From NCBI GenBank assembly GCA_043824495.1, contig JBDRSV010000008.1, positions 1 through 42,995 of the forward strand: DNA of 42,995 nucleotides. The letters are read 5' to 3'. This stretch comes from Candidatus Aenigmatarchaeota archaeon. Its GTDB lineage: Archaea; Aenigmatarchaeota; Aenigmatarchaeia; QMZP01. Position 1 is the first letter of the stretch, and each line of letters starts with the position of its first letter. Shown here in pieces: positions 1 to 42,995 of this stretch. Both the position numbers and the translations under genes were made by a program. The notes beneath the pieces are model-generated. The model made no database searches. It saw only the letters and a program-made list of their open reading frames with translations, and was not told the origin of the DNA.

Positions 1-54
1 AATTAAATATATATATTCCAGTATACATTTAAACTTTGGTTTCTAACAATAATC

Positions 55-336
55 ATGGATTATTTCATGCAGCTAGGAATAGAATTGATCGTTACAGGTA
101 TAGCTGTTCTTCTCATGCTTAATTTTCTTGGAAGATTCAAAATTCAGAAATCGCTTATATACACACTTGTTTTTCCTTTTCTTCTTTTCACGGTTGGCTT
201 TTCTCTTAGATTGTCGGGCTCTCAGAGTATGATAGATATGGGATATTTCTTCACTGATTTTAGTTTTTTGTTCACATATCTTCTGTTCGGTTCTAGTTTT
301 GTGCTAGGGCAACTGAGATACTGGAAGAAGAATTAA
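55..336 (+). CDS. small hypothetical membrane protein (about 3 TM segments)
   Basis: 93-aa ORF with hydrophobic segments; TATA-like TTTAAA upstream. Confidence 0.7.
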   Translation: MDYFMQLGIELIVTGIAVLLMLNFLGRFKIQKSLIYTLVFPFLLFTVGFSLRLSGSQSMIDMGYFFTDFSFLFTYLLFGSSFVLGQLRYWKKN

Positions 337-379
337 TCGCTCATGGCACTTATTTAAATTGTGATCATTAATTATTTTC

Positions 380-1069
380 ATGGGAAAAGTAGTTGCTATC
401 ACAGGAGCTTACAAAGGCTTGGGCTTAGCTCTAGCTGAACTCTTTGCAAACAAAGGTTACAAACTAGTTCTTGGAGGAAAAGACGAAGAACAATTAAAAA
501 AATCTGCAGAGAAATTAAAACAAACTGAAGTTGTTGTAGTTAAAATGGATGTAGTAAAAAGAAAAGACTGTGAAAAATTTGTTAATACTGCAGAAGAAAA
601 ATTTGGTCGTTTAGATATTCTCATAAATAATGCTGGTGTTCTGAAGAACGGATCTATAGAAGAAGTTACAGAAGACGACATTAAACACACATTTGAAGTA
701 AATACATTCGGACCAATTTACTGTTCTCAAGCCGCAATAAAGATAATGAAAAAACAGGGTAGCGGATATATTCTTAACATAGGTTCAACATCTGCTGTTG
801 ATTATAAGAGCAGCCACATTGCCTATGGATCTTCCAAAGCAGGACTCATTGGATTTACTGGATGCTTGAAAACAGAATTAGAAGGCACAGGCATTCGTGT
901 CTCTATCTTCTCCCCAGGAGGAATTAAAACAGATTTACATAGACTATATCCAGATAGAGACAAAAGTAAATATATGGATCCAAAATTTGTTGCAGATAAG
1001 ATTTTAGAACATATAGAAAATCCTTCTGCTGAGTGGCATGTTACTTTAAGAAGACCTCAAAAGAACTAA
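380..1069 (+). CDS. short-chain dehydrogenase/reductase (SDR)
   Basis: TGAYKGLG Rossmann motif, NNAG, YxxxK (YGSSK). Confidence 0.92.
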   Translation: MGKVVAITGAYKGLGLALAELFANKGYKLVLGGKDEEQLKKSAEKLKQTEVVVVKMDVVKRKDCEKFVNTAEEKFGRLDILINNAGVLKNGSIEEVTEDDIKHTFEVNTFGPIYCSQAAIKIMKKQGSGYILNIGSTSAVDYKSSHIAYGSSKAGLIGFTGCLKTELEGTGIRVSIFSPGGIKTDLHRLYPDRDKSKYMDPKFVADKILEHIENPSAEWHVTLRRPQKN

Positions 1070-1081
1070 TGAAGTGAGAAT

Positions 1082-1621
1082 ATGACATTTGACATCTACA
1101 CACTAGTTGAAGTTATTTGGTTAATTCTTCCAGCTTATGCAGCAAATGGTTTAGTTCCACTTCTAAGGGGTAAGCACCCCGTAGATTTTGGAAAGAAACT
1201 TTTTGGTAAGCCTATTTTTGGTCCTGGAAAAACATGGGAAGCTTTGATTGGCGGTAGCATAATAGGTGTGGTCATAGCTTTCATTCAGATGAATGCATCT
1301 CCTTATCTTCCATGGGAACTTGGAGAAGGCTTGCTCAATATAGTTCCTATGAGTTTGCAGTTAGGTTTCTTACTCGGATTCGGGACTATTGTTGGAGATA
1401 TGGCAGGTTCATTCATTAAGAGAAGACTTGGTTTAAAGAGGGGAGAGTCAGCTCCTATATTAGATCAGGATGATTTTGTTGTAGGAGCTTTAGTTTTCGC
1501 ATCGCTTCTAATTGTTTTAGAATTAGACTGGTGGATTCTTCTATTGGTAATTACACCTGTTCTACATTTGATTGCCAGTATAATAGGATATCTAGCACAT
1601 GTAAAAAAAGAGCCTTACTAA
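1082..1621 (+). CDS. carS: CDP-archaeol synthase (DUF46)
   Basis: LPAYAAN, PVDFGK, GPGKTWE, GDMAGSFIKRRLG, PILDQDDF motifs. Confidence 0.9.
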   Translation: MTFDIYTLVEVIWLILPAYAANGLVPLLRGKHPVDFGKKLFGKPIFGPGKTWEALIGGSIIGVVIAFIQMNASPYLPWELGEGLLNIVPMSLQLGFLLGFGTIVGDMAGSFIKRRLGLKRGESAPILDQDDFVVGALVFASLLIVLELDWWILLLVITPVLHLIASIIGYLAHVKKEPY

Positions 1622-2238
1622 AAACCAGAAGCTTTTTTTACTTCTTCGAAAACTTCCGGTATTGTTTTTTCTCCATTTATTCTGATCCAGTTTCCAAGAA
1701 CATTTTCATTTTCTAGTTTTTCGTAATGTACAACCAACTGTGATTGAAATTCTTTATCTTCTTCGAATCTATCCATTTCTTTTTGTTGACTTTTTCTTGC
1801 CAGAGAAGTGTCAGGTGTTATTTTTAGATAAACAACCATGTCAGCCTTTGTCATATTAAATATTTTTGGTAAAGGCAAACAATCTTCCAAAGAGAATAGA
1901 TGCAATCCCTGGTAAGCCAGTGTTGTTGTGAAGTATCTATCAGCTATCACATAATATCCTTCTTCTAACCACTGCTCTATTTTTTCTACATCTTTTGTCA
2001 TATCAGCAGTATACATCAAGAACTGTGTAATTCTATTCAAATCAAATTTCTTCTTCAAAAAATCATAAATGAAATCTCCTATAGGATTTCCATGTTCTGG
2101 ATAATGGATTGTTTTTGTTTTAATTCCTCTATCTTCCAAGAATTTTACTAATAGGTCGGTCTGTGTTCCTTTTCCACTACCATCTATTCCCTCTATAACA
2201 ATAAATTTTCCTCTCATTGGGAGATAATATGTTAGCAA
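1618..2238 (-). CDS. tmk: thymidylate kinase
   Basis: FIVIEGIDGSGKGTQ P-loop, DRY motif. Confidence 0.93.
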   Translation of the reverse strand: MLTYYLPMRGKFIVIEGIDGSGKGTQTDLLVKFLEDRGIKTKTIHYPEHGNPIGDFIYDFLKKKFDLNRITQFLMYTADMTKDVEKIEQWLEEGYYVIADRYFTTTLAYQGLHLFSLEDCLPLPKIFNMTKADMVVYLKITPDTSLARKSQQKEMDRFEEDKEFQSQLVVHYEKLENENVLGNWIRINGEKTIPEVFEEVKKASGF

Positions 2239-2250
2239 GAATTAAATATC

Positions 2251-2922
2251 TTAAGCTTTTTCTAGGACTTCTAAGATCTTTGGGACCATGATGTCAGGAG
2301 GGCCAATAACTTGCACGTTTTTGAGTAATTGTTTTTCATCGTAGTATTTCTCAAGAGGCTCTGTTTGCTCTCTATATGTTGCTAGTCTGTGCTTGATTAA
2401 GTCTTCTGTTTCATCATTTCTAGAAACTAAATTGCCGCCACATTTATCGCAGATGCCTTCTTTTTCTGGATTTAATGGAGGCATTCTGTATTCATTGTTT
2501 GGTCCGAATCTGATATCTGCAATGTTGTAAATATTACCGCATTTTTCGCATGTTCTTCTTGCAAGAATTTTTCCTATAATCACATGTTCAGGTACTTGCA
2601 AATTAATCACAACATCTATTTGTGTGATTCCACTCAAAGCTTCTGCTTGTGCTATTGTTCTTGGAAAACCATCAAGAATGAATCCCTCTTTACAATCATC
2701 CTGTTCTATTCTTTTCTTGAACATGCCTATGATTAAATCGTCAGGAACCAATCCTCCTGAATCCATGTGAGATTTTGCTTTCATACCTAGTTCTGTATTA
2801 TTTCTCACTTCTTCACGAAGAATATCTCCTGTAGAAATATGAGCCCAACTCTTCTGCTTACCTATTCTAGATGAATAAGTTCCTTTTCCAGATCCAGGTG
2901 GTCCAAGGAAAATAATTTTCAT
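2251..2922 (-). CDS. adk: adenylate kinase, bacterial-type with Zn-binding LID
   Basis: GPPGSGKGT, HISTGDILR, GLVPD, LDGFPRT, CEKC...CDKC, RNDET. Confidence 0.95.
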   Translation of the reverse strand: MKIIFLGPPGSGKGTYSSRIGKQKSWAHISTGDILREEVRNNTELGMKAKSHMDSGGLVPDDLIIGMFKKRIEQDDCKEGFILDGFPRTIAQAEALSGITQIDVVINLQVPEHVIIGKILARRTCEKCGNIYNIADIRFGPNNEYRMPPLNPEKEGICDKCGGNLVSRNDETEDLIKHRLATYREQTEPLEKYYDEKQLLKNVQVIGPPDIMVPKILEVLEKA

Positions 2923-2974
2923 GTTATCACTTGTCTTACTGTTTGATAGAACAAATATAAATAGTTTTGTAAAA

Positions 2975-3529
2975 TCATATCAATTCGTAATCTACAACAA
3001 ACTTATCTATAACTCTGTGAAATTCGTCTACTGTTCTGTTGTTATCGAGTTTATACTCTGCCATTCTGAAAAGATCATCCCAATGGAAATGTACATATTC
3101 ATTTCTTTCTTGCTCTGCAAATTCTCTGAAAGTTTTTGGGTCACCATCTCTTTTTCTTTTCCTCAATCTTTCAAATCTTATTTTATCATCTGCTTCAATA
3201 AAAATAAGCATAAAATCTTTTTCATAATCTTTCTTTATAGGCTCTATGTCTTCTACTCTTCTGATACCATCTATTATCACATGTGTCCATTCGTTTGCTT
3301 TTATTTTCTTCTCAACTTCTTTTCCAAAAAAATCCGCACCGTATTTGTCTCTATACTCTTTCTGTGTTTGATGTAAATTCTCTCTAGTTATCTGTCTCCC
3401 TAAACTAAGAACAAATTCTCTTACAATGTCTCCCATGTTAATTGTTCTGTAACCGTATTTTTTGGTCAAGTGAGAAGCAAATACATCTTTTCCTGATCCT
3501 ATCAGTCCAACAACACCAATAATCTTCAT
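2975..3529 (-). CDS. P-loop NMP-kinase-fold protein (UPF0200/dephospho-CoA-kinase-like)
   Basis: VVGLIGSGKD P-loop, IDGIRR, RFERLRKRKRDGD. Confidence 0.75.
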   Translation of the reverse strand: MKIIGVVGLIGSGKDVFASHLTKKYGYRTINMGDIVREFVLSLGRQITRENLHQTQKEYRDKYGADFFGKEVEKKIKANEWTHVIIDGIRRVEDIEPIKKDYEKDFMLIFIEADDKIRFERLRKRKRDGDPKTFREFAEQERNEYVHFHWDDLFRMAEYKLDNNRTVDEFHRVIDKFVVDYELI

Positions 3530-3550
3530 AATATATAGTTGATTTAGAAT

Positions 3551-4492
3551 TTATTTGGCTTTTAGTAGATGAGCTAGAAAAGCTTCTAGCTGTATATCAT
3601 CACTACCGCCTTGATTCAATCTGAATTCAAATTCACCGATTTTTTCTATTAATTCTATTTTTTTCTCTTCTTTGATGTCTAGGTCAAAAATCTGTTTGTG
3701 AATTTCTTTGATTATATCCATTCCTGTCAAACCCTGATTGATTAGAAGATCATGTAATTTTTTCCTTGCTTCAATGAAATTTCCATTTAGAGAAACTTCT
3801 ATCATCTCTTTGATGTCTTTTGGTTGAGCTCTTGAAACAACATCATAAACCACATCTTTGTCTATCTTACCCAAAGCTGCTGATGATTGTAAAAGATTTG
3901 TTGCTTTTCTCAGATCACCTTCTGATAGTTCGCATATTGCTTTCATTCCATCAGCTGTTATTTCTATTTTTTCTCCTTCCACAATTCTGTTTACGTATCT
4001 TTCTACATCATCTTCTGCAAGATTTCTAAATCTGAATACAACAGTTCTGGACTGAATTGGTTCTATCAATCTAGATGAGTAATTACAAGAAAATATGAAA
4101 CGAGTTGTTTTAGAAAAAGATTCCATTGTTCTTCTAAGAGCTTGTTGTGCTTCAGGTGTTAGAGCGTCACTTTCATCTAAGAATATTATTTTGAAGTTGG
4201 CGCCCATTGGTTTTATTTTTGCGAAGTCTTTGATTTTACCCCTGACGATATCTATCCCTCTTTCGTCTGATGCGTTGTTTTCAGAGAAATTTTGTCTCCA
4301 GTTCTCACCAAATAACTCTTTTGCTAAGGCTAAGGCTACTGTTGTTTTACCTACACCAGCAGAACCAGCAAAAAGCATGTTTGGAACAGATCCTTCTTTT
4401 ACCCATGCTTTTAATCTATCTACCACGTGTCTTTGGTTAACCACATCATCCAATTTCTTTGGTCGATATTTTTCAGTCCAGACTTCTTCCAT
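3551..4492 (-). CDS. rfcS: replication factor C small subunit
   Basis: WTEKYRP, GSAGVGKTT, NASDERGID, LDESD, SRT sensor. Confidence 0.96.
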   Translation of the reverse strand: MEEVWTEKYRPKKLDDVVNQRHVVDRLKAWVKEGSVPNMLFAGSAGVGKTTVALALAKELFGENWRQNFSENNASDERGIDIVRGKIKDFAKIKPMGANFKIIFLDESDALTPEAQQALRRTMESFSKTTRFIFSCNYSSRLIEPIQSRTVVFRFRNLAEDDVERYVNRIVEGEKIEITADGMKAICELSEGDLRKATNLLQSSAALGKIDKDVVYDVVSRAQPKDIKEMIEVSLNGNFIEARKKLHDLLINQGLTGMDIIKEIHKQIFDLDIKEEKKIELIEKIGEFEFRLNQGGSDDIQLEAFLAHLLKAK

Positions 4493-4539
4493 ATTAGCAC
4501 CTAAAGTAAGTTATTAATCTTAGATTTTAATAGTTTTAT

Positions 4540-5019
4540 ATGATCTTAGCAGTATCAGGAACACCCACGACAGGCAAGACGGCCGTATGTAGGTTATTAT
4601 CAAAAAAAATAGACTGGAAATTAATTGAATTAAATGAGTTAGCAAAACAAAAAAAATACTATTGCGGCTTTGATGAAAAAAGAAATTGTGAAATAGTTGA
4701 TGTTGATAAACTGCAAAAAGAAATCAGTAAAATAGAAGGTAACCTAATCATAGAGTCGCACTTTGCGCATGAAATATTTAATGATTTGACAATAATTCTG
4801 AGAACCAATCCCAAAGAATTGAGAGAGAGAATGACAGAAAGGGGATGGGAAGGTAAGAAAATAGAGGAAAATATTCTAGCAGAAATAATGGAAGTCTGTT
4901 TATCAGAAGCTATGGAGTTATCAAGAAAGGTTATTGTTATAGACACTACTAACAAAACTCCAGAAGATACTGTGACTGAAATATTAGAAAAGATTGATTT
5001 AGAGCCCGAAACGCCTTAA
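4540..5019 (+). CDS. AK6/Fap7-family adenylate kinase (UPF0101)
   Basis: SGTPTTGKT P-loop, ESH motif, KIEENILAEI. Confidence 0.85.
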   Translation: MILAVSGTPTTGKTAVCRLLSKKIDWKLIELNELAKQKKYYCGFDEKRNCEIVDVDKLQKEISKIEGNLIIESHFAHEIFNDLTIILRTNPKELRERMTERGWEGKKIEENILAEIMEVCLSEAMELSRKVIVIDTTNKTPEDTVTEILEKIDLEPETP

Positions 5020-5058
5020 AATAAAGAATTTAAGTAGTCCAGTCAATTTACGATTACC

Positions 5059-5895
5059 ATGATCAATACAATCCTACTCCTAGGTACATTGACCGGGATT
5101 TTATTAGTTGTAGGTTTTGCTATTGGAGGATTTATAGGAACAGTAGTAGCTCTAGTAATTGCTCTTTTCATAAATTTCTTTTCATACTGGTATTCAGATA
5201 AAATGGTTTTAGGATTGTATAGGGCTAAGCCACTAGACAATATTAAATTAAAACAAATGATATCAAGGCTTGCTATGGATGCAAAAATACCAGAACCTAA
5301 ACTCTACATAGTGGACACAGAAGTTCCAAATGCTTTCGCAACTGGAAGAAATCCTAGTAATTCTGCAATTGCAATCACAAAAGGATTGCTTCAGCTCACA
5401 GATGATGAATTAGAAGGTGTTATAGCACACGAAATGGCACATGTAAAAAATCACGATGTTCTTGTTTCAACCCTAGCTGCTACCTTAGGAGGAGCAATTG
5501 CTTATGTTGCACACATAGGTTACTGGAGCATGTTCTTCAGTGACGGTAGACAAGGTAATAACAGCTTATTCGGCCTTTTACTAATAGTTATCTTCGCGCC
5601 GCTAGCCGCAATGTTAGTGAGACTAGCTGTCTCTAGATCAAGAGAATATAAGGCAGATTTCACTGGAGTAATGCTCACTAAGAAGCCGCAAGCTCTTGCT
5701 TCTGCACTCAGAAAAATAGAATCAGTTGCGGCTAGACACCCAATGAGAGGATTAAGCGCTACTTCTCATATGTGGATTGTAAATCCATTCAAGAATGACT
5801 GGTTTACAAGACTATTCTCTACACATCCTCCTTTAGGAAAGAGAATACAATATTTAGAGAAATTAGACATCAAGCTCGAGCCACATAAACAATAA
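5059..5895 (+). CDS. htpX: M48 zinc metalloprotease HtpX
   Basis: PNAFATG, HEMAH, SRSREYKAD, FSTHP. Confidence 0.95.
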   Translation: MINTILLLGTLTGILLVVGFAIGGFIGTVVALVIALFINFFSYWYSDKMVLGLYRAKPLDNIKLKQMISRLAMDAKIPEPKLYIVDTEVPNAFATGRNPSNSAIAITKGLLQLTDDELEGVIAHEMAHVKNHDVLVSTLAATLGGAIAYVAHIGYWSMFFSDGRQGNNSLFGLLLIVIFAPLAAMLVRLAVSRSREYKADFTGVMLTKKPQALASALRKIESVAARHPMRGLSATSHMWIVNPFKNDWFTRLFSTHPPLGKRIQYLEKLDIKLEPHKQ

Positions 5896-5984
5896 ATACT
5901 TCAAATGCCTAAAATAGCAGGAAACATCGAAAAGTGGGCAAAAATGTCTTATTTTTCGCCAAAAACACACATGTAGAGACTAAT

Positions 5985-6028
5985 AGAAAGCTTTAAATAC
6001 TCTTAATGTCACTAATAAGTAGTGACAT
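5985..6028 (+). promoter_or_regulatory. BRE/TATA promoter followed by a perfect 9-5-9 palindromic operator
   Basis: AGAAAG, TTTAAATA (5992-5999), then ATGTCACTA-ATAAG-TAGTGACAT (6006-6028); GAGGTGA RBS before 6052. Confidence 0.7.
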
Positions 6029-6051
6029 ATAATATGAGGTGATATATTCCT

Positions 6052-6231
6052 ATGGATGACAAAACAACAAATAGAATATTGGATTTGCAACCTGTTGGCG
6101 GTGAACCTGTTTGTGGTACTTACATAGCAGATGGTCAAAAAATTGGATATGAAATAGATCCCGCATCACAAGAAATTAGATTACATAATCTTGAGGGTGG
6201 ACAACGTTTAACAAGGAAATACCCAATATAA
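6052..6231 (+). CDS. 59-aa hypothetical protein (below the ORF-track cutoff)
   Basis: ATG 6052 to TAA 6231 (MDDKTTNRILDLQPVGGEPVCG...RKYPI); RBS GAGGTGA; promoter upstream. Confidence 0.7.
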   Translation: MDDKTTNRILDLQPVGGEPVCGTYIADGQKIGYEIDPASQEIRLHNLEGGQRLTRKYPI

Positions 6232-6235
6232 GTGT

Positions 6236-6637
6236 GTGATTAGTATGAATTCTACTGAAATTGCAAACGAAATTAAGAAATATGGAAAAGTGTTAAAATT
6301 AGCAGTAGGTGGAACAGGTATTGTAGTAGATTCGTATAACTTACCAGCTGATTTCCTAATCGAACTTTCAGAATATGCCAATGACCCAGAAAGTTGGCTA
6401 AATTTAACCGGAGAATTAGAAAATAAACCTGTTTTCATTTATACAGGATCTGGACACAATTATCTTAGAATGAGCCCCAGAGGTGGTCTTAGACCATATA
6501 CAATAGAAAAGTTAGAACGTGAGCTTGATTTAACAGATGATATTCTTCCTACACCAATAGGACAAACCAGACACGGAGAGGATCTTAGAACGTATTTGAG
6601 AGAGATGAATGCAAAAAATTTTGGTTCAGATCATTAA
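6236..6637 (+). CDS. hypothetical protein
   Basis: 133-aa ORF directly after the 59-aa ORF; no recognised motif. Confidence 0.65.
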   Translation: MISMNSTEIANEIKKYGKVLKLAVGGTGIVVDSYNLPADFLIELSEYANDPESWLNLTGELENKPVFIYTGSGHNYLRMSPRGGLRPYTIEKLERELDLTDDILPTPIGQTRHGEDLRTYLREMNAKNFGSDH

Positions 6638-7300
6638 CTACATGATATCGATTAATTTCTTCATTCCATCGTAATGGCCAGCGCCAATTACGACAACAAT
6701 TTTTTTGAATTTCGTAGATAAGTCTTCTAATTTCTTAACCATGAAAATGTTTCTTTCTGTTAGAAGAACTTTGTATAACTGAGGAAATTCTTCTCTAAGA
6801 ATAGACATAGCGTCATCTATCATGTCTTTTGGGGGAAGTTTAGAAAGATCTATTTTTTGTCTTGATAATTTAGACCAGACAGAACCTATAACAATTCCCT
6901 TTATCAAAAACCAAAAAAGTTTGAGTTTTTCTCCTGTGGTTATTTTTTGAATTCGTAAAAATGTCTGTCTTATGTCACGATCTATGAACGCTATTGTTAA
7001 TTTTTTCTTTTCTGCAATCTTAACAGCTTGCATCATTTCAGATCCAGGAAGTATTCCTGTTTTCTTACCTAACCAATTTTGTAGTTTTTTCATTGTCCAA
7101 TAAACCAGAAAACTACTAAATCCTATGTTTTTCAAAACTTCTGAATCAGAAGCTCCTTCTCCCTTTCTCTGCGCGAAGAACCTGTTTATATCAAGTTCTA
7201 CAGCAACACAATCAGGTTCTTCTTTCTCTATCACGCTCTCTACTTTCTTGACACTCTCAGAAGCTATGTGAGAAGTAGGAACAAGTATGATTTTGGCCAT
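6638..7300 (-). CDS. TraB/PrgY/GumN family protein
   Basis: LVPTSHIA, PDCVAVELD, GSEM, IDRDI, ERN, VIGAGH. Confidence 0.88.
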   Translation of the reverse strand: MAKIILVPTSHIASESVKKVESVIEKEEPDCVAVELDINRFFAQRKGEGASDSEVLKNIGFSSFLVYWTMKKLQNWLGKKTGILPGSEMMQAVKIAEKKKLTIAFIDRDIRQTFLRIQKITTGEKLKLFWFLIKGIVIGSVWSKLSRQKIDLSKLPPKDMIDDAMSILREEFPQLYKVLLTERNIFMVKKLEDLSTKFKKIVVVIGAGHYDGMKKLIDIM

Positions 7301-7343
7301 AACGTATTATTTAAATACTGGACTTTTATAGAATAATACAAAT

Positions 7344-7524
7344 GCCGAGGTGGCTGAATGGCTAAAGCGCCAGACTTGAATCCAGATATTATGATGATCC
7401 TTCCACTGTGGAAGAGGTTAAATGACTAGTTGGCTTGACTCGGATCCGGCGGGTTATGAAGAGTTACCCTGGAAATATATCTGGTGTCCGCAAGGACATG
7501 CAGGTTCAAATCCTGTCCTCGGCG
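7344..7524 (+). tRNA. tRNA-Ser(UGA) with a 98-nt intron at 37/38 (7381-7478)
   Basis: GCCGAGG/CCTCGGC acceptor, CCAGA/TCTGG anticodon stem, long variable arm TGTCC-GCAA-GGACA, TTCAAAT T-loop, G73; relaxed BHB with CCAG/CTGG outer helix. Confidence 0.92.
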
Positions 7525-7528
7525 TTTT

Positions 7529-8434
7529 TTATTTTTTCACTCTTAGAATATGCAATGTGTGATATTCTGGAACAGTTGGCTGATCACTTCCTAAATGAAT
7601 TACCTTTTCTTGAACGAAACCGTTTTCTTCGAATATTTTTTTCCACCCTTCTGGTGTGTTGAAATTGAATGGAACATTTACCTTTGTTTTTGGATCTTCA
7701 GAGAAGTGTATAATTCTATTATAGAAATGATCAAAAAATATGTTTACCTTTCTCTGTTTTTCCGCATCCAATTCTAGATAACTTTTTACTTTCTCTCTTT
7801 CTTCTGCTAGAAGTTCTTTACCATCAACACCGTAAACAGATTCTATTACAAGAACTCTTCCATTGTTCTTTGTTACCCTATGAGATTCTTTTAGTGTTTT
7901 GATAGGCACATCACTGTGATGGAACACTGTTAAGTCTAGAGTGTTTTCAAATGAGTCGTCTTCAAACGGTATGTCATCAGTTGACCCAAACAATTTGAAT
8001 TGTAATACTGTTTTTTTAACATATGAATGTTCGTATACATCAGATAGTATTACTTTAAAGTTTTTGGAAAGAAGTTCACCCAATCTTCCATCACCACAAC
8101 CAAGATCTAGTATAGAACCTTTCAAAACAAAATCTTTAACTTGACTATACATTATCTGTGCTCTATTATCTAGCTTTTTTGGTATTTCTTTTGTTACACC
8201 TTCTCTTTCCAAAATTTCATGAGCAGATTTTTCATATTCAACAATAGATGAATATTTTTTTGCTAAAGTCAAACATTCATCAATTATTTTTTCTGTTTTT
8301 GTTGGACTTATGCCTAAATGGTGTAGAATAGGGGAAATCATATCTCTAATTACAGTTCTTATAGACCCGTCTTGTACCACATCTTTAATTTCATATATTT
8401 CCAATCCGAAAGCGTTTCTTGCCATATTAATCAC
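7529..8434 (-). CDS. class I SAM-dependent methyltransferase
   Basis: ILDLGCGDG motif I, IPFEDDSF, VFHH. Confidence 0.85.
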   Translation of the reverse strand: MINMARNAFGLEIYEIKDVVQDGSIRTVIRDMISPILHHLGISPTKTEKIIDECLTLAKKYSSIVEYEKSAHEILEREGVTKEIPKKLDNRAQIMYSQVKDFVLKGSILDLGCGDGRLGELLSKNFKVILSDVYEHSYVKKTVLQFKLFGSTDDIPFEDDSFENTLDLTVFHHSDVPIKTLKESHRVTKNNGRVLVIESVYGVDGKELLAEEREKVKSYLELDAEKQRKVNIFFDHFYNRIIHFSEDPKTKVNVPFNFNTPEGWKKIFEENGFVQEKVIHLGSDQPTVPEYHTLHILRVKK

Positions 8435-8478
8435 CTCTAAGTAAATAAAACTTGAATTTCTGATATATAAATATTCTC

Positions 8479-8494
8479 TTCCCCTAGGGGGGAA
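8479..8494. promoter_or_regulatory. GC palindrome between divergent promoters, candidate TrmB-type operator
   Basis: TT-CCCCTAGGGG-GGAA in an AT-rich spacer between TATA-like elements. Confidence 0.45.
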
Positions 8495-8525
8495 AGCTTA
8501 TAAGCACGGCTTCTAAACGGTATAT

Positions 8526-9284
8526 ATGGACGTCGAACCCCTCAGAAAACTTGGCCTAACAGAAGGAGAAATAAAAGTTTACTTAGCTCTTTTACGTTTA
8601 GGTGAAACCACTTCAGGACCAATTGTAGATGAATCTAGAGTTTCAGTGTCTAAGGTTTATACTATTCTAAATCGACTTTCTCAAAAAGGTTTAGTAAGTC
8701 ATATTGTAAAAAGAAAGACAAAATATTTCATACCCGCAGATCCTGATAGACTTGTTGTTTATCTTCAAGAGAAAAAGGAAGAGATGAAAGAACAAGAAAA
8801 AAAATTGAATGAAATGTTACCGCTTCTGAAATTAGAACATGATACAGCAATTACAAAAGAAACCGCTCAAATCTATGATGGTATGAAAGGTATACAAACT
8901 GCTAGAGAAAGAACATTGAAAATAATGAATAAAGGGGATCAGATGTGGATCATTGGAATTGCAAAAACTGCATATGAAGGTTACATGACATCTTATTTTA
9001 AGGATTACCATAAGAGACGACATCAGAAAGGAATAAGATGTAGATATTTGTATAATGAATCAGCAAAAAAACCTTATGGAAAAACATCAACAAAATATCC
9101 TTTAAGCGAAGTTAGATACATGCCTGATGGATTAGTTACTCATGCATGGATGGAAATATATGCAGACACAGTTACAATTGGTATCAATAAAGGAAAATCA
9201 TTTTCAGTTGTAATACAAAATCAAGAAGTTGCAAATTCTTTCAAGATATATGCTCAGCTGTTATGGAGTATGGCAAAGAAATAA
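8526..9284 (+). CDS. TrmB-family transcriptional regulator
   Basis: LRKLGLTEGEIKVYLALL...SKVYTILNRLSQKGLV wHTH plus C-terminal effector domain. Confidence 0.88.
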   Translation: MDVEPLRKLGLTEGEIKVYLALLRLGETTSGPIVDESRVSVSKVYTILNRLSQKGLVSHIVKRKTKYFIPADPDRLVVYLQEKKEEMKEQEKKLNEMLPLLKLEHDTAITKETAQIYDGMKGIQTARERTLKIMNKGDQMWIIGIAKTAYEGYMTSYFKDYHKRRHQKGIRCRYLYNESAKKPYGKTSTKYPLSEVRYMPDGLVTHAWMEIYADTVTIGINKGKSFSVVIQNQEVANSFKIYAQLLWSMAKK

Positions 9285-9320
9285 TCTTAGCTATTTAGTC
9301 TCTGGAAATAATTATATAAT

Positions 9321-10199
9321 ATGTTAGTTCAGCCTAAGCCAGAATGGTTGAAGATAAGGCCTCCTACTACTGAGAAGTTTGCGAACATAAAGGAAGAAAT
9401 TAAAGCTCTTGGATTGAATACAGTTTGTCAAGAAGCTCATTGTCCTAATATGTCAGAATGTTGGTCTGGTGGGACCGCTACATTTATGGTAATGGGTGAC
9501 ACATGCACCCGTGCTTGTAAGTTTTGTAATGTGAAGACAACCTTTCCTGCAGCTCCTTTAGACGCTGAAGAACCAAGAAAGATTGCATCGCTTCTGACGA
9601 AATGGAATTTAGATTATATTGTTTTGACGTCTGTTGACAGAGATGATCTAGCTGATCAAGGTGCAGGTCATTTTGCTCTCTGTGTTCGAGAGGCAAAAAA
9701 GGCAAGTCCAAAAATTCTCGTAGAAGTTTTGATTCCAGATTTTAGGGGAGAAGAAAAACTTCTAGATATTATAATCAATTCAGAACCAGATGTTATTGCA
9801 CATAACATTGAAACTGTTGAGAATTTGCAGAAAAAGGTAAGAGATCCTAGAGCTGGTTACAAACAGTCATTAAATCTTTTGGAGCAAGCGAAAAAGAAAG
9901 ATCCAAGAGTTTACACAAAAACTTCTTTGATGTTGGGTTTAGGTGAAACTCGAGAAGAGGTTATACAAACAATGAAAGATTTGAGACGAATAGGAGTTGA
10001 TATAATTACTTTTGGTCAATATCTAAGACCAAGTGAGAAACACTTACCAGTCGAAGAATTTGTCAAGCCAGAGCAATTTAATTATTATAAAAAGGTTGCA
10101 GAAGTAATGGGCTTTTTATACGTGGCTTCAGGTCCATTTGTTAGAAGCTCTTACAGAGCTGGCGAGTTGTTTTTGAAAGGGATGCTTAATCAGAAGTAG
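9321..10199 (+). CDS. lipA: lipoyl synthase (radical SAM)
   Basis: CQEAHCPNMSEC, CTRACKFC, RSSY. Confidence 0.96.
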   Translation: MLVQPKPEWLKIRPPTTEKFANIKEEIKALGLNTVCQEAHCPNMSECWSGGTATFMVMGDTCTRACKFCNVKTTFPAAPLDAEEPRKIASLLTKWNLDYIVLTSVDRDDLADQGAGHFALCVREAKKASPKILVEVLIPDFRGEEKLLDIIINSEPDVIAHNIETVENLQKKVRDPRAGYKQSLNLLEQAKKKDPRVYTKTSLMLGLGETREEVIQTMKDLRRIGVDIITFGQYLRPSEKHLPVEEFVKPEQFNYYKKVAEVMGFLYVASGPFVRSSYRAGELFLKGMLNQK

Positions 10200-10551
10200 C
10201 ATACTTAACTAGTTCTTCCGTTTCCATTATTTTGGATACTAAAGCTTGTACTGAAAAGTCTTCTATTTTTTCTGAAGATATTATTTCCTTGTTTTTTGAG
10301 AAAGCATAAGAAATTTCCATTGCAACTGTTTTTCCTATATATCCATTTTTTGACGAAACGTATAATATATCGGCGTTTTCTATTCTTTCAAAAGCTCTAA
10401 ATAGAGCAGAACTTTCACTTTCTAATGTATCTTCGGTTGATTGTGATTTTCCGGCAGTTTCCACTTTGATCCCATTCTGCTTACATAATTCTACTATTTT
10501 TTCTACATCTTCGTAGAATTTTCTGCTTCCAGCAACGAATATTGACTTCAT
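10186..10551 (-). CDS. nucleoside 2-deoxyribosyltransferase-like protein
   Basis: IFVAGS...IENADILYV...YIGKTVAMEISYA. Confidence 0.65.
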   Translation of the reverse strand: MKSIFVAGSRKFYEDVEKIVELCKQNGIKVETAGKSQSTEDTLESESSALFRAFERIENADILYVSSKNGYIGKTVAMEISYAFSKNKEIISSEKIEDFSVQALVSKIMETEELVKYATSD

Positions 10552-10601
10552 ATTACATTATTAAGACTATAATTCTTAAGTAAGATTACCAAAAAATAAC
10601 T

Positions 10602-11681
10602 ATGGTTGAGAAAGTTCTCAAGAAGTTCGAAATTAAATATCTTCAGATTCTAGACGAGACAGGTCACTGTGACGAGAAGTTAAAACCAAAACTCACAAAC
10701 GCAGAAATTAAGAAAATGTATGAACTGATGGTTGTAACAAGAATTTTTGATAAGAAAGCATTAGCCATGCAAAGACAGGGAAGAATGGGAACATACGCTT
10801 CTGTTCTTGGACAAGAAGCTGCACAGATTGGAAGCGCTTTTCCGATGAATCCTAAAGATTGGTTATTCCCTGCTTTCAGAGAATCAGGAGCTTTGATTAC
10901 AAGATCAACTCCTATGAGCATGATTTTACAATACTGGGCCGGAGATGAAAGAGGAAGCAAATCCCCTAAAGATATTAACAATTTTCCATCTGCTGTTCCT
11001 GTAGGAACACAAATTCTACACGCAACCGGAACTGGTTGGGGAATGAGGATGAAGAAGCAGAAAACCGCAGCTGTTGTTTATTTTGGTGATGGTGCAACAT
11101 CAAGAGTGGATTTTCATGAAGGATTGAACTTCGCAGGAGTATTCAAAGCTAACACAGTTTTTGTTTGTCAGAACAATCAATACGCAATTTCTCTTCCTTT
11201 CGCTAAACAAACCGCAGCAGAAACAGTTGCACAAAAGGCTATAGCTTACGGTTTTGAAGGAATACGAGTTGATGGAAATGATATTTTTGCAGTTTACAAA
11301 GCAACAAAAAATGCTCTAGAAAAGGCTAGAGCAGGCAGGGGCCCTACTCTAATAGAATGTTTCACTTACAGAAGAGGAGATCATACAACATCAGATGATG
11401 CATCAAGATATAGAACAAAAAAAGAAGTAGAGTTATGGGAAAAGAAAGATCCTATAGATAGATTGAAAAAATACATGCAAAAGAAAAAGATCTGGACTCA
11501 AGCTTACGAAAAATCTGTAATAGCTAAGTACACAAAACTAGTTGAAGAGGCTGTGAAAAAGGAAGAAGCTATTCCTAAACCAGATTTGAAAGACATATTC
11601 TCTTACATGTATGCAAAAATGCCTAAACATTTAGAAGAACAGATGAAGAGTTTGGAAGAGTCGTTGGAGGAGGAAAAATGA
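10602..11681 (+). CDS. pdhA: 2-oxoacid (pyruvate) dehydrogenase E1 alpha
   Basis: QRQGR, GQEA, GDGATS...NN TPP motif, HTTSDD. Confidence 0.93.
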   Translation: MVEKVLKKFEIKYLQILDETGHCDEKLKPKLTNAEIKKMYELMVVTRIFDKKALAMQRQGRMGTYASVLGQEAAQIGSAFPMNPKDWLFPAFRESGALITRSTPMSMILQYWAGDERGSKSPKDINNFPSAVPVGTQILHATGTGWGMRMKKQKTAAVVYFGDGATSRVDFHEGLNFAGVFKANTVFVCQNNQYAISLPFAKQTAAETVAQKAIAYGFEGIRVDGNDIFAVYKATKNALEKARAGRGPTLIECFTYRRGDHTTSDDASRYRTKKEVELWEKKDPIDRLKKYMQKKKIWTQAYEKSVIAKYTKLVEEAVKKEEAIPKPDLKDIFSYMYAKMPKHLEEQMKSLEESLEEEK

Positions 11682-12655
11682 CTGTAATGAATATTGTTCA
11701 AGCAGTGAATTCAACGTTGAAACAAGAAATGAAAACGGATAATAATATCATAGTTCTAGGTGAAGACGTAGGAGTAAACGGCGGAGTTTTCAGAGCAACA
11801 GAAGGATTACTAAAACTCTATGGAAAAGAAAGGGTGATAGATACACCTTTATCTGAAGCCGGAATAATCGGAACATCAATTGGTCTTTCTGTTTATGGTA
11901 TTAAGCCTGTAGCTGAAATTCAATTCTCTGGATTTTTGTATGCTGGTTTAGATCACTTAATTTCACATGCTTCAAGAATGAGAAACAGAACTAGAGGAAG
12001 ATTCACATGTCCAATGGTTGTTAGAACCCCTTATTCTGGTGGAATACATGCACCTGAACATCATTCTGAAAGTATGGAAGCTTTGTTAATACACACACCA
12101 GGATTGAAAGTTGTGATTCCTTCTACACCTTCCAATACAAAAGGTTTGTTAGCAGCATCCATAAGAGATCCTGATCCAGTTGTATTCATGGAACCTAAGA
12201 GAGTTTACAGAGCAATAAAAGAAGATGTTCCTGACAAAAGTTATACCATTCCTTTAGGAGAAGCCGAAGTTGTAACAGAGGGAAGCGATGTGACTTTGAT
12301 TTCTTGGGGAGCGATGATGAAGTTCTCTAGAGAAGCTGTTGAGAAACTGAAAGAACAAAAAATAAATTGTGAACTTATTGATCTTAGAACAGTATCTCCC
12401 ATAGACACAGACACAATAATTAAATCAGTTAAGAAGACTGGAAGAGCTGTCATAGTTCATGAGGCTCCAAGAACATGTGGTTTAGGAGCTGAAATATCTG
12501 CACAAATAAATGAAAGGGCTTTACTAAGCCTAAAAGCACCAGTAGAGAGAGTAACAGGATATGACACTGTAATTCCTCTATACAAAATGGAAAGCTATTA
12601 TCTCCCTGATGTTAAGAAGATAATTAAAGGTGTTTGGAAAGTTGTAAATTTTTAG
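11678..12655 (+). CDS. pdhB: 2-oxoacid dehydrogenase E1 beta
   Basis: GEDVGVNGGVFRAT, DTPLSE, EHHS, DPDPV. Confidence 0.93.
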   Translation: MTVMNIVQAVNSTLKQEMKTDNNIIVLGEDVGVNGGVFRATEGLLKLYGKERVIDTPLSEAGIIGTSIGLSVYGIKPVAEIQFSGFLYAGLDHLISHASRMRNRTRGRFTCPMVVRTPYSGGIHAPEHHSESMEALLIHTPGLKVVIPSTPSNTKGLLAASIRDPDPVVFMEPKRVYRAIKEDVPDKSYTIPLGEAEVVTEGSDVTLISWGAMMKFSREAVEKLKEQKINCELIDLRTVSPIDTDTIIKSVKKTGRAVIVHEAPRTCGLGAEISAQINERALLSLKAPVERVTGYDTVIPLYKMESYYLPDVKKIIKGVWKVVNF

Positions 12656-12662
12656 TGATTTT

Positions 12663-13994
12663 ATGTCATTTGAATTCAGGTTCCCGGATGTTGGTGAAGG
12701 TATCACAGAGGGTAGAGTAGTCAAGTGGAAAGTTAAAGTGGGAGACACTATCAAAGTAGACCAGGTTCTAGGAGAAATAGAAACTGACAAAGCTGTTGTA
12801 GAAATACCATCTCCAAAAGCTGGAACAATTCTGAAATTAAACGCGCAAGAAGGCCAGAGTATAAACGTTGGTGATGTCATTGTTACAATTGGTGAATCTG
12901 GAGAGAGATCACCAATAGCTGAGAGAGTGAAAGAAGTTGTAAAAGCTGCAGTTAATGCAGAGATAAAAATGCCAAAGAAAAAGAAAGACGCAGGAGCTGT
13001 AGTAGGGCAACTAGAAGAAGCTCCTGAAGATAAACCAACACCAAAGCCTGTTCCTGGAATGCCGCAAGCTGTGATACCAGATCACCACAAAGTTGATGAT
13101 TCTTCTGTGAAAGCATTACCTAAAGTTAGACAACTTGCAAAGGCTATGGGAATTAATTTAACACAAGTAAAAGGATCTGGACCTGATGGAAGAGTGACAG
13201 AAAATGATCTTAAAGGACATGTAGGTCATCCTCCTTCTGAAATAGCAGAACCAACACTAACGGCACCAAAAGTAAACTTCAACAAATATGGAAGATTTAT
13301 TGAGATTCCTGTTACAGGAGTTAGGAGAAAAATAGCTGAGAATATGACTCGCTCTGCGTTCACTGCACCACATGCAGTTGAGATGGAAGAAGCTGATGTG
13401 ACAGAACTTGTCAAGATTAGAGAAGTTCAGAAAAAGAAAGCTGACAATCTTTCTGTTCACTTAACTTACATACCATTCATTGTCAAAGCTGTCATAGCAG
13501 CTTTAATCAAACATCCATATGTGAATTCAACATTAGACATGGAGAAAGGGATTATCATAAACAAGCAATACTACAACATTGGAATCGCAGTAGATACACC
13601 ACACGGTCTAATGGTTCCTGTCTTGAAACATGCAGACCAGAAAAGTATTCTGAGCCTAGCTCATGATATAGAAATGTTATCAGAGCAAGCAAGAACGAGG
13701 AAAATTAAATTAGATGACATGCAAGGAGGAACATTCACAATCACAAATTATGGTTCTCTTGGTGGAACATTTGGAGTTCCAATAATAAACTATCCAGAAG
13801 CTGCAATTCTTGGTGTAGGTAGAATTCAGGACAAGCCTGTAGTAAGAGATGGAAAGATAGTAATCAGAAAGATGTTACCGCTATCACTAGCCTTTGACCA
13901 CAGAATAATTGATGGAGCACAAGCAGCAAGATTCATCCGCTCTGTCATGAATCACTTGGAAGATCCTGATTTTCTTCTAATCGATATGAGCTAA
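12663..13994 (+). CDS. pdhC: dihydrolipoamide acyltransferase E2
   Basis: one lipoyl domain (ETDKA), E1/E3-binding domain (GSGPDGRV), DHRIIDG. Confidence 0.94.
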   Translation: MSFEFRFPDVGEGITEGRVVKWKVKVGDTIKVDQVLGEIETDKAVVEIPSPKAGTILKLNAQEGQSINVGDVIVTIGESGERSPIAERVKEVVKAAVNAEIKMPKKKKDAGAVVGQLEEAPEDKPTPKPVPGMPQAVIPDHHKVDDSSVKALPKVRQLAKAMGINLTQVKGSGPDGRVTENDLKGHVGHPPSEIAEPTLTAPKVNFNKYGRFIEIPVTGVRRKIAENMTRSAFTAPHAVEMEEADVTELVKIREVQKKKADNLSVHLTYIPFIVKAVIAALIKHPYVNSTLDMEKGIIINKQYYNIGIAVDTPHGLMVPVLKHADQKSILSLAHDIEMLSEQARTRKIKLDDMQGGTFTITNYGSLGGTFGVPIINYPEAAILGVGRIQDKPVVRDGKIVIRKMLPLSLAFDHRIIDGAQAARFIRSVMNHLEDPDFLLIDMS

Positions 13995-13999
13995 TTTTT

Positions 14000-14356
14000 A
14001 TGAAAATATATCTTGCGCACTCAACAGATTTTGATTACAAGAAAGAACTTTATGAGCCATTGAAAAATTCTGAACTAGTTGATAAACATGAATTTGTTTT
14101 TCCACATGACAACGAGAATAATCTAAGCTCAAAGGACATTATAAAAAATTGTAATCTTATAATAGCAGATGTATCTTACCCATCTATAGGAGTAGGAGTA
14201 GAACTTGGGTGGGCTGAGTCTTTTGGTATTAAAATAATTTGTATTTTCAAGCGTGGATCTAGACCATCAAAATCTTTGAGGAACTTAACACTTCATTTTA
14301 TCGAGTATTCAGATACTGATCACTTGATAAACGAACTCAAAGAAGAACTTCTATAG
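14000..14356 (+). CDS. nucleoside 2-deoxyribosyltransferase-like protein
   Basis: KIYLAHS...IIADVSYPSIGVGVELGWA. Confidence 0.72.
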   Translation: MKIYLAHSTDFDYKKELYEPLKNSELVDKHEFVFPHDNENNLSSKDIIKNCNLIIADVSYPSIGVGVELGWAESFGIKIICIFKRGSRPSKSLRNLTLHFIEYSDTDHLINELKEELL

Positions 14357-14400
14357 CACTGCTTTCCATTTTCTGATTAATTAACTCGTTCGAATAAATT

Positions 14401-15381
14401 ATGAATATGACAAACAAATCCAACAAGAGATTTGCTATTCATTACGTTACTAATAAAGTTCCTATTGTAACATCTGAATCCACTATTTCTGATGTAAAGA
14501 AATTGATTAAAAATAAAATAAACGAGTTCGTTTCACTAAATTATATCTATGTTGTTGATAAGGGTAAACTTGTTGGCGTTTTTTCAATTAAAAAACTGTA
14601 TACACATGACCCGAAAACAAAAGTTGACAGTCTTTGTAAAGGAAAAGATACGATAAAAGTAAAATCGAAGGATACGGCCGTTCTTTCTGCATATCTTTCA
14701 CTGAAAAATAACATCTCAATGATACCAGTAGTTGATGATGACGGAACTTTTTTTGGTGTCATTACATATGACAAGATTCTATTAATCCTTCATGAAAGAC
14801 ACATGGAAAACAGATTTTCTCACGTAGGAATATCAAAAAATCATTTAGCTTTCGACGATACACTAAAAATGCCTATTTTGCAGGCTGTTAGGTTCAGAAT
14901 ACTGTGGCTTATTATTGGACTTTTTGGTGGTTTCTTAGCAGCAGGTGTCATATCTTCCTTTGAGAAAATATTGAGTCAGAATATTATACTCGCAGCATTT
15001 ATTCCACTTGTAGTCTACACTGCAAGTGCAGTTGGCATGCAAATGGAAGTCTTTACTATAAGAGACATCACTTTTCATAGCAAGTTAGTATTCTCGAAGT
15101 ATTTTCTGAAACAGTTCTCAGTAGTTATATTGATTGGTCTAATACTTGGTCTGATTAGTGCTCTATTATGTCTAGCTATTTTTGGTAGTATAAAGATTGC
15201 AATCGTTGTCGGTATTTCAATAATAGTAGCAAGTGGATTTTCTGTTCTTTCAGGTCTTCTGATACCATTCATGTTCAGAAAAATTAAAAAGGATCCCGCA
15301 GTTGGTAGCGGCCCAATAGGGACAATTATTCAGGATATAATAAGTGTAACTATATTTTTCTTGATAGCATCATTACTATAG
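14401..15381 (+). CDS. mgtE: MgtE-type magnesium transporter (CBS pair plus membrane domain)
   Basis: CBS repeats, LAAFIPL, DPAVGSGP...QDI. Confidence 0.8.
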   Translation: MNMTNKSNKRFAIHYVTNKVPIVTSESTISDVKKLIKNKINEFVSLNYIYVVDKGKLVGVFSIKKLYTHDPKTKVDSLCKGKDTIKVKSKDTAVLSAYLSLKNNISMIPVVDDDGTFFGVITYDKILLILHERHMENRFSHVGISKNHLAFDDTLKMPILQAVRFRILWLIIGLFGGFLAAGVISSFEKILSQNIILAAFIPLVVYTASAVGMQMEVFTIRDITFHSKLVFSKYFLKQFSVVILIGLILGLISALLCLAIFGSIKIAIVVGISIIVASGFSVLSGLLIPFMFRKIKKDPAVGSGPIGTIIQDIISVTIFFLIASLL

Positions 15382-15411
15382 TTTGTAAGCGCCTCTCGTT
15401 AGTTTAGGCTA

Positions 15412-15576
15412 TTACCATCTATGTTTGCATTTCTTACAATACCACTGAGGACTGTTCTCATCAAATATACAACCACCTAGAAAATATTTGTCTCCATCCT
15501 TCTCGCCTTTTGGCATTGCAACATCTCCATAAATAATTGGAATTACTTCCTTTGATTTACACTTTGGACATTTCAT
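15412..15576 (-). CDS. 54-aa Zn-ribbon microprotein (not in the ORF track)
   Basis: MKCPKC...IIYG...LGGC...PQWYCKKC..W; ATGA overlap with the upstream ligase stop. Confidence 0.8.
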   Translation of the reverse strand: MKCPKCKSKEVIPIIYGDVAMPKGEKDGDKYFLGGCIFDENSPQWYCKKCKHRW

Positions 15577-16412
15577 AATAATCCATCCCACTCATTCATA
15601 TAACCAATATCACCTGGTTGACTTCCCCATATTAGGTGGCAAAAGCCTCTATTTTCTCTTCCTTCATTCACAGTCCATTCTGTTTGTTCTCCATATTTTT
15701 CTCTTGCTAAAGCTTCTGCTCTTTCTAATTCTTCTGGGGTAAGTTCAGATTCGTCAAAATTTTTCCCATCAAGAAATGCATCTCTTATTCTTTCATAAGC
15801 TTCTTGAAGAGACACTCCACTATAATCAGATATTGAAGTAATATATTCTGAAGCAGCTTGCATAGCTCTTTCCATTTCTCTCACACGAAAAACTTCGAAT
15901 GTTTTTTTCAAATATTCTGTTCTATAATTTATCGAACCCTGTTGCAATAAAACTCTTGATCCCCTTTCAGGGAAAAATTTATGATACTGTGCACTACCAA
16001 CTATTTTTCTGGCTTCAACTAATACATCGTTTTTGTTCACAAGTTCGGGAGACAAACCAAGAGACTTAAGACCATTTATTATCCAACCGCATATTTCTTG
16101 ATATGATTGTAATCCGGGGGGTAGAATATCTCGCGGTGCAATTACACTATAACTAAACTCTTCGTTTGGGTCGTGATATATTGCTCTACCCCCAGTTGGT
16201 CTGCGAGTATACTTCACACCCAATTCTCTGCATGCATCAAGATCTAATTCCCCTAAATTCTGTTTGTAAGCTAGAGAAACAGATGGTGGATTCCACTTAA
16301 AAAATCTTATAATAGGATCACCATCAGCAACTGAATACATCAGTGCTTCATCAATTGCCATATTCACTGCAGGATCATGTGTTTTTATGGGAATTACTCT
16401 CCATTTTTTCAT
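15573..16412 (-). CDS. lipoate-protein ligase/octanoyltransferase family (LplA/LipM-like)
   Basis: NMAIDEA, RRPTGGRAIYHD, KNDV, RKIVGSAQ, QQGS. Confidence 0.88.
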   Translation of the reverse strand: MKKWRVIPIKTHDPAVNMAIDEALMYSVADGDPIIRFFKWNPPSVSLAYKQNLGELDLDACRELGVKYTRRPTGGRAIYHDPNEEFSYSVIAPRDILPPGLQSYQEICGWIINGLKSLGLSPELVNKNDVLVEARKIVGSAQYHKFFPERGSRVLLQQGSINYRTEYLKKTFEVFRVREMERAMQAASEYITSISDYSGVSLQEAYERIRDAFLDGKNFDESELTPEELERAEALAREKYGEQTEWTVNEGRENRGFCHLIWGSQPGDIGYMNEWDGLL

Positions 16413-16444
16413 GGATAATAATTAATAAAAAGAATTAAAAATCA

Positions 16445-17647
16445 TCAATATCTCTTTGATCTCTTATTGTAGTCTCTTCTTGGAGGTCTTCTTGAGTCAT
16501 TGTCGTATCTTCTTCTCCTCTCCACTGAAACCTTTACCATTACTATGCGTGGAGTTTCTAGTTTTTCGAGACCAATTCTATCATCATCTAAAACATTAGA
16601 AAGACTACTCCAGTCTTTATTTTCAAGTAAATTTATGACCATCCCTTCTTTTCCTGCTCTCGCTGTTCTGCCTATTCTGTGTATATAGTCTTTACTATCA
16701 TTTGGTATGTCATAGTTGTACACATGAGAAACACCTTGAATATCAAGACCACGAGCAGCTACATCAGTACAAACAAGAACTGTGACATTCTTTGAGTGGA
16801 AATCCTTCATTGTTTTGTTTCTTTTATCCTGAGAAAATCCACCGTGTATTGCAACTGAATTGATTCCGTTTAGTTTCAAGTTTTTAGAAACAAAATCTGT
16901 GTTTCTTCTTGTATTACAAAATACCATCACAAGTCCTGCTTTTTCGTGTTTTAGAAGCTGAGTTAAAAGAGAGAATTTCATTTTTCCTTGAACATCATAA
17001 TACACCTGTCTGAGCTTCTTTGCATCAACGTAAGCTTCCGCAGATATTTTCACTGGATCTTTCATATATCTTTTTGAAATAACAGAAACATCATCTGTGA
17101 TAGTTGCTGAGAATAGAATTGTTTGTCTTTTTTCCGGACAGTGTTTTATTATTTTTTCTACATCATCTCTGAAACCCATATCAAGCATTCTATCAGCTTC
17201 GTCTAAAACGAGTATTTTAACACGACCTAAGTATAGTGTTTTTCTGTTTAGATGATCTAATATTCTTCCTGGTGTACCAACAACAATGTCAGCTGATTTA
17301 AGTCCTTGTATTTGTGGGTTTATAGAAGCGCCACCATAAACACATGTAACTTCTAAATGCTTATATTTTGAAAATAATATTAGAGCCTCTGCTACTTGTT
17401 GTGCAAGCTCTCTAGTTGGTGTGAGTACAAGTCCTTGTATTCCTTGACCTGGCTCTGCGTTTTGTATTAGTCCAGAACCGAAAGCCAGAGTTTTTCCAGA
17501 ACCTGTTGCAGATCCTGCAATTACATCCTTTCCAGCTATGACTAAAGGAATTGATTTTTCCTGTATTTCAGTAGGCTTGTCAAACCTCTGTTCTTCTATT
17601 ACTCTTAAAATAGGCTGTATAATACCTAGTTTTTTGAATTCACTCAT
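16445..17647 (-). CDS. DEAD-box RNA helicase
   Basis: Q motif, ATGSGKT, PTRELA, DEAD, SAT, ARGLD, HRIGRTAR. Confidence 0.96.
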   Translation of the reverse strand: MSEFKKLGIIQPILRVIEEQRFDKPTEIQEKSIPLVIAGKDVIAGSATGSGKTLAFGSGLIQNAEPGQGIQGLVLTPTRELAQQVAEALILFSKYKHLEVTCVYGGASINPQIQGLKSADIVVGTPGRILDHLNRKTLYLGRVKILVLDEADRMLDMGFRDDVEKIIKHCPEKRQTILFSATITDDVSVISKRYMKDPVKISAEAYVDAKKLRQVYYDVQGKMKFSLLTQLLKHEKAGLVMVFCNTRRNTDFVSKNLKLNGINSVAIHGGFSQDKRNKTMKDFHSKNVTVLVCTDVAARGLDIQGVSHVYNYDIPNDSKDYIHRIGRTARAGKEGMVINLLENKDWSSLSNVLDDDRIGLEKLETPRIVMVKVSVERRRRYDNDSRRPPRRDYNKRSKRY

Positions 17648-17734
17648 ATCACAAAGAAAAAGTCTACGCCTTTTCTTCTAACACCTTACTTAATGATAAG
17701 ATTAGTATCAGTGGACTTATAAAGACGTTACCCT

Positions 17735-19063
17735 CTAGTAGATCTCTAAATATTTCTTTAATTCCCATTGTGTAACTTGCATTCTGAATTCATCCCATTC
17801 TTGGGTTTTTGCTTCAATGTATCTTTCGTATGTGTGTTTTCCCAGAGCTTCTTGTATTACTGTATCCGCTTTCAGTTCTTTTAGTGCTTGCCATAAAGAG
17901 TGTGGTAACACGTCAATCTTCAATTCTGATATTCTCTCATGGTTCAAATTATAAACATCCTCTTCTACGGGTGGTGAAGGCATCAAGTTTCTTTTGATTC
18001 CATCTAATCCACACTTCAGCATTACTGCAAAAGCTAAGTAAATGTTACAACTTGGATCTGGACATCTTAATTCAGCTCTTGTAGACTGGTGTTTTCCTGT
18101 AGAATATGCAGGCACTCTCATCAAGGAAGATCTGTTTTGTCTTGCCCAGCTTATGTAAACTGGAGCTTCATAACCAGGCATCAATCTCTTGTAAGAATTT
18201 ACTAAAGGAGATAGTATTGCTGACATTCCTTTTGCGTGTATTAATTGACCAGCAATGAAATTGTATGCTATTTTTGATAATTTATACTGATCATTTTCAT
18301 CATAGAATACATTATTTCCATTGGAATCAAAAAAACTCTGGTGAACGTGCATCCCAGAACCATTGATTCCCTGTATTGGTTTTGGCATGAATGTTGCATT
18401 CAAGTCATTTTGTTGTGCAATAGCTTTTAATACAAATCGAAGTGTTGTTGCACTATCGGCTGTTTTCAACGCTTTATCATATTTGAAATCTATTTCATGT
18501 TGTCCACGTGCAACTTCATGATGAGAAGATTCAACAATAATACCGAACTGTTGAAGTGCTGTTATCATATCTCTTCTAACATTATATGCCTGATCCGTTG
18601 TTAGATCAAAATAACTTCCACTATCATGAGGAAGTGCTTTAAATTCTCCATCTTTCTTGAAAAGAAAAAACTCTAGTTCTGGTCCAGTATTGTAAATAAA
18701 TCCCATTTCTTTTGCTTCTTCAATCACTTTTTTCAGAATGTATCTAGGATCGCCTTCGAAAGGCAATCCATTTGGTTTGTAAACATCACAGATGAATCGC
18801 GCTGTGTTTCCGTCATTAGAATGCAGCCATGGTATAAGTGAATACGTTGATGTATCCGGTTTCAGAAACATGTCACTCTCGGCTATTCTTGCAAATCCTT
18901 CTATAGAAGATCCATCAAACCATGTTCCATGCTCTAATGAGTCAGGTAGGTGCTGAGAAGGTATTGTTATACTTTTTACATGACCAAGAATATCAGTGAA
19001 CTGCAGCTGTATGAATTTCACACTGTCTTTTTTGACTTGTTCTAGGACAGAAGAATTATCCAT
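17735..19063 (-). CDS. glnA: glutamine synthetase type I
   Basis: FDGSSIEGF, GPELEFF, HHEVARGQHE, FMPKP...NGSGMH, NSYKRL, ELRCPD. Confidence 0.96.
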   Translation of the reverse strand: MDNSSVLEQVKKDSVKFIQLQFTDILGHVKSITIPSQHLPDSLEHGTWFDGSSIEGFARIAESDMFLKPDTSTYSLIPWLHSNDGNTARFICDVYKPNGLPFEGDPRYILKKVIEEAKEMGFIYNTGPELEFFLFKKDGEFKALPHDSGSYFDLTTDQAYNVRRDMITALQQFGIIVESSHHEVARGQHEIDFKYDKALKTADSATTLRFVLKAIAQQNDLNATFMPKPIQGINGSGMHVHQSFFDSNGNNVFYDENDQYKLSKIAYNFIAGQLIHAKGMSAILSPLVNSYKRLMPGYEAPVYISWARQNRSSLMRVPAYSTGKHQSTRAELRCPDPSCNIYLAFAVMLKCGLDGIKRNLMPSPPVEEDVYNLNHERISELKIDVLPHSLWQALKELKADTVIQEALGKHTYERYIEAKTQEWDEFRMQVTQWELKKYLEIY

Positions 19064-19131
19064 AATAATTCATAGTTCGAAATTTTAAATGTCTTAAAAT
19101 CGTGTTGGAAGATAGCTGTTTAAATTACGTT

Positions 19132-19875
19132 TTATCTCATGAAATTCCACTCTTTTTGAGAATATTTAGACTCTGCAACCTCTTTTGCTCTTGTGAGTTC
19201 TTCTTCTGTCAATTGTCCTTCTTCGTAATCTTTGCCTTCTGTGAAACCTCTAACAAGAGATTGGTATGTTTCTTCCATGCTCACCTGTTTCTGATCTAGG
19301 ATACGTGTTACTCTATCTTCTACTGATTGTATCATTTTGTCAGAGATTTTTTCTTGTCCTACTTTTAGAAGTGAAAACATTTTCCTTACATCTAAATCAT
19401 ATAGAATTGTTCCATGCTGGAGGAGCACGTTCTGTCTTCGGGTTTGTGCGTTACCTGATATTTTCTTTCCTGCAACAATTATATCATTTATTGGTTTGAA
19501 TTCTGATTCTATTCCTAGAAGTTTCAAAGAGTTTATGATCCACCCACAAATTAAATGATAAGAATCTATGATACCTTTTGGGAAGAGTTCTTGGTTTCCG
19601 ATAACGCTGTATGTAATTTCCCCATCATAATCATGATAAACAGCTCCTCCCCCTGTTATTCTTCTTACAACATCAACTCCAAGTTCTTTACATTTCTCAA
19701 GAGCTATCTCATCTTCCAAGCTTTGAAAATAACCAATGCTAACAGCACTTGGCTGCCATCTCCAGAACCTAATTGTTGGTGGTCCACCTCTAGAAACAGA
19801 TTCTGTAACAGCTTGGTCTATTCCCATGTTCATTGCCGCGCTTCTTGATTCAAATGGCAATAATCTCCATTTCAT
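19132..19875 (-). CDS. lplA: lipoate-protein ligase catalytic subunit
   Basis: NMGIDQA, RRITGGGAVYHD, NDI, KKISGNAQ, QHGT. Confidence 0.9.
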   Translation of the reverse strand: MKWRLLPFESRSAAMNMGIDQAVTESVSRGGPPTIRFWRWQPSAVSIGYFQSLEDEIALEKCKELGVDVVRRITGGGAVYHDYDGEITYSVIGNQELFPKGIIDSYHLICGWIINSLKLLGIESEFKPINDIIVAGKKISGNAQTRRQNVLLQHGTILYDLDVRKMFSLLKVGQEKISDKMIQSVEDRVTRILDQKQVSMEETYQSLVRGFTEGKDYEEGQLTEEELTRAKEVAESKYSQKEWNFMR

Positions 19876-20156
19876 TTTCCTACCGCCCTTCTAACAATAT
19901 CAACTATTGCTTCTGGTGTGACACCTATAAGTTGTATGTCGTTTTCTTCTACAATTCTATTCACTCTGTCCTTTGTTGTTTCTCTTGGTTCTTCTATGCT
20001 CTTATTCAAGAAACTCTTCTCAATCATTTCTATTGATTCTTCTGGATGTATAAAAAAATCACCAAGAATTTGTATGGTATTTATTGTATTATCATAATCT
20101 ATTTTCACAGTGATTAGTTTGCCACCTTCTATTTTTTCAGTAGCAGTGCCTTTCAT
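19872..20156 (-). CDS. stand-alone lipoate-ligase C-terminal domain (LplB-like)
   Basis: KIEGGKLI, GDFFIHPEE; ATGA overlap with lplA. Confidence 0.85.
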   Translation of the reverse strand: MKGTATEKIEGGKLITVKIDYDNTINTIQILGDFFIHPEESIEMIEKSFLNKSIEEPRETTKDRVNRIVEENDIQLIGVTPEAIVDIVRRAVGK

Positions 20157-20158
20157 AA

Positions 20159-20728
20159 TTATGATATTGTCACTTTGTTGATTACAATATTTTCTGCTGG
20201 TTTGCTTCCACCAACAGTTGGTGCATTGCTTATTGCATCAACCACACCCATCCCTTCAACAACCTTTCCAAAAACCGGATGCTTTGATGTTAATGGTTCT
20301 TTATCGTAATCCAAGTATACATTATCTACAACGTTTATGAAGAATTGGCTTCCACTAGTGTTTGGACCTGAATTGGCCATTGATATTGTACCTCTTATGT
20401 TTGTTGAACCTTCATAAAACTCGTCGTCTATTTGATACCCTGGACCACCAGTTCCATCACCATTAGGATCCCCGCCTTGTATCATGAAGTTGGGAATCAC
20501 TCTATGAAAAATGAGCCCGTCATAATATCCTTTTTCTGCAAGATCTATGAAATTCTTTGTTGTGACAGGTGCTTTATCTTCAAGTAATTCTATTTTGAAT
20601 TCACCTTTGTTTGTATCAAATGTAGCAATTCTATTTGCCATATTATCATCTCCTGCATTCTCTACTTGTGTTGTACAACCACTTACAAAAATTGTGAGTA
20701 CCAACAACACAATTAAGAATATTTTCAT
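20159..20728 (-). CDS. cyclophilin-type PPIase with lipoprotein signal
   Basis: VSGC lipobox-like, FHRVIPNFMIQGGDP, SMANSGPNTSGSQFFI. Confidence 0.93.
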   Translation of the reverse strand: MKIFLIVLLVLTIFVSGCTTQVENAGDDNMANRIATFDTNKGEFKIELLEDKAPVTTKNFIDLAEKGYYDGLIFHRVIPNFMIQGGDPNGDGTGGPGYQIDDEFYEGSTNIRGTISMANSGPNTSGSQFFINVVDNVYLDYDKEPLTSKHPVFGKVVEGMGVVDAISNAPTVGGSKPAENIVINKVTIS

Positions 20729-20799
20729 ATGACCTGTTTGTAATCATGTTTTATATTTGTTATGTTAAATCGAGTTTTAAGACTTGAAGTAAGTTATAT

Positions 20800-21027
20800 A
20801 TGCCTTCTGTAGAATTATATATTATGTTCTGGTCAGCATCAAAATGTCAAGCATGTAAAAATGAAATTGAGAAGGGTAAAGAGGTAAAAGCAGACGTAGA
20901 AATATACGGAAAGGTTGGAAAATTCAAGAAAAACTTTTGTTCTTCAGACCACCTAGAAGCTCACAATAAAATCACAGAACAAATGATGAAAAATAGAAGA
21001 GTGTGCTTACCTTGTGCTCTTAGATGA
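20800..21027 (+). CDS. small Cys/His metal-binding protein (TRASH/MYM-like)
   Basis: CQAC...FCSSDH, C-terminal CLPC. Confidence 0.65.
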   Translation: MPSVELYIMFWSASKCQACKNEIEKGKEVKADVEIYGKVGKFKKNFCSSDHLEAHNKITEQMMKNRRVCLPCALR

Positions 21028-21567
21028 TTATCTTATTATTCTAGGTTCACTTGTCAAATCTATTATTGTAGAAGGTTTGTTATCTAAGACACCTGAATCA
21101 ACCAGAAAATCTATTTTATTCAATATTTCTTTGGGAACGCCATCCACGCTTGTTATAGGTGATTTTCCTGTGACATTTACACTGGTAGTCACAAATGGCA
21201 CTCCTGCCTTCTGAATAATGCTCGTGAAAGGATGTTCTGGGATTCTAACACCAAGATTATTGTTATCTGATACGTGATTCAAGAAGTTCTGTTTTTTCTT
21301 TAGTACGAGTGTATAAGGTCCTGGTAACTTTTCTAAATACTCCATTTGCCTCATTTCTAAATTTTCTTTTATCCATGTTTTTGAAGGAGCTATCACAGAA
21401 AACGGCTTTTTACTCTTCTTAATCTTTCTTATTCTTTCAACTGATTCTGGTTCCAGCGCATTGCACCCAATACCATAAATGGTATCTGTGGGATAAACAA
21501 AAACACTACCATCTTTTACATGTTCTATTATTTTCTCCACGTCTCTCTGAATATCGAGTTTTTGCAT
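21028..21567 (-). CDS. L-threonylcarbamoyladenylate synthase (YrdC domain only)
   Basis: YPTDTIYGIGC, LPGPYT, GVRIP, TTSVN, PSTIID. Confidence 0.92.
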   Translation of the reverse strand: MQKLDIQRDVEKIIEHVKDGSVFVYPTDTIYGIGCNALEPESVERIRKIKKSKKPFSVIAPSKTWIKENLEMRQMEYLEKLPGPYTLVLKKKQNFLNHVSDNNNLGVRIPEHPFTSIIQKAGVPFVTTSVNVTGKSPITSVDGVPKEILNKIDFLVDSGVLDNKPSTIIDLTSEPRIIR

Positions 21568-21602
21568 ATGAGTATTTTAACAAAAAACAAGAAATATAAG
21601 TT

Positions 21603-22604
21603 ATGACGCCTGATTTTTCCCGAAGAGTCAAAAAACTCCAAAAAGAAATGAGCACAGATAAGATTCTGATAACAAACAGTAAAAACATTTATTATTACAC
21701 TGGCCATAAAGCAAGTGAAGAGGATCCATGTTTCCTGATAATCAACTCTTCTGGCAGACCACATTTATTTGTTTCTCCTCTAGTAAATGATGCGAAAATG
21801 TTGAAAACAGCACGAGTCTCATTTATTTCTAGGGGTTTCCTAAAAAATGAACTGAGAAAGAAATCAGTGAGCTTCGAAGAGGATCACTTAATAACCCACA
21901 TATACACGAACCTGAAGAAACACGGAATTAAATTCAAACCAGCGGATAAGATAATCAACAAGCCCAGACACATTAAAGACGCTTACGAGTTAGACCAACT
22001 AAAGAATTCCATTAATCTGGTTAAGAAGACTTTGGATGGATTAGGTAACATAACTGGAAAAACAGAGAAAGAAATATCCAATAAAGTAAGAATGAGTTTT
22101 GTGAAAGCTAACACCACCAACTCTTTCGATACAATTGTCTCAACAGGAAGTAACGGAGAGTTTATTCATCACACACCGAGTAACAAGATGATAAAAAAAG
22201 GTGATCTGACTGTTGTGGATATGGGAGCAAAAATGAATATGTATTGTTCTGATATCACAAGAACATTCCATTCCGGTGTCAATACACAGAAAAGAAAGAT
22301 ATATGAGGATGTTTTAGAAATTCAAAGAAAAATCATAGACGTGATAGAACCTGGAATGACTTTTGAAAGTGTCCAAGGCATGTACATCAACATGATGACT
22401 TCCAGAGGCTACAAAGTTATGCATGGAATATCACATGGTATTGGTTTAGATGTTCATGAACCATTTGATGTTCTGGAAGAAAATATGGTTATAACAGTTG
22501 AGCCTGGGGTCTACAAAAATATAGGTGGTTGTAGAATAGAGGATATGGTTCTAATAAAGAAAGATAAGGTAAAAATTTTATCTGACTCTATTCGTTTGTC
22601 ATAG
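21603..22604 (+). CDS. M24 Xaa-Pro peptidase
   Basis: DMGAK...SDITRT, HGIGLDVHE, TVEPG, RIED. Confidence 0.9.
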   Translation: MTPDFSRRVKKLQKEMSTDKILITNSKNIYYYTGHKASEEDPCFLIINSSGRPHLFVSPLVNDAKMLKTARVSFISRGFLKNELRKKSVSFEEDHLITHIYTNLKKHGIKFKPADKIINKPRHIKDAYELDQLKNSINLVKKTLDGLGNITGKTEKEISNKVRMSFVKANTTNSFDTIVSTGSNGEFIHHTPSNKMIKKGDLTVVDMGAKMNMYCSDITRTFHSGVNTQKRKIYEDVLEIQRKIIDVIEPGMTFESVQGMYINMMTSRGYKVMHGISHGIGLDVHEPFDVLEENMVITVEPGVYKNIGGCRIEDMVLIKKDKVKILSDSIRLS

Positions 22605-22884
22605 TATCGACGTCAGTTGTTTCTTCAGAGACAGGTGCTGTTATATGCTTAATTAATACAACATCTCCAATTGCTTCAACCATAGGGAATGGAATTATTA
22701 TACCCTTTTTGCTTCCAAGCATGTTTGACAAATAGGACCCCTTTGTGGCCTTTACAATCAGGGATCTTAGTTTAAACCTCTTGAGATCGCATTCGACGTC
22801 CTCAACTTTTCCGCAGTATAGTCCTTTATCTGTAAATACATCTTTCATCCAAGTTTGAGAAACACTAGCTACTTTAATAGGCAT
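22588..22884 (-). CDS. PRC-barrel domain protein (start moved to ATG 22884)
   Basis: VFTDKGLYCGKVED, IPFPMVEAIGDVVLI; GGTGATG RBS. Confidence 0.85.
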   Translation of the reverse strand: MPIKVASVSQTWMKDVFTDKGLYCGKVEDVECDLKRFKLRSLIVKATKGSYLSNMLGSKKGIIIPFPMVEAIGDVVLIKHITAPVSEETTDVDTMTNE

Positions 22885-22990
22885 TACATCACCACTAAGT
22901 ATAATTGTATTAAAACGAATATTTATAAACCTTTTGTGTACCAACAAACAGTGTCGGTAATTATTTATTTCTAGAAACAAGAAAAGAGTT

Positions 22991-23425
22991 ATGGAAATAA
23001 AAGTAGATATCAAAAGACTTGCAAAGGATTTACCTATACCCGAATATAAAAGCAGTTTAGCTGCCGGAGTTGACTTGTTTGCAGCAGTAGATTCTGAGAT
23101 TGTTATACAACCTGGAGAAAGTTACTTGGTTCCAACTGGAATATCAATAGCAATACCAGAAGGTTATGAAACTCAGATAAGACCAAGAAGTGGACTTGCA
23201 GCAAAACACCAAATAAGTATCATTAATTCTCCTGGAACAGTAGACGCGGATTACAGAGGAGAAATAAAAGTCATACTAATAAACCATGGTAAAGAACCTT
23301 TCAAAATAAATAGAGGGGATAGAATAGCTCAGATGGTTCTAAATCAAGTTCCCAAAATGAAGTTTTCTGAAGTAGAAGAACTCAGTGAAACAGAACGAGG
23401 GGAAGGCGGCTTTGGAAGCACTTAG
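22991..23425 (+). CDS. dut: trimeric dUTPase
   Basis: [30 protein letters not shown]. Confidence 0.96.
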
Positions 23426-25036
23426 CTATTCTTCTTTTACTTTTTTCTCAGCTAGTTTCTTTTCAGCATCTAGACGACCTAGAGAATAATCATTCATGTC
23501 AACAAACCTTGCATACTCGAATAATAATGGACTTGCCTGTTTAGCCAGTTTATACATTTTCTGTGCCATTCTTCTGTAATTAGGGTGTCCCTGTGGGGAG
23601 CTTCTTAATTCAGTTACCCAATATATTGCTCTTGGGTTCATTGTGAAATACCATCGAATCTTATATGCAAAAGGGACTATGTATTGAGCCTCTTTTGGAT
23701 ATTTTTCAGATATTTGTTTGTAGACTTCTGCTGCTTTATTCATTACTTCTTTCCATTCGTTTTCAAACCCAGCATCAATAATTTCTGGAGGTGTAATATA
23801 CCCGTGATCCGTTTTCAAGTCTTGTCTTTCCTGTGTTAGAATTCTATGTCTCTCCATGTCTCTATAGATACCATAATCACCAAGCAAATCAAATGTGAAG
23901 TAAGCATTTTCGAAAGCTCTAGGAGGTTTGTGTCTTCTGTTTTCTCTATGAGACAATACCTCATGTATTATTTTCTTTCGTTCTTCTGTATCCATTTTTC
24001 TTACCTTTTCCAATATCTGCCTCATTGGCTGCTTCGAATGCGGATACAATAAAGCGGCTAGAATCTTTTCGTCCGCGTTTTTGTCATATTCCACAAGTTC
24101 TACCTCTTCTGCATGTATTGGCTCCTCTGTTAAGATTTCAGAAGTTTTCTTTCTTGCTCCTTCCGTGGATTTATTTAGGAAATTATATGCTGGTGCGAAG
24201 TGTTTATGGCCCGTTTGGCATCGTCTAACAAAAGATGGAATAATCTTATTCAATTCCATTTGAACTTGATCTGCAATTTCTCTCATCTCCTGAAGCGGAT
24301 GAGATCTTAGTTTGAGTATCATGGTTTCGAAGAATCTACCATTACCAAAAATTCCCATATTGGTTAGAACGCTTCCAGGTAGAAGAGGTCTTAATGTGTC
24401 GCAGGCTTTTGCTCTTATAGAGAATTTATATGCCTGTTCTGGTGTATTTTCATCTCTTGGAACTCTTTCTATATAGTATTGCTTCATAGGCTCTATCAGC
24501 TTGGAATATAAATCAAGAAGCATATTGCATACATTCACATACTCATCAGCAAACTCAGAATTCATGATAACAGGATCTCTATAAAACTGATATTCTCCAT
24601 TAATTTTCTTGTCAAACCAAACATATCTCGTTGATTTCTCGAGAGGAGAGCCTCCAATTCTCATGTCTTCTATGACCTTTGTGGCTATATTTGAGAGGTT
24701 CTCAATAGCTATGTGAGCTCCACCCAATTCACCAACACTATCATCTCCATAACCATCCAATATTCTATCATAAAATGCTTGAGCTTTCTCTATTGCAAGG
24801 ATTTCTGATTCTCCTGCACCTTTAACTGAATCTAAAATCTCTTTAACTCCGACTTCATCACTCTTTACAAATTCATCAAGCAGAAGCTGTCTCAAGCCCT
24901 TAGATGTTCTGGAATATCTAGAGAATAATGCACCTTTGATAACTTCGGGTAGATTTCTGAGAGCAAATACATTACCATCGACATTGGTTACAAAACGAGA
25001 GAGCACTTGTTTTTCATCTTCTGTGAATTCTACCAT
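23426..25036 (-). CDS. thyX: FAD-dependent thymidylate synthase, two-domain form
   Basis: SPLEKSTRY, RHRILTQ, ELRSSPQGH; 536 aa. Confidence 0.85.
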   Translation of the reverse strand: MVEFTEDEKQVLSRFVTNVDGNVFALRNLPEVIKGALFSRYSRTSKGLRQLLLDEFVKSDEVGVKEILDSVKGAGESEILAIEKAQAFYDRILDGYGDDSVGELGGAHIAIENLSNIATKVIEDMRIGGSPLEKSTRYVWFDKKINGEYQFYRDPVIMNSEFADEYVNVCNMLLDLYSKLIEPMKQYYIERVPRDENTPEQAYKFSIRAKACDTLRPLLPGSVLTNMGIFGNGRFFETMILKLRSHPLQEMREIADQVQMELNKIIPSFVRRCQTGHKHFAPAYNFLNKSTEGARKKTSEILTEEPIHAEEVELVEYDKNADEKILAALLYPHSKQPMRQILEKVRKMDTEERKKIIHEVLSHRENRRHKPPRAFENAYFTFDLLGDYGIYRDMERHRILTQERQDLKTDHGYITPPEIIDAGFENEWKEVMNKAAEVYKQISEKYPKEAQYIVPFAYKIRWYFTMNPRAIYWVTELRSSPQGHPNYRRMAQKMYKLAKQASPLLFEYARFVDMNDYSLGRLDAEKKLAEKKVKEE

Positions 25037-25108
25037 TAAAACACCTGTTAAGAATAAGATAGTATATTTTTTAAAGCTATAAACTGAGAATAATACACGA
25101 TAATATAT

Positions 25109-25223
25109 GACGAGGTGGCCGAGCGGCTTAAGGCGCAGAATTCTTCTAAATAATTAGAAGAATGCGTAAGATTGCTAATCCTGTGTGCATCTGCACTCGG
25201 GGGTTCGAATCCCCCCCTCGTCG
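25109..25223 (+). tRNA. tRNA-Ser(GCU) with a 31-nt non-canonical intron at 29/30 (25139-25169)
   Basis: GACGAGG/CCTCGTC acceptor; CAG|GA with TCCTG restores the stem; BHB central helix GCGC/GCGT, 10-bp intron stem; G73. Confidence 0.9.
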
Positions 25224-25236
25224 CTATTGATTTGTT

Positions 25237-25659
25237 ATGAACGAAAAAAAACCTTTAGTAAATGTGGATATTATTATAGTTAAAGATGATAAGATACTTC
25301 TTGGTCTGTTAACAGACAAATGGAAATACGAAGGTAGAAGCGTTTACGGCGTTCCTGGTAGAGATATTAGATTTGGAGAAAAAGTAAGTGAAACTGTAAA
25401 AAGAAACATAAATGAAGAATTTGGATGCAATGTAACAAAACAAAAAATAATTTGTGTGAACACCAATTATGCTTTAGGAAACCACTATATAGGAATAGGT
25501 GTATTGACAGAAATGGATGGAGATCCAAAGCTGTTATTACCCGAAGACTGGAAAGAATGGAAATGGTTCTCAAGAAAAGAAATACCAGATAACATGTTTC
25601 CTGCAGCAAAGAATGTAATAGAATGTTATTTGAATGATAAATTTAGTGTATCGGAGTGA
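25237..25659 (+). CDS. Nudix-fold hydrolase (partly degenerate Nudix box)
   Basis: PGRDIRFGEKVSETVKRNINEEFG, EWKWFS. Confidence 0.8.
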   Translation: MNEKKPLVNVDIIIVKDDKILLGLLTDKWKYEGRSVYGVPGRDIRFGEKVSETVKRNINEEFGCNVTKQKIICVNTNYALGNHYIGIGVLTEMDGDPKLLLPEDWKEWKWFSRKEIPDNMFPAAKNVIECYLNDKFSVSE

Positions 25660-26173
25660 TTATATGATAGAAATAGAGCGTACATTTCTTGTGAAGAAGA
25701 TTCCTGATTTGACTGAAGCAAAGAAAATAGAAATGGTAGATGTGTATTTCCCTGAGAACTCAGATCATCCAACTCTTAGACTGCGGAGTAGAGGAAACAA
25801 ATACGAGATGACAAAAAAGGAACCAACTTCTGATGGTGACGCATCCAAACAGAAAGAACACACAATACCTTTAATAGAAGAAGAGTTTATTTCACTATCC
25901 AGAATACCCGGCAAGTGTGTGGAAAAAACAAGACATGTTCTTGAGATAAATGGTAGAACAGCTGAAATAGATGTATTTCATGGCGCTTTATCTGGTTTGG
26001 TACTAGCTGATTTTGAATTTGAAAAAGAAGAAGAAAAGAATGCTTTTGAAATGCCTGAATTTTGTTTAGTAGATGTTACACAAGAACTCTTTTTGGCTGG
26101 CGGCATGCTATGCGGCAGATCTTACAGCGATATAGAAGAAGAACTGAAAAAATTTGGTTATGAGAAGCTGTAA
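25634..26173 (+). CDS. CYTH-domain protein
   Basis: EIERTFL, LRLR, VEKTR, AEIDVF, ADFEF; start may be ATG 25664. Confidence 0.85.
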   Translation: MINLVYRSDYMIEIERTFLVKKIPDLTEAKKIEMVDVYFPENSDHPTLRLRSRGNKYEMTKKEPTSDGDASKQKEHTIPLIEEEFISLSRIPGKCVEKTRHVLEINGRTAEIDVFHGALSGLVLADFEFEKEEEKNAFEMPEFCLVDVTQELFLAGGMLCGRSYSDIEEELKKFGYEKL

Positions 26174-26204
26174 TCATTTAAAAGATATTTTAACAATATT
26201 AATT

Positions 26205-27530
26205 ATGACTGATTATATATCACGAGCTGAAACAGAAATTAAATTTCTATCAGCTGACAAACCAAATGAGTTTCAAGACGTACAAAATTTTGGCACTATT
26301 CAACAGTACAGGGATGAAAGGAACAAAACATACTGGGAAAGAATAAGTGTTGGTGGAAGTGTAACTGCAGAACCTGTTATTCATAATGGTATTATATACA
26401 TCGGTACATGCGACAAAAATTTCTATGCTTTAACTTTTAATGGTAGATTGAAATGGAAATTCCCAACAAATGGAACAATACAAGCCAACGCTCTAGTATA
26501 TGATAATTCCGTTTATTTTGGTTCTTCTGATAACAACCTCTACTGCGTAGATGCAGAAAAAGGAGAATTGAAATGGAAATTCGAATCAACAAATCGCGTA
26601 CTCGGAACTCCAGTAGAGCATAATGGCAGAATATATTTCGGATCCGCGGATGGAAATTTATACGTCATAGATGCATCTTCAGGTGAGAAAATATGGGTTT
26701 TCAGTACACCATATCCTCTGGTTAGACCATTGATAAAAGATGATAAGATTTATGTAGGATTCGAAGGTTCATGTCTCTATTGCCTGAATTTAGAAGGCGA
26801 ACTTTTATGGAAATTCAATACAAATGGGTGGATAACTCCAACAGCTTCTGAAAATAATAATATATACTTCGGTTCAGAAGACAAGAACATGTATGCAATC
26901 AATTCAGACGGTCAGCTAGAATGGAAATATAAAGCAAAGGACAGAACCCTTTGTCCTAGCGTCAAAGATGGAAAAATATATTTTGGATGCGGTGATAACA
27001 AAGTTTATTGTATTGATTCTGAAGGAAATCGTGTATGGGATTTCAATGCAAACGGAACAGTAATCAACATAACAATTGATGGTGATGTATTATACTTTGG
27101 GTCTTATGACAATAATCTTTACGCACTTGATAGAAATTCTGGAGAAAAACTCTGGAGGTTCAAAACTAATGGATTTGTAACTGGAAATCCTGCAGTTCAT
27201 GAAGATCTTATTGTTTTTGGTTCATGGGATTGTAATATTTATTGTATAACCATAGAAGGACAACTGATCTGGAAATATCAAACAAGTTTGAGTAGTCAAT
27301 CAGCTATAGAAGCTCCAGAACAAATAGAAACCACCAAATCCGAGCTAGTCATGAAGATTGAAACAAAACAAGGGGAAAAAGAAAGGGCATACAAGACTGA
27401 CGATATTGATGGAGGCAGCTACGAAATGAATTTCACTAGTTATGCAAGTGGTATGAATAAGACATATATAAGCAGTAAGAAGCGTGGCTACATCGGCGAA
27501 TCCGAAAAGACGGAATATAAAGGAAATTGA
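26205..27530 (+). CDS. PQQ/BamB-like beta-propeller repeat protein (start moved to ATG 26205)
   Basis: about 8 repeats of IYFGS.D.NLYA.D...G...WKF. Confidence 0.88.
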   Translation: MTDYISRAETEIKFLSADKPNEFQDVQNFGTIQQYRDERNKTYWERISVGGSVTAEPVIHNGIIYIGTCDKNFYALTFNGRLKWKFPTNGTIQANALVYDNSVYFGSSDNNLYCVDAEKGELKWKFESTNRVLGTPVEHNGRIYFGSADGNLYVIDASSGEKIWVFSTPYPLVRPLIKDDKIYVGFEGSCLYCLNLEGELLWKFNTNGWITPTASENNNIYFGSEDKNMYAINSDGQLEWKYKAKDRTLCPSVKDGKIYFGCGDNKVYCIDSEGNRVWDFNANGTVINITIDGDVLYFGSYDNNLYALDRNSGEKLWRFKTNGFVTGNPAVHEDLIVFGSWDCNIYCITIEGQLIWKYQTSLSSQSAIEAPEQIETTKSELVMKIETKQGEKERAYKTDDIDGGSYEMNFTSYASGMNKTYISSKKRGYIGESEKTEYKGN

Positions 27531-27574
27531 TCAATACGTCATTATTTTTAATTCTCATTCTAATATCAAACTAA

Positions 27575-27645
27575 GCGCCGATAGTCTAGTGGTAGGATGC
27601 AAGCTTCCCAAGTTTGCGACCCGGGTTCGAGCCCCGGTCGGCGCA
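27575..27645 (+). tRNA. tRNA-Gly(CCC), intronless
   Basis: GCGCCGA/TCGGCGC acceptor, CAAGC-TTCCCAA-GTTTG arm. Confidence 0.93.
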
Positions 27646-27802
27646 TTTTTTAACTTAAAAACGCAATCTTATAAAGTGTTCTGGTAGGATTTTCAGTTGC
27701 TATGATAGCATTGGGCGCTTACTTATTTAGTAAAACTGAGGTTTAGGGATTCGAAATACACCGTAAATCTTATTAAACCCATTATATTATATAGATATTA
27801 TC

Positions 27803-27905
27803 GGGCCGGTAGTCTAGTGGTATGACGCTGCCCTTACATCTTGGATCGTGAATACGATCTTGGTTGGATAGGCAGAGGCCGCAGGTTCAAGTCCTGCTCG
27901 GCCCA
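27803..27905 (+). tRNA. tRNA-Val(UAC) with a 31-nt intron at 37/38 (27839-27869)
   Basis: GGGCCGG/TCGGCCC acceptor, CTGCC/GGCAG stem, relaxed BHB, GATCGT/ACGATC intron stem. Confidence 0.92.
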
Positions 27906-27915
27906 CTTTGATTTT

Positions 27916-28806
27916 ATGAAAGTAAAACATTATGGATTATTGTTGGCCATTTTATCACCCATTTTCTCAAGTATGGCTACAATTTTTCAATCAGGTGCAA
28001 CTAAGCTACTGACTCCAATGTTTGTTGCTTCTGTTGGAAGTATATTAGGAGCGATTATAATTTTCTTTATTCTATTATCCTCTGGGAAGTTACCCTCATT
28101 GAAAAAAATCAAAGAGAATAAATTTGATTTGACAACAATGACAATATTCAGATTTATTTTAGGTGTTGCGATCTTCGCTTACGCTCTGAGTATGACCACA
28201 GGTATTAAAGCTATATTTTTTACAAAGGCAGAACCTTATTTTGTACTTCTTTGGTTTTGGTTATTACAAAAAGGGGAGATAAAGAAACAGCACGTAGCTT
28301 TACTTGGGATTCATATCATAGGTGCTATATTACTGTCAACAGGTGGTGTTTTAGAATTCGGTATGGGACAATTAGGCGATCTTCTTGTGATAATTGCTAT
28401 GGGATTCTTTTCAATTTCATATATCCCAGGTAAAAAACTCTCAACAAGCATGGGATCTAAACAATCAAACTTTGTTACAATGGGTCTTGGTGGTTTAGTT
28501 TTATTACCATTTGCTTTATTCCTTTCTCCATCAAGTGTTTGGAACGTTTTTTCTTTGGGTTGGACATATTTCTTGGCATGGATTATTTTGTTCAATGTTA
28601 TTGGTCTTACAATGTGGTTCGCGGCATTGAAAACCGTGAAGGGTTGGATGGTATCAGCTCTTAGAGCCGTTGGCCCAATAGCTGGAGCTCCATTGGCTTG
28701 GTTGTTATTTGGTGAGATGTTAACACCCATGCAAATTGTTGGTGGATTGATTGTTCTATTCACTTCTGTTATAATAGCAAAAGAGCATCTGAAAAGCAAG
28801 ATTTAA
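27916..28806 (+). CDS. DMT/EamA-family transporter (start moved out of the tRNA to ATG 27916)
   Basis: about 10 TM segments, two EamA halves, LFGEMLTPMQIVGG. Confidence 0.85.
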   Translation: MKVKHYGLLLAILSPIFSSMATIFQSGATKLLTPMFVASVGSILGAIIIFFILLSSGKLPSLKKIKENKFDLTTMTIFRFILGVAIFAYALSMTTGIKAIFFTKAEPYFVLLWFWLLQKGEIKKQHVALLGIHIIGAILLSTGGVLEFGMGQLGDLLVIIAMGFFSISYIPGKKLSTSMGSKQSNFVTMGLGGLVLLPFALFLSPSSVWNVFSLGWTYFLAWIILFNVIGLTMWFAALKTVKGWMVSALRAVGPIAGAPLAWLLFGEMLTPMQIVGGLIVLFTSVIIAKEHLKSKI

Positions 28807-28833
28807 ATCTTAAGTTTAATATTCTTTTTACAT

Positions 28834-28905
28834 GGGCCGATAGATCAATGGTAGATCGCTTGCTCGGCATGCAAGAGGCTGTGGGTTCAAGTCCCGCTCG
28901 GTCCA
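28834..28905 (+). tRNA. tRNA-Ala(GGC)
   Basis: GGGCCGA/TCGGTCC acceptor with G3:U70; CTTGC-TCGGCAT-GCAAG arm. Confidence 0.94.
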
Positions 28906-28950
28906 TTTCATATTAATAGTTGTTTAAACAATTGTGTAATACGTGGTACA

Positions 28951-29559
28951 ATGATAACGACTATACTTTTTGACGTTGGTGGAGTAATAGTAGAAGAGGA
29001 ATTCAAGGATTTTTTTGGTCAATACGAGAAAGAGACCGGATTCAGTAAACAAAAACTATACGAAGCTATTGTTGATATAGATTTCTGGGATATGTATAAC
29101 AAAGGAAAGGCTACAGAAGATCAATTAGAAGAAAAAATAAGAGAAAAAACCAATATTGATCCTAAGATTCTTCATAAGATCAGAACCGAGTGGAGACATA
29201 TAATCAAGCCTTATCCTCATATGATAGAACTTGTTGAAAAAATCAAGAAAAACTACAAGGTCTTTTGTTTATCAAATGTGGATAAAGACACTGTAAAATA
29301 CATAAACAAAAATTATCCTGATGTATATAAGGTCTTCCCTGGATGCGTCTTATCATGTGATGTTGGTATGATAAAACCAGATAAAGAGATTTTTGATTAC
29401 ACCCTGAGGAAATTTGGCCTGAAAAAAGAGGAAGTTATCTTTATAGACAATTATAGTCACAACACAGAAGCAGCAGAAAGCTTTGGAATCAAGTCTATTA
29501 AGTTTGAAAGTCATGATCAACTTGTAAAAGAGCTCAAAATGCTGGGAATACAGTTTTAA
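28951..29559 (+). CDS. HAD-superfamily phosphatase (subfamily IA)
   Basis: FDVGGV, LSN, KPD, FIDN. Confidence 0.9.
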   Translation: MITTILFDVGGVIVEEEFKDFFGQYEKETGFSKQKLYEAIVDIDFWDMYNKGKATEDQLEEKIREKTNIDPKILHKIRTEWRHIIKPYPHMIELVEKIKKNYKVFCLSNVDKDTVKYINKNYPDVYKVFPGCVLSCDVGMIKPDKEIFDYTLRKFGLKKEEVIFIDNYSHNTEAAESFGIKSIKFESHDQLVKELKMLGIQF

Positions 29560-29589
29560 AGGGTTATGTTAATTGTTATATGGGCCTCG

Positions 29590-29645
29590 GCCTGATGATG
29601 AAAACCTCACATGATCCAATATGATTGTGACGGGCATTCTGACTT
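29590..29645 (+). ncRNA. candidate box C/D sRNA (predicted target 16S C1402)
   Basis: C ATGATGA 29595-601, D' ATGA 29611-14, C' ATGATTG 29621-27, D CTGA 29639-42; guide GTGACGGGC is complementary to 16S 1401-1409. Confidence 0.6.
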
Positions 29646-29679
29646 CTCTTGATAGTTGTTTATACTCGTGGACAATCTA
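29621..29679 (+). repeat. H repeat copy 1 (59 bp)
   Basis: 47/59 identical to 32399-32457 and 45/59 to 30365-30423 (manual count). Confidence 0.9.
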
Positions 29680-29988
29680 TTTCTTACCACTGTAATTCTT
29701 CTGATAAGTATCATGATCGCACCATTCCAAAACAAGTGCTATGATTGTTATTCCTTCCTTACCGAGGGAATAGAGAAGTCTCCAACCACTTGGTAAATCA
29801 TATTTCCACAGGTTATCTATGTCCTTGAGATTCTTGGGAATTCTATATTTCTTGAGAGGTATCCCAATTCCAGGGGTTTCAATTATTTGGATAAATGCCT
29901 TTGTCAATGTTTTGTAAAGCTATTTGAATTCAGTGCTTTTTTCAAGAGATTCATACTCTTCCTTCAGTTTCTTATCCCTGAATATCAT
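29677..29988 (-). pseudogene. RelE/ParE-like toxin with an in-frame TAG at 29920-29922
   Basis: ATG 29988 overlaps the antitoxin TGA; reads MIFRDKKLKEEYESLEKSTEFK*LYKTLTKAF...NLWKYDLPSGWRLLYS...LEW.DH. Confidence 0.75.
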
Positions 29989-30317
29989 TTCGGTTGCCAT
30001 TTGAGATCTTCCCTGTTTATGTACTTTCTCACCATTTCTGGATTATATATCCAGACAATATGTCCTTTATTGTCCTTGATCGTGAATCCCATTGTGTCAA
30101 AATAATCCAGGATTACTGTGAGTGTCGGCCACATAACCTCTTTCTTAAGGTTTCTTGAAAGCTCTGTCTTTGTACAAGGACTGATTCTTTTTAGAGTCTC
30201 TGCTACCATAATTACAGTGTCTAATCGCGGATAATGAACGACATTGCAATTGAGCTCTATACGCCATTCCGTATTCTTTCTGTCCTTTGTAGTAAGAAGA
30301 TTTTTTTGTGTTTTCAT
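29985..30317 (-). CDS. wHTH putative antitoxin/regulator
   Basis: YPRLDTVIMV...KTELSRNL...WPTLTVILDY; GGTGAT RBS; coupled to the toxin. Confidence 0.75.
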   Translation of the reverse strand: MKTQKNLLTTKDRKNTEWRIELNCNVVHYPRLDTVIMVAETLKRISPCTKTELSRNLKKEVMWPTLTVILDYFDTMGFTIKDNKGHIVWIYNPEMVRKYINREDLKWQPK

Positions 30318-30324
30318 ACCATCA

Positions 30325-30358
30325 CCTATATATCCATAGGTATATATGGACTTATAGG
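30325..30358. promoter_or_regulatory. interrupted 34-bp palindromic operator of the TA operon
   Basis: CCTATA-TA-TCCATA-GGTATA-TATGGA-CT-TATAGG between TATA and start codon. Confidence 0.65.
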
Positions 30359-30364
30359 TTTATA

Positions 30365-30423
30365 AAGGTTGTGACGGGCGTTCTGATTTTTCTTGATAGC
30401 GGTTTACCTTTGTGTGCAATCGA
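30365..30423 (+). repeat. H repeat copy 2 (59 bp)
   Basis: AAGGTTGTGACGGGCGTTCTGA...GCAATCG; direct repeat of copy 1 flanking the TA module. Confidence 0.88.
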
Positions 30424-30485
30424 TTTTTTTCTTTATTGAAACTACCAAAGACAAATGTTTTTATTCTCAAAAACATATTCATAAT

Positions 30486-30815
30486 ATGGTTTGTTTTATT
30501 GTTCCTCTAATAGCAACTATTATTGGATTTACTGGAAGAAAGGTGTTCAATAAGAAAGGTTCTCATGGATTTTGGTTGAACATAATGCTACTTGGTGGTG
30601 CGGTTTTTGGAGGAATAGATCACCTCTGGAACGGCGAGTTGTTCATTATTGGGACAAATTGGTTAATGGATTTGGCTCTAGGTGGTGCAATTACAGGTGG
30701 AATAGTTGCAAGTTGGGGTATTATATCATTCAAAGATAAAATAAATATCTCTAAGATGTTTGGAATATCAACTGAATTGAAAGTATTGCAGAATGCTCAT
30801 TCTAAAAATTCTTAA
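30486..30815 (+). CDS. small membrane protein (about 3 TM; start moved to ATG 30486)
   Basis: MVCFIVPL..., GGAVFGGIDHLWNGELF, DLALG. Confidence 0.75.
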   Translation: MVCFIVPLIATIIGFTGRKVFNKKGSHGFWLNIMLLGGAVFGGIDHLWNGELFIIGTNWLMDLALGGAITGGIVASWGIISFKDKINISKMFGISTELKVLQNAHSKNS

Positions 30816-30846
30816 ACTTTGAATACCAAAATACCACTAAAACGAT

Positions 30847-30922
30847 GCAATCTGACCGCAACGAGTAGGTTGTGCCGAGCCCTGGCTAGGCTATTTACCT
30901 TTTTAGTAGCTCTTCGGGGCTT
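30847..30922 (+). repeat. B dyad, diverged H start and core
   Basis: GCAATCTG-N11-TAGGTTGT at 30847-30873; CTCTTCGGGGCTT at 30910-30922. Confidence 0.75.
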
Positions 30923-30982
30923 CCAATCCCAGATATAGATAATCTTATAAGTCTCTTTTTTGAAAGGTTAAGAGGAAGTAAA

Positions 30983-31762
30983 ATGAAAGAATTCAAGGTT
31001 GCTGTTGCACAGATGGATATCAAACTTGAAGACAAGGAAGCAAATCTTAAGAAAACTGCTGAGATGGTTTCCACTGCAACAAAACAAGAGGCTGATTTTG
31101 TATGTCTGCCAGAATACCTCACGACAGGCAGTGCCCTAGAACAGTGCAGTAAACTAGCGGAGCCGATTCCAGGGCATGTAACCGACAGGCTAAGAGCAAT
31201 TGCCAAAGAGAATGGTGTGTATCTAGTCGCTTCGATTCCTGAGAGAACTGATGATAAGATTTACAACACAGCAGTTCTAATAGATCCCCGTGGAGAAGTC
31301 CTGACAAAATACAGGAAAATACACTTATTCATGGAGGAACGGAACCACATCGCCCGTGGTGGGGAGTATGTTGTTGCGGATACTGAATTCGGAAAAGTTG
31401 GATTGATGATATGTTATGATGCCGTCTTTCCGGAAATTGCAAGACAATTAGCACTGCAGGGCGCTGACATTGTTTTTATGCCTGCGAATTGGCCTAACCC
31501 TTTTTTGTCGCAGTGGAGACTGGCAACCAGTGCTCGTGCTTTAGACAATCAATTCTGGCTTGTAGCTACGAATCGCATTGGTGCAGACAGTAAATTCACT
31601 TATTCCGGTGGAAGCCGTGTAATAAACCCCTACGGAGATCCTGTTGTTGAATGTGGTGATAAAGAGGAGATTCTTGTTGCAACAGTCGACGGGAAAGTAA
31701 CTGAAGAGTTTAAGAGAACCGTTAATTTCTTGAATGACAGGCACTCAGAGGTCTATAAGTGA
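30983..31762 (+). CDS. carbon-nitrogen hydrolase (nitrilase/amidase family)
   Basis: LPEY, YRKIHLF, ICYD (E-K-C triad), SARALDNQ, NRIG. Confidence 0.92.
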   Translation: MKEFKVAVAQMDIKLEDKEANLKKTAEMVSTATKQEADFVCLPEYLTTGSALEQCSKLAEPIPGHVTDRLRAIAKENGVYLVASIPERTDDKIYNTAVLIDPRGEVLTKYRKIHLFMEERNHIARGGEYVVADTEFGKVGLMICYDAVFPEIARQLALQGADIVFMPANWPNPFLSQWRLATSARALDNQFWLVATNRIGADSKFTYSGGSRVINPYGDPVVECGDKEEILVATVDGKVTEEFKRTVNFLNDRHSEVYK

Positions 31763-31924
31763 AGCACTTAGATGTGAATATGAAAATTCGGCTAATCCGG
31801 ATGTTCGATGAAATGCCGCTCCATCCGGTCTTCAGAATTGGTGTGTTGCTCTCCCGGTACTCTAAACTTTTTATTGAGAACGTAAGCCTTAAAAATATTA
31901 ACTCCAATTATTAAAATAAATGAT

Positions 31925-32029
31925 GCAATCTGACCACAGCGAATAAATTGTGACGGGCATTCTGATATTTCTTGATAGTTGTTTTGGTGATAATCATAAA
32001 AGAAAATGTTCTACGTTCTCCCGGGGTTT
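31925..32029 (+). repeat. B dyad, H copy 3 (internally shortened) and core
   Basis: GCAATCTG-N11-TAAATTGT; 34/40 to H1; TGTTCTACGTTCTCCCGGGGTTT at 32007-32029. Confidence 0.85.
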
Positions 32030-32055
32030 TTAAGTATTGAATAATTCATTATCAT

Positions 32056-32373
32056 ATGGTTCATAGATGCCTTAAGAACGGGATTTGTTGTAAGTTATTT
32101 TTGATAAATTTGACAGAAGAGGAATACAAATCAGGTAAATATAAAACACAATTCGAAATGTTTGTACCGGTTAAGGACTTTAAGGAAGCTGAAATATGCG
32201 GTGCAAATATTATTGAACAAAAAAAGGACGGAAGTTGCTATTATCTTAAAGGCACCAAATGCTCTATTCATAATTCAAGACCTATGACTTGCAGGGAATT
32301 CTTTTGTGACTCAAAAAATAAGAAATTCAAGACAATGATAGCTGAGATAAAAAAACTGAAAAGAGTGCAGTAG
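32056..32373 (+). CDS. YkgJ-family Cys-cluster protein
   Basis: CxxxGxCC, C..L.GTKCSIHNSRPMTCREFFC. Confidence 0.85.
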   Translation: MVHRCLKNGICCKLFLINLTEEEYKSGKYKTQFEMFVPVKDFKEAEICGANIIEQKKDGSCYYLKGTKCSIHNSRPMTCREFFCDSKNKKFKTMIAEIKKLKRVQ

Positions 32374-32379
32374 AACTAT

Positions 32380-32540
32380 ACAATCTGCTCGCAACGGACA
32401 GGTTGTGACGGGAATTCTGAAGCCTCTTGTTAGCGGTTTACACTCGTGGACAATCTGATTCTGACGAACAAATTGCAGCATTAAAATATGGGCTCTTAAC
32501 TTTATGTTCAACTCCCTCCCGGGGCTTTAAGTCTGGGACT
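32380..32540 (+). repeat. B dyad, H copy 4, second B, core and AGTCTGGGACT flank
   Basis: ACAATCTG at 32380 and 32450 (70-bp period); GTTCAACTCCCTCCCGGGGCT at 32506-32526. Confidence 0.88.
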
Positions 32541-32599
32541 ATGATTATTGTTCATTAATAATGCATAAGTTTATATATTAGTAATGCACAATATTAAGC

Positions 32600-33802
32600 A
32601 TGGTATTAAAAGAAACATTAAAAAATGTGGCTAAACTTCAGCGAAAGGAATTTAAATCTGTTGAGTTGGGAATTCCAAGGGATATCCTTAAAACTATAGA
32701 TTTGAATATACCGCATGCAATAATACTTTCTGGTGTGAGAAGATGTGGAAAAAGCACACTACTAAAACAACTCATCAATAAAATTAACAAATATTATTAC
32801 TTCAATTTTGAAGACCAGAGAGCACTCGGTTTTGTTGTTAGGGATTTTGAAAATTTGGATTCAGTGTTTAACGATGAGTTTGGAAAATCCAAAACATATT
32901 TCTTTGATGAAATACAGAACGTTGATGAGTGGGAACGATTTGTACGAAGCAGGCAGGATTCAGGGAAGAAATTTATAATAACAGGGTCTAATGCATCTCT
33001 TTTAAGTAAAGAATTGGGCACAAGGCTAACTGGAAGACATATAAACTATGAATTGTTCCCGTTTTCATATTCTGAAATGCTTCAGTTGGAATCAAAAAAA
33101 TCCTCTTTGGATTCATTTGGGTATTATATGAAAAATGGAGGATTCCCGGAGTTTTTGAAATATAAAAAGATTGAAATGCTGCAGGAATTGTTTAATGATA
33201 TAATAGTAAGGGACATAATAACAAGATATGGTCTAAGAGAAACAAAAATAATAAAGGAAATGGCCATATATCTCCTAACAAATGTTGGAAAGGAATTTTC
33301 CTATACAAATCTTGCAAAATATTTCAATCTCGGTTCAACGAACACTGCAATATCATACGTTTCTTATTTTGAGGACAGTTACCTGCTTTTCACAATACCA
33401 ATGTTTGATTACTCCTTTAGGAAACAATTGGTTAATCCAAAGAAAGCATATTCCATTGATGTCGGTTTATCAAGAGCCAATTCCGCTTCTTTTTCAGATG
33501 ACAAGGGCAGAATTTTTGAAAACATCATTTTTCTAGAACTGAGAAGAAGGTATAAGGAAATATTTTATTTCAAGGGCAAGAAAGAATGTGATTTTTTAGT
33601 TAAGGAAAAAGGGAAGCTAAAAGAAGCTATACAAGTTTGTTATGAACTTACAGAAGAGAATAAAGAAAGAGAACTCTCCGGATTACAGGAAGCTATGGAA
33701 AAACTAAAAATAAACAAAGGAACAATTATTACATTAAATCAGGATGACAGATTGGGTGATATAGCTGTTAAACCAGCCTGGAAATGGCTTCTAATGAATT
33801 AA
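32600..33802 (+). CDS. AAA_14 + DUF4143 ATPase
   Basis: SGVRRCGKST, FFDEIQ, ITGSNAS, KKAYSIDVG, KECDF. Confidence 0.9.
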   Translation: MVLKETLKNVAKLQRKEFKSVELGIPRDILKTIDLNIPHAIILSGVRRCGKSTLLKQLINKINKYYYFNFEDQRALGFVVRDFENLDSVFNDEFGKSKTYFFDEIQNVDEWERFVRSRQDSGKKFIITGSNASLLSKELGTRLTGRHINYELFPFSYSEMLQLESKKSSLDSFGYYMKNGGFPEFLKYKKIEMLQELFNDIIVRDIITRYGLRETKIIKEMAIYLLTNVGKEFSYTNLAKYFNLGSTNTAISYVSYFEDSYLLFTIPMFDYSFRKQLVNPKKAYSIDVGLSRANSASFSDDKGRIFENIIFLELRRRYKEIFYFKGKKECDFLVKEKGKLKEAIQVCYELTEENKERELSGLQEAMEKLKINKGTIITLNQDDRLGDIAVKPAWKWLLMN

Positions 33803-33805
33803 ATT

Positions 33806-33882
33806 GAGAACAGAAGACACACGACAAGCAGGGATTTCATCCCAGGAATTCTATCCCTCCCGGGGCTTCTAGTCTGGGACTG
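33806..33882 (+). repeat. D element, core and AGTCTGGGACT flank
   Basis: 56/64 identical to 35214-35276; GGGAT-TTC-ATCCC hairpin. Confidence 0.9.
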
Positions 33883-34001
33883 CGGTCCCCGACAGTTTTC
33901 AGTCATGGGTTTATTGAATGTGCTTAAGTATGCATTGTGGATAGAAAATATCTTCTATTGATAATAGAAACATTTAAATATACGTCTCTCTAAATATTAT
34001 T

Positions 34002-35210
34002 ATGATAACAAAAGAGACGCTTAAGGAAGTAATAGTTTCACAGAGAGAGTTCCTGGACAAGATGGATCAGGGAACTCCAAGAGAAAAGAAGATAAAGATA
34101 TTGGATTCTTTTGCCACTATAATCACCGGAATAAGAAGATGCGGAAAGAGTACTTTACTCAATCAGCTGCTGAAAAAACAGAAAAAAGGATACTATCTTA
34201 ACCTTGAGGATCCCCGTCTGGAAGATTTTGAACTCCAGGATTTTAACAAAATAGATGAAATAATGAAGGAGCTTCATGGAGACAAAGGAGTTTATTTTTT
34301 TGATGAAATACAAAATGTTGACAAATGGGAGAAATTCATAAGGTACCTCATTGATAAAAAGGAAAGAATCGTAATAACTGGTTCGAATGCCTCTCTTCTA
34401 AGCCGGGAACTTGGAACAAAACTTACAGGAAGGCATTTACAGGAGGAAATGTTTCCTTTCTCTTTCAGAGAATTTCTTGATATGAGAAAAGAACCCCCAT
34501 CCCTAAAATCTTTTGATAAGTATTTCTATACAGGAGGCTTCCCAGAATATATTAAGAAGCAGAATCCCCCAATACTTCACGAACTGCTTTCAGATGTTGT
34601 GATGAAGGATATTGCTGTAAGGTTTGGAATAAAGAACACAAGCATGCTGAACAAGGTTGCAATCCATCTAATTAGCAACGCAGGAAAGGAATTCTCCTTC
34701 AATTCCATAAAGAAGATGTTCGAAATAAAGTCAGTCCAGAGCGTCATAGATTATGTATCTTATTTTGAGGATGCCTATATGATATTTACCGTGCCTCGTT
34801 TTAGCTATTCATACAAACAGCAGATTGTGAATCCAAAAAAGGTTTATTCTATTGATAATGGCTTTTCTCATAACAATTCAACTTCATTCTCAAAGGATAA
34901 AGGAAGAATGCTTGAGAATGTCGTTTTTCTGGGATTAAGAAGGAAATTCAAGGATATTTTCTATTTCCAAAAGAAATATGAATGTGATTTTGTCATCAAA
35001 GAGGGGAATAAAATAACACGCGCAATTCAGGTTTGTTTTGATTTCAATGAGGAAAACAAAGACAGGGAAATGAAAGGCATTCTTGACGCTCTGAAAGAGT
35101 TTAAATTAAATGAAGGGCTTATTCTAACCTACAATCAGGAAGACGAATTCTTGGCGGATGGCAAAAAAATAACTGTAAAGCCCGCTTGGAAGTGGCTTCT
35201 AACAAAATGA
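34002..35210 (+). CDS. AAA_14 + DUF4143 ATPase (paralog 2)
   Basis: TGIRRCGKST, FFDEIQ, ITGSNAS, KKVYSIDNG. Confidence 0.9.
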   Translation: MITKETLKEVIVSQREFLDKMDQGTPREKKIKILDSFATIITGIRRCGKSTLLNQLLKKQKKGYYLNLEDPRLEDFELQDFNKIDEIMKELHGDKGVYFFDEIQNVDKWEKFIRYLIDKKERIVITGSNASLLSRELGTKLTGRHLQEEMFPFSFREFLDMRKEPPSLKSFDKYFYTGGFPEYIKKQNPPILHELLSDVVMKDIAVRFGIKNTSMLNKVAIHLISNAGKEFSFNSIKKMFEIKSVQSVIDYVSYFEDAYMIFTVPRFSYSYKQQIVNPKKVYSIDNGFSHNNSTSFSKDKGRMLENVVFLGLRRKFKDIFYFQKKYECDFVIKEGNKITRAIQVCFDFNEENKDREMKGILDALKEFKLNEGLILTYNQEDEFLADGKKITVKPAWKWLLTK

Positions 35211-35213
35211 ATC

Positions 35214-35308
35214 GAGGACAGAAGACCGAAAACAAACAGGGATTTCATCCCAGGAATTCCATCCCTCCCGGGGCTTTACCAATTTCTAGATGTCGCTTGT
35301 TATCGATT
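35214..35308 (+). repeat. D element, core and CCAA...TTATCGATT flank
   Basis: D copy 2; right flank 25/30 identical to 38645-38674. Confidence 0.9.
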
Positions 35309-35430
35309 AATTTCTTAAAATAAAATCTCCATTAGGGAACTGCACTTCAATTGCAGGTTAGCCGGAAAGTTGATGCTGGAATTTCTGGAAGATTAAATAA
35401 CGGCCTATATAATTAATTAATAGGATTACG

Positions 35431-36471
35431 ATGTCTGAAAGAAAACTTAATATTTTCAATAAATACCTTACTATTTGGGTAGTTTTGTCTATTAGTATAG
35501 GAACTTTAATTGGATATTTTTTTCCAACTTTTGCAGACACAATTGGAAAATTTGAGATATCAAATATATCCATTCCAATTACATTAGTGTTATTATTTAT
35601 GATGTATCCTATTATGTTAAAAATAAACATAAAGGATATAATTAAAGTAAAAAAAGACAAAAAACCATTGGGTTTGACCCTTTTAATTAACTGGGGAATT
35701 AAGCCATTCAGTACAGCTCTCATAGCATGGTTTTTTATAAGATTTGTATTTTCATCTTTCATCCCTCTGGGTCTTCAATCAGAATACATCGCTGGAATGA
35801 TCCTATTGGGAATTGCACCATGTACAGCTATGGTTCTTGTTTGGACTCATCTTGCTGGTGGAAATGTAAATTACGCCCTTGTACAAGTTTCCGTGAATGA
35901 TATTATCATTCTGATACTTTTTGCTCCTTTAGGTAAATTATTACTTGGCATCACGACAAATTTCCCTGTACCATTTTATACTATCTTATTTTCTGTTCTA
36001 TTTTATGTTGGTATACCATTAATACTTGCTGGTTTGACTAGATACTTTTTGATTAAGAAATATGGGAAAGATTGGTTTCATGATATTTTTATTAATAAAG
36101 TTCAATGGATAAGCCCATTTGGATTATTATTAACTTTGGTTTTACTTTTTATTTTCCAGGGGGATAAAATAATATCATATCCAATACACATTATTCTCAT
36201 TGCCATACCTCTTATAATACAAACATATTTTGTCTTTGCTGTTGGATATTTTGGAGCAAAAAAATTAAAAATTCCATATAATGAAGCTGCGCCATCAACG
36301 TTTATTGGTGCTAGTGATTTCTTTGAACTCGCTGTAGGGGTCGCTATAATATTATTTGGACTCAATTCTGGAGCTGCTTTAGCTACAGTTGTTGGGGTTC
36401 TTGTAGAAGTTCCTTTGATGTTGTCTCTCGTAAAGATAATGAAAATGAAAAAATCGCGTTTTAAATTCTAA
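35431..36471 (+). CDS. acr3: ACR3 arsenite efflux transporter
   Basis: MMYP, LLINWGIKPF, APCTAMV, GASDFFELA, GVLVEVP. Confidence 0.93.
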   Translation: MSERKLNIFNKYLTIWVVLSISIGTLIGYFFPTFADTIGKFEISNISIPITLVLLFMMYPIMLKINIKDIIKVKKDKKPLGLTLLINWGIKPFSTALIAWFFIRFVFSSFIPLGLQSEYIAGMILLGIAPCTAMVLVWTHLAGGNVNYALVQVSVNDIIILILFAPLGKLLLGITTNFPVPFYTILFSVLFYVGIPLILAGLTRYFLIKKYGKDWFHDIFINKVQWISPFGLLLTLVLLFIFQGDKIISYPIHIILIAIPLIIQTYFVFAVGYFGAKKLKIPYNEAAPSTFIGASDFFELAVGVAIILFGLNSGAALATVVGVLVEVPLMLSLVKIMKMKKSRFKF

Positions 36472-36482
36472 AATTATTGATT

Positions 36483-36557
36483 TTTAACTCCTAAGATCAA
36501 TAATACATAGAATTCTCCTATAAGTGGTAATTCAGTTGCCAGGCACTCCCGAGGCTT
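36483..36557 (+). repeat. E element and core, copy 1
   Basis: 65/75 identical to 38568-38642. Confidence 0.9.
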
Positions 36558-36582
36558 AGAATTTAATTCTAATAATGAACAT

Positions 36583-37179
36583 TTACTCAAATTTTGACAA
36601 GAATTGTTCTCCTGTTCTTACAATATAATCTTTAGCATTTTCAGCGCCTTTAGACGTTATGTGAATAAGGTACAGGCCTTTGGCAACCCAAAGATGATAG
36701 TAGTAGACTCCTGGTTCATTAAACTGGCCCCCATAATCATTTTCATTGTTCACACGAAATCTACTCTGATCCCCAAAATCATTCTCGCTTATAAGTCCTT
36801 GGACACTGTACAAGTGCGAGGATTCATATTGGTATGTGTTATTTAGGGCTTCATAATTTGCAAATTTCTTCAATTCAATTATTACTTGGGTATCATTCAA
36901 GCTAGGAATTAGGTAGGCACAGATGCTATATTGCCCCAGTGATGAATCTGCAATATTTGTATAACTTTCCTCTGTTCGACAATTGGTTCCAGTGCTCAAT
37001 CCAAGCTGCTGAAGGTCTTGTTCATTAAGGTCGCTCGTCATTCCAAGCTGCTGAAGATCTTGTTCACTGAGAATCAGATCCTGGGTTCCTGGTACTATAT
37101 TGATTGTATTTGATTGTGTGCATCCAGAAATAATTATAATAATCGCCAAAAGGCCAAGTATCATAAAATTCTTTCTCAT
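36583..37179 (-). CDS. hypothetical lipoprotein
   Basis: basic N-terminus, hydrophobic stretch, ISGC; internal LxEQDLQQLG duplication. Confidence 0.8.
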   Translation of the reverse strand: MRKNFMILGLLAIIIIISGCTQSNTINIVPGTQDLILSEQDLQQLGMTSDLNEQDLQQLGLSTGTNCRTEESYTNIADSSLGQYSICAYLIPSLNDTQVIIELKKFANYEALNNTYQYESSHLYSVQGLISENDFGDQSRFRVNNENDYGGQFNEPGVYYYHLWVAKGLYLIHITSKGAENAKDYIVRTGEQFLSKFE

Positions 37180-37238
37180 GAATTATAATAAGATTCAATC
37201 TATATAATAATTAGAGGAGCTTTGAACTATTTGTCCTA

Positions 37239-37254
37239 ATCCCTCTCGGAGCTC
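37239..37254 (+). repeat. isolated degenerate core
   Basis: ATCCCTCTCGGAGCTC, 13/16 to ATCCCTCCCGGGGCTT. Confidence 0.6.
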
Positions 37255-37384
37255 TCTGTTTCTATTGTAATGCTGGATTTTTCTTATGAGCATATTGCCA
37301 CTTCTGAACCTGATAAAGTAGTTAGAATAATTAAAAGCATGATTCCAAATATTAATAGGTGATTTTCTGACAGAATTTATATTC

Positions 37385-38194
37385 ATGCTAGCTCCCATAG
37401 AGGATATGACAAGCAATGCTTTTAGGACTCTATGTCACAGATACGGTGCTGACCTGACGTTCACTGAGATGGCTAAGGTGGGAGCGCTCGTGAAGAATAA
37501 CAAAAGCACATGGTCCAGACTAGAGTGTAAAGATGAAACCCCTACAGTCATACAACTTCTTGGTAGTAGAGAACAGTATTTCAGGGAATTTCTTGACATG
37601 TTCGAGCCGTCCAATGATTTTCGCGGCTTCAATATCAATCTAGGATGCCCGAGCCCGGATGTCATAAAATTCGGACAGGGATGCGCCATGATTAGGAAGA
37701 TAAGCAAGACGAGAAGGATAATAAACATATTCAAAGATTATGGTTTTGACGTTTCCATAAAGATGAGATTGGGAATGAATGAGAAGGACAAAGAACATAA
37801 GATTTATCTTAAGATAATAGAGTCTGTTGATGCAGATTTCTTTGTGATTCATGCAAGGCATGGAGCTCAGACCTATGCCAATCCTGCAGATTTCGAGGTT
37901 TACGAAGAATGTACTAATACCGGAAAGATCATCATCGCAAACGGCGACATCAAAACCATGGAGCAGATGAAATACCTTAAAGATATTGGAATAAAAGGGG
38001 TCATGATCGGGAGGGTGGCAGTTCTTGATCCGGCCATATTCAATAGACTGAAGGGCTTGCCAAGTCCACAACCAGAGAAAATCAAGGAAGAGTACCTCAT
38101 ACTATCGGAAAAATTCCAGGAGCCATTGAAATATAAAAATAATATATCAAGACGCATCGGAATGTCCGACATGCCATTATTTGACAACAAATGA
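37385..38194 (+). CDS. tRNA-dihydrouridine synthase family protein
   Basis: LAPIE, FTEM, QLLG, NINLGCP, KMR, IHARH, ANGDI, GVMIGR. Confidence 0.9.
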   Translation: MLAPIEDMTSNAFRTLCHRYGADLTFTEMAKVGALVKNNKSTWSRLECKDETPTVIQLLGSREQYFREFLDMFEPSNDFRGFNINLGCPSPDVIKFGQGCAMIRKISKTRRIINIFKDYGFDVSIKMRLGMNEKDKEHKIYLKIIESVDADFFVIHARHGAQTYANPADFEVYEECTNTGKIIIANGDIKTMEQMKYLKDIGIKGVMIGRVAVLDPAIFNRLKGLPSPQPEKIKEEYLILSEKFQEPLKYKNNISRRIGMSDMPLFDNK

Positions 38195-38228
38195 AGTTTA
38201 ACGTGAAATGTAATTTGTCACGTATTCT

Positions 38229-38567
38229 TTGCAAAGATTGCATGAAAGAATTGTTAGTGAATCAGATAAATATAGAATAGAAGCTGTTCCTATAGGCGTT
38301 CAGCAAGGTTTGATTGATCTTACAGAAGCAGAGTCTGGAAGTATGGTTGAATTTTCATATCCTTTTGCTTTAGCTTCATTCAGATCCCATTTTACAATAG
38401 GAAGAACTTTGGAACCAAATCCATCTGAAGATGAAATTAGAGCATTATTAGAGGATGATGTTTTTGCACTTCATGGATATACACTTTCTCCTGATGAAAT
38501 TATAATGTACAATGCAGGTGTAGATGGTAGTTGTATAGAAATTGTGGAAAGATTACCACTAAAATAA
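38229..38567 (+). CDS. hypothetical protein (TTG start)
   Basis: 112-aa ORF ending directly at an E element. Confidence 0.55.
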   Translation: MQRLHERIVSESDKYRIEAVPIGVQQGLIDLTEAESGSMVEFSYPFALASFRSHFTIGRTLEPNPSEDEIRALLEDDVFALHGYTLSPDEIIMYNAGVDGSCIEIVERLPLK

Positions 38568-38674
38568 TTTAACTCCTAAGATCAAATATAACTAGAATTC
38601 TCCTGTAAGTGGTAATTCAGTTGCCAGAAACTTCTGGGGCTTTTCCAACTTCTATGTGTCACATGTTATCGATT
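38568..38674 (+). repeat. E element, core copy 2 and CCAA...TTATCGATT flank
   Basis: begins immediately after the stop codon at 38567. Confidence 0.9.
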
Positions 38675-38771
38675 TAGACCTGAGTTTGCACGAGGAAGAG
38701 ATAAAATCTAGAATCAGATACTTCTTATATCCCCAAGTTAATATCTAACTACTTAAAATGGAGGTTTTATT

Positions 38772-39032
38772 ATGAAAGTTATAAAGAGAGATGATAAACG
38801 AGAGGACTTCAACAACAATAAAGTTAGAAAGGCTATTGAAGAGGCAGCAAAAAGAACAGACGTCGACAACGACAGAACCAAAGAAATAGTAGACAAGGTT
38901 GCAAAAGATGTTGAAGAGAATTTCAAAGACAAGGATGAAGTGAAAAGCGCCGATATTCGAGAAAGAATTCTAGAAAGACTGAACAAAGAAGAGAAAAAAG
39001 TCGCTAATTCATTCAGAGATTATAAAAAATAG
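38772..39032 (+). CDS. stand-alone ATP-cone domain protein
   Basis: MKVIKRDDKREDFNNNKVRKAI; GGAGG RBS. Confidence 0.85.
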   Translation: MKVIKRDDKREDFNNNKVRKAIEEAAKRTDVDNDRTKEIVDKVAKDVEENFKDKDEVKSADIRERILERLNKEEKKVANSFRDYKK

Positions 39033-39046
39033 TAAGTCAGATTCTT

Positions 39047-39076
39047 AAGGGAGTATTTCTCCTTTCTTTATTTTTT
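39047..39076 (+). terminator. hairpin plus T-tract after the ATP-cone gene
   Basis: AAGGGAG-TATTT-CTCCTTT followed by a T-rich run. Confidence 0.55.
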
Positions 39077-39094
39077 ACATGTAAATTGAGAGAT

Positions 39095-39169
39095 TTTTAA
39101 GTATCAAATTCAATCATATATAGAATTCTCCTAAGTGGCAATTCAGTTTCTAGATACTCCCGGGGTTTT
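39095..39169 (+). repeat. E element and core, copy 3 (diverged)
   Basis: TAGAATTCTCCTAAGTGGCAATTCAGTTTCTAGATACTCCCCGGGGTTT (39121-39169). Confidence 0.85.
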
Positions 39170-39227
39170 ATTGGATTAGTTTCACTTTCAAAAAAACATT
39201 TATAAGTCTGTGCTATAAAATAAAATT

Positions 39228-39332
39228 ATGAAACCATCAAAAAAGGAAAAAAACGTTTCAAATAGTGAATTAACAGAAGAGGAATTTGATCTTTTATTCT
39301 CTGACGATGATGAGAATAAAGATATCGATTAA
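39228..39332 (+). CDS. 34-aa acidic peptide (possible)
   Basis: MKPSKKEKNVSNSELTEEEFDLLFSDDDENKDID; TTTATAA TATA about 28 nt upstream. Confidence 0.4.
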   Translation: MKPSKKEKNVSNSELTEEEFDLLFSDDDENKDID

Positions 39333-39451
39333 TCTTCTGAACAGCAGACATCGAGCACTTCTTTTATTTATTAATAGCTATATAAAACAGATCTTGAGTA
39401 TACTGGGGATCCTGAAGAGTGATGAACAGTTCTCCAATTTAACAGTTAATT

Positions 39452-39904
39452 CTAAATTCCAGCGAAGCCTGCGATTCCACCAACTAAACCGGGTACTATT
39501 GTTATGGTGATGAAATAGAATATAATTGCTATTATTATATTGTGTAGGAAATGGACTTCATGGAAACTTGCTGATAGGAATATGATCCATATGAGTACAG
39601 GGAACAACAATCCAGCGAAAGGTATTCCTGCAATGAATGGGAGTATCAGACCCATCAAGCCAAGGAAATTAATTATATTGATTAATAATACGATGAGGAA
39701 GATTTTAGTTACCTGTACACTTCCTCCAGACCTCTTGCTTAATACAGTATATATAATAAGAAGCAAGATTCCGGCCACGACCGTGGAAAGTATCAAGTTT
39801 ATACCAAGACTTAACCAGTAGTCTGTTCCTCCTGATAATGCAAAATCATTGATAGCCATCAAGTCTGGTATCCAGTCAACCATACTATATAATTGTATAG
39901 ACAC
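39452..39904 (-). CDS. hypothetical membrane protein (about 4 TM)
   Basis: 150-aa hydrophobic ORF co-oriented with the glmS operon. Confidence 0.7.
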   Translation of the reverse strand: MSIQLYSMVDWIPDLMAINDFALSGGTDYWLSLGINLILSTVVAGILLLIIYTVLSKRSGGSVQVTKIFLIVLLINIINFLGLMGLILPFIAGIPFAGLLFPVLIWIIFLSASFHEVHFLHNIIIAIIFYFITITIVPGLVGGIAGFAGI

Positions 39905-39914
39905 GTATAAAAAT

Positions 39915-40589
39915 TTAGCTTAGAAGCTTTCTGGCCTTTTCTAAATCTTCTGGGTAAGCAATAGGTATCCATTTCTTTGCTAGAACACAATGCAGCGCCA
40001 CTTTCTTGGAAAGAGCTAAAACAGCAGAAGTGAGTTCATATTCGTTTCTTTCTGTTTTTTCTATTTTTTCAAGCTCATCGAATATCTTAGTGTCAAGAAC
40101 GTAAACACCCAGATTAGCTAAATCAGAAACAAACTCTTTGGGTTTTTCAACGAAATCTTTTACAATATTATTCTCGGTTACGAAGACTCCGAATCTTGTT
40201 GGATCCTCAACTTTCTGAACAAGAACTGCATAATCATAATCTAAACAAGCTTTGATATCTTCTTTGTCGTATAAATCATCTCCCATCAAAACAAGAAATC
40301 TGTCATTGACAACTGATTTAGTTTGTTGTAAAGCATGACCTGTACCTAGTTGCTCTTTTTGTTCTACGTAAACTAGTTTCATTCCCTTATAATCAGAACC
40401 GAATCTAGCTTTTATGTCATCTCCTTTATAACCAATAACTAGAACAACTTCATCAACTAAGCTTATGAGTTGATCTAAGTTGTGTTCAAGAATTGTTTTC
40501 TCTCCAATTTTTAGTAGAGGCTTAGGAGTATCTAAAGTTAGAGGTCTCATTCTCGTAGCTTTCCCTGCTGCTAATATTACTGCTTGCAT
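39915..40589 (-). CDS. sugar-phosphate nucleotidyltransferase (GlmU N-domain-like, no LbH domain)
   Basis: VILAAGKATRMRPLT..PKPLL, QLGTGHA, GDD, EKP. Confidence 0.9.
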   Translation of the reverse strand: MQAVILAAGKATRMRPLTLDTPKPLLKIGEKTILEHNLDQLISLVDEVVLVIGYKGDDIKARFGSDYKGMKLVYVEQKEQLGTGHALQQTKSVVNDRFLVLMGDDLYDKEDIKACLDYDYAVLVQKVEDPTRFGVFVTENNIVKDFVEKPKEFVSDLANLGVYVLDTKIFDELEKIEKTERNEYELTSAVLALSKKVALHCVLAKKWIPIAYPEDLEKARKLLS

Positions 40590-40657
40590 ATTAATCCAAT
40601 CCCTTTATCATATTCTTTAAACACGATCTTACCTTCTATAAATATTATGTGGCTCAT

Positions 40658-42454
40658 CTACTCTACTGTTACACTCTTACTCAAATTCCTTGGGTGATCA
40701 CAATCCAAGTTTTTCAGATCAGCGATATAATAGGCCAAGAGTTGAAGAGGAACAGAATTAATTATAGGAGTCAATTCCTCAACTGTTTCAGGTACATATA
40801 TTACATGATCACTTAATCTCTTGATTTCTTCATCGCCTTCAGTTGCTATGCATATTATTTTCCCTTTCCTCGCTTTTACTTCTTCCATGTTGTTTAAAAT
40901 CTTTTCATAGCCAGCAGTTTTATTTGCTATGAAAACAACAGGCATGTTATCATCTATCAAAGCTATAGGACCATGTTTCATCTCTGCTGCAGGGTAACCT
41001 TCTGCATGTATGTAAGAAATCTCTTTTAATTTAAGTGCTCCTTCCAAAGCAGCTGGGAAGTTTAATCCACGTCCTAAGTAAAGAAAATTCTTTGCGTCTT
41101 TGAATTCTTTAGCTATTTCAAGAACACGTTCTTTCTTGTTTAAAGTTTTTTGTATTTTTTCTGGTAAAATCTTCAATTCTTTTATTAATTCTTCTGGCAT
41201 TTCTAATCCAAGTTGTTGTCTCAAGTAGAGAGCAAATAGAACTAAGGCTACTACTTGACTCGTGAAAGCTTTGGTGCTTGCAACACCAATCTCAGGTCCT
41301 GCGTGTAAAAACATTCCTGTGTCTGTTTCTCTGGTTATTGTGCTTCCTACAACATTTACTATTCCCATTGTTCTAGCTCCTTTTCTCTTTGCTTCCTTTA
41401 AAGCAGCTAGAGTATCTGCTGTTTCACCTGATTGAGAAATTACAATCAGTAAAGTTTTGTCATTTATCAGAGAATTTCTGTATCTAAGTTCAGAAGCGTA
41501 ATCAACTTCCACTGGAATGTTTACAAATGATTCTAAAAGATATTTACCTATTAGAGCTGCATGCCAGCTTGTACCACAAGCTGTTATTATTATTCTATCT
41601 ATATTGTTTATATCTACTTCTGTGCTTAGTTTTATCTTATCTTTTAGCCTTCCTCTAAGAGTATTTTCTATTGATTTTGGTTGTTCGAATATTTCTTTTA
41701 GCATGAAATGTTTGAAACCTGATTTTTCTATTTGTTCTAAATCCCAGGTAATCTTGTCTATATTCTTCTTGACTTCTTTGTTGTCCAAAGTTTTTGTGTA
41801 ACATCCATCCTTGGTTAACACAGCTATTTCTTTGTCTTCCATGTAAATTACGTCTCTTGTATATTCCACAATAGCTGCTGCATCAGATGCTACAAACATT
41901 TCTCCGTCACCAACACCGAGTACAAGAGGACTTCCTTTTCTAGCTGCAATTATTTTCTCTTCATTCTTGTGTATTGCAACAAGACCGTAAGCACCTTTTA
42001 TTGATGTTAATGTTTTTCTAACAGCGTCTTCTAAATCCCCTTCATAAAATTTTTCTATCATATGTGCTATGATTTCAGAATCAGTGTCTGACTCTATTTT
42101 ATGGCCTTCTTGAATCAGTAATGATTTCAATGAGGAATAATTTTCTATTATTCCATTATGTACTATTGCTATATCTCCATTACAATCTGTGTGTGGATGA
42201 GCATTTAGTTTGCTTGGTTCTCCATGCGTGCTCCATCTTGTGTGGAATATGCCTATATGACCAGGAAGTTCTGAGAACTTAATATCATTTTCTATATCGT
42301 CAATTCTTCCAACATCTTTCTTAACAGAAATAACACCGTTGTTGATAACAGCTGCACCAGCTGAATCATAACCTCTATATTCCAGTCTTTTCAGTCCAAT
42401 TAGTCCTATCTTTGCTGAATCTCTATGACCAATATAACCAATAATCCCGCACAT
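40658..42454 (-). CDS. glmS: glutamine--fructose-6-phosphate transaminase
   Basis: MCGIIG, LEYRGYDSAG, HTRW, SQSGETAD, ASTKAF, RNLSKSVTVE. Confidence 0.97.
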   Translation of the reverse strand: MCGIIGYIGHRDSAKIGLIGLKRLEYRGYDSAGAAVINNGVISVKKDVGRIDDIENDIKFSELPGHIGIFHTRWSTHGEPSKLNAHPHTDCNGDIAIVHNGIIENYSSLKSLLIQEGHKIESDTDSEIIAHMIEKFYEGDLEDAVRKTLTSIKGAYGLVAIHKNEEKIIAARKGSPLVLGVGDGEMFVASDAAAIVEYTRDVIYMEDKEIAVLTKDGCYTKTLDNKEVKKNIDKITWDLEQIEKSGFKHFMLKEIFEQPKSIENTLRGRLKDKIKLSTEVDINNIDRIIITACGTSWHAALIGKYLLESFVNIPVEVDYASELRYRNSLINDKTLLIVISQSGETADTLAALKEAKRKGARTMGIVNVVGSTITRETDTGMFLHAGPEIGVASTKAFTSQVVALVLFALYLRQQLGLEMPEELIKELKILPEKIQKTLNKKERVLEIAKEFKDAKNFLYLGRGLNFPAALEGALKLKEISYIHAEGYPAAEMKHGPIALIDDNMPVVFIANKTAGYEKILNNMEEVKARKGKIICIATEGDEEIKRLSDHVIYVPETVEELTPIINSVPLQLLAYYIADLKNLDCDHPRNLSKSVTVE

Positions 42455-42830
42455 TAATACACAATTCGAACCTAAGCTTAAATTCTTAATCCAGATTATT
42501 TCCCAATTATTGGCTACTTATTACTCATTTTGACCAAAATGAACTAAAATTGTCCCCATGAACAAAAACGTATTAGAAGTGTTTATTCATATTAAAAAGA
42601 TCTAATAGAGCTTCTGGAACAATTAATAGGCTTATTATGTATTATTTAACACTTAAATTGGGTATAAATGGGGTAAAATGTGGGTTTTGAAACTGTTTCA
42701 GCCTCTTTATATATACCCGTTTAACGCAATTAGTATTAACATTCATGATTTTACGCACGGTTTGCGCTGTTCACACGGGGTACAATGGGCGTAGATGAAT
42801 GAATTACAAATTTAACTAGGAGGAAAGAAT

Positions 42831-42995
42831 ATGCAGATTAAAAGATTTTTGGCAGGAAGCCTAGCTGCTGTCATGGTAGGAGCTGCACTAACGGTCGGTG
42901 GACTAGCTACTTTAGGAGACTATGTAGCAACATCTGACGGTACATTGACATCACCTATGATTGTCGTAGGAGATAGTGTACCAGGATCCGACGTG
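42831..42995 (+). CDS. S-layer protein, N-terminal part (truncated by the window end)
   Basis: GGAGG RBS, signal peptide MQIKRFLAGSLAAVMVGAAL, IVVG...DV motif. Confidence 0.7.
   Translation, partial: MQIKRFLAGSLAAVMVGAALTVGGLATLGDYVATSDGTLTSPMIVVGDSVPGSDV

Follow-up and report, generated by a model that had tools for sequence, protein, structure and literature searches.

A tRNA-Ser(UGA) intron of an uncultured DPANN archaeon as a predicted box C/D-type guide RNA with putative targets in its own tRNA and in the 16S decoding site

The window, by which we mean the whole stretch of 42,995 nucleotides analysed here, is one entire contig of a MAG of 1.01 Mb in 29 contigs, estimated to be 80% complete. 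A tRNA-Ser gene lies on its + strand at 7344-7524, where the Rfam tRNA model (RF00005) gives a match of 47.1 bits and the alignment shows about 100 bases inserted after the anticodon; ARAGORN makes no call for a tRNA gene at 7344-7524. The anticodon is UGA, read from TGA at 7377-7379. The inserted bases form an intron of 98 nt at the canonical 37/38 position, and the borders proposed for it by an earlier first-pass annotation, made from the letters of the window, were borne out. The motifs that this annotation had located within the intron, namely ATGATGA at 7391-7397, ATGA at 7422-7425 and 7456-7459, and TCCGGCGGG at 7445-7453, are all found where it had placed them, and the functions assigned to them are taken up below. 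The features of the gene and of the intron are collected in Table 1.

Table 1. Features of the tRNA-Ser(UGA) gene and of the putative guide RNA in its intron (positions within the window)
Feature	Position	Strand	Basis or remark
tRNA-Ser(UGA) exon 1, last base A37	7344-7380	+	RF00005 match and sequence
tRNA-Ser(UGA) intron, 98 nt, canonical 37/38 site; whole putative guide RNA	7381-7478	+	Rfam alignment, homologous introns
Putative guide 1 (D guide), CCAGATAT	7382-7389	+	8-bp helix with 7477-7484, N+5 opposite T7480
Box D (ATGA), kink-turn 1	7391-7394	+	NNGA in relatives; base 1 covaries with box C position 6
Hairpin, canonical stem of kink-turn 1	7395-7420	+	RNAfold pairing; homologues
Bulge A7421 and box C (ATGACTA)	7421-7428	+	Conserved N-RUGA-NN right after hairpin
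Putative guide 2 (D' guide) in 12-nt spacer; 7430-7439 is TTGGCTTGAC	7429-7440	+	Complementary to relatives' 16S 1405-1414
Box D' (CGGA)	7441-7444	+	Most relatives have the canonical CTGA; covariation of position 2 with position 5 of C'
D'-C' loop, conserved CGGCGG at 7447-7452	7445-7455	+	(C)GGCGG kept; insertions always between D' and CGGCGG
Box C' (ATGAAGA), consensus RUG(A/U)-N-GA	7456-7462	+	Covariation with D'
Intron 3' tail; outer helix of splicing motif formed by 7469-7473 and 7381-7385	7463-7478	+	Fold
tRNA-Ser exon 2; A38 is 7479, U39 is 7480	7479-7524	+	Rfam match, guide 1 pairing

Full-length matches to the pre-tRNA, intron included, were retrieved from 43 of 61 genomes of relatives with an identity of 69-83%, and the homologous tRNA-Ser(UGA) introns have lengths of 78-145 nt. 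At a permissive threshold the intron was assigned to no Rfam family, the best + strand match to a C/D family being sR11 with 12.3 bits, compared with a gathering score of 39. Folded alone, it is no more stable than shuffled sequences (z = -1.0), as is expected of C/D RNAs. About 36 homologous introns were used for the comparison of kink-turns, with subsets of 27 or 30 for some of the counts. These introns have a common anatomy, in which the 5' part consists of a leader of 9-11 nt (15 in one homologue), NNGA, a hairpin of 7-46 nt and N-RUGA-NN, and the 3' part of a 12-nt spacer ending in TGGCTTGACT, CNGA, a loop usually containing (C)GGCGG, RUG(A/U)-N-GA and a variable tail of 3 to 54 nt. The comparison thus shows a conserved anatomy of the intron, together with covariation, spacing and complementarity. 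The names D, stem, C, D' and C' were therefore given on the basis of covariation, fixed spacing and the geometry of the hairpin.

The first kink-turn is formed by box D, the hairpin and box C. At the four positions of box D, the relatives carry AUGA, AAGA, UUGA, CUGA, AGGA or GCGA, followed by the first bases of the hairpin. The hairpins are of unrelated sequence. In 25/27 homologues they stand flush against NNGA on one side and, on the other, against a 3-nt bulge that precedes the GA of RUGA, an arrangement that corresponds to a kink-turn with a loop capping its canonical stem. The N-RUGA-NN element stands exactly 12 nt upstream of D' in the homologous introns, and GA is present on both strands of the kink-turn boxes. 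Position 6 of box C and position 1 of box D form U-A in most introns, C-G in one and A-U in four, a covariation that was read by eye from aligned rows with no shuffle scoring. This is the site of the canonical G-C pair linking boxes C and D. The ATGATGA that the first-pass annotation had taken for a perfect box C is not conserved as such and consists of box D plus the first three bases of the stem, and the two ATGA motifs that it had called D-like turned out to be the cores of C-type boxes, 7422-7428 being C and 7456-7462 being C'.

The second motif, a kink-loop, is formed by box D', a short loop and box C'. The pair between position 6 of C' (G) and position 1 of D' (C) is Watson-Crick in 35/36 homologues. 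Position 5 of C' and position 2 of D' are paired in 26 of the 36 (as G-C, C-G, A-U, U-A or G.U), a count that only 50 of 10000 shuffles match; the test is inflated by the relatedness of the sequences, although several pair types are seen nonetheless. In archaeal C/D RNAs the rule is 12 nt between C and D', and this distance is found in 30 of 36 homologues, four of the six other values looking like a 3-nt register error of the parser. The distance from C' to D does not follow the 12-nt rule, as it amounts to 26 nt in the window even if the RNA is circular and to 13-65 nt in relatives. The boxes themselves are degenerate: AUGA serves as D, CGGA as D' and AUGACUA, which lacks the second GA, as C. 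Their linear order in the window is D-C-D'-C' and not C-D'-C'-D. Archaeal tRNA introns normally circularise after excision, and a circularised form of the excised intron would restore the usual cyclic order C-D'-C'-D. Finders of sRNAs that are built on the order C-D'-C'-D would miss the RNA of the window.

The spacer between C and D' holds the first of the two putative guides to be considered, guide 2. No 16S gene was found in the host MAG, either with a covariance model or by universal 16S motifs (0/4). Because the host and its genus lack an available 16S sequence, the target of guide 2 was taken from other genera of the family. The motif TGGCTTGACT is invariant in all homologues retrieved, which were found or filtered by that same motif. 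In all 19 parseable 16S genes of relatives, GTCAAGCCA occurs at the decoding centre, and the region corresponding to E. coli 1395-1413 reads ...CACACUGCCC-GUCAAGCCA-... (19/19 parsed). Upstream of D', positions 2-10 of the guide are paired with 16S 1405-1413, and position 5, which is T7436 in the window (N+5), is opposite A1408 (E. coli numbering). The duplex comprises 9-10 contiguous Watson-Crick pairs at guide positions 2-11, with 10 bp in family f1. Of 2000 trials with shuffled guides, compared with 16S and 23S together, 19-34 reached the observed run, and a 9-10-nt match has on its own a p of about 0.01-0.07. Guide position 11 and 16S 1414 covary within the order, with U-A in f1 and A-U in f2, f3 and f6, in 11 of the 12 genomes that have both sequences, which counts as essentially one clade-level event. 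This pair is lost in the copies of f21 and f35 that are embedded in 16S genes (0/4 paired), and therefore the universal guide 2 duplex is 9 bp. For the host 16S, this reading of guide 2 predicts GUCAAGCCAA at 1405-1414. The first-pass annotation had aimed the RNA at 16S, and one of the guides does appear to do so, with the site at 1405-1414 and A1408 at N+5 instead of the 5' end.

Other targets of guide 2 were considered as well. In the host and 47 genomes of the family, the complement of guide 2 has no conserved match beyond the intron itself. The perfect-complement matches are unrelated coding-like DNA (not annotated) and two further tRNA-Ser introns, and therefore a tRNA or another sRNA is not supported as a target. 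A target in its own anticodon arm, in the style of C34 of tRNA-Trp, was rejected, as guide 2 has zero complementarity to this arm and its complement is absent from the tRNA. A pattern scan of a species collection of 596 Gb, with a pattern too loose for a collection of that size, returned almost exclusively bacterial sequences among the matches listed, plus one Bathyarchaeia contig (L095), and these were treated as chance matches.

A different target had been proposed on the basis of the loop between D' and C'. In the model of the first-pass annotation, 7391-7397 is box C, 7456-7459 is a non-consensus box D, and TCCGGCGGG is a guide that would pair with CCCGCCGGA at the 5' end of 16S and direct methylation near position 20. 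The 9-nt complement does exist in the window, the 16S of f1 relatives begins with ...GATCCCGCCGGAGG, and CGGCGG is kept in most homologous introns. However, pairing with the 5' end is at chance level, and TCCGGCGGG, being in the D'-C' loop, does not occupy the position of a guide. The putative box D of this model behaves as part of a C-type box (RUGA-N-GA) that covaries with the CNGA at 7441-7444, and its box C lacks conservation, as described above. Only (C)GGCGG is conserved across homologues, while the flanks that make up the 9-mer are specific to the window. The distance from CGGCGG to the RUGA of C' varies by 1-3 nt and therefore the N+5 nucleotide would not be fixed and would shift between relatives. 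Moreover, some relatives have U in place of C at the 5'-end site, and CCGCCG is found once or twice in every 16S checked, always including the 530 loop, to which the GCGGCGG in the loops of several relatives is a better fit; C[CT]GCCG is found two or three times per 23S locus. In view of the unconserved flanks, the variable spacing and the CCGCCG of the 530 loop, we therefore regard the 5'-end model as very improbable.

The conserved part of the loop may instead contact 16S next to the site addressed by guide 2. GGCGG could pair, with one G.U, to CUGCC at 1399-1403, a stretch separated by a single base from the duplex of guide 2, and it may provide extra base-pairing there, which would be more economical than a target at the 5' end. 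By our estimate, such a 5-nt match is expected in ~6% of cases by chance, and GGCGG is missing from relatives of the anti-Shine-Dalgarno type described below. In eukaryotic snoRNAs, extra base-pairing of 4-11 bp has been reported, located between D' and C' (PMC3116282), and the GGCGG of the window likewise lies between D' and C' and is complementary to rRNA beside the predicted methylation site. The effect of the eukaryotic pairing was measured (PMC3116282), whereas that of GGCGG would follow from a 5-nt match with one G.U. Two further readings of the loop were rejected. The intramolecular partners of CGGCGG, namely the GCCG at the 5' side of the acceptor and an exon CGCC at 25-28, form at most 4 bp and show no covariation. 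An H/ACA-like bipartite pocket (UGGCUUGAC ... GGCGG) was dismissed because there is no unpaired U between the target segments and no ACA.

The second putative guide, guide 1, lies in the leader of the intron and is complementary to the tRNA that carries it. Its target consists of the last two intron bases and nucleotides 38-43, so that 7479-7484 are exonic, and A7386, the fifth nucleotide upstream of box D, pairs with U39. The distance between helix and box D is fixed, and U39 is therefore opposite the fifth base upstream of box D in 30/30 parsed homologues. For every position from N+2 to N+8, a pair is present in 26 or more of the 27 distinct combinations of guide and target. At N+1, the guide is mostly unpaired or forms a G.U wobble, as is common among C/D guides. 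Two compensatory double changes are seen: A-U is replaced by C-G opposite intron nucleotide -1, and A-U by G-C opposite exon nucleotide 41 in families with the anticodon stem CCGGA/UCCGG. Two further introns of the same genome, in tRNA(UGU) (contig C9) and tRNA(GCA) (contig C10), also place nucleotide 39 at N+5; they contain a guide-1-type module and no rRNA guide, and their sequences differ and fit the exon 2 of their own genes. U39 of tRNA-Ser(UGA) is a predicted site of 2'-O-methylation. A guide for the wobble nucleotide 34 was not found, as no part of the intron is complementary to nucleotides 27-37 in guide register. A self-targeting guide for U39 did not figure in the first-pass annotation.

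Pairing of guide 1 has a consequence for splicing. The minimum-energy structure of the pre-tRNA shows the bulge-helix-bulge fold. The guide 1 helix spans the 3' splice site and therefore excludes this fold, and as the two are incompatible the RNA must refold before splicing. The same incompatibility would also fit an alternative in which the role of the guide 1 helix is no more than architectural or regulatory, closing the RNP or delaying splicing, so that U39 would carry no methyl group and A1408 would be the sole catalytic job of the RNA. The C'-to-D spacer, which departs from the canonical 12 nt, points in the same direction, as do the canonical relatives in other families, which have a second rRNA guide in place of guide 1. 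Against this stands the constant distance from the helix to box D, which keeps nucleotide 39 at N+5 in every Ser intron parsed, and the same rule holds in two unrelated introns (Thr and Cys) of the same genome that have no rRNA guide. In addition, the tRNA-Trp intron is known to guide Um39 likewise, as described in PMC4090602 and PMC7714728. An architectural role alone is thus considered unlikely, and guide 1 is treated in what follows as a putative methylation guide for U39.

The host MAG encodes two components of the methylation machinery, fibrillarin (260 bits) and L7Ae (106 bits). A search of this 80%-complete MAG for the Nop domain (Nop5) gave no match. Nop5 is present in 58/61 genomes searched, the same genus included, and therefore an assembly gap likely explains its absence. 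Two ORFs upstream of fibrillarin were considered as candidates for a Nop5 that is split or divergent; neither matched any Pfam, NCBIfam or PDB sequence, and this idea was dropped because relatives carry an ordinary Nop5 elsewhere.

The guide-RNA idea of the first-pass annotation agrees with the comparison of the introns of relatives, which indicates a conserved box C/D-like guide RNA. We consider it probable that the intron is a methylation guide RNA of the box C/D type with two kink-turn motifs and two guides, one for U39 and one for A1408 of 16S. As far as comparison of sequences goes, its anatomy and predicted targets are well supported. From this reading one would expect that L7Ae, Nop5 and fibrillarin bind the RNA, that the intron accumulates or circularises and that both methylations take place. 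In the unspliced pre-tRNA, guide 1 would bind the last intron bases and nucleotides 38-43 with the anticodon stem opened, and the opened stem would present U39 to fibrillarin. The RNA would then refold to the bulge-helix-bulge, and splicing would follow. Guide 2 would pair with 16S 1405-1414 and would thereby present A1408 of the decoding site. The long tRNA introns of genome-reduced DPANN archaea have so far been hard to explain, and a guide RNA would give them a job. If both predicted methylations are real, the splicing of one tRNA would be tied to maturation of the decoding site. For this uncultured lineage, the predicted modifications are Am1408 and Um39.

The closest known system with respect to guide 1 is euryarchaeal pre-tRNA-Trp, whose intron is the box C/D guide for Cm34 and Um39 according to the accounts of it in PMC4090602 and PMC7714728. 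As in that system (Haloferax volcanii; Clouet d'Orval 2001 and Singh 2004, as cited in PMC4090602 and PMC7714728), the intron of the window is a tRNA intron at 37/38. According to the same accounts, the tRNA-Trp intron directs 2'-O-methylation of its own tRNA including U39, as is predicted in the window, and pairing between guide and target competes with the splicing fold in both cases (PMC4090602, PMC7714728). The excised tRNA-Trp intron is described there as circular (PMC4090602, PMC7714728), and the intron of the window would presumably be so too. The RNA of the window differs from the tRNA-Trp system in being hosted by tRNA-Ser(UGA), in lacking a guide for nucleotide 34 and in having a second guide directed to 16S. 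Other differences are the degenerate boxes, the order D-C-D'-C', the terminal stem closed as a hairpin and the DPANN lineage. The analogy to the tRNA-Trp intron that had been drawn in the first-pass annotation proved apt.

With respect to guide 2, the closest counterpart is sR13 of Nanoarchaeum equitans. In this organism, Am1408 (and Am1409) were detected by MALDI-MS and RiboMeth-seq (PMC5389701), and Am1408 was attributed there to sR13 through its D' guide, a complement of 1405-1415 (PMC5389701). Guides for the same A1408 site are reported in N. acidilobi and Ignicoccus (PMC5389701; PMC4644070). The RNA of the window resembles sR13 in that a D' guide faces the 1405 region of 16S with A1408 at N+5 and that the lineage is DPANN (PMC5389701). 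In contrast to the window, sR13 has the canonical box order and is not described as intron-encoded (PMC5389701; PMC4644070), and its second guide is directed to A1534 of 16S, whereas the second guide of the window is directed to the host tRNA. N. equitans also has permuted or circular C/D sRNAs and a C/D-like RNA in an intron of tRNA-Met (Randau 2012, PMC3491384). In the permuted sRNAs, as in the window, D lies upstream of C in the gene and the order is restored only as a circle, and the RNA of the tRNA-Met intron is also an intron-borne C/D-like RNA with a stable hairpin within it (PMC3491384). That intron belongs to another host gene and, unlike the RNA of the window, has no target assigned, and dual specificity for tRNA plus rRNA is not reported for the permuted or tRNA-Met RNAs (PMC3491384). 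According to Randau (2012, PMC3491384), a functional C/D sRNA had been known from the introns of tRNA-Trp alone, to which the tRNA-Met intron of N. equitans was added as a candidate, and Yoshihisa (2014) called tRNA-Trp the unique example. In the literature, no description was found of a guide in a tRNA-Ser intron, of an intronic guide RNA with one tRNA and one rRNA target, or of a C/D guide inside a 16S intron.

The A1408 guide is found in a wider family of RNAs. In a sample of the phylum, TGGCTTGACT-NNGA is present in 147 of 371 genomes, usually once per genome and with NNGA mostly being CTGA, and a control with the reversed motif gave about 25 matches in total. Twenty loci from other families were examined, two of which (L231, L232) are unrelated sequence, and the remaining 18 fall into three settings. 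In the first, the RNA lies in tRNA-Ser(UGA) introns in canonical order (C, 12 nt, D', loop, C', 12-13 nt, D), and its D guide matches, with one mismatch, a conserved 16S segment just 5' of UUGGCGGGGG. In the second, it lies in tRNA-Ser introns, again in canonical order, and GGAGGUGA, which is complementary to the anti-Shine-Dalgarno end, forms part of its D guide; GGAGGUGA is found in the relatives L233, L234, L236, L237 and L238 and is absent from the window. Canonical box order was seen in relatives of f5, f7, f9, f11, f12 and f21. An anti-Shine-Dalgarno guide stands beside the A1408 guide in relatives of f19, f21, f22 and f35, which thus share this pair of guides with sR13. In the third setting, RNAs of the second type lie within the 16S gene itself, in five genomes of three families (f21, f22, f35). 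These copies interrupt the 3' strand of helix 44, with ...CUAAGUCG on the one side and UAAACAAGGUAGCC on the other; they lie 100-130 nt downstream of their own target and have a closing stem of about 12 bp. A clean bulge-helix-bulge was sought for them and rejected, since only a 4-bp helix with 3-nt bulges was found next to the 12-bp stem.

These three settings suggest that the intron of the window is a derived member of the family, in which the A1408 guide and the C'/D' loop were apparently kept and the second rRNA guide was lost. The derived intron would have gained, at its 5' end, an extension directed to the host tRNA and made up of guide 1, the hairpin and a D box that is new. The copies in the 16S gene also bear on a reading in which the RNA is mainly an assembly chaperone or checkpoint that holds 16S 1405-1414, and perhaps 1399-1403, so that helix 44 stays open till late, with methylation being secondary. 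A chaperone role was proposed for Neq sR13 by Seistrup et al. (PMC5389701), and both the location of the f21, f22 and f35 copies within the 3' strand of helix 44 and the complementarity of GGCGG to bases immediately 5' of the site paired by guide 2 would suit it. Yet relatives of the anti-Shine-Dalgarno type do without GGCGG, the match of the latter is of a length that chance provides at the rate given above, and the role is inseparable from methylation by sequence, both roles being compatible. We consider it highly improbable that chaperoning is the main function, and methylation is kept as the predicted one.

A broader proposal concerns the family as a whole and is put forward tentatively, as we rate it possible but somewhat short of an even chance. 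It holds that a single-copy guide family moves between endonuclease-spliced introns of two genes, tRNA-Ser(UGA) in most lineages and 16S in some (f21, f22, f35), that it acts as a checkpoint at A1408 and the anti-Shine-Dalgarno end before splicing, and that in the window it has been rewired to the host tRNA. If true, a copy embedded in 16S would methylate A1408 on the opposite strand of helix 44 as well as the anti-Shine-Dalgarno tail and would then be spliced out, and this would amount to an RNA-encoded checkpoint on the order of events at the decoding centre. In the order to which the window belongs, one RNP would then mark both partners of decoding. The copies in 16S are possibly an undescribed type of rRNA intron, one with a guide directed against the very molecule that hosts it. 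In the genomes of family f21, the single copy sits either in tRNA-Ser or in 16S.

A C/D guide RNA of the same family as that in the window's tRNA-Ser(UGA) intron was found inside the 16S rRNA gene at five loci of families outside the window's own (L234, L235 and L236 in f21, L238 in f22, and L241 in f35). These embedded copies carry two guides, the A1408 guide and the anti-Shine-Dalgarno guide, the latter complementary to the anti-Shine-Dalgarno end of 16S. They are closed by a stem of ∼12 bp and interrupt helix 44 in its 3' strand, with ...CUAAGUCG before the insertion and UAAACAAGGUAGCC after it; their own target lies 100-130 nt upstream. In f21, each genome has one guide copy, sited either in 16S or in tRNA-Ser. 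The embedded guide is probably an rRNA intron that directs modification of the very rRNA in which it sits.

All 19 parsable 16S genes from relatives in the window's order (among loci L035-L054) read CACACUGCCCGUCA, giving a U at position 1400 (E. coli numbering) in place of the C that is near-universal elsewhere. In L235, L236 and L241, which come from other families of the class, the 16S copies read CACACCGCCCGUCA. Many relatives have 16S genes extending over 1.7-3.4 kb (L044, L045, L049, L050, L054 and others), and such spans imply several insertions or introns per gene.

Within the host genome, the introns of tRNA-Thr(UGU) and tRNA-Cys(GCA) each contain a single kink-turn module, whose guide matches exon 2 of its own tRNA and places nt 39 at N+5. 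Both would be half-size self-guiding C/D RNAs. The motifs in the tRNA(UCU) intron suggest that it may be another C/D-like candidate. The third tRNA of the window received no ARAGORN call; its intron of ∼30 nt contains a hairpin and lacks a guide module of the tRNA-Ser type. In relatives, eight tRNA-Ser genes (L014, L015, L020, L023, L025, L026, L027 and L029) have insertions in the D-arm, variable arm or T-arm in addition to the anticodon-loop intron, and thus 2 or 3 introns per gene.

Intron-bearing tRNA genes and the fibrillarin neighbourhood (G000, host MAG)
Feature	Location	Strand	Details
Third window tRNA	27803-27905	+	Rfam, 59 bits
tRNA-Thr(UGU)	G000:C9:3190-3300	-	Intron with minimal module; order guide, NNGA, hairpin, RAUGA
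tRNA-Cys(GCA)	G000:C10:1240-1350	-	Intron with minimal module; order guide, NNGA, hairpin, RAUGA
tRNA(UCU)	G000:C12:7365-7489	-	Intron ∼50 nt with GUGA and CUGAUGA motifs
ORF, 233 aa	L031 (G000:C25) 201-902		Upstream of fibrillarin
ORF, 187 aa	L031 (G000:C25) 912-1475		Upstream of fibrillarin
Fibrillarin	L031 (G000:C25) 1501-2151		

The Nop5 gene usually adjoins that of fibrillarin. Nop5 was not found in the host MAG (80% complete), and its usual place is occupied by two ORFs with zero matches in Pfam, NCBIfam and PDB sequence searches. In several relatives, one contig carries both Nop5 and the intron-bearing tRNA-Ser gene, 2-10 kb apart (G013:C47, G035:C21, G053:C1, G041:C5 and G050:C35), a proximity that may reflect conserved linkage of the guide RNA with an RNP protein gene.

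Follow-up and report, generated by a model that had tools for sequence, protein, structure and literature searches.

A repeat derived from the 3' end of tRNA-Thr separates small accessory-gene modules in an Aenigmatarchaeota genome and probably marks a tandem stack mobilised in trans

In the 42,995-nt stretch of DNA analysed here (the window), from contig C8 of a metagenome-assembled genome (MAG) of a Candidatus Aenigmatarchaeota archaeon, small gene modules follow one another in a row, separated by a short repeat that matches the 3' end of a tRNA gene. We conclude that this region is probably a tandem stack of small, cis-mobilizable, integrase-less modules at tRNA-Thr-derived att sites, with catalysis provided in trans. 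It is a small-scale version of an island-building process already known, and no new kind of integron.

Results

A core repeat identical to the 3' end of tRNA-Thr

The core YTCYCGRGGYTT has six exact matches in the window (32018, 32516, 33857, 35265, 36546 and 39157), against 0.07 expected by chance, and none of 100 shuffles gave six. Three to four degenerate copies accompany them: the core at 38631 is the consensus with 2 mismatches, the degenerate cores at 30910 and 37243 are backed by homologous flanking arms, and a putative core near 31850 shows a weak resemblance and nothing more. All copies, exact and degenerate, lie on the + strand and are restricted to 30.9-39.2 kb. They occupy gaps between ORFs, as the original prediction had described; an exact and mismatch search of the 42,995 nt found none elsewhere in the window, its other intergenic DNA included.

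Across the whole genome, the 14-mer TCCCTCCCGRGGCT with at most 2 mismatches gave 15 matches, against 0 for a reversed control. Thirteen of these fall outside ORFs of at least 100 aa, and 3 of the 15 coincide with the 3' terminus of a genuine tRNA gene. One match is on C5 and the others cluster on contigs C8, C9 and C15; the core is thus not a common component of ordinary intergenic DNA.

Letter for letter, the core reproduces the final 12-17 nt of tRNA-Thr(UGU), also in the tRNA-Thr genes of relatives, and comprises the 3' strand of the T-stem, the 3' strand of the acceptor stem and the discriminator base. The tRNA-Thr(UGU) gene of this genome (contig C9, c[3189,3300], ending ...TCCCTCCCGAGGCTC) stands at the head of an array of its own. 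The 3' end of a tRNA gene is a classic docking site and the textbook target of tyrosine integrases; the earlier view that the repeat belongs to no described archaeal system is therefore not upheld. Since the core is the 3' end of tRNA-Thr, the window array is best read as stacked integrase-less modules built by site-specific recombination.

Modules and junction elements

The modules (Table 1) have one or two genes of unrelated accessory function, as had been proposed. Pfam/NCBIfam matches were obtained for CN hydrolase, CxxCxxCC/YkgJ, two AAA_14-DUF4143 proteins, ACR3 (376 bits, cut-off 282.8), Dus, a DUF1045-like protein and ATP-cone, and a 198-aa ORF has a lipobox-like ISGC at its N-terminus. 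Two modules lie on the - strand, so that cassette genes occur in both orientations, and TATA-like boxes can be read in the sequence ~25-30 nt upstream of most cassette genes. The ORF pair of module 1 is possibly a toxin-antitoxin, and module 2 probably starts further downstream than listed. Type IV repeat copy 1 lies close behind a HAD gene (stop at 29559) and forms the left border of the variable region. The 1-kb bin around module 3 has 42.5% GC, compared with a background of ~35%.

Table 1. Repeats, modules and right flank of the variable region, from left to right (window coordinates)
Feature	Position	Strand	Remarks
Type IV repeat, copy 1	29625..29687	+	Diverged core TTGTGACGGGCA and right arm with CTTGATAG box
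Module 1: two small ORFs, 76 and 110 aa	29677..30317	-	No family match
Type IV repeat, copy 2	30369..30431	+	85% identical to G001 element after HAD
Module 2: small membrane protein	30393..30815	+	No family match
Junction element ending in degenerate core CTCTTCGGGGCT at 30910	30840..30921	+	
Module 3: nitrilase-family CN hydrolase	30983..31762	+	Profile match
Type IV repeat, copy 3, then core 32018-32029	31918..32029	+	
YkgJ (CxxCxxCC) cassette, type IV copy 4, left arm, core 32516-32527	32030..32527	+	
AAA_14-DUF4143 cassette 1, type I left arm, core 33857	32528..33868	+	
D2 right arm (33869-33910), AAA_14-DUF4143 cassette 2, type I left arm, core 35265	33869..35276	+	
D1 right arm, ACR3 arsenite efflux gene, type III left arm, core 36546	35277..36557	+	
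Lipoprotein-like gene (36583-37179, -), type II left arm, degenerate core 37243	36558..37254	+	
Dus and DUF1045-like genes, type III left arm, degenerate core 38631	37255..38642	+	
D1 right arm, ATP-cone gene, type III left arm, last core 39157	38643..39168	+	
Right flank: 150-aa membrane ORF and NTP-transferase gene	39452..40589	-	Conserved

The cores are embedded in longer mosaic elements, in which left arms of four families and right arms of several families occur in shuffled combinations around the core; type II left arms also occur at C9:1142-1086, C29:3917 and C5:56860. A second repeat, type IV (TTGTGACGGGCA..CTTGATAG), is found in the left third of the region and aligns to the core and right arm of a canonical att unit of the order (described below); with model R1, the alignment places 31968-32020 on the right-arm half of that unit. 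Every module in 29.6-39.2 kb has a core or a type IV repeat at both ends, and none encodes a recombinase. These flanks are diverged direct repeats of 12-63 nt; AAA_14-DUF4143 cassette 1, for example, is framed by a 28-nt direct repeat (32513-32540 and 33854-33881). A search for inverted repeats returned scattered AT-rich pairs of 71-89% complementarity, none of them framing a module. A MITE or IS with target-site duplications was rejected on these grounds, the modules having direct repeats and no terminal inverted repeats.

The junction elements abut upstream stop codons, as noted before, and precede promoter-like boxes. This arrangement would also suit intergenic elements that do not recombine, namely terminator/promoter modules or small RNA genes such as the C/D-box-like stretch at 29590-29645, and the left-border copy can be parsed, by reading its letters, into a C box, a D box and a guide with complementarity to 16S GCCCGUCAC. 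We consider this highly improbable, as no Rfam family matched, the C and D boxes are retained neither in the other copies nor in the same-genus genome G001, type IV aligns to an att unit, the presence/absence breakpoints of genes fall at the repeats, and the core is a tRNA 3' end.

The hallmarks of integrons are an IntI-type tyrosine recombinase, with its specific insertion, beside the array, a folded attC site (RYYYAAC...GTTRRRY) and mostly promoterless cassettes in one orientation that are driven from Pc. Single-strand DNA folds of eight window junctions contained no attC-like hairpin (z from -2.5 to +1.6, mostly near 0; seven of the eight no better than shuffles), and the consensus fold of the canonical unit (-8.9 kcal/mol) has 0 compensatory pairs, i.e. 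no covariation. The reported lack of attC sites is thereby borne out; the likeness to integrons is weakened by the cassettes' own TATA-like boxes, their presence on both strands and the integrases that stand directly behind cores in two genomes (see below).

Arrays and a canonical unit in related genomes

Among the 91 genomes of the order, the 14-mer has 73 matches in 48 genomes, against 2 control matches; several of the 73 are at contig ends. At L015, L016, L018, L019 and L166-L169 an intact tRNA-Thr ends in the core and further cores follow 0.07-2.1 kb apart. Arrays headed by an intact tRNA-Thr were found on C9 and in G029, G032, G038, G010, G063, G047, G086 and G074. In relatives, the cassettes of such arrays measure 0.4-1.6 kb and hold one or two genes, and some are bounded by a conserved unit of ~110 nt. 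This canonical unit is conserved in 35 of the 91 genomes, spans three families of the order and has internal GTGCYAWGC sub-repeats. Behind tRNA-Thr in G074, it delimits four single-gene cassettes, each of which keeps full-length units scoring 76-87 bits. The window's own units match the canonical model weakly (at most 22.6 bits) and several window cores are decayed, and parts of the window array may therefore be inactive relics. No free element with the arms was found in IMG/VR.

Exchange of modules between species and between loci

Relative to G001, the cassettes are neither the same set nor in the same order, and the breakpoints between the two species fall at cores and type IV repeats, as expected of the site-specific stacking originally proposed; a relative with the same genes in the same order would have spoken against it. 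The YkgJ cassette (core 32018 to 32540, 523 nt) is 97% identical in G001 but has different neighbours there, and the match begins exactly at the core; by comparison, nucleotide identity over the tRNA-Ala/HAD stretch is 67%, and the uL16 proteins share 73% of their amino acids. AAA_14-DUF4143 cassette 1 is absent from G001 between the same two flanks, again with breakpoints at repeats. The two-ORF module 1 is absent as well: in G001 a single type IV element, the equivalent of window 30368-30427, follows directly behind HAD. The Dus gene (89% identical) is followed in G001 by the lipoprotein gene, an order reversed relative to the window. The core and D2 arm (33854-33910, 57 nt) are 100% identical in G001, where they precede an integrase. 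In another relative, G018, AAA_14-DUF4143 cassette 2 is 81% identical and lies beside a 3' fragment of tRNA-Thr, with no full tRNA detected there.

The window arrays have no heading tRNA. The left part lies behind HAD, and the right part lies, by synteny, between uL16 and the gene normally found beside it: the membrane ORF and NTP-transferase genes adjoin uL16 in at least 10 relatives, with no array between, and the core was found at 0 of 52 uL16 loci of other Aenigmatarchaeota. Contigs from the probable source sample connect uL16 with window 32513-33839 without a mismatch. A second source-sample contig agrees, in its letters and its length, with the window up to 32529 continued into the integrase element of contig C15. 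The two contigs are a reciprocal exchange exactly at core 32516. Assembled contigs thus give alternative partners at this core, and neither a circle junction nor an empty site was seen among them. Based on these independent contigs and on synteny, contig C8 may join two separate arrays at core 32516. For those assembling MAGs from these lineages, contig breaks and false joins at cores are a practical caution.

A different history would make the modules relic scars, i.e. decayed remnants of separate full-size integrative plasmids or viruses that each once used the tRNA-derived site with an integrase of their own, became small by deletion and do not move today. The degenerate cores and arms at 30910, 37243 and 38631, the type IV copies and the weak match of the window units to the canonical unit agree with it, as do homologues of some cargo genes that stand, in more distant relatives, in ordinary contexts without cores, and arrays retained in genomes that yielded no integrase of the C15 family. 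We nevertheless judge this history unlikely for the array as a whole. It does not readily accommodate a single-gene cassette at 97% identity beside a stretch at 67%, the four full-length-unit cassettes of G074, or two assemblies with alternative junctions at a core, and repeated decay to exactly one gene plus both att arms would be unparsimonious.

A candidate integrase encoded elsewhere in the genome

The profiles of tyrosine (PF00589) and serine (PF00239) recombinases have no match in the window, consistent with the earlier statement that it holds no integrase. On contig C15, a 418-aa tyrosine recombinase with a C-terminal zinc ribbon (C15:61315-62571) starts 68 nt past a core at C15:61247, which itself abuts the uL16 stop codon. 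This protein retains the R, K, HxxR, H and Y residues and has a paralogue on contig C24. In G001 (contig C49), the YkgJ cassette, a core and the D2 arm are followed by another integrase of the same family. We infer that the C15 zinc-ribbon integrase is the best candidate for the enzyme that acts on cores in this genome, a link that rests on adjacency in two genomes (this MAG, G000, and G001). The suggestion of catalysis in trans would agree with a window that has no recombinase and a candidate encoded elsewhere.

In several relatives with arrays or canonical units, no integrase of the C15 family was found. G010 (87% completeness) has no PF00589 match; the one tyrosine recombinase found in G063, whose assembly is a single contig, lies 150 kb away and is not of the C15 family; and the array of G029 has no integrase on the same contig. 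G010 and G063 would be at home with an integron-like capture platform, in which the ~110-nt unit is the substrate of a host recombinase (XerA, as in Xer-exploiting IMEX, or another), integrases of mobile elements are not involved and the tRNA likeness reflects only the origin of the site. The integron-like size of the cassettes and the conservation of the unit, with its sub-repeats, in three families point the same way. Such a platform appears quite unlikely to us, however: it has no enzyme to point to, the best tyrosine recombinases of the genome score 36-46 bits on the IntI model TIGR02249 (cut-off 265), neither an attC-like hairpin nor covariation was seen, the cassettes have promoter-like boxes of their own in both orientations, and in G000 and G001 integrases stand directly behind cores, the arrangement of ordinary integrative elements.

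Discussion

The tandem stack that we favour could be built as follows. A circular module would carry an attP-like site made of left arm, core and right arm, and a tyrosine integrase encoded elsewhere would join it by recombination to any core copy in the chromosome. Since each integration leaves two cores, new modules could be added beside old ones. Recombination between two direct cores would excise or reorder modules, and recombination between arrays at different loci would swap array tails. We infer the acting enzyme, the circular intermediates and present-day activity.

A more far-reaching version, which we hold to be somewhat unlikely, is a dedicated cassette-exchange system in an Aenigmatarchaeota order, built on the ~110-nt unit around the tRNA-Thr 3' end with its GTGCYAWGC sub-repeats. 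Here a zinc-ribbon integrase or XerA would act in trans to capture, reorder and exchange promoter-bearing single-gene cassettes among several docking sites and between species. If true, this would be a functional integron analogue that uses double-stranded att sites in genome-reduced archaea.

Arrays of att-bounded modules without integrase are a known outcome of tandem accretion, as in CIMEs (PMC5704250), and a known result of repeated integration at tRNAs (bioRxiv 10.1101/2020.12.28.424599). In CIMEs and streptococcal islands of the ICESt1/ICESt3 type, as here, modules without integrase keep attL and attR, the direct repeats copy the 3' end of the target gene, newcomers enter a resident att site to form tandem arrays, and mobilisation needs the integrase of another element, which for our array is proposed (PMC5704250). 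The modules described here differ in being far smaller (0.5-1.4 kb, one or two genes) and without transfer genes, in their DPANN host, in occupying non-tRNA sites too (the 3' ends of HAD and uL16), and in having as att unit a ~110-nt sequence conserved in related genomes; their excision is proposed. Tycheposons of Prochlorococcus islands are likewise tyrosine-recombinase elements aimed at tRNA genes, where successive integrations shift older elements inward and leave degenerate remnants and partial tRNAs in the variable islands of a streamlined genome (bioRxiv 10.1101/2020.12.28.424599). In contrast to these, no replication or packaging hallmark genes were seen in our modules, single-gene modules keep both arms, and the integrase family has a zinc-ribbon C-terminus.

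Integrons, including archaeal ones, and CALINs share with the present arrays small accessory cassettes separated by recombination sites, many arrays without an adjacent integrase, and cassettes apparently exchanged between lineages (PMC9668308). They differ from the system described here, which has no IntI, no folded attC, no R''/R' geometry and no attI/Pc platform, and in which the core is tRNA-derived and cassettes lie on either strand with promoter-like boxes of their own. The tRNA inserts of Thermococcaceae resemble it in their archaeal host, the duplicated 3' part of a tRNA at the far end and a tyrosine integrase, but are single inserts of 9-23 kb, as compared to many modules of at most 1.5 kb in a row (PMC9897764).

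Integron-looking arrays can thus arise through ordinary tRNA-targeting integrases, which bears on attC-free cassette clusters in metagenomes. DPANN archaea, with genomes of ~1 Mb, are believed to rely on hosts and on imported genes; to our knowledge, the route by which they take up accessory genes is poorly known. The host of the present array is a tiny groundwater archaeon. Its swappable modules carry accessory cargo that includes arsenite efflux, a nitrilase-family hydrolase, ATPases and a possible toxin-antitoxin pair, and at least one module is near-identical between species with far more diverged flanks, a concrete route of gene flux for Aenigmatarchaeota.

Recurrence and placement of the core

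The short direct repeat that parts the gene modules, YTCYCGRGGYTT, occurs in the window in six exact copies, all six on the + strand, against a chance expectation of 0.07 in a pattern search of the window. Comparison with the ORF calls placed every copy of the core between genes, and no core was found outside the array region across the window. The original prediction of a recurring intergenic core is thus borne out; of the positions it listed, the six exact copies, one copy with two mismatches and two more degenerate ones stand (Table), and the copy near 31850 is merely a weak resemblance. The sequence also bears out that junction elements abut the upstream stop codons, and Pfam and NCBIfam searches agreed with most of the functions that had been assigned to the modules; the lipoprotein-like ORF has a lipobox-like N-terminus.

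The cores sit within longer mosaic elements, in which four left-arm families (types I-IV) and several right-arm families (D1, D2 and a flank resembling the sequence downstream of the tRNA) pair variously around the core. The left third of the region is distinguished by another repeat, type IV (TTGTGACGGGCA..CTTGATAGYKGTTT). Neither gathering-threshold nor E-value scans of the window with Rfam gave a match to the repeats, returning tRNAs and chance-level hits only. The left border of the region, at 29590-29645, can be read as a C/D-box sRNA (ATGATGA ... CTGA), with a D guide, GTGACGGGC, complementary to the universal 16S sequence GCCCGUCAC; the MAG itself is without a 16S sequence. We rejected a C/D-box identity for the left border and the type IV repeats: the remaining copies and G001, a genome of the same genus, do not keep the boxes, and type IV aligns to a canonical core and right arm.

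Table. Cores, arrays, integrases and other features in the window (contig C8), in other contigs of the same MAG (C9, C15, C24, C29) and in genomes of relatives (G numbers)
Location	Coordinates	Feature	Remarks
C8	32018, 32516, 33857, 35265, 36546, 39157	Core	Exact
C8	38631	Core	Consensus with two mismatches
C8	30910, 37243	Core	More degenerate, anchored by homologous arms
C8	30983-31762	Nitrilase-family module	
C8	32528-33868	AAA cassette 1	AAA_14-DUF4143
C8	33869-35276	AAA cassette 2	AAA_14-DUF4143
C8	37241-37392	152-nt contig	Degenerate core, Dus promoter, first 8 nt of Dus
C8	7343-7525, 25109-25224, 27803-27906	tRNA genes	Called with introns
C9	c[3189,3300]	tRNA-Thr(UGU) gene	Intron-bearing
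C9	1097, 447	Cores after the tRNA	With the window's type II and type III arms
C15	61315-62571	Tyrosine integrase	418 aa
C15	68548, 69417	Additional cores	Downstream of the integrase
C24	45838-47345 (L005)	Tyrosine integrase	407 aa
C29	3917-5110	Gene between type II arm with decayed core and type III arm with core	Presumably a Fic/Doc-type protein, by eye
G029		tRNA-Thr-headed array	Three cassettes; by eye, presumably two nucleotidyltransferase/HEPN-type modules and one Fic protein
G038, G032, G010		tRNA-Thr-headed arrays	Shorter; second core of G010 67 nt off
G063, G047, G086		tRNA-Thr-headed arrays	Two units each
G074:C25 (L166)	5234-8317, reverse strand	Intron-bearing tRNA-Thr, then four single-gene cassettes	By eye, presumably cupin-like, small membrane protein, CPBP-like membrane protein, HAD-like

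The core is the 3' end of a tRNA-Thr gene

The window is one of the 29 contigs of a 1.01-Mb MAG, and its DNA is present in groundwater metagenomes. The uL16 sequences most closely related to that of the MAG carry the label Candidatus Aenigmatarchaeota. Another contig of the MAG, C9, carries a tRNA-Thr(UGU) gene whose 3' end reads ...GGTTCAAGTCCCTCCCGAGGCTC, so the core is made up of this tRNA's T-stem 3' strand, acceptor 3' strand and discriminator base. Two further cores follow the gene on C9, and the small array locus on C29 continues into a flank duplicating what lies downstream of the C9 tRNA-Thr.

A scan of the whole genome with the 14-mer TCCCTCCCGRGGCT, allowing up to two mismatches, gave 15 matches (13 of them outside ORFs) and none for the reversed control. 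Across the order the 14-mer has 73 matches in 48 of 91 genomes, as compared to 2 for the reversed control, with several of the matches lying at contig ends. In the relatives of the Table, arrays begin with an intact tRNA-Thr gene that has the core at its end. The cleanest array seen is that of G074.

A conserved unit of about 110 nt surrounds the core

Low-GC contigs with a common unit of about 110 nt emerged when metagenomes were scanned for the core together with a TYGATATCG box downstream of it. The unit consists of a left arm (AAATATGTGCTATGCTCCCCGATTTTAGTGCCATGCC), the core, and a right arm (TCAGGCTCTCTTGATATCGGTTTT..GAGAATCCCAAAGGAAAATGTGCTAAGCCCTC). Alignments A1 and A2 show GTGCYAWGC(C) three times in this unit in direct orientation: the left arm has two copies, and the right arm ends in the third, behind which lies a partial core, CCCTCGG. 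These copies are possibly arm-type binding sites. In G074 every cassette has a complete canonical unit (about 110 nt, 76-87 bits) as its boundary.

A sequence-only model of the unit, R1, matched 35 of the 91 genomes of the order at E <= 0.001. At E <= 1e-6 the unit was seen only in three families of the order and in one genome from another family of the class, and searches of over 100 additional genomes of the phylum with R1 did not find it. The window's own units have diverged from R1, scoring at most 22.6 bits, yet their matches fall on known junctions. A reading of the modules as pure relics is unlikely. The segment 31968-32020 aligns to the right-arm half of R1 and ends at core 32018, and on this alignment the best reading of type IV is a decayed core followed by a right arm.

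Gene order changes at the repeats

G001 is 67% identical to the window at the nucleotide level over the tRNA-Ala/HAD stretch, and its uL16 is 73% identical at the amino-acid level. Segment 32018-32540 is 97% identical to G001, with the match starting exactly at the core and a different left neighbour. G001 joins the left arm of core 32516 straight to the core 33857 right arm (57 nt, 100% identical) and therefore lacks AAA cassette 1, around which the window has a 28-nt direct repeat. Immediately after the HAD gene G001 has a type IV element followed by other genes, the two-ORF module being absent, and it carries Dus (89% identical) and the lipoprotein gene (74%) in reversed order. Cassette content and order thus differ in this relative, as the original prediction implied, with breakpoints at cores or type IV repeats.

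AAA cassette 2 is found in G018 (81% identical) between a second core and a 3' fragment of tRNA-Thr, at which no full tRNA was detected. The two-ORF module, the membrane-protein gene and the lipoprotein gene have homologues in more distant relatives, with no cores found near them. It is very improbable that the repeats are non-recombinational.

Independent contigs from the probable source sample depart from the MAG in two places. A 30.5-kb contig joins the 3' end of uL16 to 32513-33839 with zero mismatches; a 61.5-kb contig follows the window from 6653 to 32529, its one mismatch agreeing with the C15 core, and then extends by 35.6 kb, a length equal to that of C15 from the integrase onward, with C15-specific letters included. 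The difference between these contigs and the MAG is a reciprocal exchange exactly at the core (32513-32529; C15:61244-61260), where the C8 and C15 loci have only 13 nt in common.

In at least 10 relatives, G001 among them, uL16 is directly followed by homologues of 39452-39904 and 39915-40589 with no core, and 52 further uL16 loci are without a core as well; two relatives have a homologue of C15:73031-74239 close to HAD. Synteny favours the independent-contig version as the collinear one. Together, synteny and the independent contigs therefore place 29560-32527 behind HAD, continuing into the integrase element, and make 32528-39168 an insertion between uL16 and its usual neighbour. Contig C8 may be a chimera or represent a recombinant subpopulation; either way, the partner switch lies at the core.

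The 152-nt contig has a depth of 152.8, about four times the 35-41 of its neighbours, and the joint from 37392 back to 37241 is present in two runs from different studies. It probably represents a gene-less unit that is repeated several times in tandem and appears as a single collapsed copy in the MAG. Runs X2 and X3, whose coverage of the stretch is short and of low depth, were used for this joint only.

Tyrosine integrases and the assembly of the array

Searches with PF00589 and PF00239 found no tyrosine or serine recombinase in the window, as had been noted from the sequence. Genome-wide there are seven PF00589 matches, none of them on C8, and no serine recombinase (PF00239). The C15 integrase has the tyrosine-recombinase catalytic residues and a C-terminal CxxC...CxxC zinc ribbon, and begins 68 nt past a core that directly adjoins the uL16 stop codon. 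Its zinc-ribbon paralogue on C24 lies 212 nt after tRNA-Thr(GGU) and probably represents an integrated element of its own that uses another tRNA-Thr. Neither protein is an IntI: their TIGR02249 scores of 36-46 bits fall short of the cut-off, 265.

G001 encodes a further member of the family, which shares 29-35% identity with the C15 and C24 proteins; there the YkgJ cassette is followed by a core, a D2 arm and the integrase gene. The family is sporadic across relatives, often beside other tRNAs; the integrases of the 408-aa family in G074 are on a different contig from its array. No C15-type integrase was found in the array-bearing G010 and G063, or on the array's contig in G029, and its co-occurrence with arrays across relatives follows no consistent pattern. 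The genome encodes a XerA-like protein in the C10:59190 region; action of a host recombinase such as XerA, as on IMEX elements, is quite unlikely.

The most likely mechanism is that the array is built by site-specific accretion, in which circular modules carrying an attP-like site would recombine with chromosomal copies of the tRNA-derived core, catalysed by a tyrosine integrase supplied in trans. The proposal of a recombination-built stack of cassettes served in trans therefore holds, and its claim to be a new kind of system does not, since the core is a tRNA-Thr 3' end.

Searching IMG/VR for free elements with two arm-plus-core patterns gave no match, and the type III arm pattern had none among metagenome contigs. 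In IMG/VR the 16-mer core matched 12 viral contigs, mostly of high GC (0.40-0.66), whose flanks were unrelated; we took these matches as chance.

Relation to known systems

Nothing at the junctions or in the units folds like attC, confirming the claimed lack of attC geometry, and the array is no integron as PMC9668308 uses the term. It resembles cis-mobilizable elements and their tandem accretion (PMC5704250), the partial tRNAs that build up in islands of streamlined cyanobacteria (bioRxiv 10.1101/2020.12.28.424599), and the partial tRNAs left by archaeal integrated elements (PMC9897764). Its unusual features are the miniature modules of one or two genes with their own promoter-like boxes, a complex unit conserved in related genomes, and arrays at non-tRNA sites. 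We found such arrays nowhere described in the Aenigmatarchaeota paper PMC8407114.

Two of the three window tRNA genes called with introns are confirmed by Rfam, namely tRNA-Ser(UGA) and tRNA-Val(UAC), whose introns measure 98 and 31 nt, respectively; the call at 25109-25224 comes from the ARAGORN intron mode alone. Because this option missed known tRNAs, Rfam tRNA hits were used instead. The nitrilase-family module falls in a 1-kb bin of 42.5% GC, as compared to about 35% in the rest of the contig, which is consistent with a recent foreign origin.

Follow-up and report, generated by a model that had tools for sequence, protein, structure and literature searches.

A probable box C/D sRNA gene with a guide for 16S rRNA C1402 at the left border of a cassette array in an Aenigmatarchaeota-type archaeon

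The stretch of DNA analyzed here (the window) is one whole 43-kb contig of 42,995 nucleotides, which belongs to a 1.01-Mb genome assembly (G000) that comprises 29 contigs and is 80% complete. A gene for a HAD-family hydrolase occupies positions 28951 to 29559, and its stop codon lies 35 nt before a 48-base candidate sRNA (29595 to 29642, plus strand) with the layout C, D', C', and D. A TATA-like box, TTTTAAAG, at 29554 to 29561 (plus strand) overlaps the HAD stop codon and is a putative promoter element. To the right of the candidate lies an array of repeat-bounded gene cassettes. Elsewhere in the window, two tRNA genes of 181 nt (7344 to 7524) and 103 nt (27803 to 27905) were found by Rfam but not by ARAGORN, and they presumably carry introns.

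On the plus strand, the candidate begins with box C (ATGATGA, 29595 to 29601) and continues with a 9-nt D' spacer (AAACCTCAC, 29602 to 29610), box D' (ATGA, 29611 to 29614), a D'-C' linker that reads TCCAAT (29615 to 29620), box C' (ATGATTG, 29621 to 29627), an 11-nt D spacer that contains the guide (TGACGGGCATT, 29628 to 29638), and box D (CTGA, 29639 to 29642). This is exactly the box layout and spacing that a first-pass annotation of the DNA had described. The terminal boxes fit the RUGAUGA and CUGA of archaeal box C/D sRNAs. The internal boxes are non-canonical, D' in its first base, yet both retain TGA and thus the GA dinucleotides needed for a kink-loop, and position 6 of C' (U) can pair with position 1 of D' (A). 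Guide spacers in archaeal box C/D sRNAs are usually 12 nt long. The D spacer of the candidate is near this norm, its D' spacer is the shortest in the sRNA family described below, and a length of ~12 nt on both sides is therefore not observed. The window copy has two further peculiarities. An additional GC-rich segment of 11 nt, GGGCCTCGGCC, moves the TATA-like box further from box C, so that the distance between them, 34 nt, exceeds that in relatives by ~10 nt; and no clean T-run follows box D, because repeat sequence comes next.

That repeat sequence overlaps the candidate itself. Copy A of a direct repeat (29625 to 29687, plus strand) comprises the 3' part of the sRNA, namely, the end of C', the D guide, and box D, together with ~45 nt downstream. 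The first cassette, on the minus strand at 29677 to 30317, is a two-gene toxin-antitoxin-like module with ORFs of 76 and 110 aa. Three more copies follow on the plus strand: copy B at 30369 to 30431, which has no box C upstream; copy C at 31948 to 31984, which has no working box C upstream and is also matched by positions 40 to 63 of our sRNA model (see below); and copy D at 32403 to 32465, a GTGACGGGA variant. A diverged relative of the repeat lies near position 30865, and the repeat is absent elsewhere in the genome. The modules that the repeats separate are unrelated to one another: the toxin-antitoxin-like pair, a membrane protein, a nitrilase-family enzyme, and a CxxCxxCC protein. Further cassettes downstream are bounded by a second repeat type.

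The C/D box layout alone is near chance level. The genome contains 98 RTGATGA...CTGA pairs within 18 to 75 nt, 24 of which have a 9-of-10 rRNA complement somewhere, and the rRNA score of the candidate's D guide is equalled by 8 to 10% of shuffled guides, so that complementarity by itself is weakly significant. A stricter pattern requiring all four boxes had two matches in the 1 Mb of forward sequence, one of them the window element, and none in the reversed genome. No Rfam family over the element reached its gathering threshold; a permissive search gave nine weak matches (≤20 bits), all to C/D-box families and all on the plus strand, of which sR2 was the best archaeal one (14 bits against a cut-off of 42). 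Neither snR70 nor SNORD43 was among the matches to the element up to an E value of 10. A census of further C/D sRNAs in the genome, based on box patterns with TATA and T-run filters, yielded no clear candidates.

The occurrence of the element in other genomes was more informative. The pattern RTGATGA-N25-50-GACGGGCNNNCTGA matched 10 of the 91 genomes of the order, and a wider version matched 15 of the 371 genomes of the phylum; the reversed-pattern control gave no matches in either case. With scans of public genomes and metagenomes included, ~20 distinct sequences of the family were recovered from more than 15 Aenigmatarchaeota-type genomes and from metagenome contigs. They share the architecture ATGATGA, a variable spacer, ATGA, ATGATT(A/G), TGACGGGCA.., and CTGA. 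When 10 homologs were aligned, box C, the GA of D', the TGA of C', TGACGGGCA within the D guide, and box D proved invariant, box D' read ATGA in 8 of the 10, and the consensus of C' was ATGATTA; the D' spacer (which varies in both length and sequence), the D'-C' linker, and all flanks were divergent. Most homologs have a TATA-like hexamer ending 22 to 29 nt before box C, and many have a T-run downstream. This pattern of conservation is the decisive evidence that the candidate represents a real sRNA, as far as sequence comparison can indicate. The first-pass annotation had named lack of box conservation in relatives as an observation that would count against it, and the boxes are conserved, with one exception in the same genus that is described below.

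A sequence model built from the 10 aligned homologs was used to find further variants. One genus (g10; G057 and G058) carries a long hairpin of ~55 nt inserted between D' and C'. Another (g23; G056 and G023, loci L070 and L071) has a 30-nt single-guide mini form that lacks the C' and D' boxes and reads GGGGGG-ATGATGA-TATTGCTT-TGACGGGCAAT-CTGA-CCCCCG, with a GGGGGG/CCCCCG terminal stem. A degenerate copy in which box C is ATGATAA and box D is CTGG was found in G010 (L052, contig C25) and G083 (L054, contig C50). These two genomes are assigned to different families, and their DNA is identical over at least ~210 nt around the degenerate sRNA, which suggests that the copy is a pseudogene and that the contig may be shared or mis-binned. 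The distribution of the family is patchy, with representatives in ~20 of the 91 genomes of the order. Two sets of matches were set aside. Those of the 21-nt guide pattern in three bacterial MAGs and two GC-rich metagenome sequences are coding-like, have no box C upstream, and were attributed to chance. In addition, GACGATGATTGTGACGG recurs in genes for cysteine-rich repeat proteins, where it encodes a D-D-D-C-D-G motif (L065, L066, L067, and L059, in G012, G010, G056, and G051), and these matches to the sRNA model are weak and false.

The gene order around the sRNA is informative as well. On two related contigs, L092 and L097, the same HAD gene is followed by the sRNA and then by a T-run, and in L092 GTTTTAAAGG likewise overlies the stop codon of this gene; the position of the sRNA behind the HAD gene is therefore ancestral in the lineage. 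The exception mentioned above is G001, a genome of the same genus as the window's. At its syntenic site (L010, contig C17, 1490 to 1580), the HAD stop codon is followed directly by a degenerate repeat core, GTGACAGGCAATATGA; the ~60 nt with the promoter and boxes C, D', and C' of the sRNA are absent, and no other copy was detected in that genome.

The first-pass annotation proposed that the D guide selects C1402 of 16S rRNA (E. coli numbering). No 16S gene was found in the genome assembly with an archaeal SSU model, by BLAST with the 16S sequences of relatives, or by motif, and the same-genus genome likewise lacks one, so the target was deduced from relatives. An archaeal-type 16S was matched in 39 genomes of the order, which span all six of its families, and every one of them carries ACACAC-U-GCCCGUCA (in DNA letters GCACACAC-T-GCCCGTCA, also written GCACACACTGCCCGTCA), and the longer 16S reads continue as ...UGCCCGUCA-A-GCC. 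In the order, positions 1400 and 1409 are thus U and A, respectively (e.g., L022, L024, L026, L029, and L030). Against this sequence, bases 29628 to 29636 of the D guide (U to A; positions +3 to +11 counted from box D) would form nine contiguous Watson-Crick pairs with 16S 1408 to 1400 (A1408 to U1400), UGCCCGUCA. A box C/D RNP accommodates a maximum of about ten guide-target pairs, and nine is close to that. The fifth base upstream of box D, G29634 (+5), lies opposite C1402, and the N+5 arithmetic of the annotation was thus correct. The complementarity on which the proposal depends is present throughout the order's 16S (39 of 39), and the pairing in the window organism itself is predicted from these sequences.

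Two details of the proposed pairing had to be revised. The annotation paired GTGACGGGC (29627 to 29635) with 16S 1401 to 1409; the first of these pairs, G29627:C1409, does not exist, because the order's 16S carries A1409 and G29627 is left unpaired. It had also cautioned that positions +2 and +3 mismatch the standard C1399 and C1400. The mismatch at +3 disappears because A29636 pairs with the U1400 of the clade's 16S, and the one between +2 and C1399 remains. An A occupies +3 in every guide recovered from the order. A covariation of this base with position 1400 of the 16S was considered and rejected: G235, the only outgroup genome with both an sRNA-like match and a 16S gene, has C1400 and nevertheless A at +3, so the A:U1400 pair is a match and not a proven covariation.

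Other complements of the D guide in the assembled genome are limited to the antisense strands of the repeats and one coding-like site; none lies in an RNA gene. When the 16S and 23S of G012 and G024 were searched, the 1400 region was the best site in both genomes. C1402 is the one small-subunit 2'-O-methyl site that is listed as common to E. coli (Cm1402), Pyrococcus abyssi (Cm1369), yeast (Cm1639), and human (Cm1703) (PMC11542601, Table 2). In a survey of seven archaea, predictions in helix 44 were few; A1408 was described, and C1402 was not (PMC4644070).

Several rRNA genes encountered in these searches have unusual structures. The 23S genes of G000 (contig C3, 6545 to 11000; L031), G002, and G024 (L035 and L036) measure 4.36 to 4.46 kb against a model of 2,987 positions and therefore contain large insertions or introns. 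The 16S gene is longer than the model in G002 and G077 and is split into pieces in G012. The 1.9-Mb bin G038, from the same order, contains five bacterial-type 16S fragments (GTACACACCGCCCGTCA) on contigs C31, C57, C65, C78, and C88, which points to contamination.

The first-pass annotation described a double-guide sRNA, and this part of its proposal did not hold up. The D' spacers of the family range from 9 to 12 nt and have only their first bases, AAGC, in common. For the four genomes in which the sRNA could be compared with rRNAs of the same genome, the best match of the D' guide to 16S and 23S was equalled by 25 to 98% of shuffled guides. The pairing suggested for D' was with helix 44. In relatives, helix 44 does contain a GGUGAGG sequence close to where the annotation had placed the pairing, ~25 nt 3' of the D-guide target, yet the D' spacer matches it at only 6 to 8 of 9 to 11 positions. 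The D' spacer is thus probably not a working guide, and the sRNA seems to be effectively single-guide, with the D' side kept for RNP architecture. The single-guide reading agrees with the genus whose mini form has neither C' nor D'.

The core proteins of a box C/D RNP are partly represented in the assembly. Fibrillarin is encoded on contig C25 (E = 7e-78) and L7Ae on contig C24. No Nop domain (Nop5) was found in the 80%-complete assembly, the incompleteness of which is the likely reason, since a search of 26 genomes (the window genome and 25 relatives) detected the domain in 24, among them the one of the same genus. The gene nop5 usually sits directly upstream of the fibrillarin gene. Two ORFs of 233 and 187 aa lie at this place (L001, contig C25 of G000, 201 to 1475); as candidates for a divergent Nop5 they were rejected, having no Pfam or PDB sequence match.

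Given the anatomy of the motif, its conservation, the complementarity in relatives, and the presence of fibrillarin and L7Ae, we consider it likely that positions 29595 to 29642 (plus strand) are the gene for a box C/D sRNA in a DPANN archaeon of the Aenigmatarchaeota type. The D guide of this sRNA would select 16S C1402, as the first-pass annotation had proposed; expression, RNP assembly, and methylation are inferred. The steps by which such an RNA would act derive from established knowledge of box C/D RNPs. L7Ae would bind the kink-turn formed by C and D and the degenerate kink-loop formed by C' and D' (AUGA with AUGAUUG), after which Nop5 and fibrillarin would assemble on the sRNA. The 11-nt D spacer would pair through its nine Watson-Crick positions with 16S 1400 to 1408, and fibrillarin would then transfer a methyl group to the 2'-OH of C1402, the P-site cytidine, which faces +5. 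The D guide is apparently the only functional one.

Three other explanations were weighed against this reading. The one that retains the most weight, although we regard it as unlikely, accepts the family and takes the window copy to be a decaying or inactive remnant, a pseudo-sRNA that ceased to be expressed or assembled when cassettes inserted at its 3' end and its leader changed. The degenerate G010/G083 copy shows that decay occurs in the family, and the 5' half of the sRNA has been lost at the syntenic site of G001. The window copy itself has the shortest D' spacer, the GC-rich insertion of 11 nt ahead of box C, and no T-run after box D. Its terminal boxes are nevertheless canonical, the GA of C' and D' is intact, and the nine guide bases that pair with 16S are unchanged. 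Moreover, L102, the most similar contig at the locus (sRNA and toxin-antitoxin module 86% identical), contains the same cassette next to a fully consensus sRNA. Another explanation would make the element merely the leftmost copy of a recombination-site repeat, with its C/D likeness, including the upstream ATGATGA, a coincidence. C...D box pairs are indeed frequent by chance, and the D guide and box D lie within a ~63-nt direct repeat that occurs in four copies in 3 kb, with box C at copy A only. This explanation is largely refuted by the homologs: full-length copies occur in many genomes that lack a repeat array, where they have unrelated flanks, signals resembling a promoter, and often others resembling a terminator; at the empty sites of L092 and L097 there is simply the HAD gene, the sRNA, and a T-run; and reversed-pattern controls gave no matches. 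We therefore judge a coincidence very improbable.

It is somewhat less improbable, but still hardly likely, that the sRNA is real and its conserved guide serves another role, either on a different RNA target or as a chaperone for folding of the 3' minor domain without methyl transfer. The duplex begins only at +3, which places the target nucleotide near its end, and the similar guide of G235, from another order and with C1400, forms a run of just seven pairs and a single isolated one. The survey of seven archaea likewise has few predictions in helix 44, and C1402 is not one of those described (PMC4644070). On the other side stand the 1400 region as the best site in the 16S and 23S of G012 and G024, the lack of an alternative complement in any RNA gene of the assembled genome, and the 2'-O-methylation of the equivalent position in P. 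abyssi, yeast, and human (PMC11542601). Methylation guided to C1402 thus remains the reading that we favor for the conserved D guide.

Since the D guide and box D form the core of the direct repeats that flank cassettes here and in two other lineages, the 3' end of the sRNA gene seems to be a recombination target as well. One of these lineages is represented by the metagenome contig L102 (Ga0210057_1010935), where, at 225 to 2600, a consensus sRNA is followed by a ParE-like toxin-antitoxin module and a Fic/DOC gene, with a second core copy between these two cassettes and a third one after the Fic/DOC gene. Its toxin-antitoxin module has 86% nucleotide identity to that of the window, and its toxin ORF is intact at 107 aa (weak ParE_toxin match, E = 0.0018), in comparison with the 76-aa ORF in the window; flanks have been exchanged among the core copies. 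The other lineage is G024, of a different genus (L060/L076/L101, contig C122, 1457 to 2030), in which a hicBA pair, encoding HicA (E = 1e-17) and a HicB-like protein, lies between two perfect 32-nt copies of GATGATTATGACGGGCAATCTGATTTTTTGTT (C', guide, D, and T-run), the left one within an intact sRNA. Occupied sites are thus found in G000, L102, and G024, and empty ones in L092 and L097, while the cassette content of both G001 and L102 differs from that of the window. The genes that lie just downstream of the sRNA in L092, L097, and L102 are located on contig C15 (69576 to 76055) in the window genome, so the locus has also been rearranged, apparently with a breakpoint at the array.

No recombinase was found within the window or L102; the genome has seven Phage_integrase (tyrosine recombinase) matches, all on other contigs. 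A metagenome scan for the full array repeat returned no match. A reading of the repeats as attC or attI sites was rejected: compared by eye, their ends, TTGTG...ACAATC, differ from RYYYAAC...GTTRRRY, there is no adjacent IntI, and the window contains no tyrosine recombinase.

Taking these observations together, we consider the 3' end of the sRNA gene to be probably a recombination hot spot. More tentatively, and with somewhat less than even confidence, we propose that it serves as the chromosomal attachment site of a trans-acting system of cassette capture, in which modules without a recombinase of their own would insert and rebuild the sRNA each time. The modules so captured would be ParE-like and HicAB toxin-antitoxin pairs, Fic, and, in the window, a longer array of single-gene cassettes; the resulting array would resemble an integron, with a guide-RNA gene as its anchor in place of attI or a tRNA gene. 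This proposal draws on the contrast between empty and occupied sites, the 32-nt repeat of G024, the shuffled flanks of L102, and the differing contents of G001 and L102, as well as on the loss of the 5' half of the sRNA in G001 and the move of the ancestral downstream genes to C15.

As an sRNA, the element is of a genuine, conserved, and already known type, and its possible second role as an integration site is the newer thread. It resembles described archaeal box C/D sRNAs, such as the Pyrococcus sR families and the 26 sRNAs of Nanoarchaeum equitans, in having the same terminal and internal boxes, a length of ~50 nt, and a guide adjoining box D, and it would share with them the N+5 rule and the dependence on L7Ae, Nop5, and fibrillarin. 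In contrast to these, the family to which it belongs has AUGA as D', AUGAUUR as C', spacers of 9 and 11 nt in the window copy, and one conserved guide, falls below Rfam thresholds, and in some genera takes the mini form or carries the 55-nt internal hairpin. In eukaryotes, snR70 of yeast and SNORD43/U43 of humans and plants guide the 2'-O-methylation of the decoding-centre cytidine, the same nucleotide as that predicted here. These RNAs differ from the archaeal element in size and gene context and have no detectable sequence-family relationship to it. In Arabidopsis, AtU43 is listed for Cm1645 (PMC11542601). In bacteria, C1402 is methylated by protein-only enzymes, RsmI together with RsmH (PMC11542601, PMC11551388). 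RsmI modifies the ribose of the same nucleotide, but it is a stand-alone enzyme that uses no guide RNA.

The array has its own parallels. Integrative elements at tRNA and tmRNA 3' ends and integron arrays likewise have an intact RNA gene at the left border with partial 3' copies as direct repeats, and their content likewise varies between close relatives, with empty sites. The window differs from them in that the target is a C/D sRNA gene, the inserts measure 0.5 to 1.5 kb and lack a recombinase of their own, and there is no adjacent integron integrase.

The candidate would provide a concrete conserved guide RNA for the sole listed small-subunit ribose methylation that is common to Bacteria, Archaea, and Eukarya. 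Its host belongs to a genome-reduced DPANN lineage for which we found no described C/D sRNAs, and its guide fits an rRNA target at a site that has changed in the lineage, the order having U at the otherwise near-universal C1400 of the decoding centre. Should the observation on the repeats be borne out, a C/D sRNA gene could be counted alongside the tRNA and tmRNA genes in which integration occurs, and this would explain why an array of accessory genes starts exactly at the sRNA.

Follow-up and report, generated by a model that had tools for sequence, protein, structure and literature searches.

A box C/D guide RNA gene as the probable insertion site of small gene cassettes in an Aenigmatarchaeota genome

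At tRNA and tmRNA genes, mobile DNA as a rule integrates into the 3' end of the gene. The locus described here, from a 1.0-Mb Aenigmatarchaeota metagenome-assembled genome (G000), resembles the islands at these genes in that an intact RNA gene stands on the left, partial 3' copies recur as direct repeats on the right and between tandem inserts, relatives have empty sites, and the accessory cargo includes a toxin-antitoxin (TA) module. Unlike these islands, it has a box C/D guide sRNA as the target, inserts of 0.5–1.6 kb without an integrase of their own, and repeats that are 78–92% alike, never identical, within the window (the whole 42,995-nt stretch of DNA analysed). A few bacterial sRNA genes also serve as prophage or island sites, e.g., Salmonella ryeB and, in E. 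coli, ryeE (Bobay et al. 2013, PMC3603311). In these cases, as at our locus, the integration hot spot is a small non-coding RNA gene and not a tRNA gene; however, ryeB and ryeE encode bacterial regulatory sRNAs and harbor whole prophages with integrases, whereas here an archaeal rRNA-modification guide is associated with minimal cassettes.

Integrons, which occur in archaea too (Ghaly et al. 2022, PMC9668308), are comparable in having a one-directional array of single-gene cassettes, related non-identical sites, TA cassettes and strain-variable content. In contrast to integrons, the present locus has no IntI beside the array, no attC boxes and no supported hairpin, and its site is derived from an RNA gene. 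In Pyrobaculum calidifontis, MITE-like elements resembling C/D sRNAs are present in about 15 full-length copies, which are dispersed and have terminal inverted repeats (Lui et al. 2018, PMC6009581). A C/D sRNA-derived sequence is likewise reiterated there in unstable genome regions, whereas our locus contains 3' fragments only, at one locus, on one strand and between cassettes; the repeat search in the window found no terminal inverted repeats. No report of an archaeal methylation-guide RNA as an integration target was found in the literature searched, and a C/D guide sRNA in this role is apparently new to description.

The locus comprises the following features, where H denotes the repeat, h the sRNA 3' end, m the segment that follows it and t the tail.

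28951..29559, + strand: HAD hydrolase (PF00702), conserved left neighbour of the sRNA; HAD-sRNA synteny in L050, L057, L091 and L100
29594..29642, + strand: intact box C/D sRNA (relatives-only model R1, 42.3 bits, E 1.8e-12; orthologue alignment)
29594–29601, + strand: sRNA box C, GATGATGA
29611–29614, + strand: sRNA D', ATGA
29621–29627, + strand: sRNA C', ATGATTG
29628–29638, + strand: sRNA D guide, TGACGGGCATT, pairing with 16S of family members
29639–29642, + strand: sRNA box D, CTGA
29625..29687, + strand: H copy A, with h (29625–29642), m TCTTGATAGTTGTTTAT and tail t CTCGTGGACAATCT
29677..30317, − strand: TA cassette, with ParE-like toxin (29677–29988) and antitoxin-like ORF (29985–30317)
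30369..30431, + strand: H copy B (h-m-t); the sRNA model matches at positions 37–60 only
30486..30815, + strand: small membrane-protein cassette without a family match
30840..30925, + strand: degenerate unit X, with CAATCTGA, linker, TTGTGCCGAGC, decayed tail and decayed tRNA-like core CTCTTCGGGGCTTCC
30983..31762, + strand: carbon-nitrogen hydrolase cassette (PF00795, 4e-63)
31918..32030, + strand: unit C, with CAATCTGA and linker (31926–31947), h (31948–31965), m and decayed tail
32016–32030, + strand: decayed core of unit C, TTCTCCCGGGGTTTT
32056..32373, + strand: CxxCxxCC cassette (PF03692)
32378..32465, + strand: unit D, with CAATCTG, linker CTCGCAACGGACAGG, h (32403–32420), m and t (GTGGACAATCTGA)
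32506..32527, + strand: tRNA-Thr-like 3' end, (GTTCAAC)TCCCTCCCGGGGCTT, the second att core; an integrase is next in G058 and the Logan contig

The repeat consists of TTGTGACGGGxxTTCTGA and a downstream tail, and occurs in four copies, A–D. Matches to TTGTGACGGGCATTCTGA with at most three mismatches were found at 29625, 30369, 31948 and 32403 of the window, all on the + strand, against 0.04 expected from shuffles; the genome-wide search returned the same four matches and none beyond the window. The preliminary description had the number of copies right but placed their starts 4 nt too far to the left (29621, 30365, 31944 and 32399). It also gave a constant length of 59 bp for three copies, at 76–85% identity, whereas the repeat search delimits copies A, B and D as 63-nt units that are 78–83% identical, and copy C is alike over just 38 nt (92% to A), its tail being decayed beyond that point. 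A fifth, degenerate unit X lies at approximately 30840–30925 (near 30870). Units X, C and D have an extra 25–30 nt upstream in common, CAATCTGA-CCRCARCGA..., which starts with CAATCTG, identical to the end of the unit's tail, and contains no box C. Copies B, C and D are not genes; each is composed of the last ~18 nt of the sRNA (the end of C', the D guide and box D) and a tail of ~45 nt. The sRNA 3' end is reiterated in B, C and D much as first described, but an sRNA 3' half plus flank is too simple a definition of the unit, because the tail seems to contain a second, decayed copy of the same sRNA 3' end. The stretch 28900–32529 is contiguous, with one mismatch, in an independent Logan contig from the source groundwater sample.

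To characterize copy A, we used a sequence model of the sRNA made from 12 orthologues with the window left out. Copy A is matched full length, over model positions 4–60 (29594–29648; 42.3 bits, E 1.8e-12), whereas copies C, B and D are matched only over positions 36/37–60 (20.3, 13.4 and 7.0 bits, respectively), i.e., the last third of the sRNA, in agreement with the earlier observation that only the first copy has a box C. The motif ATGATGC upstream of copy C was considered as a second box C but had to be discarded: the 5'-half model of the sRNA has no match there, and the third copy in L129 shows the motif to be the CAATCTG end of the unit's tail. Full-length orthologues were found by the model search in 10 genomes representing 8 genera and 2 families. 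Invariant across the 12 orthologues are GATGATGA, ATGA, GATGATTA, TGACGGGCA and CTGA; these include ATGATGA (29595–29601), which meets the box C consensus RUGAUGA, and the box D CTGA (29639–29642). The internal boxes, D' AUGA and C' AUGAUUG (GAUGAUUA in relatives), are non-canonical yet conserved, and the D' and D guides are 9 and 11 nt long, respectively, versus the usual ~12 nt between boxes.

Pairing of the guide was tested on the 16S rRNA of relatives, as 16S is absent from the source genome's own assembly. The 16S of same-family genomes reads CACACUGCCCGUCAAGCC, to which the invariant guide core forms 9 Watson-Crick pairs; in six same-order genomes, the 16S contains UGCCCGUCA and pairs there with UGACGGGCA. 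Counted upstream from box D, the fifth nucleotide is opposite the C that follows G1401, which we take to be C1402 (E. coli numbering), a known Cm site. A fibrillarin is encoded in the genome (C25:17041–17688, E 7e-78); a search of RNA runs for the stretch found it in none. Judged by its sequence, copy A is a real, conserved archaeal methylation-guide RNA gene of Aenigmatarchaeota, and its D guide is predicted to direct methylation to the decoding-centre C1402 of 16S rRNA. This site is modified by a protein enzyme in bacteria and in a snoRNA-guided manner in eukaryotes, where guides of the snR70/U43 type specify the C1402-equivalent Cm in 18S rRNA. Like snR70/U43, copy A is a box C/D RNA whose D guide would set a 2'-O-methyl group on a decoding-centre cytidine; unlike them, it is archaeal, ~50 nt long, has non-canonical internal boxes and forms only 9 contiguous pairs. 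A conserved Aenigmatarchaeota guide RNA for the C1402 position would thus be a by-product of this analysis.

No Rfam family matched at the gathering threshold or at E ≤ 10; the sole Rfam match, snoZ103 with 20 bits over copy A, was judged meaningless. A second match in G074 (C51) falls within an ORF of the SRAP family and was attributed to chance. The TGACGGG inside the long-form sRNA of G037–G039/L099 was considered as an att scar and rejected; its pairing partner is a CCCGTC further downstream, and the two change in a compensatory manner (GACGAGC/GCTCGTC), so that it belongs to a structured insertion. The extra copies in the window could themselves be functional RNAs or signals, such as paralogous guides, terminators or elements regulating their neighbours from the 3' or 5' side. 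Indeed, every copy is best preserved at TTGTGACGGG, and the copies are intergenic. We nevertheless regard a function of this kind as highly improbable: the copies lack box C and the 5' half, those in the sister genome G058 no longer have a box D (ATGA and ATAA stand where CTGA would be), Rfam families are unmatched, the folds are no better than those of shuffles, and the minus-strand gene before copy B has its start, not its end, on that side.

In L050, L057/L079, L091 and L100, the HAD gene is the immediate upstream neighbour of the sRNA, and of the 10 genomes with full-length matches, 8 have the sRNA as a single copy. On the downstream side, L091 and L079 have a T-run after box D and then homologues of G000 contig C15 (70.8–75.8 kb), with no repeat. 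This arrangement, HAD-sRNA followed by the ancestral neighbours, is the empty site and gives the relatives with the sRNA and no array that the preliminary description had proposed to look for. Widespread H repeats without an intact C/D copy, which the same description held to be evidence against an sRNA origin, were not found; in most relatives, the 3' half forms part of one intact sRNA, and the tail is restricted to one genus. In the Logan assembly, the array (to 32529) runs into exactly 8119 nt corresponding to C15 61261–69379, an integrase element, and then into the ancestral right flank; therefore, the array in its entirety has been inserted between the sRNA and the genes that formerly adjoined it.

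An intact gene accompanied by a direct repeat of its 3' part was observed in the window (A versus B, C and D), in L129 and in G061. The metagenomic sister L129, a close relative (94% nucleotide identity in the flank), has the order sRNA, the same TA pair, repeat, Fic, repeat and DUF5320-EncFtn, the last being the flank known from C15; the first two L129 copies have 19 of 19 nt in common. In G061, which belongs to a different genus, the sRNA is followed by HicA-HicB and a perfect 33-nt copy (33/33) of C', guide, box D and T-run, and the same structure is present in the independent metagenome contig L127. Repeat-bounded duplication is thus found in just two independent lineages. In G058, the copy that comes after the HAD gene has the tail but lacks both the sRNA 5' half and box D, and there is no clean empty site. 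Cassette content varies among G000, G058, L129 and the X2 strain, whereas the junction units persist. In the X2 strain, unit C differs at 24 of 56 positions and is replaced by a D-like version, with nearly identical flanks; this comparison used assembled contigs, and coverage holes in X2 and X3 carry no meaning. Among the other candidates, a weak extra match in G051, TCACGGGCAATCTTC, 3.4 kb downstream, lies past a gene of the ancestral flank and lacks significance, and most pattern matches in metagenome and genome contigs are unrelated coding sequences. Viral contigs contained no H-type unit, and a viral match to the pattern of the sRNA 3' half lies in an unrelated phage gene.

The most plausible scenario, which we consider probable, is that small unrelated cassettes were serially inserted at the 3' end of the C/D sRNA and that the partial copies mark the junctions. 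Recombination at the sRNA 3' end would leave the gene intact on the left and a partial copy to the right of each insert, and cassettes would enter one by one, separating the sRNA from the genes that ancestrally lay downstream of it, as tRNA-gene islands grow. We infer that the exchange would be site-specific, with a recombinase acting in trans. Later gene conversion among the copies has turned them into mosaics. The copies show parallel within-genome changes (TTGTGAC...CATT in G000, TTATGAC...CAAT in L129), which demonstrate gene conversion, and this could mimic part of the repeat pattern. The earlier proposal of a C/D sRNA as a tRNA-type island target is partly borne out. It is sustained by a real sRNA in its ancestral place, empty sites in relatives, repeat-bounded inserts in three settings from two separate lineages, and strain-variable cassettes. 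It is weakened by the lack of an integrase-bearing element, by the state of G058, which is not clean, and by a ~98% identical cassette that is bounded by another core.

Neither the window nor contig C8 encodes a PF00589 or other tyrosine recombinase, and no recombinase gene was found inside any repeat-bounded segment. No integrase was detected among the scanned L129 ORFs, and the G061 insert holds HicAB only; the integrase-bearing elements bounded by the repeats that had been expected were therefore not found. The nearby integrases (G058; C15) adjoin a different core, TCCCTCCCGGGGC, and cores with integrases are located in C15 (61244/68545), C9 (tRNA-Thr TGT, with a repeat 2.1 kb off) and C24 (tRNA-Thr GGT). 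The candidate tyrosine recombinases are those of C15 (418 aa), C24 (420 aa) and G058. Recent transfer is evident for one cassette alone, the segment 32026–32540, in which G000 and G058 are ~98% identical; it starts just past the decayed core of unit C and ends 13 nt past the core of unit D. The borders of this recently exchanged CxxCxxCC cassette thus correspond to the tRNA-Thr-like core beside the integrase, not to H. An exchange at the 13-nt core also distinguishes the MAG from the Logan assembly: to the right of 32529, the former continues along C8 and the latter into the C15 integrase element. A classical second system, composed of the tRNA-Thr-like core and a tyrosine integrase, is interleaved at the distal end of the array.

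These cores, their integrases and the exchanges at them would fit a scenario in which all mobility proceeds via the tRNA-Thr-like core and tyrosine integrases, duplication and gene conversion have spread the sRNA-derived units as passengers (attP arms or plain flanking DNA), and the A/B duplication around the TA pair is a local accident. This is improbable in our judgement, given that no core of this kind lies anywhere near the repeat-bounded inserts of L129 and G061, that copies A and B lack one too, and that a local accident would not happen again in another genus, with a different TA pair and a perfect 33-nt repeat.

An integron-type platform would assume that each cassette carries its own 3' site (CAATCTG-linker-h-m-t), that the 3' end of the sRNA acts as a fixed primary site and that a recombinase encoded elsewhere captures and shuffles the cassettes singly. 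Such a platform would agree with inserts that are single genes or gene pairs of 0.45–1.6 kb, with units on one strand (the TA pair alone being inverted) that differ among themselves like attC sites, with the replacement of unit C by a D-like version between identical flanks in another strain, and with a composite unit that stands behind three unrelated genes and also occurs in L129 and G058. However, on inspection all units lack the attC boxes R''/R' (RYYYAAC...GTTRRRY), and the predicted hairpins are no better than those of shuffles (z −0.5 to −1.8; fold z-scores over all units −1.8 to +1.2). The candidate stem shows no covariation across five units and is broken, without compensation, in the G058 and L129 units, and an attC-like fold was rejected on these grounds. 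There is also no integrase adjoining the primary site and no tyrosine recombinase in contig C8, and only 4–5 units are known, from one genus, making an integron-type platform unlikely.

Returning to serial insertion at the sRNA 3' end, we tentatively extend it to a model in which, in this DPANN lineage, a C/D guide-RNA gene might anchor a non-integron cassette-capture platform. Minimal cassettes (TA pairs, Fic, single enzymes) with sRNA-derived sites would be inserted serially at its 3' end by a trans-acting recombinase and reshuffled between strains, with the tRNA-like-core system operating at the same locus. If serial insertion at the sRNA 3' end is the right reading, more conserved RNA genes would count as landing pads for mobile DNA, minimal TA cassettes would move without an integrase of their own, and an sRNA followed by a partial 3' copy would be a searchable signature for accessory-gene hot spots in tiny DPANN genomes.

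As the preliminary description stated, the first two copies bracket a TA module; the antitoxin-like ORF and the ParE-like toxin, both on the − strand, lie between A and B. The comparison of the TA proteins with NCBIfam gave nothing usable. The toxin ORF in the window contains an in-frame TAG at the codon where its orthologue in L129 has Trp; this orthologue is intact and matches PF05016 weakly.

The source MAG (1.0 Mb, 80% complete), of which the window is the entire contig C8, was searched for TTGTGACGGGCATTCTGA with at most three mismatches. Four copies were found in the window, all on the plus strand, compared with 0.04 expected by chance, and the whole-genome search found no copy beyond these four; the repeats reported in the preliminary description are thus confirmed. 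In a repeat search, copies A, B and D are alike over 63 nt (78–83% identity) and copies A and C over 38 nt (92%). The unit consists of a part h (TTGTGACGGGxxTTCTGA), a middle part m (a 4-nt spacer followed by TCTTGATAGYKGTTTAY) and a tail t (CTCGTGGACAATCTGA or GTGTGCAATCG); units X, C and D share an additional upstream stretch, CAATCTGA-CCRCARCGARTARR. The units separate genes that are mutually unrelated, in the following order:

HAD hydrolase gene
29625, plus strand: copy A
minus strand: two-ORF toxin–antitoxin (TA) module
30369, plus strand: copy B
small membrane protein gene
30840-30925: decayed fifth unit X
CN hydrolase gene
31948, plus strand: copy C
CxxCxxCC protein gene
32403, plus strand: copy D

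Across the order, TGATTATGACGGGCAATCTGA turned up in many genera when the 3' half was used as the query, whereas the reversed-sequence control gave zero matches. In context, these matches are complete box C/D sRNAs consisting of AGATGATGA, 9–11 nt, ATGA, a short spacer, GATGATTA, TGACGGGCAAT, CTGA and a T-run. Twelve such sRNAs were aligned and show no variation in box C, in the guide core TGACGGGCA or in box D. A sequence model derived from the 12 sRNAs, with the window left out, matches copy A at 29594-29648 (model positions 4-60, 42.3 bits, E 1.8e-12), whereas copies C, B and D match only from position 36/37 on (20.3, 13.4 and 7.0 bits, respectively), in agreement with the earlier remark that only the first copy has a box C. 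Full-length sRNAs were recognized by the model in 10 of the 91 genomes of the order, representing eight genera and two families. Guide pairing was judged on the 16S rRNA of relatives, as that of the source genome is unassembled. The 16S rRNA of six genomes of the order reads CACACUGCCCGUCAAGCC, and the invariant guide core is Watson-Crick complementary to UGCCCGUCA at nine positions. Counting upstream from box D, the fifth nucleotide lies opposite the C that follows the G. We take this C to be C1402 in E. coli numbering; C1402 is ribose-methylated in bacteria and eukaryotes. The source genome also has a fibrillarin gene. Copy A thereby appears to belong to a real guide RNA.

In genus g12 and metagenome contigs (L052, L053, L054 and L099), the sRNA has a long form of about 100 nt, in which about 50 nt have been inserted between the D' and C' boxes. 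The inserted sequence includes a hairpin (GACGGG...CCCGTC) that shows compensatory changes (GACGAGC/GCTCGTC); one of its arms repeats the guide sequence, and the other imitates the rRNA target. A weak C/D-like layout in the window at 20982-21050 on the plus strand (AATGATGA, about 40 nt, GATGATTA, 10 nt and CTAG in place of CTGA) overlaps a minus-strand ORF at its end and is unlikely to be a gene.

The HAD hydrolase gene lies directly 5' of the sRNA in the relatives G028 (contig L050) and G051 (L057/L079) and in metagenome contigs L091 and L100; in G051, tRNA-Ala is also present at this locus. L091 and L079 each have a single sRNA copy; its box D is followed by a T-run, an m-t tail is absent, and homologues of source genome contig C15 at 70.8–75.8 kb lie downstream. 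The sRNA gene is in its ancestral place, and these relatives show empty sites. It should be noted that a stretch resembling part of the repeat unit occurs further upstream: TATTAATAGTTGTTTA at 28911-28927, directly 3' of tRNA-Ala(GGC), shares 14/16 positions with the middle part TCTTGATAGTTGTTTA, and the HAD gene itself may lie behind a related junction.

Occupied sites were found in other genomes. The 10-kb groundwater-type metagenome contig L129, 94% identical to the source genome in the C15 flank, carries the intact sRNA, a TA module, h-m-t, a Fic/DOC gene, m-t-linker-h and the genes for DUF5320, EncFtn, DUF134 and CDF. The last four are the C15 genes at 69.6–70.6 kb, so the sRNA is set apart from the ancestral flank by 2.3 kb of TA and Fic sequence. 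A copy of h occurs at every junction, the first two being alike at 19/19 nt. The TA module is that of the window (85.5% identical) with an intact toxin; at window position 29920-29922 (minus strand), TAG replaces a Trp of this orthologue, so the cassette toxin is a pseudogene in the source genome. In G061, a genome of the same family and another genus, the intact sRNA is followed by HicB-like and HicA genes (PF07927, 1.3e-17 for HicA) and then by a second GATGATTATGACGGGCAATCTGATTTTTTGTT, identical over all 33 nt. This insert measures 481 nt, and the independent metagenome contig L127 has the same structure. However, the sister genome G058 weakens a simple insertion story, since what comes immediately after its HAD gene is a copy that has a tail but lacks the sRNA 5' half, with ATGA replacing CTGA, and no full-length sRNA was found by the model in this 75% complete assembly. 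The integration-target interpretation of the preliminary description is therefore partly supported: the inserts in L129 and G061, found by the comparative tests it had proposed, and the empty sites favour it, whereas G058 counts against it.

The third copy in L129 reads ...TAGCGTTTTACCTTTTTGTGCAATCTG/CTCGCGACGGATAGG/TTGTGACGGG, indicating that the stretch upstream of X, C and D begins with the tail end (CAATCTG). The ATGATGC before copy C was rejected as a box C, being homologous to GTGTGCAATCTG, in agreement with the sRNA model. The tail (GTGCAATCTGA or GGACAATCTGA) is similar to the 3' end of the common sRNA form (GGGCAATCTGA) and gives a weak match to model positions 45-57; we infer that it may be an older, decayed copy of the sRNA 3' end. 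The composite tail-linker-h is confined to genus g1 and L129.

Copy A is a mosaic, with m like C (15/17) and t like D (15/15); at the orthologous position, L129 carries 22 nucleotides of unrelated sequence. Copies within one genome share lineage-specific letters (TTGTGAC...CATT in the source genome, TTATGAC...CAAT in L129). In the X2 strain from another groundwater study, the CN hydrolase and CxxCxxCC genes are near-identical to those of the window, whereas unit C (window 31920-31975) differs at 24/56 positions and is similar to unit D. Between these conserved cassettes the junction is hypervariable, and together these data indicate that junctions recombine or gene-convert much faster than cassettes change.

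About 50 nt 3' of unit D, (GTTCAAC)TCCCTCCCGGGGCTT parses as a tRNA 3' end. Decayed tRNA-like cores lie behind units C and X, and further cores with other left arms occur at 33854, 35262, 36546, 39157 and elsewhere. The same core is present at three further places in the source genome: it ends tRNA-Thr(TGT) in contig C9, where it is repeated 2.1 kb off, it flanks a 7.3-kb element in C15 (61244/68545) that encodes a tyrosine integrase of 418 aa, and the third place, in contig C24, also has an integrase. In G058, an integrase gene comes after unit D and its core. This genome is 98% identical to the source genome from 32026, just past the decayed core of unit C, to 32540, 13 nt beyond the core of unit D, and is unrelated or strongly diverged outside; the recent exchange of the CxxCxxCC cassette therefore took place at the tRNA-like core rather than at h.

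A 61-kb Logan contig, assembled independently from the source sample, matches 28900-32529 with a single mismatch and continues with 8119 other letters and an R2-type repeat. These 8119 nt are exactly C15 61261-69379, the integrase element, giving the order D-core, integrase element, core, about 0.8 kb, R2-core and the ancestral right flank beginning with DUF5320, whereas in the MAG the core of unit D is joined to an AAA ATPase cassette. The rpL10e gene lies left of the C15 core and in G058, G028, G050 and G051 adjoins genes of C8 39.4–40.6 kb; both ancestral flank pairs are kept in the Logan order. A reciprocal exchange at the 13-nt core (32513-32529 versus C15 61244-61260) distinguishes the two assemblies. 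This core is too short to account for a k-mer misjoin; either the two forms coexist or one of the joins is in error. The array of repeat units is unaffected, but the sequence beyond 32529 may not truly adjoin it, and the integrase element following the array in the Logan order explains the 'missing' integrase.

The best account of the sequence comparisons would be that a conserved C/D sRNA gene received a series of insertions at its 3' end, which left partial gene copies at every junction that were later homogenised, with a classical tRNA-core/integrase system active at the distal end of the array. The logic is that of tRNA and tmRNA islands, with a different target and no integrase in cis. 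Bacterial sRNA genes are on record as prophage sites (PMC3603311); a limited literature search found no report of C/D sRNA genes as attachment sites, which is not proof of absence. Integrons occur in archaea, including Aenigmatarchaeota (PMC9668308), but the units here have no attC boxes, supported hairpin or adjacent IntI. They are also unlike the MITE-like sRNA elements of Pyrobaculum, which are dispersed full-length copies with inverted ends (PMC6009581).

A related integrase in contig C24 (420-aa tyrosine integrase) lies beside tRNA-Thr(GGT), a tRNA-like gene directly 5' of it at ~45850-45910 that ARAGORN missed. A core-like sequence also follows the rpL10e stop codon in the source genome (C15 61241-61258, ATCCCTCCCGGGGCGT) and in G050 (L146 ~2010-2030, ATCCCGGCCAGGGCGCG), which has no insertion there, so the second island may use a native pseudo-att site. 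Finally, a further family of repeats (AGAATTCTCC..GTGGTAATTCAGTTGCC) lies in front of the tRNA-like core in at least four contigs, one C9 copy being 98% identical to a window copy:

36459-36557, 38568-38674 and 39073-39168: copies in the window
C15 69350-69427: copy in C15
C9 435-484: copy in C9
C29 5019-5069: copy in C29

Follow-up and report, generated by a model that had tools for sequence, protein, structure and literature searches.

A stretch of DNA from a Candidatus Aenigmatarchaeota archaeon (GCA_043824495.1 JBDRSV010000008.1:1-42995; all 42,995 nucleotides are referred to as the window) carries an array of about 10 modules of 1-2 genes each, joined by copies of a 12-17-base stretch from the 3' terminus of tRNA-Thr (the core), around which left and right flanking sequences (arms) are combined freely. 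Because these core-flanking sequences are mixed and matched, the array resembles an integron-like system of gene cassettes that uses an ordinary tRNA-type att site. We consider it probable (about 0.62) that the core is the att core of classical (lambda/pNOB8-type, non-suicidal) tRNA-Thr tyrosine integrases and that the array consists of cassettes moved in trans.

The host is a tiny groundwater archaeon of the DPANN, and its assembly is a metagenome-assembled genome (MAG; 1.01 Mb, about 80% complete). Modules in the array are mostly single genes (0.5-1.4 kb) and mostly co-oriented, with a recombination site at each 3' end, and every arm-plus-core unit lies directly past a stop codon. The window modules are bounded by cores and hold cargo only, as do CIMEs (cis-mobilisable elements), which are flanked by attL/attR and are without integrase or transfer genes; remnants of such genes were likewise absent inside the window modules. 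Neither an integrase nor a tRNA-Thr was found within the 43-kb window, and the array lies away from any tRNA. The assembly is a MAG, and at the core at 32516 the window's path is not followed by public contigs from the probable source run; the precise order of cassettes may therefore not be that of a single genome.

The core 14-mer, CCCTCCCGGGGCTT, occurs three times exactly and in further degenerate copies, all on the plus strand (Table 1). Seven matches with ≤3 mismatches were counted against 0.5 expected, a number attained in 0 of 100 shuffles; the copies at 37241 and 38629 each carry 3-4 changes. The core corresponds to the 3' end of tRNA-Thr (T-stem 3' strand, acceptor 3' strand and U73): the tRNA-Thr(TGT) on contig C9 ends in CCCTCCCGAGGCTC, and that of a relative (L038) ends with the exact 14-mer of the window. 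No cloverleaf was detected at any junction by ARAGORN or Rfam, the window's tRNAs being found only at 7343, 25109, 27575, 27803 and 28833. Core degeneracy might block recombination, and the identity block is short (12-17 bp); archaeal att cores as short as 8-13 bp are given in a review (PMC8371274).

Table 1. Cores, arms and cargo genes of the array, in window coordinates; junction types are written left arm:core:right arm.
Feature	Position	Strand	Remarks
Upstream degenerate core	30909-30921	+	CTCTTCGGGGCTT, then possible CCAA-like flank
Upstream degenerate core	32016-32029	+	TTCTCCCGGGGTTT, behind H-type arm
H-type left arm	32403-32512	+	Repeat common to 29625, 30369 and 31947, then T-loop-like stretch; junction 32516
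Core copy 1	32514-32527	+	Exact CCCTCCCGGGGCTT; H:core:AGTC
AGTC right arm	32530-32540	+	AGTCTGGGACT; opens AAA-1 cassette
AAA_14/DUF4143 ATPase 1	32600-33802	+	Cargo
D left arm copy 1	33813-33854	+	Precedes core copy 2
Core copy 2	33855-33868	+	Exact; D:core:AGTC
AGTC right arm	33871-33881	+	Opens AAA-2 cassette
AAA_14/DUF4143 ATPase 2	34002-35210	+	Cargo; 50% amino acid identity to ATPase 1
D left arm copy 2	35221-35262	+	Precedes core copy 3
Core copy 3	35263-35276	+	Exact; D:core:CCAA
CCAA right arm	35277-35308	+	Opens ACR3 cassette
ACR3 arsenite efflux transporter	35431-36471	+	TIGR00832, 376 bits (cut-off 282.8)
E left arm copy 1	36483-36543	+	Precedes core copy 4
Core copy 4	36544-36557	+	Degenerate, CACTCCCGAGGCTT; E:core:unique flank
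198-aa protein	36583-37179	-	Cargo on reverse strand; no family match
X left arm	37205-37240	+	T-arm-like stem with insertion
Core copy 5	37241-37254	+	Degenerate, 3 mismatches; X:core:unique flank
Dus-family dihydrouridine synthase	37385-38194	+	Cargo; same module as DUF1045 fragment (37385-38567)
DUF1045 fragment	38229-38567	+	Cargo
E left arm copy 2	38568-38628	+	Precedes core copy 6
Core copy 6	38629-38642	+	Degenerate, AACTTCTGGGGCTT; E:core:CCAA
CCAA right arm	38643-38674	+	Opens ATP-cone cassette
Stand-alone 86-aa ATP-cone protein	38772-39032	+	Cargo
E left arm copy 3 + core copy 7	39095-39168	+	Last junction of the array
Core copy 7	39155-39168	+	Degenerate; final junction, behind E arm copy 3

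The left arms fall into a set of four (H, D, E and X) and the right arms into a set of three (AGTC, CCAA and F). A preliminary description had read the junction at 32515/32516 as an H-type left arm with an AGTC right arm, that at 33857 as D with AGTC and that at 35265 as D with CCAA, and alignment bore out all three: AGTCTGGGACT is identical after 32516 and 33857, and the D arms before 33857 and 35265 are 95.6% identical over 45 nt. The junction at 38631 does pair E with the same CCAA flank, as it also held, except that the flanks after 35265 and 38631 (CCAA..ATCGATT) agree at 24/30 positions just past the core, not 25/30 (82% over 44 nt including the core). The E arms before 36546, 38631 and 39157 are 87% identical over 75 nt. 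Compared pair by pair, the left arms E, D and X and the right arms CCAA and F scored above the 99.9th percentile of random genomic pairs; the AGTC arm (11 nt) is too short to pass this test, yet it is identical at a fixed offset. Across the whole 1.01-Mb assembly, CCAA and F arms occur only beside cores, with CCAA arms, besides that at 35277, at 38643, at C15:68560 and on C9 just past the core at 1098 (minus strand). The X arm recurs on C9 (about 1100-1130) and C29 (about 3930-3960), and the E arm is conserved in 8 further genomes, which belong to two families (E-values from 5e-4 to 3e-11 with model R1). The D and X arms hold a stem that ends in the core.

Identity changes abruptly at the core. 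In 9 pairs that share a left arm but not a right arm, it was 0.87 from -30 to -1, 0.81 in the core and 0.24 from +1 to +15; in 7 pairs that share a right arm but not a left arm, it was 0.23 from -15 to -1, 0.86 in the core and 0.65-0.79 rightward. The breakpoints are at the core edges and the arm shuffling is significant, as the earlier suggestion of flanks shuffled around the core, with its proposed breakpoint test, had anticipated. A CCAA start and an E end do enclose unrelated cargo in both the ACR3 module (35277-36557) and the ATP-cone module (38643-39168), and a total of four cassettes are built this way (ACR3, ATP-cone, a ParE toxin-antitoxin and a methyltransferase), two of them outside the window, on C9 and C15. 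Simple tandem duplication including the genes, which the preliminary description had named as its refutation, does not account for these ends: the cargo between CCAA and E is unrelated, and the AAA pair encodes proteins 50% identical between non-coding ends that are 88-100% identical. Its reading of the junctions as hybrid, attL/attR-like sites with reusable cassette ends gained support from the tRNA-Thr core, the C15 integrase, the C9 and C15 cassettes and a TBP cassette described below.

Contig C15 encodes a 418-aa tyrosine integrase (PF00589 match, 1.9e-22) in which the catalytic residues (R, K, HxxR, W and Y) are all intact and are kept across aligned homologues; its start codon lies 58 nt past a core copy. 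Its 7.3-kb element is bounded by direct core repeats at 61247 and 68548, has inverted TTTGAGCAAA motifs just inside both ends (as read by eye), and is followed directly by the CCAA/methyltransferase/E cassette. Homologues of the integrase (30-39% identity) lie directly 3' of tRNA-Thr in three relatives (L023, L030 and L037; ARAGORN labels), with the same placement in three more (L025, L027 and L038; anticodon arms read by eye, L027 also by orthology). On contig C6 of another genome, G056, a 9.6-kb integrase element with cores at 6405 and 16048 ends in E:core and is followed by an ATP-cone cassette. The elements thus have the features of classical tRNA-targeting elements, namely catalytic residues, an intact int beside a tRNA-3'-end core, and direct core repeats; on C15 and in G056 they stand in tandem with a small cassette that they could mobilise in cis, unlike inside the window. 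Because the arms of the C15 element differ from H, D, E, X and CCAA, its integrase may not be the cognate enzyme for the window cassettes.

In the mechanism that we propose, the integrase family would target tRNA-Thr 3' ends in this archaeal order. Each junction would be a hybrid site, its left arm closing the upstream module and its right arm opening the downstream one, so that a module would consist of right arm, cargo and left arm. A circular module would then hold an attP-like site, e.g. E:core:CCAA, and core-by-core recombination, catalysed in trans by an integrase, would integrate modules, excise them and change their order. Repeated rounds would yield a head-to-tail array of 1-2-gene cassettes with interchangeable ends. 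The 418-aa integrase of the 7.3-kb element would be the obvious candidate enzyme, and we infer both that it acts on the window sites and that the window cassettes are still movable. The arms probably carry each cassette's own expression signals; they may double as promoters or UTRs, and their conservation could be partly expression-related.

Relatives provided evidence of movement. In g40, a related genus, a TBP cassette of 715 bp, core to core, is 97.8% identical between two species (genomes G082 and G078) whose backbone identity is about 71%. The similarity begins at one core and ends at the next, the flanking sequences bear no relation to each other, the loci differ, and the cassette, an extra third TBP, is present in only 2/4 congeners. 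The same tRNA-Thr(TGT) is followed by the integrase element in G056 and by the TBP cassette in G082, and in both there follows an E:core/ATP-cone/E:core module, 88.7% identical between them. In G073, tRNA-Thr(CGT) is followed by a 1.1-kb stretch without an integrase and then by an exact core repeat. Among assembled contigs, neither circular nor deletion joints nor empty sites were found for the window cassettes.

The strongest competitor, though unlikely, is a fossil pile-up in which full-size elements entered serially at a tRNA-Thr-type site and were deleted down to 1-2 genes, as in CIMEs, the shuffling recording order of arrival and the units being immobile. The standard origin of att-flanked remnants is tandem integration with later decay (PMC5704250), tandem archaeal elements are described in PMC8371274, several cores here are degenerate, and integrase elements adjoin small modules on C15 and in G056. 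Such a history would, however, need four parallel arm-sparing deletions to leave the same start and end arms around four unrelated cargoes; nor does it suit a 715-bp unit shared core to core at different loci at 97.8% identity against a 71% backbone, or AAA-pair arms far better kept than their cargo. An origin by CIME-style deletion from a larger ICE or IME is not evident, and the reusable arms and the TBP cassette argue for mobility of the units.

That the flanks were shuffled with no integrase involved, through gene conversion and homologous or microhomology-mediated exchange among the short repeats and the arms, we regard as improbable. With lengths of 45-75 nt and 82-98% identity, the arms could support some homologous exchange, and homologous recombination between tandem elements is named in PMC8371274 as a route of module exchange, but the breakpoints lie at the borders of the 12-17-bp core, not within the longer arms, and the same core is the tRNA 3' end beside integrase genes in many genomes. 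Still harder to sustain is the view that the units are RNA-level elements under host selection (tRNA-like signals for 3' processing or termination, alongside 5' modules that bear promoters), their likeness to att sites being incidental. Their place just past stop codons, their mimicry of the T-stem and acceptor 3' strand, the stem of the D and X arms, and the E:core behind ATP-cone genes in three genomes would fit it; against it, folding was not significant (z from -1.5 to +1.1), no Rfam family was found at the cores, the E arm is absent from most other ATP-cone loci, and the core is tied directly to integrase genes and element boundaries.

A true integron or CALIN, as reported in Archaea including Aenigmatarchaeota (PMC9668308), has next to no likelihood despite the one-gene, mostly co-oriented cassettes with a 3' recombination site: the conserved core lies mid-unit and equals a tRNA 3' end, no attC-type hairpin was found, no R''/R' consensus was seen by eye at unit ends, and no integron integrase was found in the assembly. 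DNA folds of 8 junction units gave z from -1.5 to +1.1, with no consistent hairpin of the kind formed by attC, an imperfect palindrome (R''-L''...L'-R') that folds as a single strand, and no GTTRRRY was seen by eye at right ends. No IntI, an enzyme marked by an extra domain, was found among the 7 tyrosine-recombinase loci of the about 80% complete assembly, where the best TIGR02249 match (208.6, cut-off 265) was rejected as an integron integrase and passes the XerA equivalog.

Returning to cassettes moved in trans by tRNA-Thr integrases, we compared the array with known systems. ICESt1/ICESt3 of Streptococcus thermophilus exemplify CIMEs and site-specific tandem accretion at tRNA/att sites (PMC5704250). 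With CIMEs the array shares direct att repeats that stem from the target gene's 3' end, the lack of an own integrase, tandem arrangement with integrase-bearing elements, and hybrid junctions from att-core recombination (PMC5704250); it differs in its mostly single genes of 0.5-1.4 kb with few reusable start and end arms, in having about 10 units in a row, off any tRNA gene, in a roughly 1-Mb DPANN archaeon, and in having no conjugation modules and no evident origin by decay. The ssrA islands of Dehalococcoides (PMC3146451) are likewise stacked, split by repeats of a small-RNA-gene 3' end and moved by site-specific integrases, but they are multi-gene, usually carry their own integrase and remain at ssrA. 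The likeness to classical type II pNOB8/lambda-like archaeal integrases lies in an intact int beside att, a core overlapping the tRNA 3' end and direct repeats; in the text available, the review describing these (PMC8371274) contains neither 'cassette' nor 'DPANN', and single-gene integrase-less arrays with modular arms are not among the elements it describes. As in integrons and CALINs (Ghaly et al. 2022, PMC9668308), mostly co-oriented one-gene cassettes with a terminal site carry unrelated cargo, the integrase can be elsewhere, and cassettes occur in more than one species. Unlike in integrons, the recombination site has a double-strand-type core, which is identical to a tRNA 3' end, and arms conserved in sequence, where integrons have the structure-defined attC hairpin; the candidate integrase is a classical tRNA-targeting enzyme, not IntI, and an attI/Pc platform was not observed.

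Little is understood about how DPANN archaea, with their tiny genomes and their dependence on hosts, acquire and exchange accessory genes. More tentatively, and at somewhat less than even odds, a DPANN order may run an independently evolved analogue of the integron, in which a classical tRNA-Thr integrase, acting in trans through a double-strand core and a small set of modular arms, captures and excises self-expressing cassettes of one gene each and changes their order, and cassettes, even an extra TBP, move between species. If tRNA-type integrase sites can run a cassette array, cassette organisation arose more than once, outside attC/IntI, and a concrete, testable route of gene flow exists in DPANN lineages, with cargo ranging from arsenite efflux, toxin-antitoxin pairs and ATPases to a methyltransferase and a spare TBP. 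The short core and arm models offer a handle for spotting such arrays in other metagenome-assembled genomes. The array itself begins to the left of the reported span, as indicated by the upstream degenerate core at 30909.

The window is contig C8 of an assembly derived from groundwater metagenomes (1.01 Mb in 29 contigs, 35% GC, about 80% complete), in which tRNAs with introns are present. The intron-bearing tRNA-Thr(TGT) on contig C9 has the 3' end CCCTCCCGAGGCTC, which comprises the 3' strands of the T-stem and the acceptor stem together with U73. The repeated core of the window has a G where this end has an A, and this variant is matched exactly by the 3' end of a tRNA-Thr(TGT) in a relative (locus L038). 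Seven core matches at three or fewer mismatches were found in the window against 0.5 expected, a number reached in no shuffle, together with two additional copies; every copy lies on the + strand. No tRNA was predicted at any window core, and Rfam searches at gathering thresholds returned nothing but tRNAs in the window and four other loci.

The cores divide the stretch from about 30.9 to 39.2 kb into modules of one or two genes, whose cargo comprises a nitrilase-type hydrolase, a CxxCxxCC protein, two AAA_14/DUF4143 ATPases, ACR3, an unknown reverse-strand gene, Dus with a DUF1045 fragment, and a stand-alone ATP-cone protein. In the neighbourhood of the glmU-like gene in 13 relatives, no tRNA or core was found within 1.5 kb; this comparison gave no link between the array and an ancestral tRNA-Thr site. 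The gene for the GlmU-like nucleotidyltransferase of the window ends where the variable region has its right-hand limit, beside an unannotated membrane-like ORF. The protein is 224 aa long as compared with about 400 aa in at least 30 relatives, and its C-terminal half was not found anywhere in the (about 80% complete) assembly. At two of the cores (32016 and 32514), a single junction contains both an H-type repeat and the tRNA-type core, a combination of two repeat types.

Positions of cores, arms and neighbouring features in the window (C8), in other contigs of the assembly and in relatives
Feature	Contig	Position	Strand	Remark
Core, exact 14-mer CCCTCCCGGGGCTT	C8	32514, 33855, 35263	+	
Core, degenerate	C8	32016, 36544, 37241, 39155	+	
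Core, additional copies	C8	30909, 38629	+	
H-type repeats	C8	29590-32476		
CTCTTGATAGC.GTTTAT motif	C8	29646, 30390, 31969, 32424		within H-type repeats
Membrane-like ORF	C8	39452-39904		150 aa
GlmU-like nucleotidyltransferase	C8	39915-40589	-	
ThyX-matching ORF	C8	23426-25036	-	536 aa
Core abutting L10e stop codon	C15	61230-61260		= L009 3230-3260
F right arm	C9	435-380		about 55 nt, contains GTGTTTTTGTATCGGGGCTTT; the F arms follow the true tRNA-Thr and two E:core junctions
F right arm	C9	3188-3135		
F right arm	C29	5071-5125		
TBP cassette gene	G082 C20	4351-4938		complete, core-bounded
TBP cassette gene	G078 C2	1104106-1104693		complete, core-bounded
tRNA-Thr(TGT):core locus L047	G032 C1	~499-501 kb		single-contig relative

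The preliminary description had claimed that left and right flanks are shuffled around the core. For 17 cores of the whole assembly, 110 nt on each side were collected and all pairs were scored against random genomic pairs. This gave four left-arm families (D with 2 copies, E with 6, X with 3, and H) and three right-arm families (CCAA with 4, F with 3 and the short AGTC with 2), and these combine freely: E pairs with CCAA, with F and with three unique flanks; CCAA is found behind D, E and X and behind the right end of an integrase element; and F pairs with the genuine tRNA-Thr and with E. In core-anchored alignments, similarity begins or ends at the core edges, with mean identities of 0.87 before the core, 0.81 within it and 0.24 beyond it for pairs with the same left arm, and of 0.23 before, 0.86 in and 0.65-0.79 after the core for pairs with the same right arm. 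The free combination of arms and the switch in similarity at the core edges bear the claim out. CCAA and F arms occur in the assembly beside cores only and are therefore not general promoter motifs. On C9, each F-arm copy is followed by a reverse-strand gene (after the tRNA, a dockerin-bearing subtilase), so the F arm may there double as the 3' end of that gene.

The same arms bound modules elsewhere in the genome. The order on C9 is tRNA-Thr:core:F, the reverse-strand subtilase, X:core:CCAA, a ParE toxin-antitoxin pair and E:core:F; on C29 it is X with a degenerate core, Fic and E:core:F. In the layouts of C8, C9 and C15, four cassettes open with CCAA and close with E (ACR3, ATP-cone, ParE toxin-antitoxin and methyltransferase). 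Simple tandem duplication of modules with their genes was weighed as an explanation of the similar flanks by using the two AAA cassettes, whose proteins are 50% identical and whose DNA is about 57% identical, whereas identity reaches 88% in the last 60 nt and 95.6% in the D arm proper, and the AGTC starts are identical. Ends more alike than cargo indicate that the ends are held or renewed independently of the cargo, and duplication was rejected as a full explanation.

Seven tyrosine-recombinase loci were found in the assembly, of which one (C10) passes as XerA and none as an integron integrase. The candidate enzyme for the array is the 418-aa integrase on C15, with conserved R, K, HxxR, W and Y positions. 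Its gene starts 58 nt after a core, which itself lies immediately against the stop codon of the gene for ribosomal protein L10e. The element ends at a second core, 7.3 kb downstream of the first, after which come a CCAA arm, the methyltransferase gene and an E arm with a third core. The left flank of the element is non-tRNA, and a T-loop-like GGTTAAAT within the L10e coding sequence precedes its core. A paralogue on C24 adjoins tRNA-Thr(GGT). The C15 integrase was matched in 39 of 100 relatives at E ≤ 1e-10, and in most of the loci inspected the integrase gene immediately follows the 3' end of a tRNA; this is tRNA-Thr by ARAGORN label in three loci and, with anticodon arms read by eye, in three or four more (one confirmed by orthology). 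In two metagenome relatives (46% identity) the integrase uses another tRNA end, with a left flank that is a real tRNA in one and non-tRNA in the other.

Judged from sequence, we read the core as the att core of an integrase, the junctions as hybrid sites, and the modules as behaving like cassettes with modular arms. An attC-type hairpin was rejected, as the junction folds were no different from shuffles. The system would work like an integron yet fall outside that family, which is defined by the attC hairpin and IntI, neither found here; published archaeal integrons are attC-based (PMC9668308). The array fits both classical tRNA-targeting integrase elements and CIME-type accretion (PMC5704250), but differs from them in unit size, in its reusable arms and in its location away from a tRNA. 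The text of a review of archaeal tyrosine recombinases (PMC8371274) contains neither "cassette" nor "DPANN".

With a model of the E arm and core built on sequence alone, copies were found in 8 other genomes, in two families; applied to 15 other ATP-cone loci, the model gave no further copies. A DNA search of 60 relatives with the E:core:CCAA unit gave no match outside this genome, and exact-pattern scans for the E arm in genome and metagenome contig collections gave none. In G082, from a related genus (g40), tRNA-Thr(TGT):core is followed by a 705-nt module encoding a TATA-binding protein (TBP), E:core, a 728-nt module encoding an ATP-cone protein, and E:core. The G082 and G078 copies of the TBP module share 97.8% identity over 715 nt, with similarity running from core to core and both flanks unrelated; between the two genomes, the gene preceding the tRNA reaches only 71% identity, and in G078 it lies about 870 kb from the TBP module. 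This TBP is an additional, third paralogue in the genomes that carry it, two of four congeners; the protein is 96% identical between G082 and G078, and its identity to the genus's other two TBPs is 61-71%. At the same tRNA-Thr(TGT), G056 has a 9.6-kb integrase element ending in E:core, followed by an ATP-cone module 88.7% identical to the G082 copy. In G073, an exact core repeat lies 1.1 kb after tRNA-Thr(CGT) with no integrase in between.

In L047, the flank behind tRNA-Thr(TGT):core contains CTCTTGATAGC.GTTTAT, and the same flank appears again 2.1 kb further on, behind an E-like arm and core; the motif also lies within the window's H-type repeats. In G005 (C44) and G030 (C28), stand-alone ATP-cone genes share a contig with weaker tyrosine-recombinase matches (28-29% identity) at a distance of 5-6 kb. 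The ATP-cone protein has 3-4 matches in several genomes, which suggests that integrative elements often carry it as a passenger.

Reads were mined as assembled Logan contigs, in which no circular joint, no clean deletion joint between cores and no empty site was found; a joint from 32529 to 38568 was listed, but its intervening sequence is undefined and the joint uninterpretable. Run X2 gave short low-depth pieces only (9% of words) and X3 next to nothing. In X1, the likely source run, a 61,484-nt contig follows the window to 32529 and a 30,508-nt contig covers it from 33839 back to 32513, each then departing into other sequence. Up to this core, both are 99-100% identical to the window, at a depth of about 39-41, and they do not continue into each other there. 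The shared stretch is not long enough to mislead an assembler working with 31-mers; these departures hint at alternative junctions in the population at the core 32513-32529, or at a conflict between assemblies.

Elsewhere in the window, the ORF matching ThyX (Thy1) is unusually long for ThyX; its best domain match covers residues 313-503, and there is a second match elsewhere.
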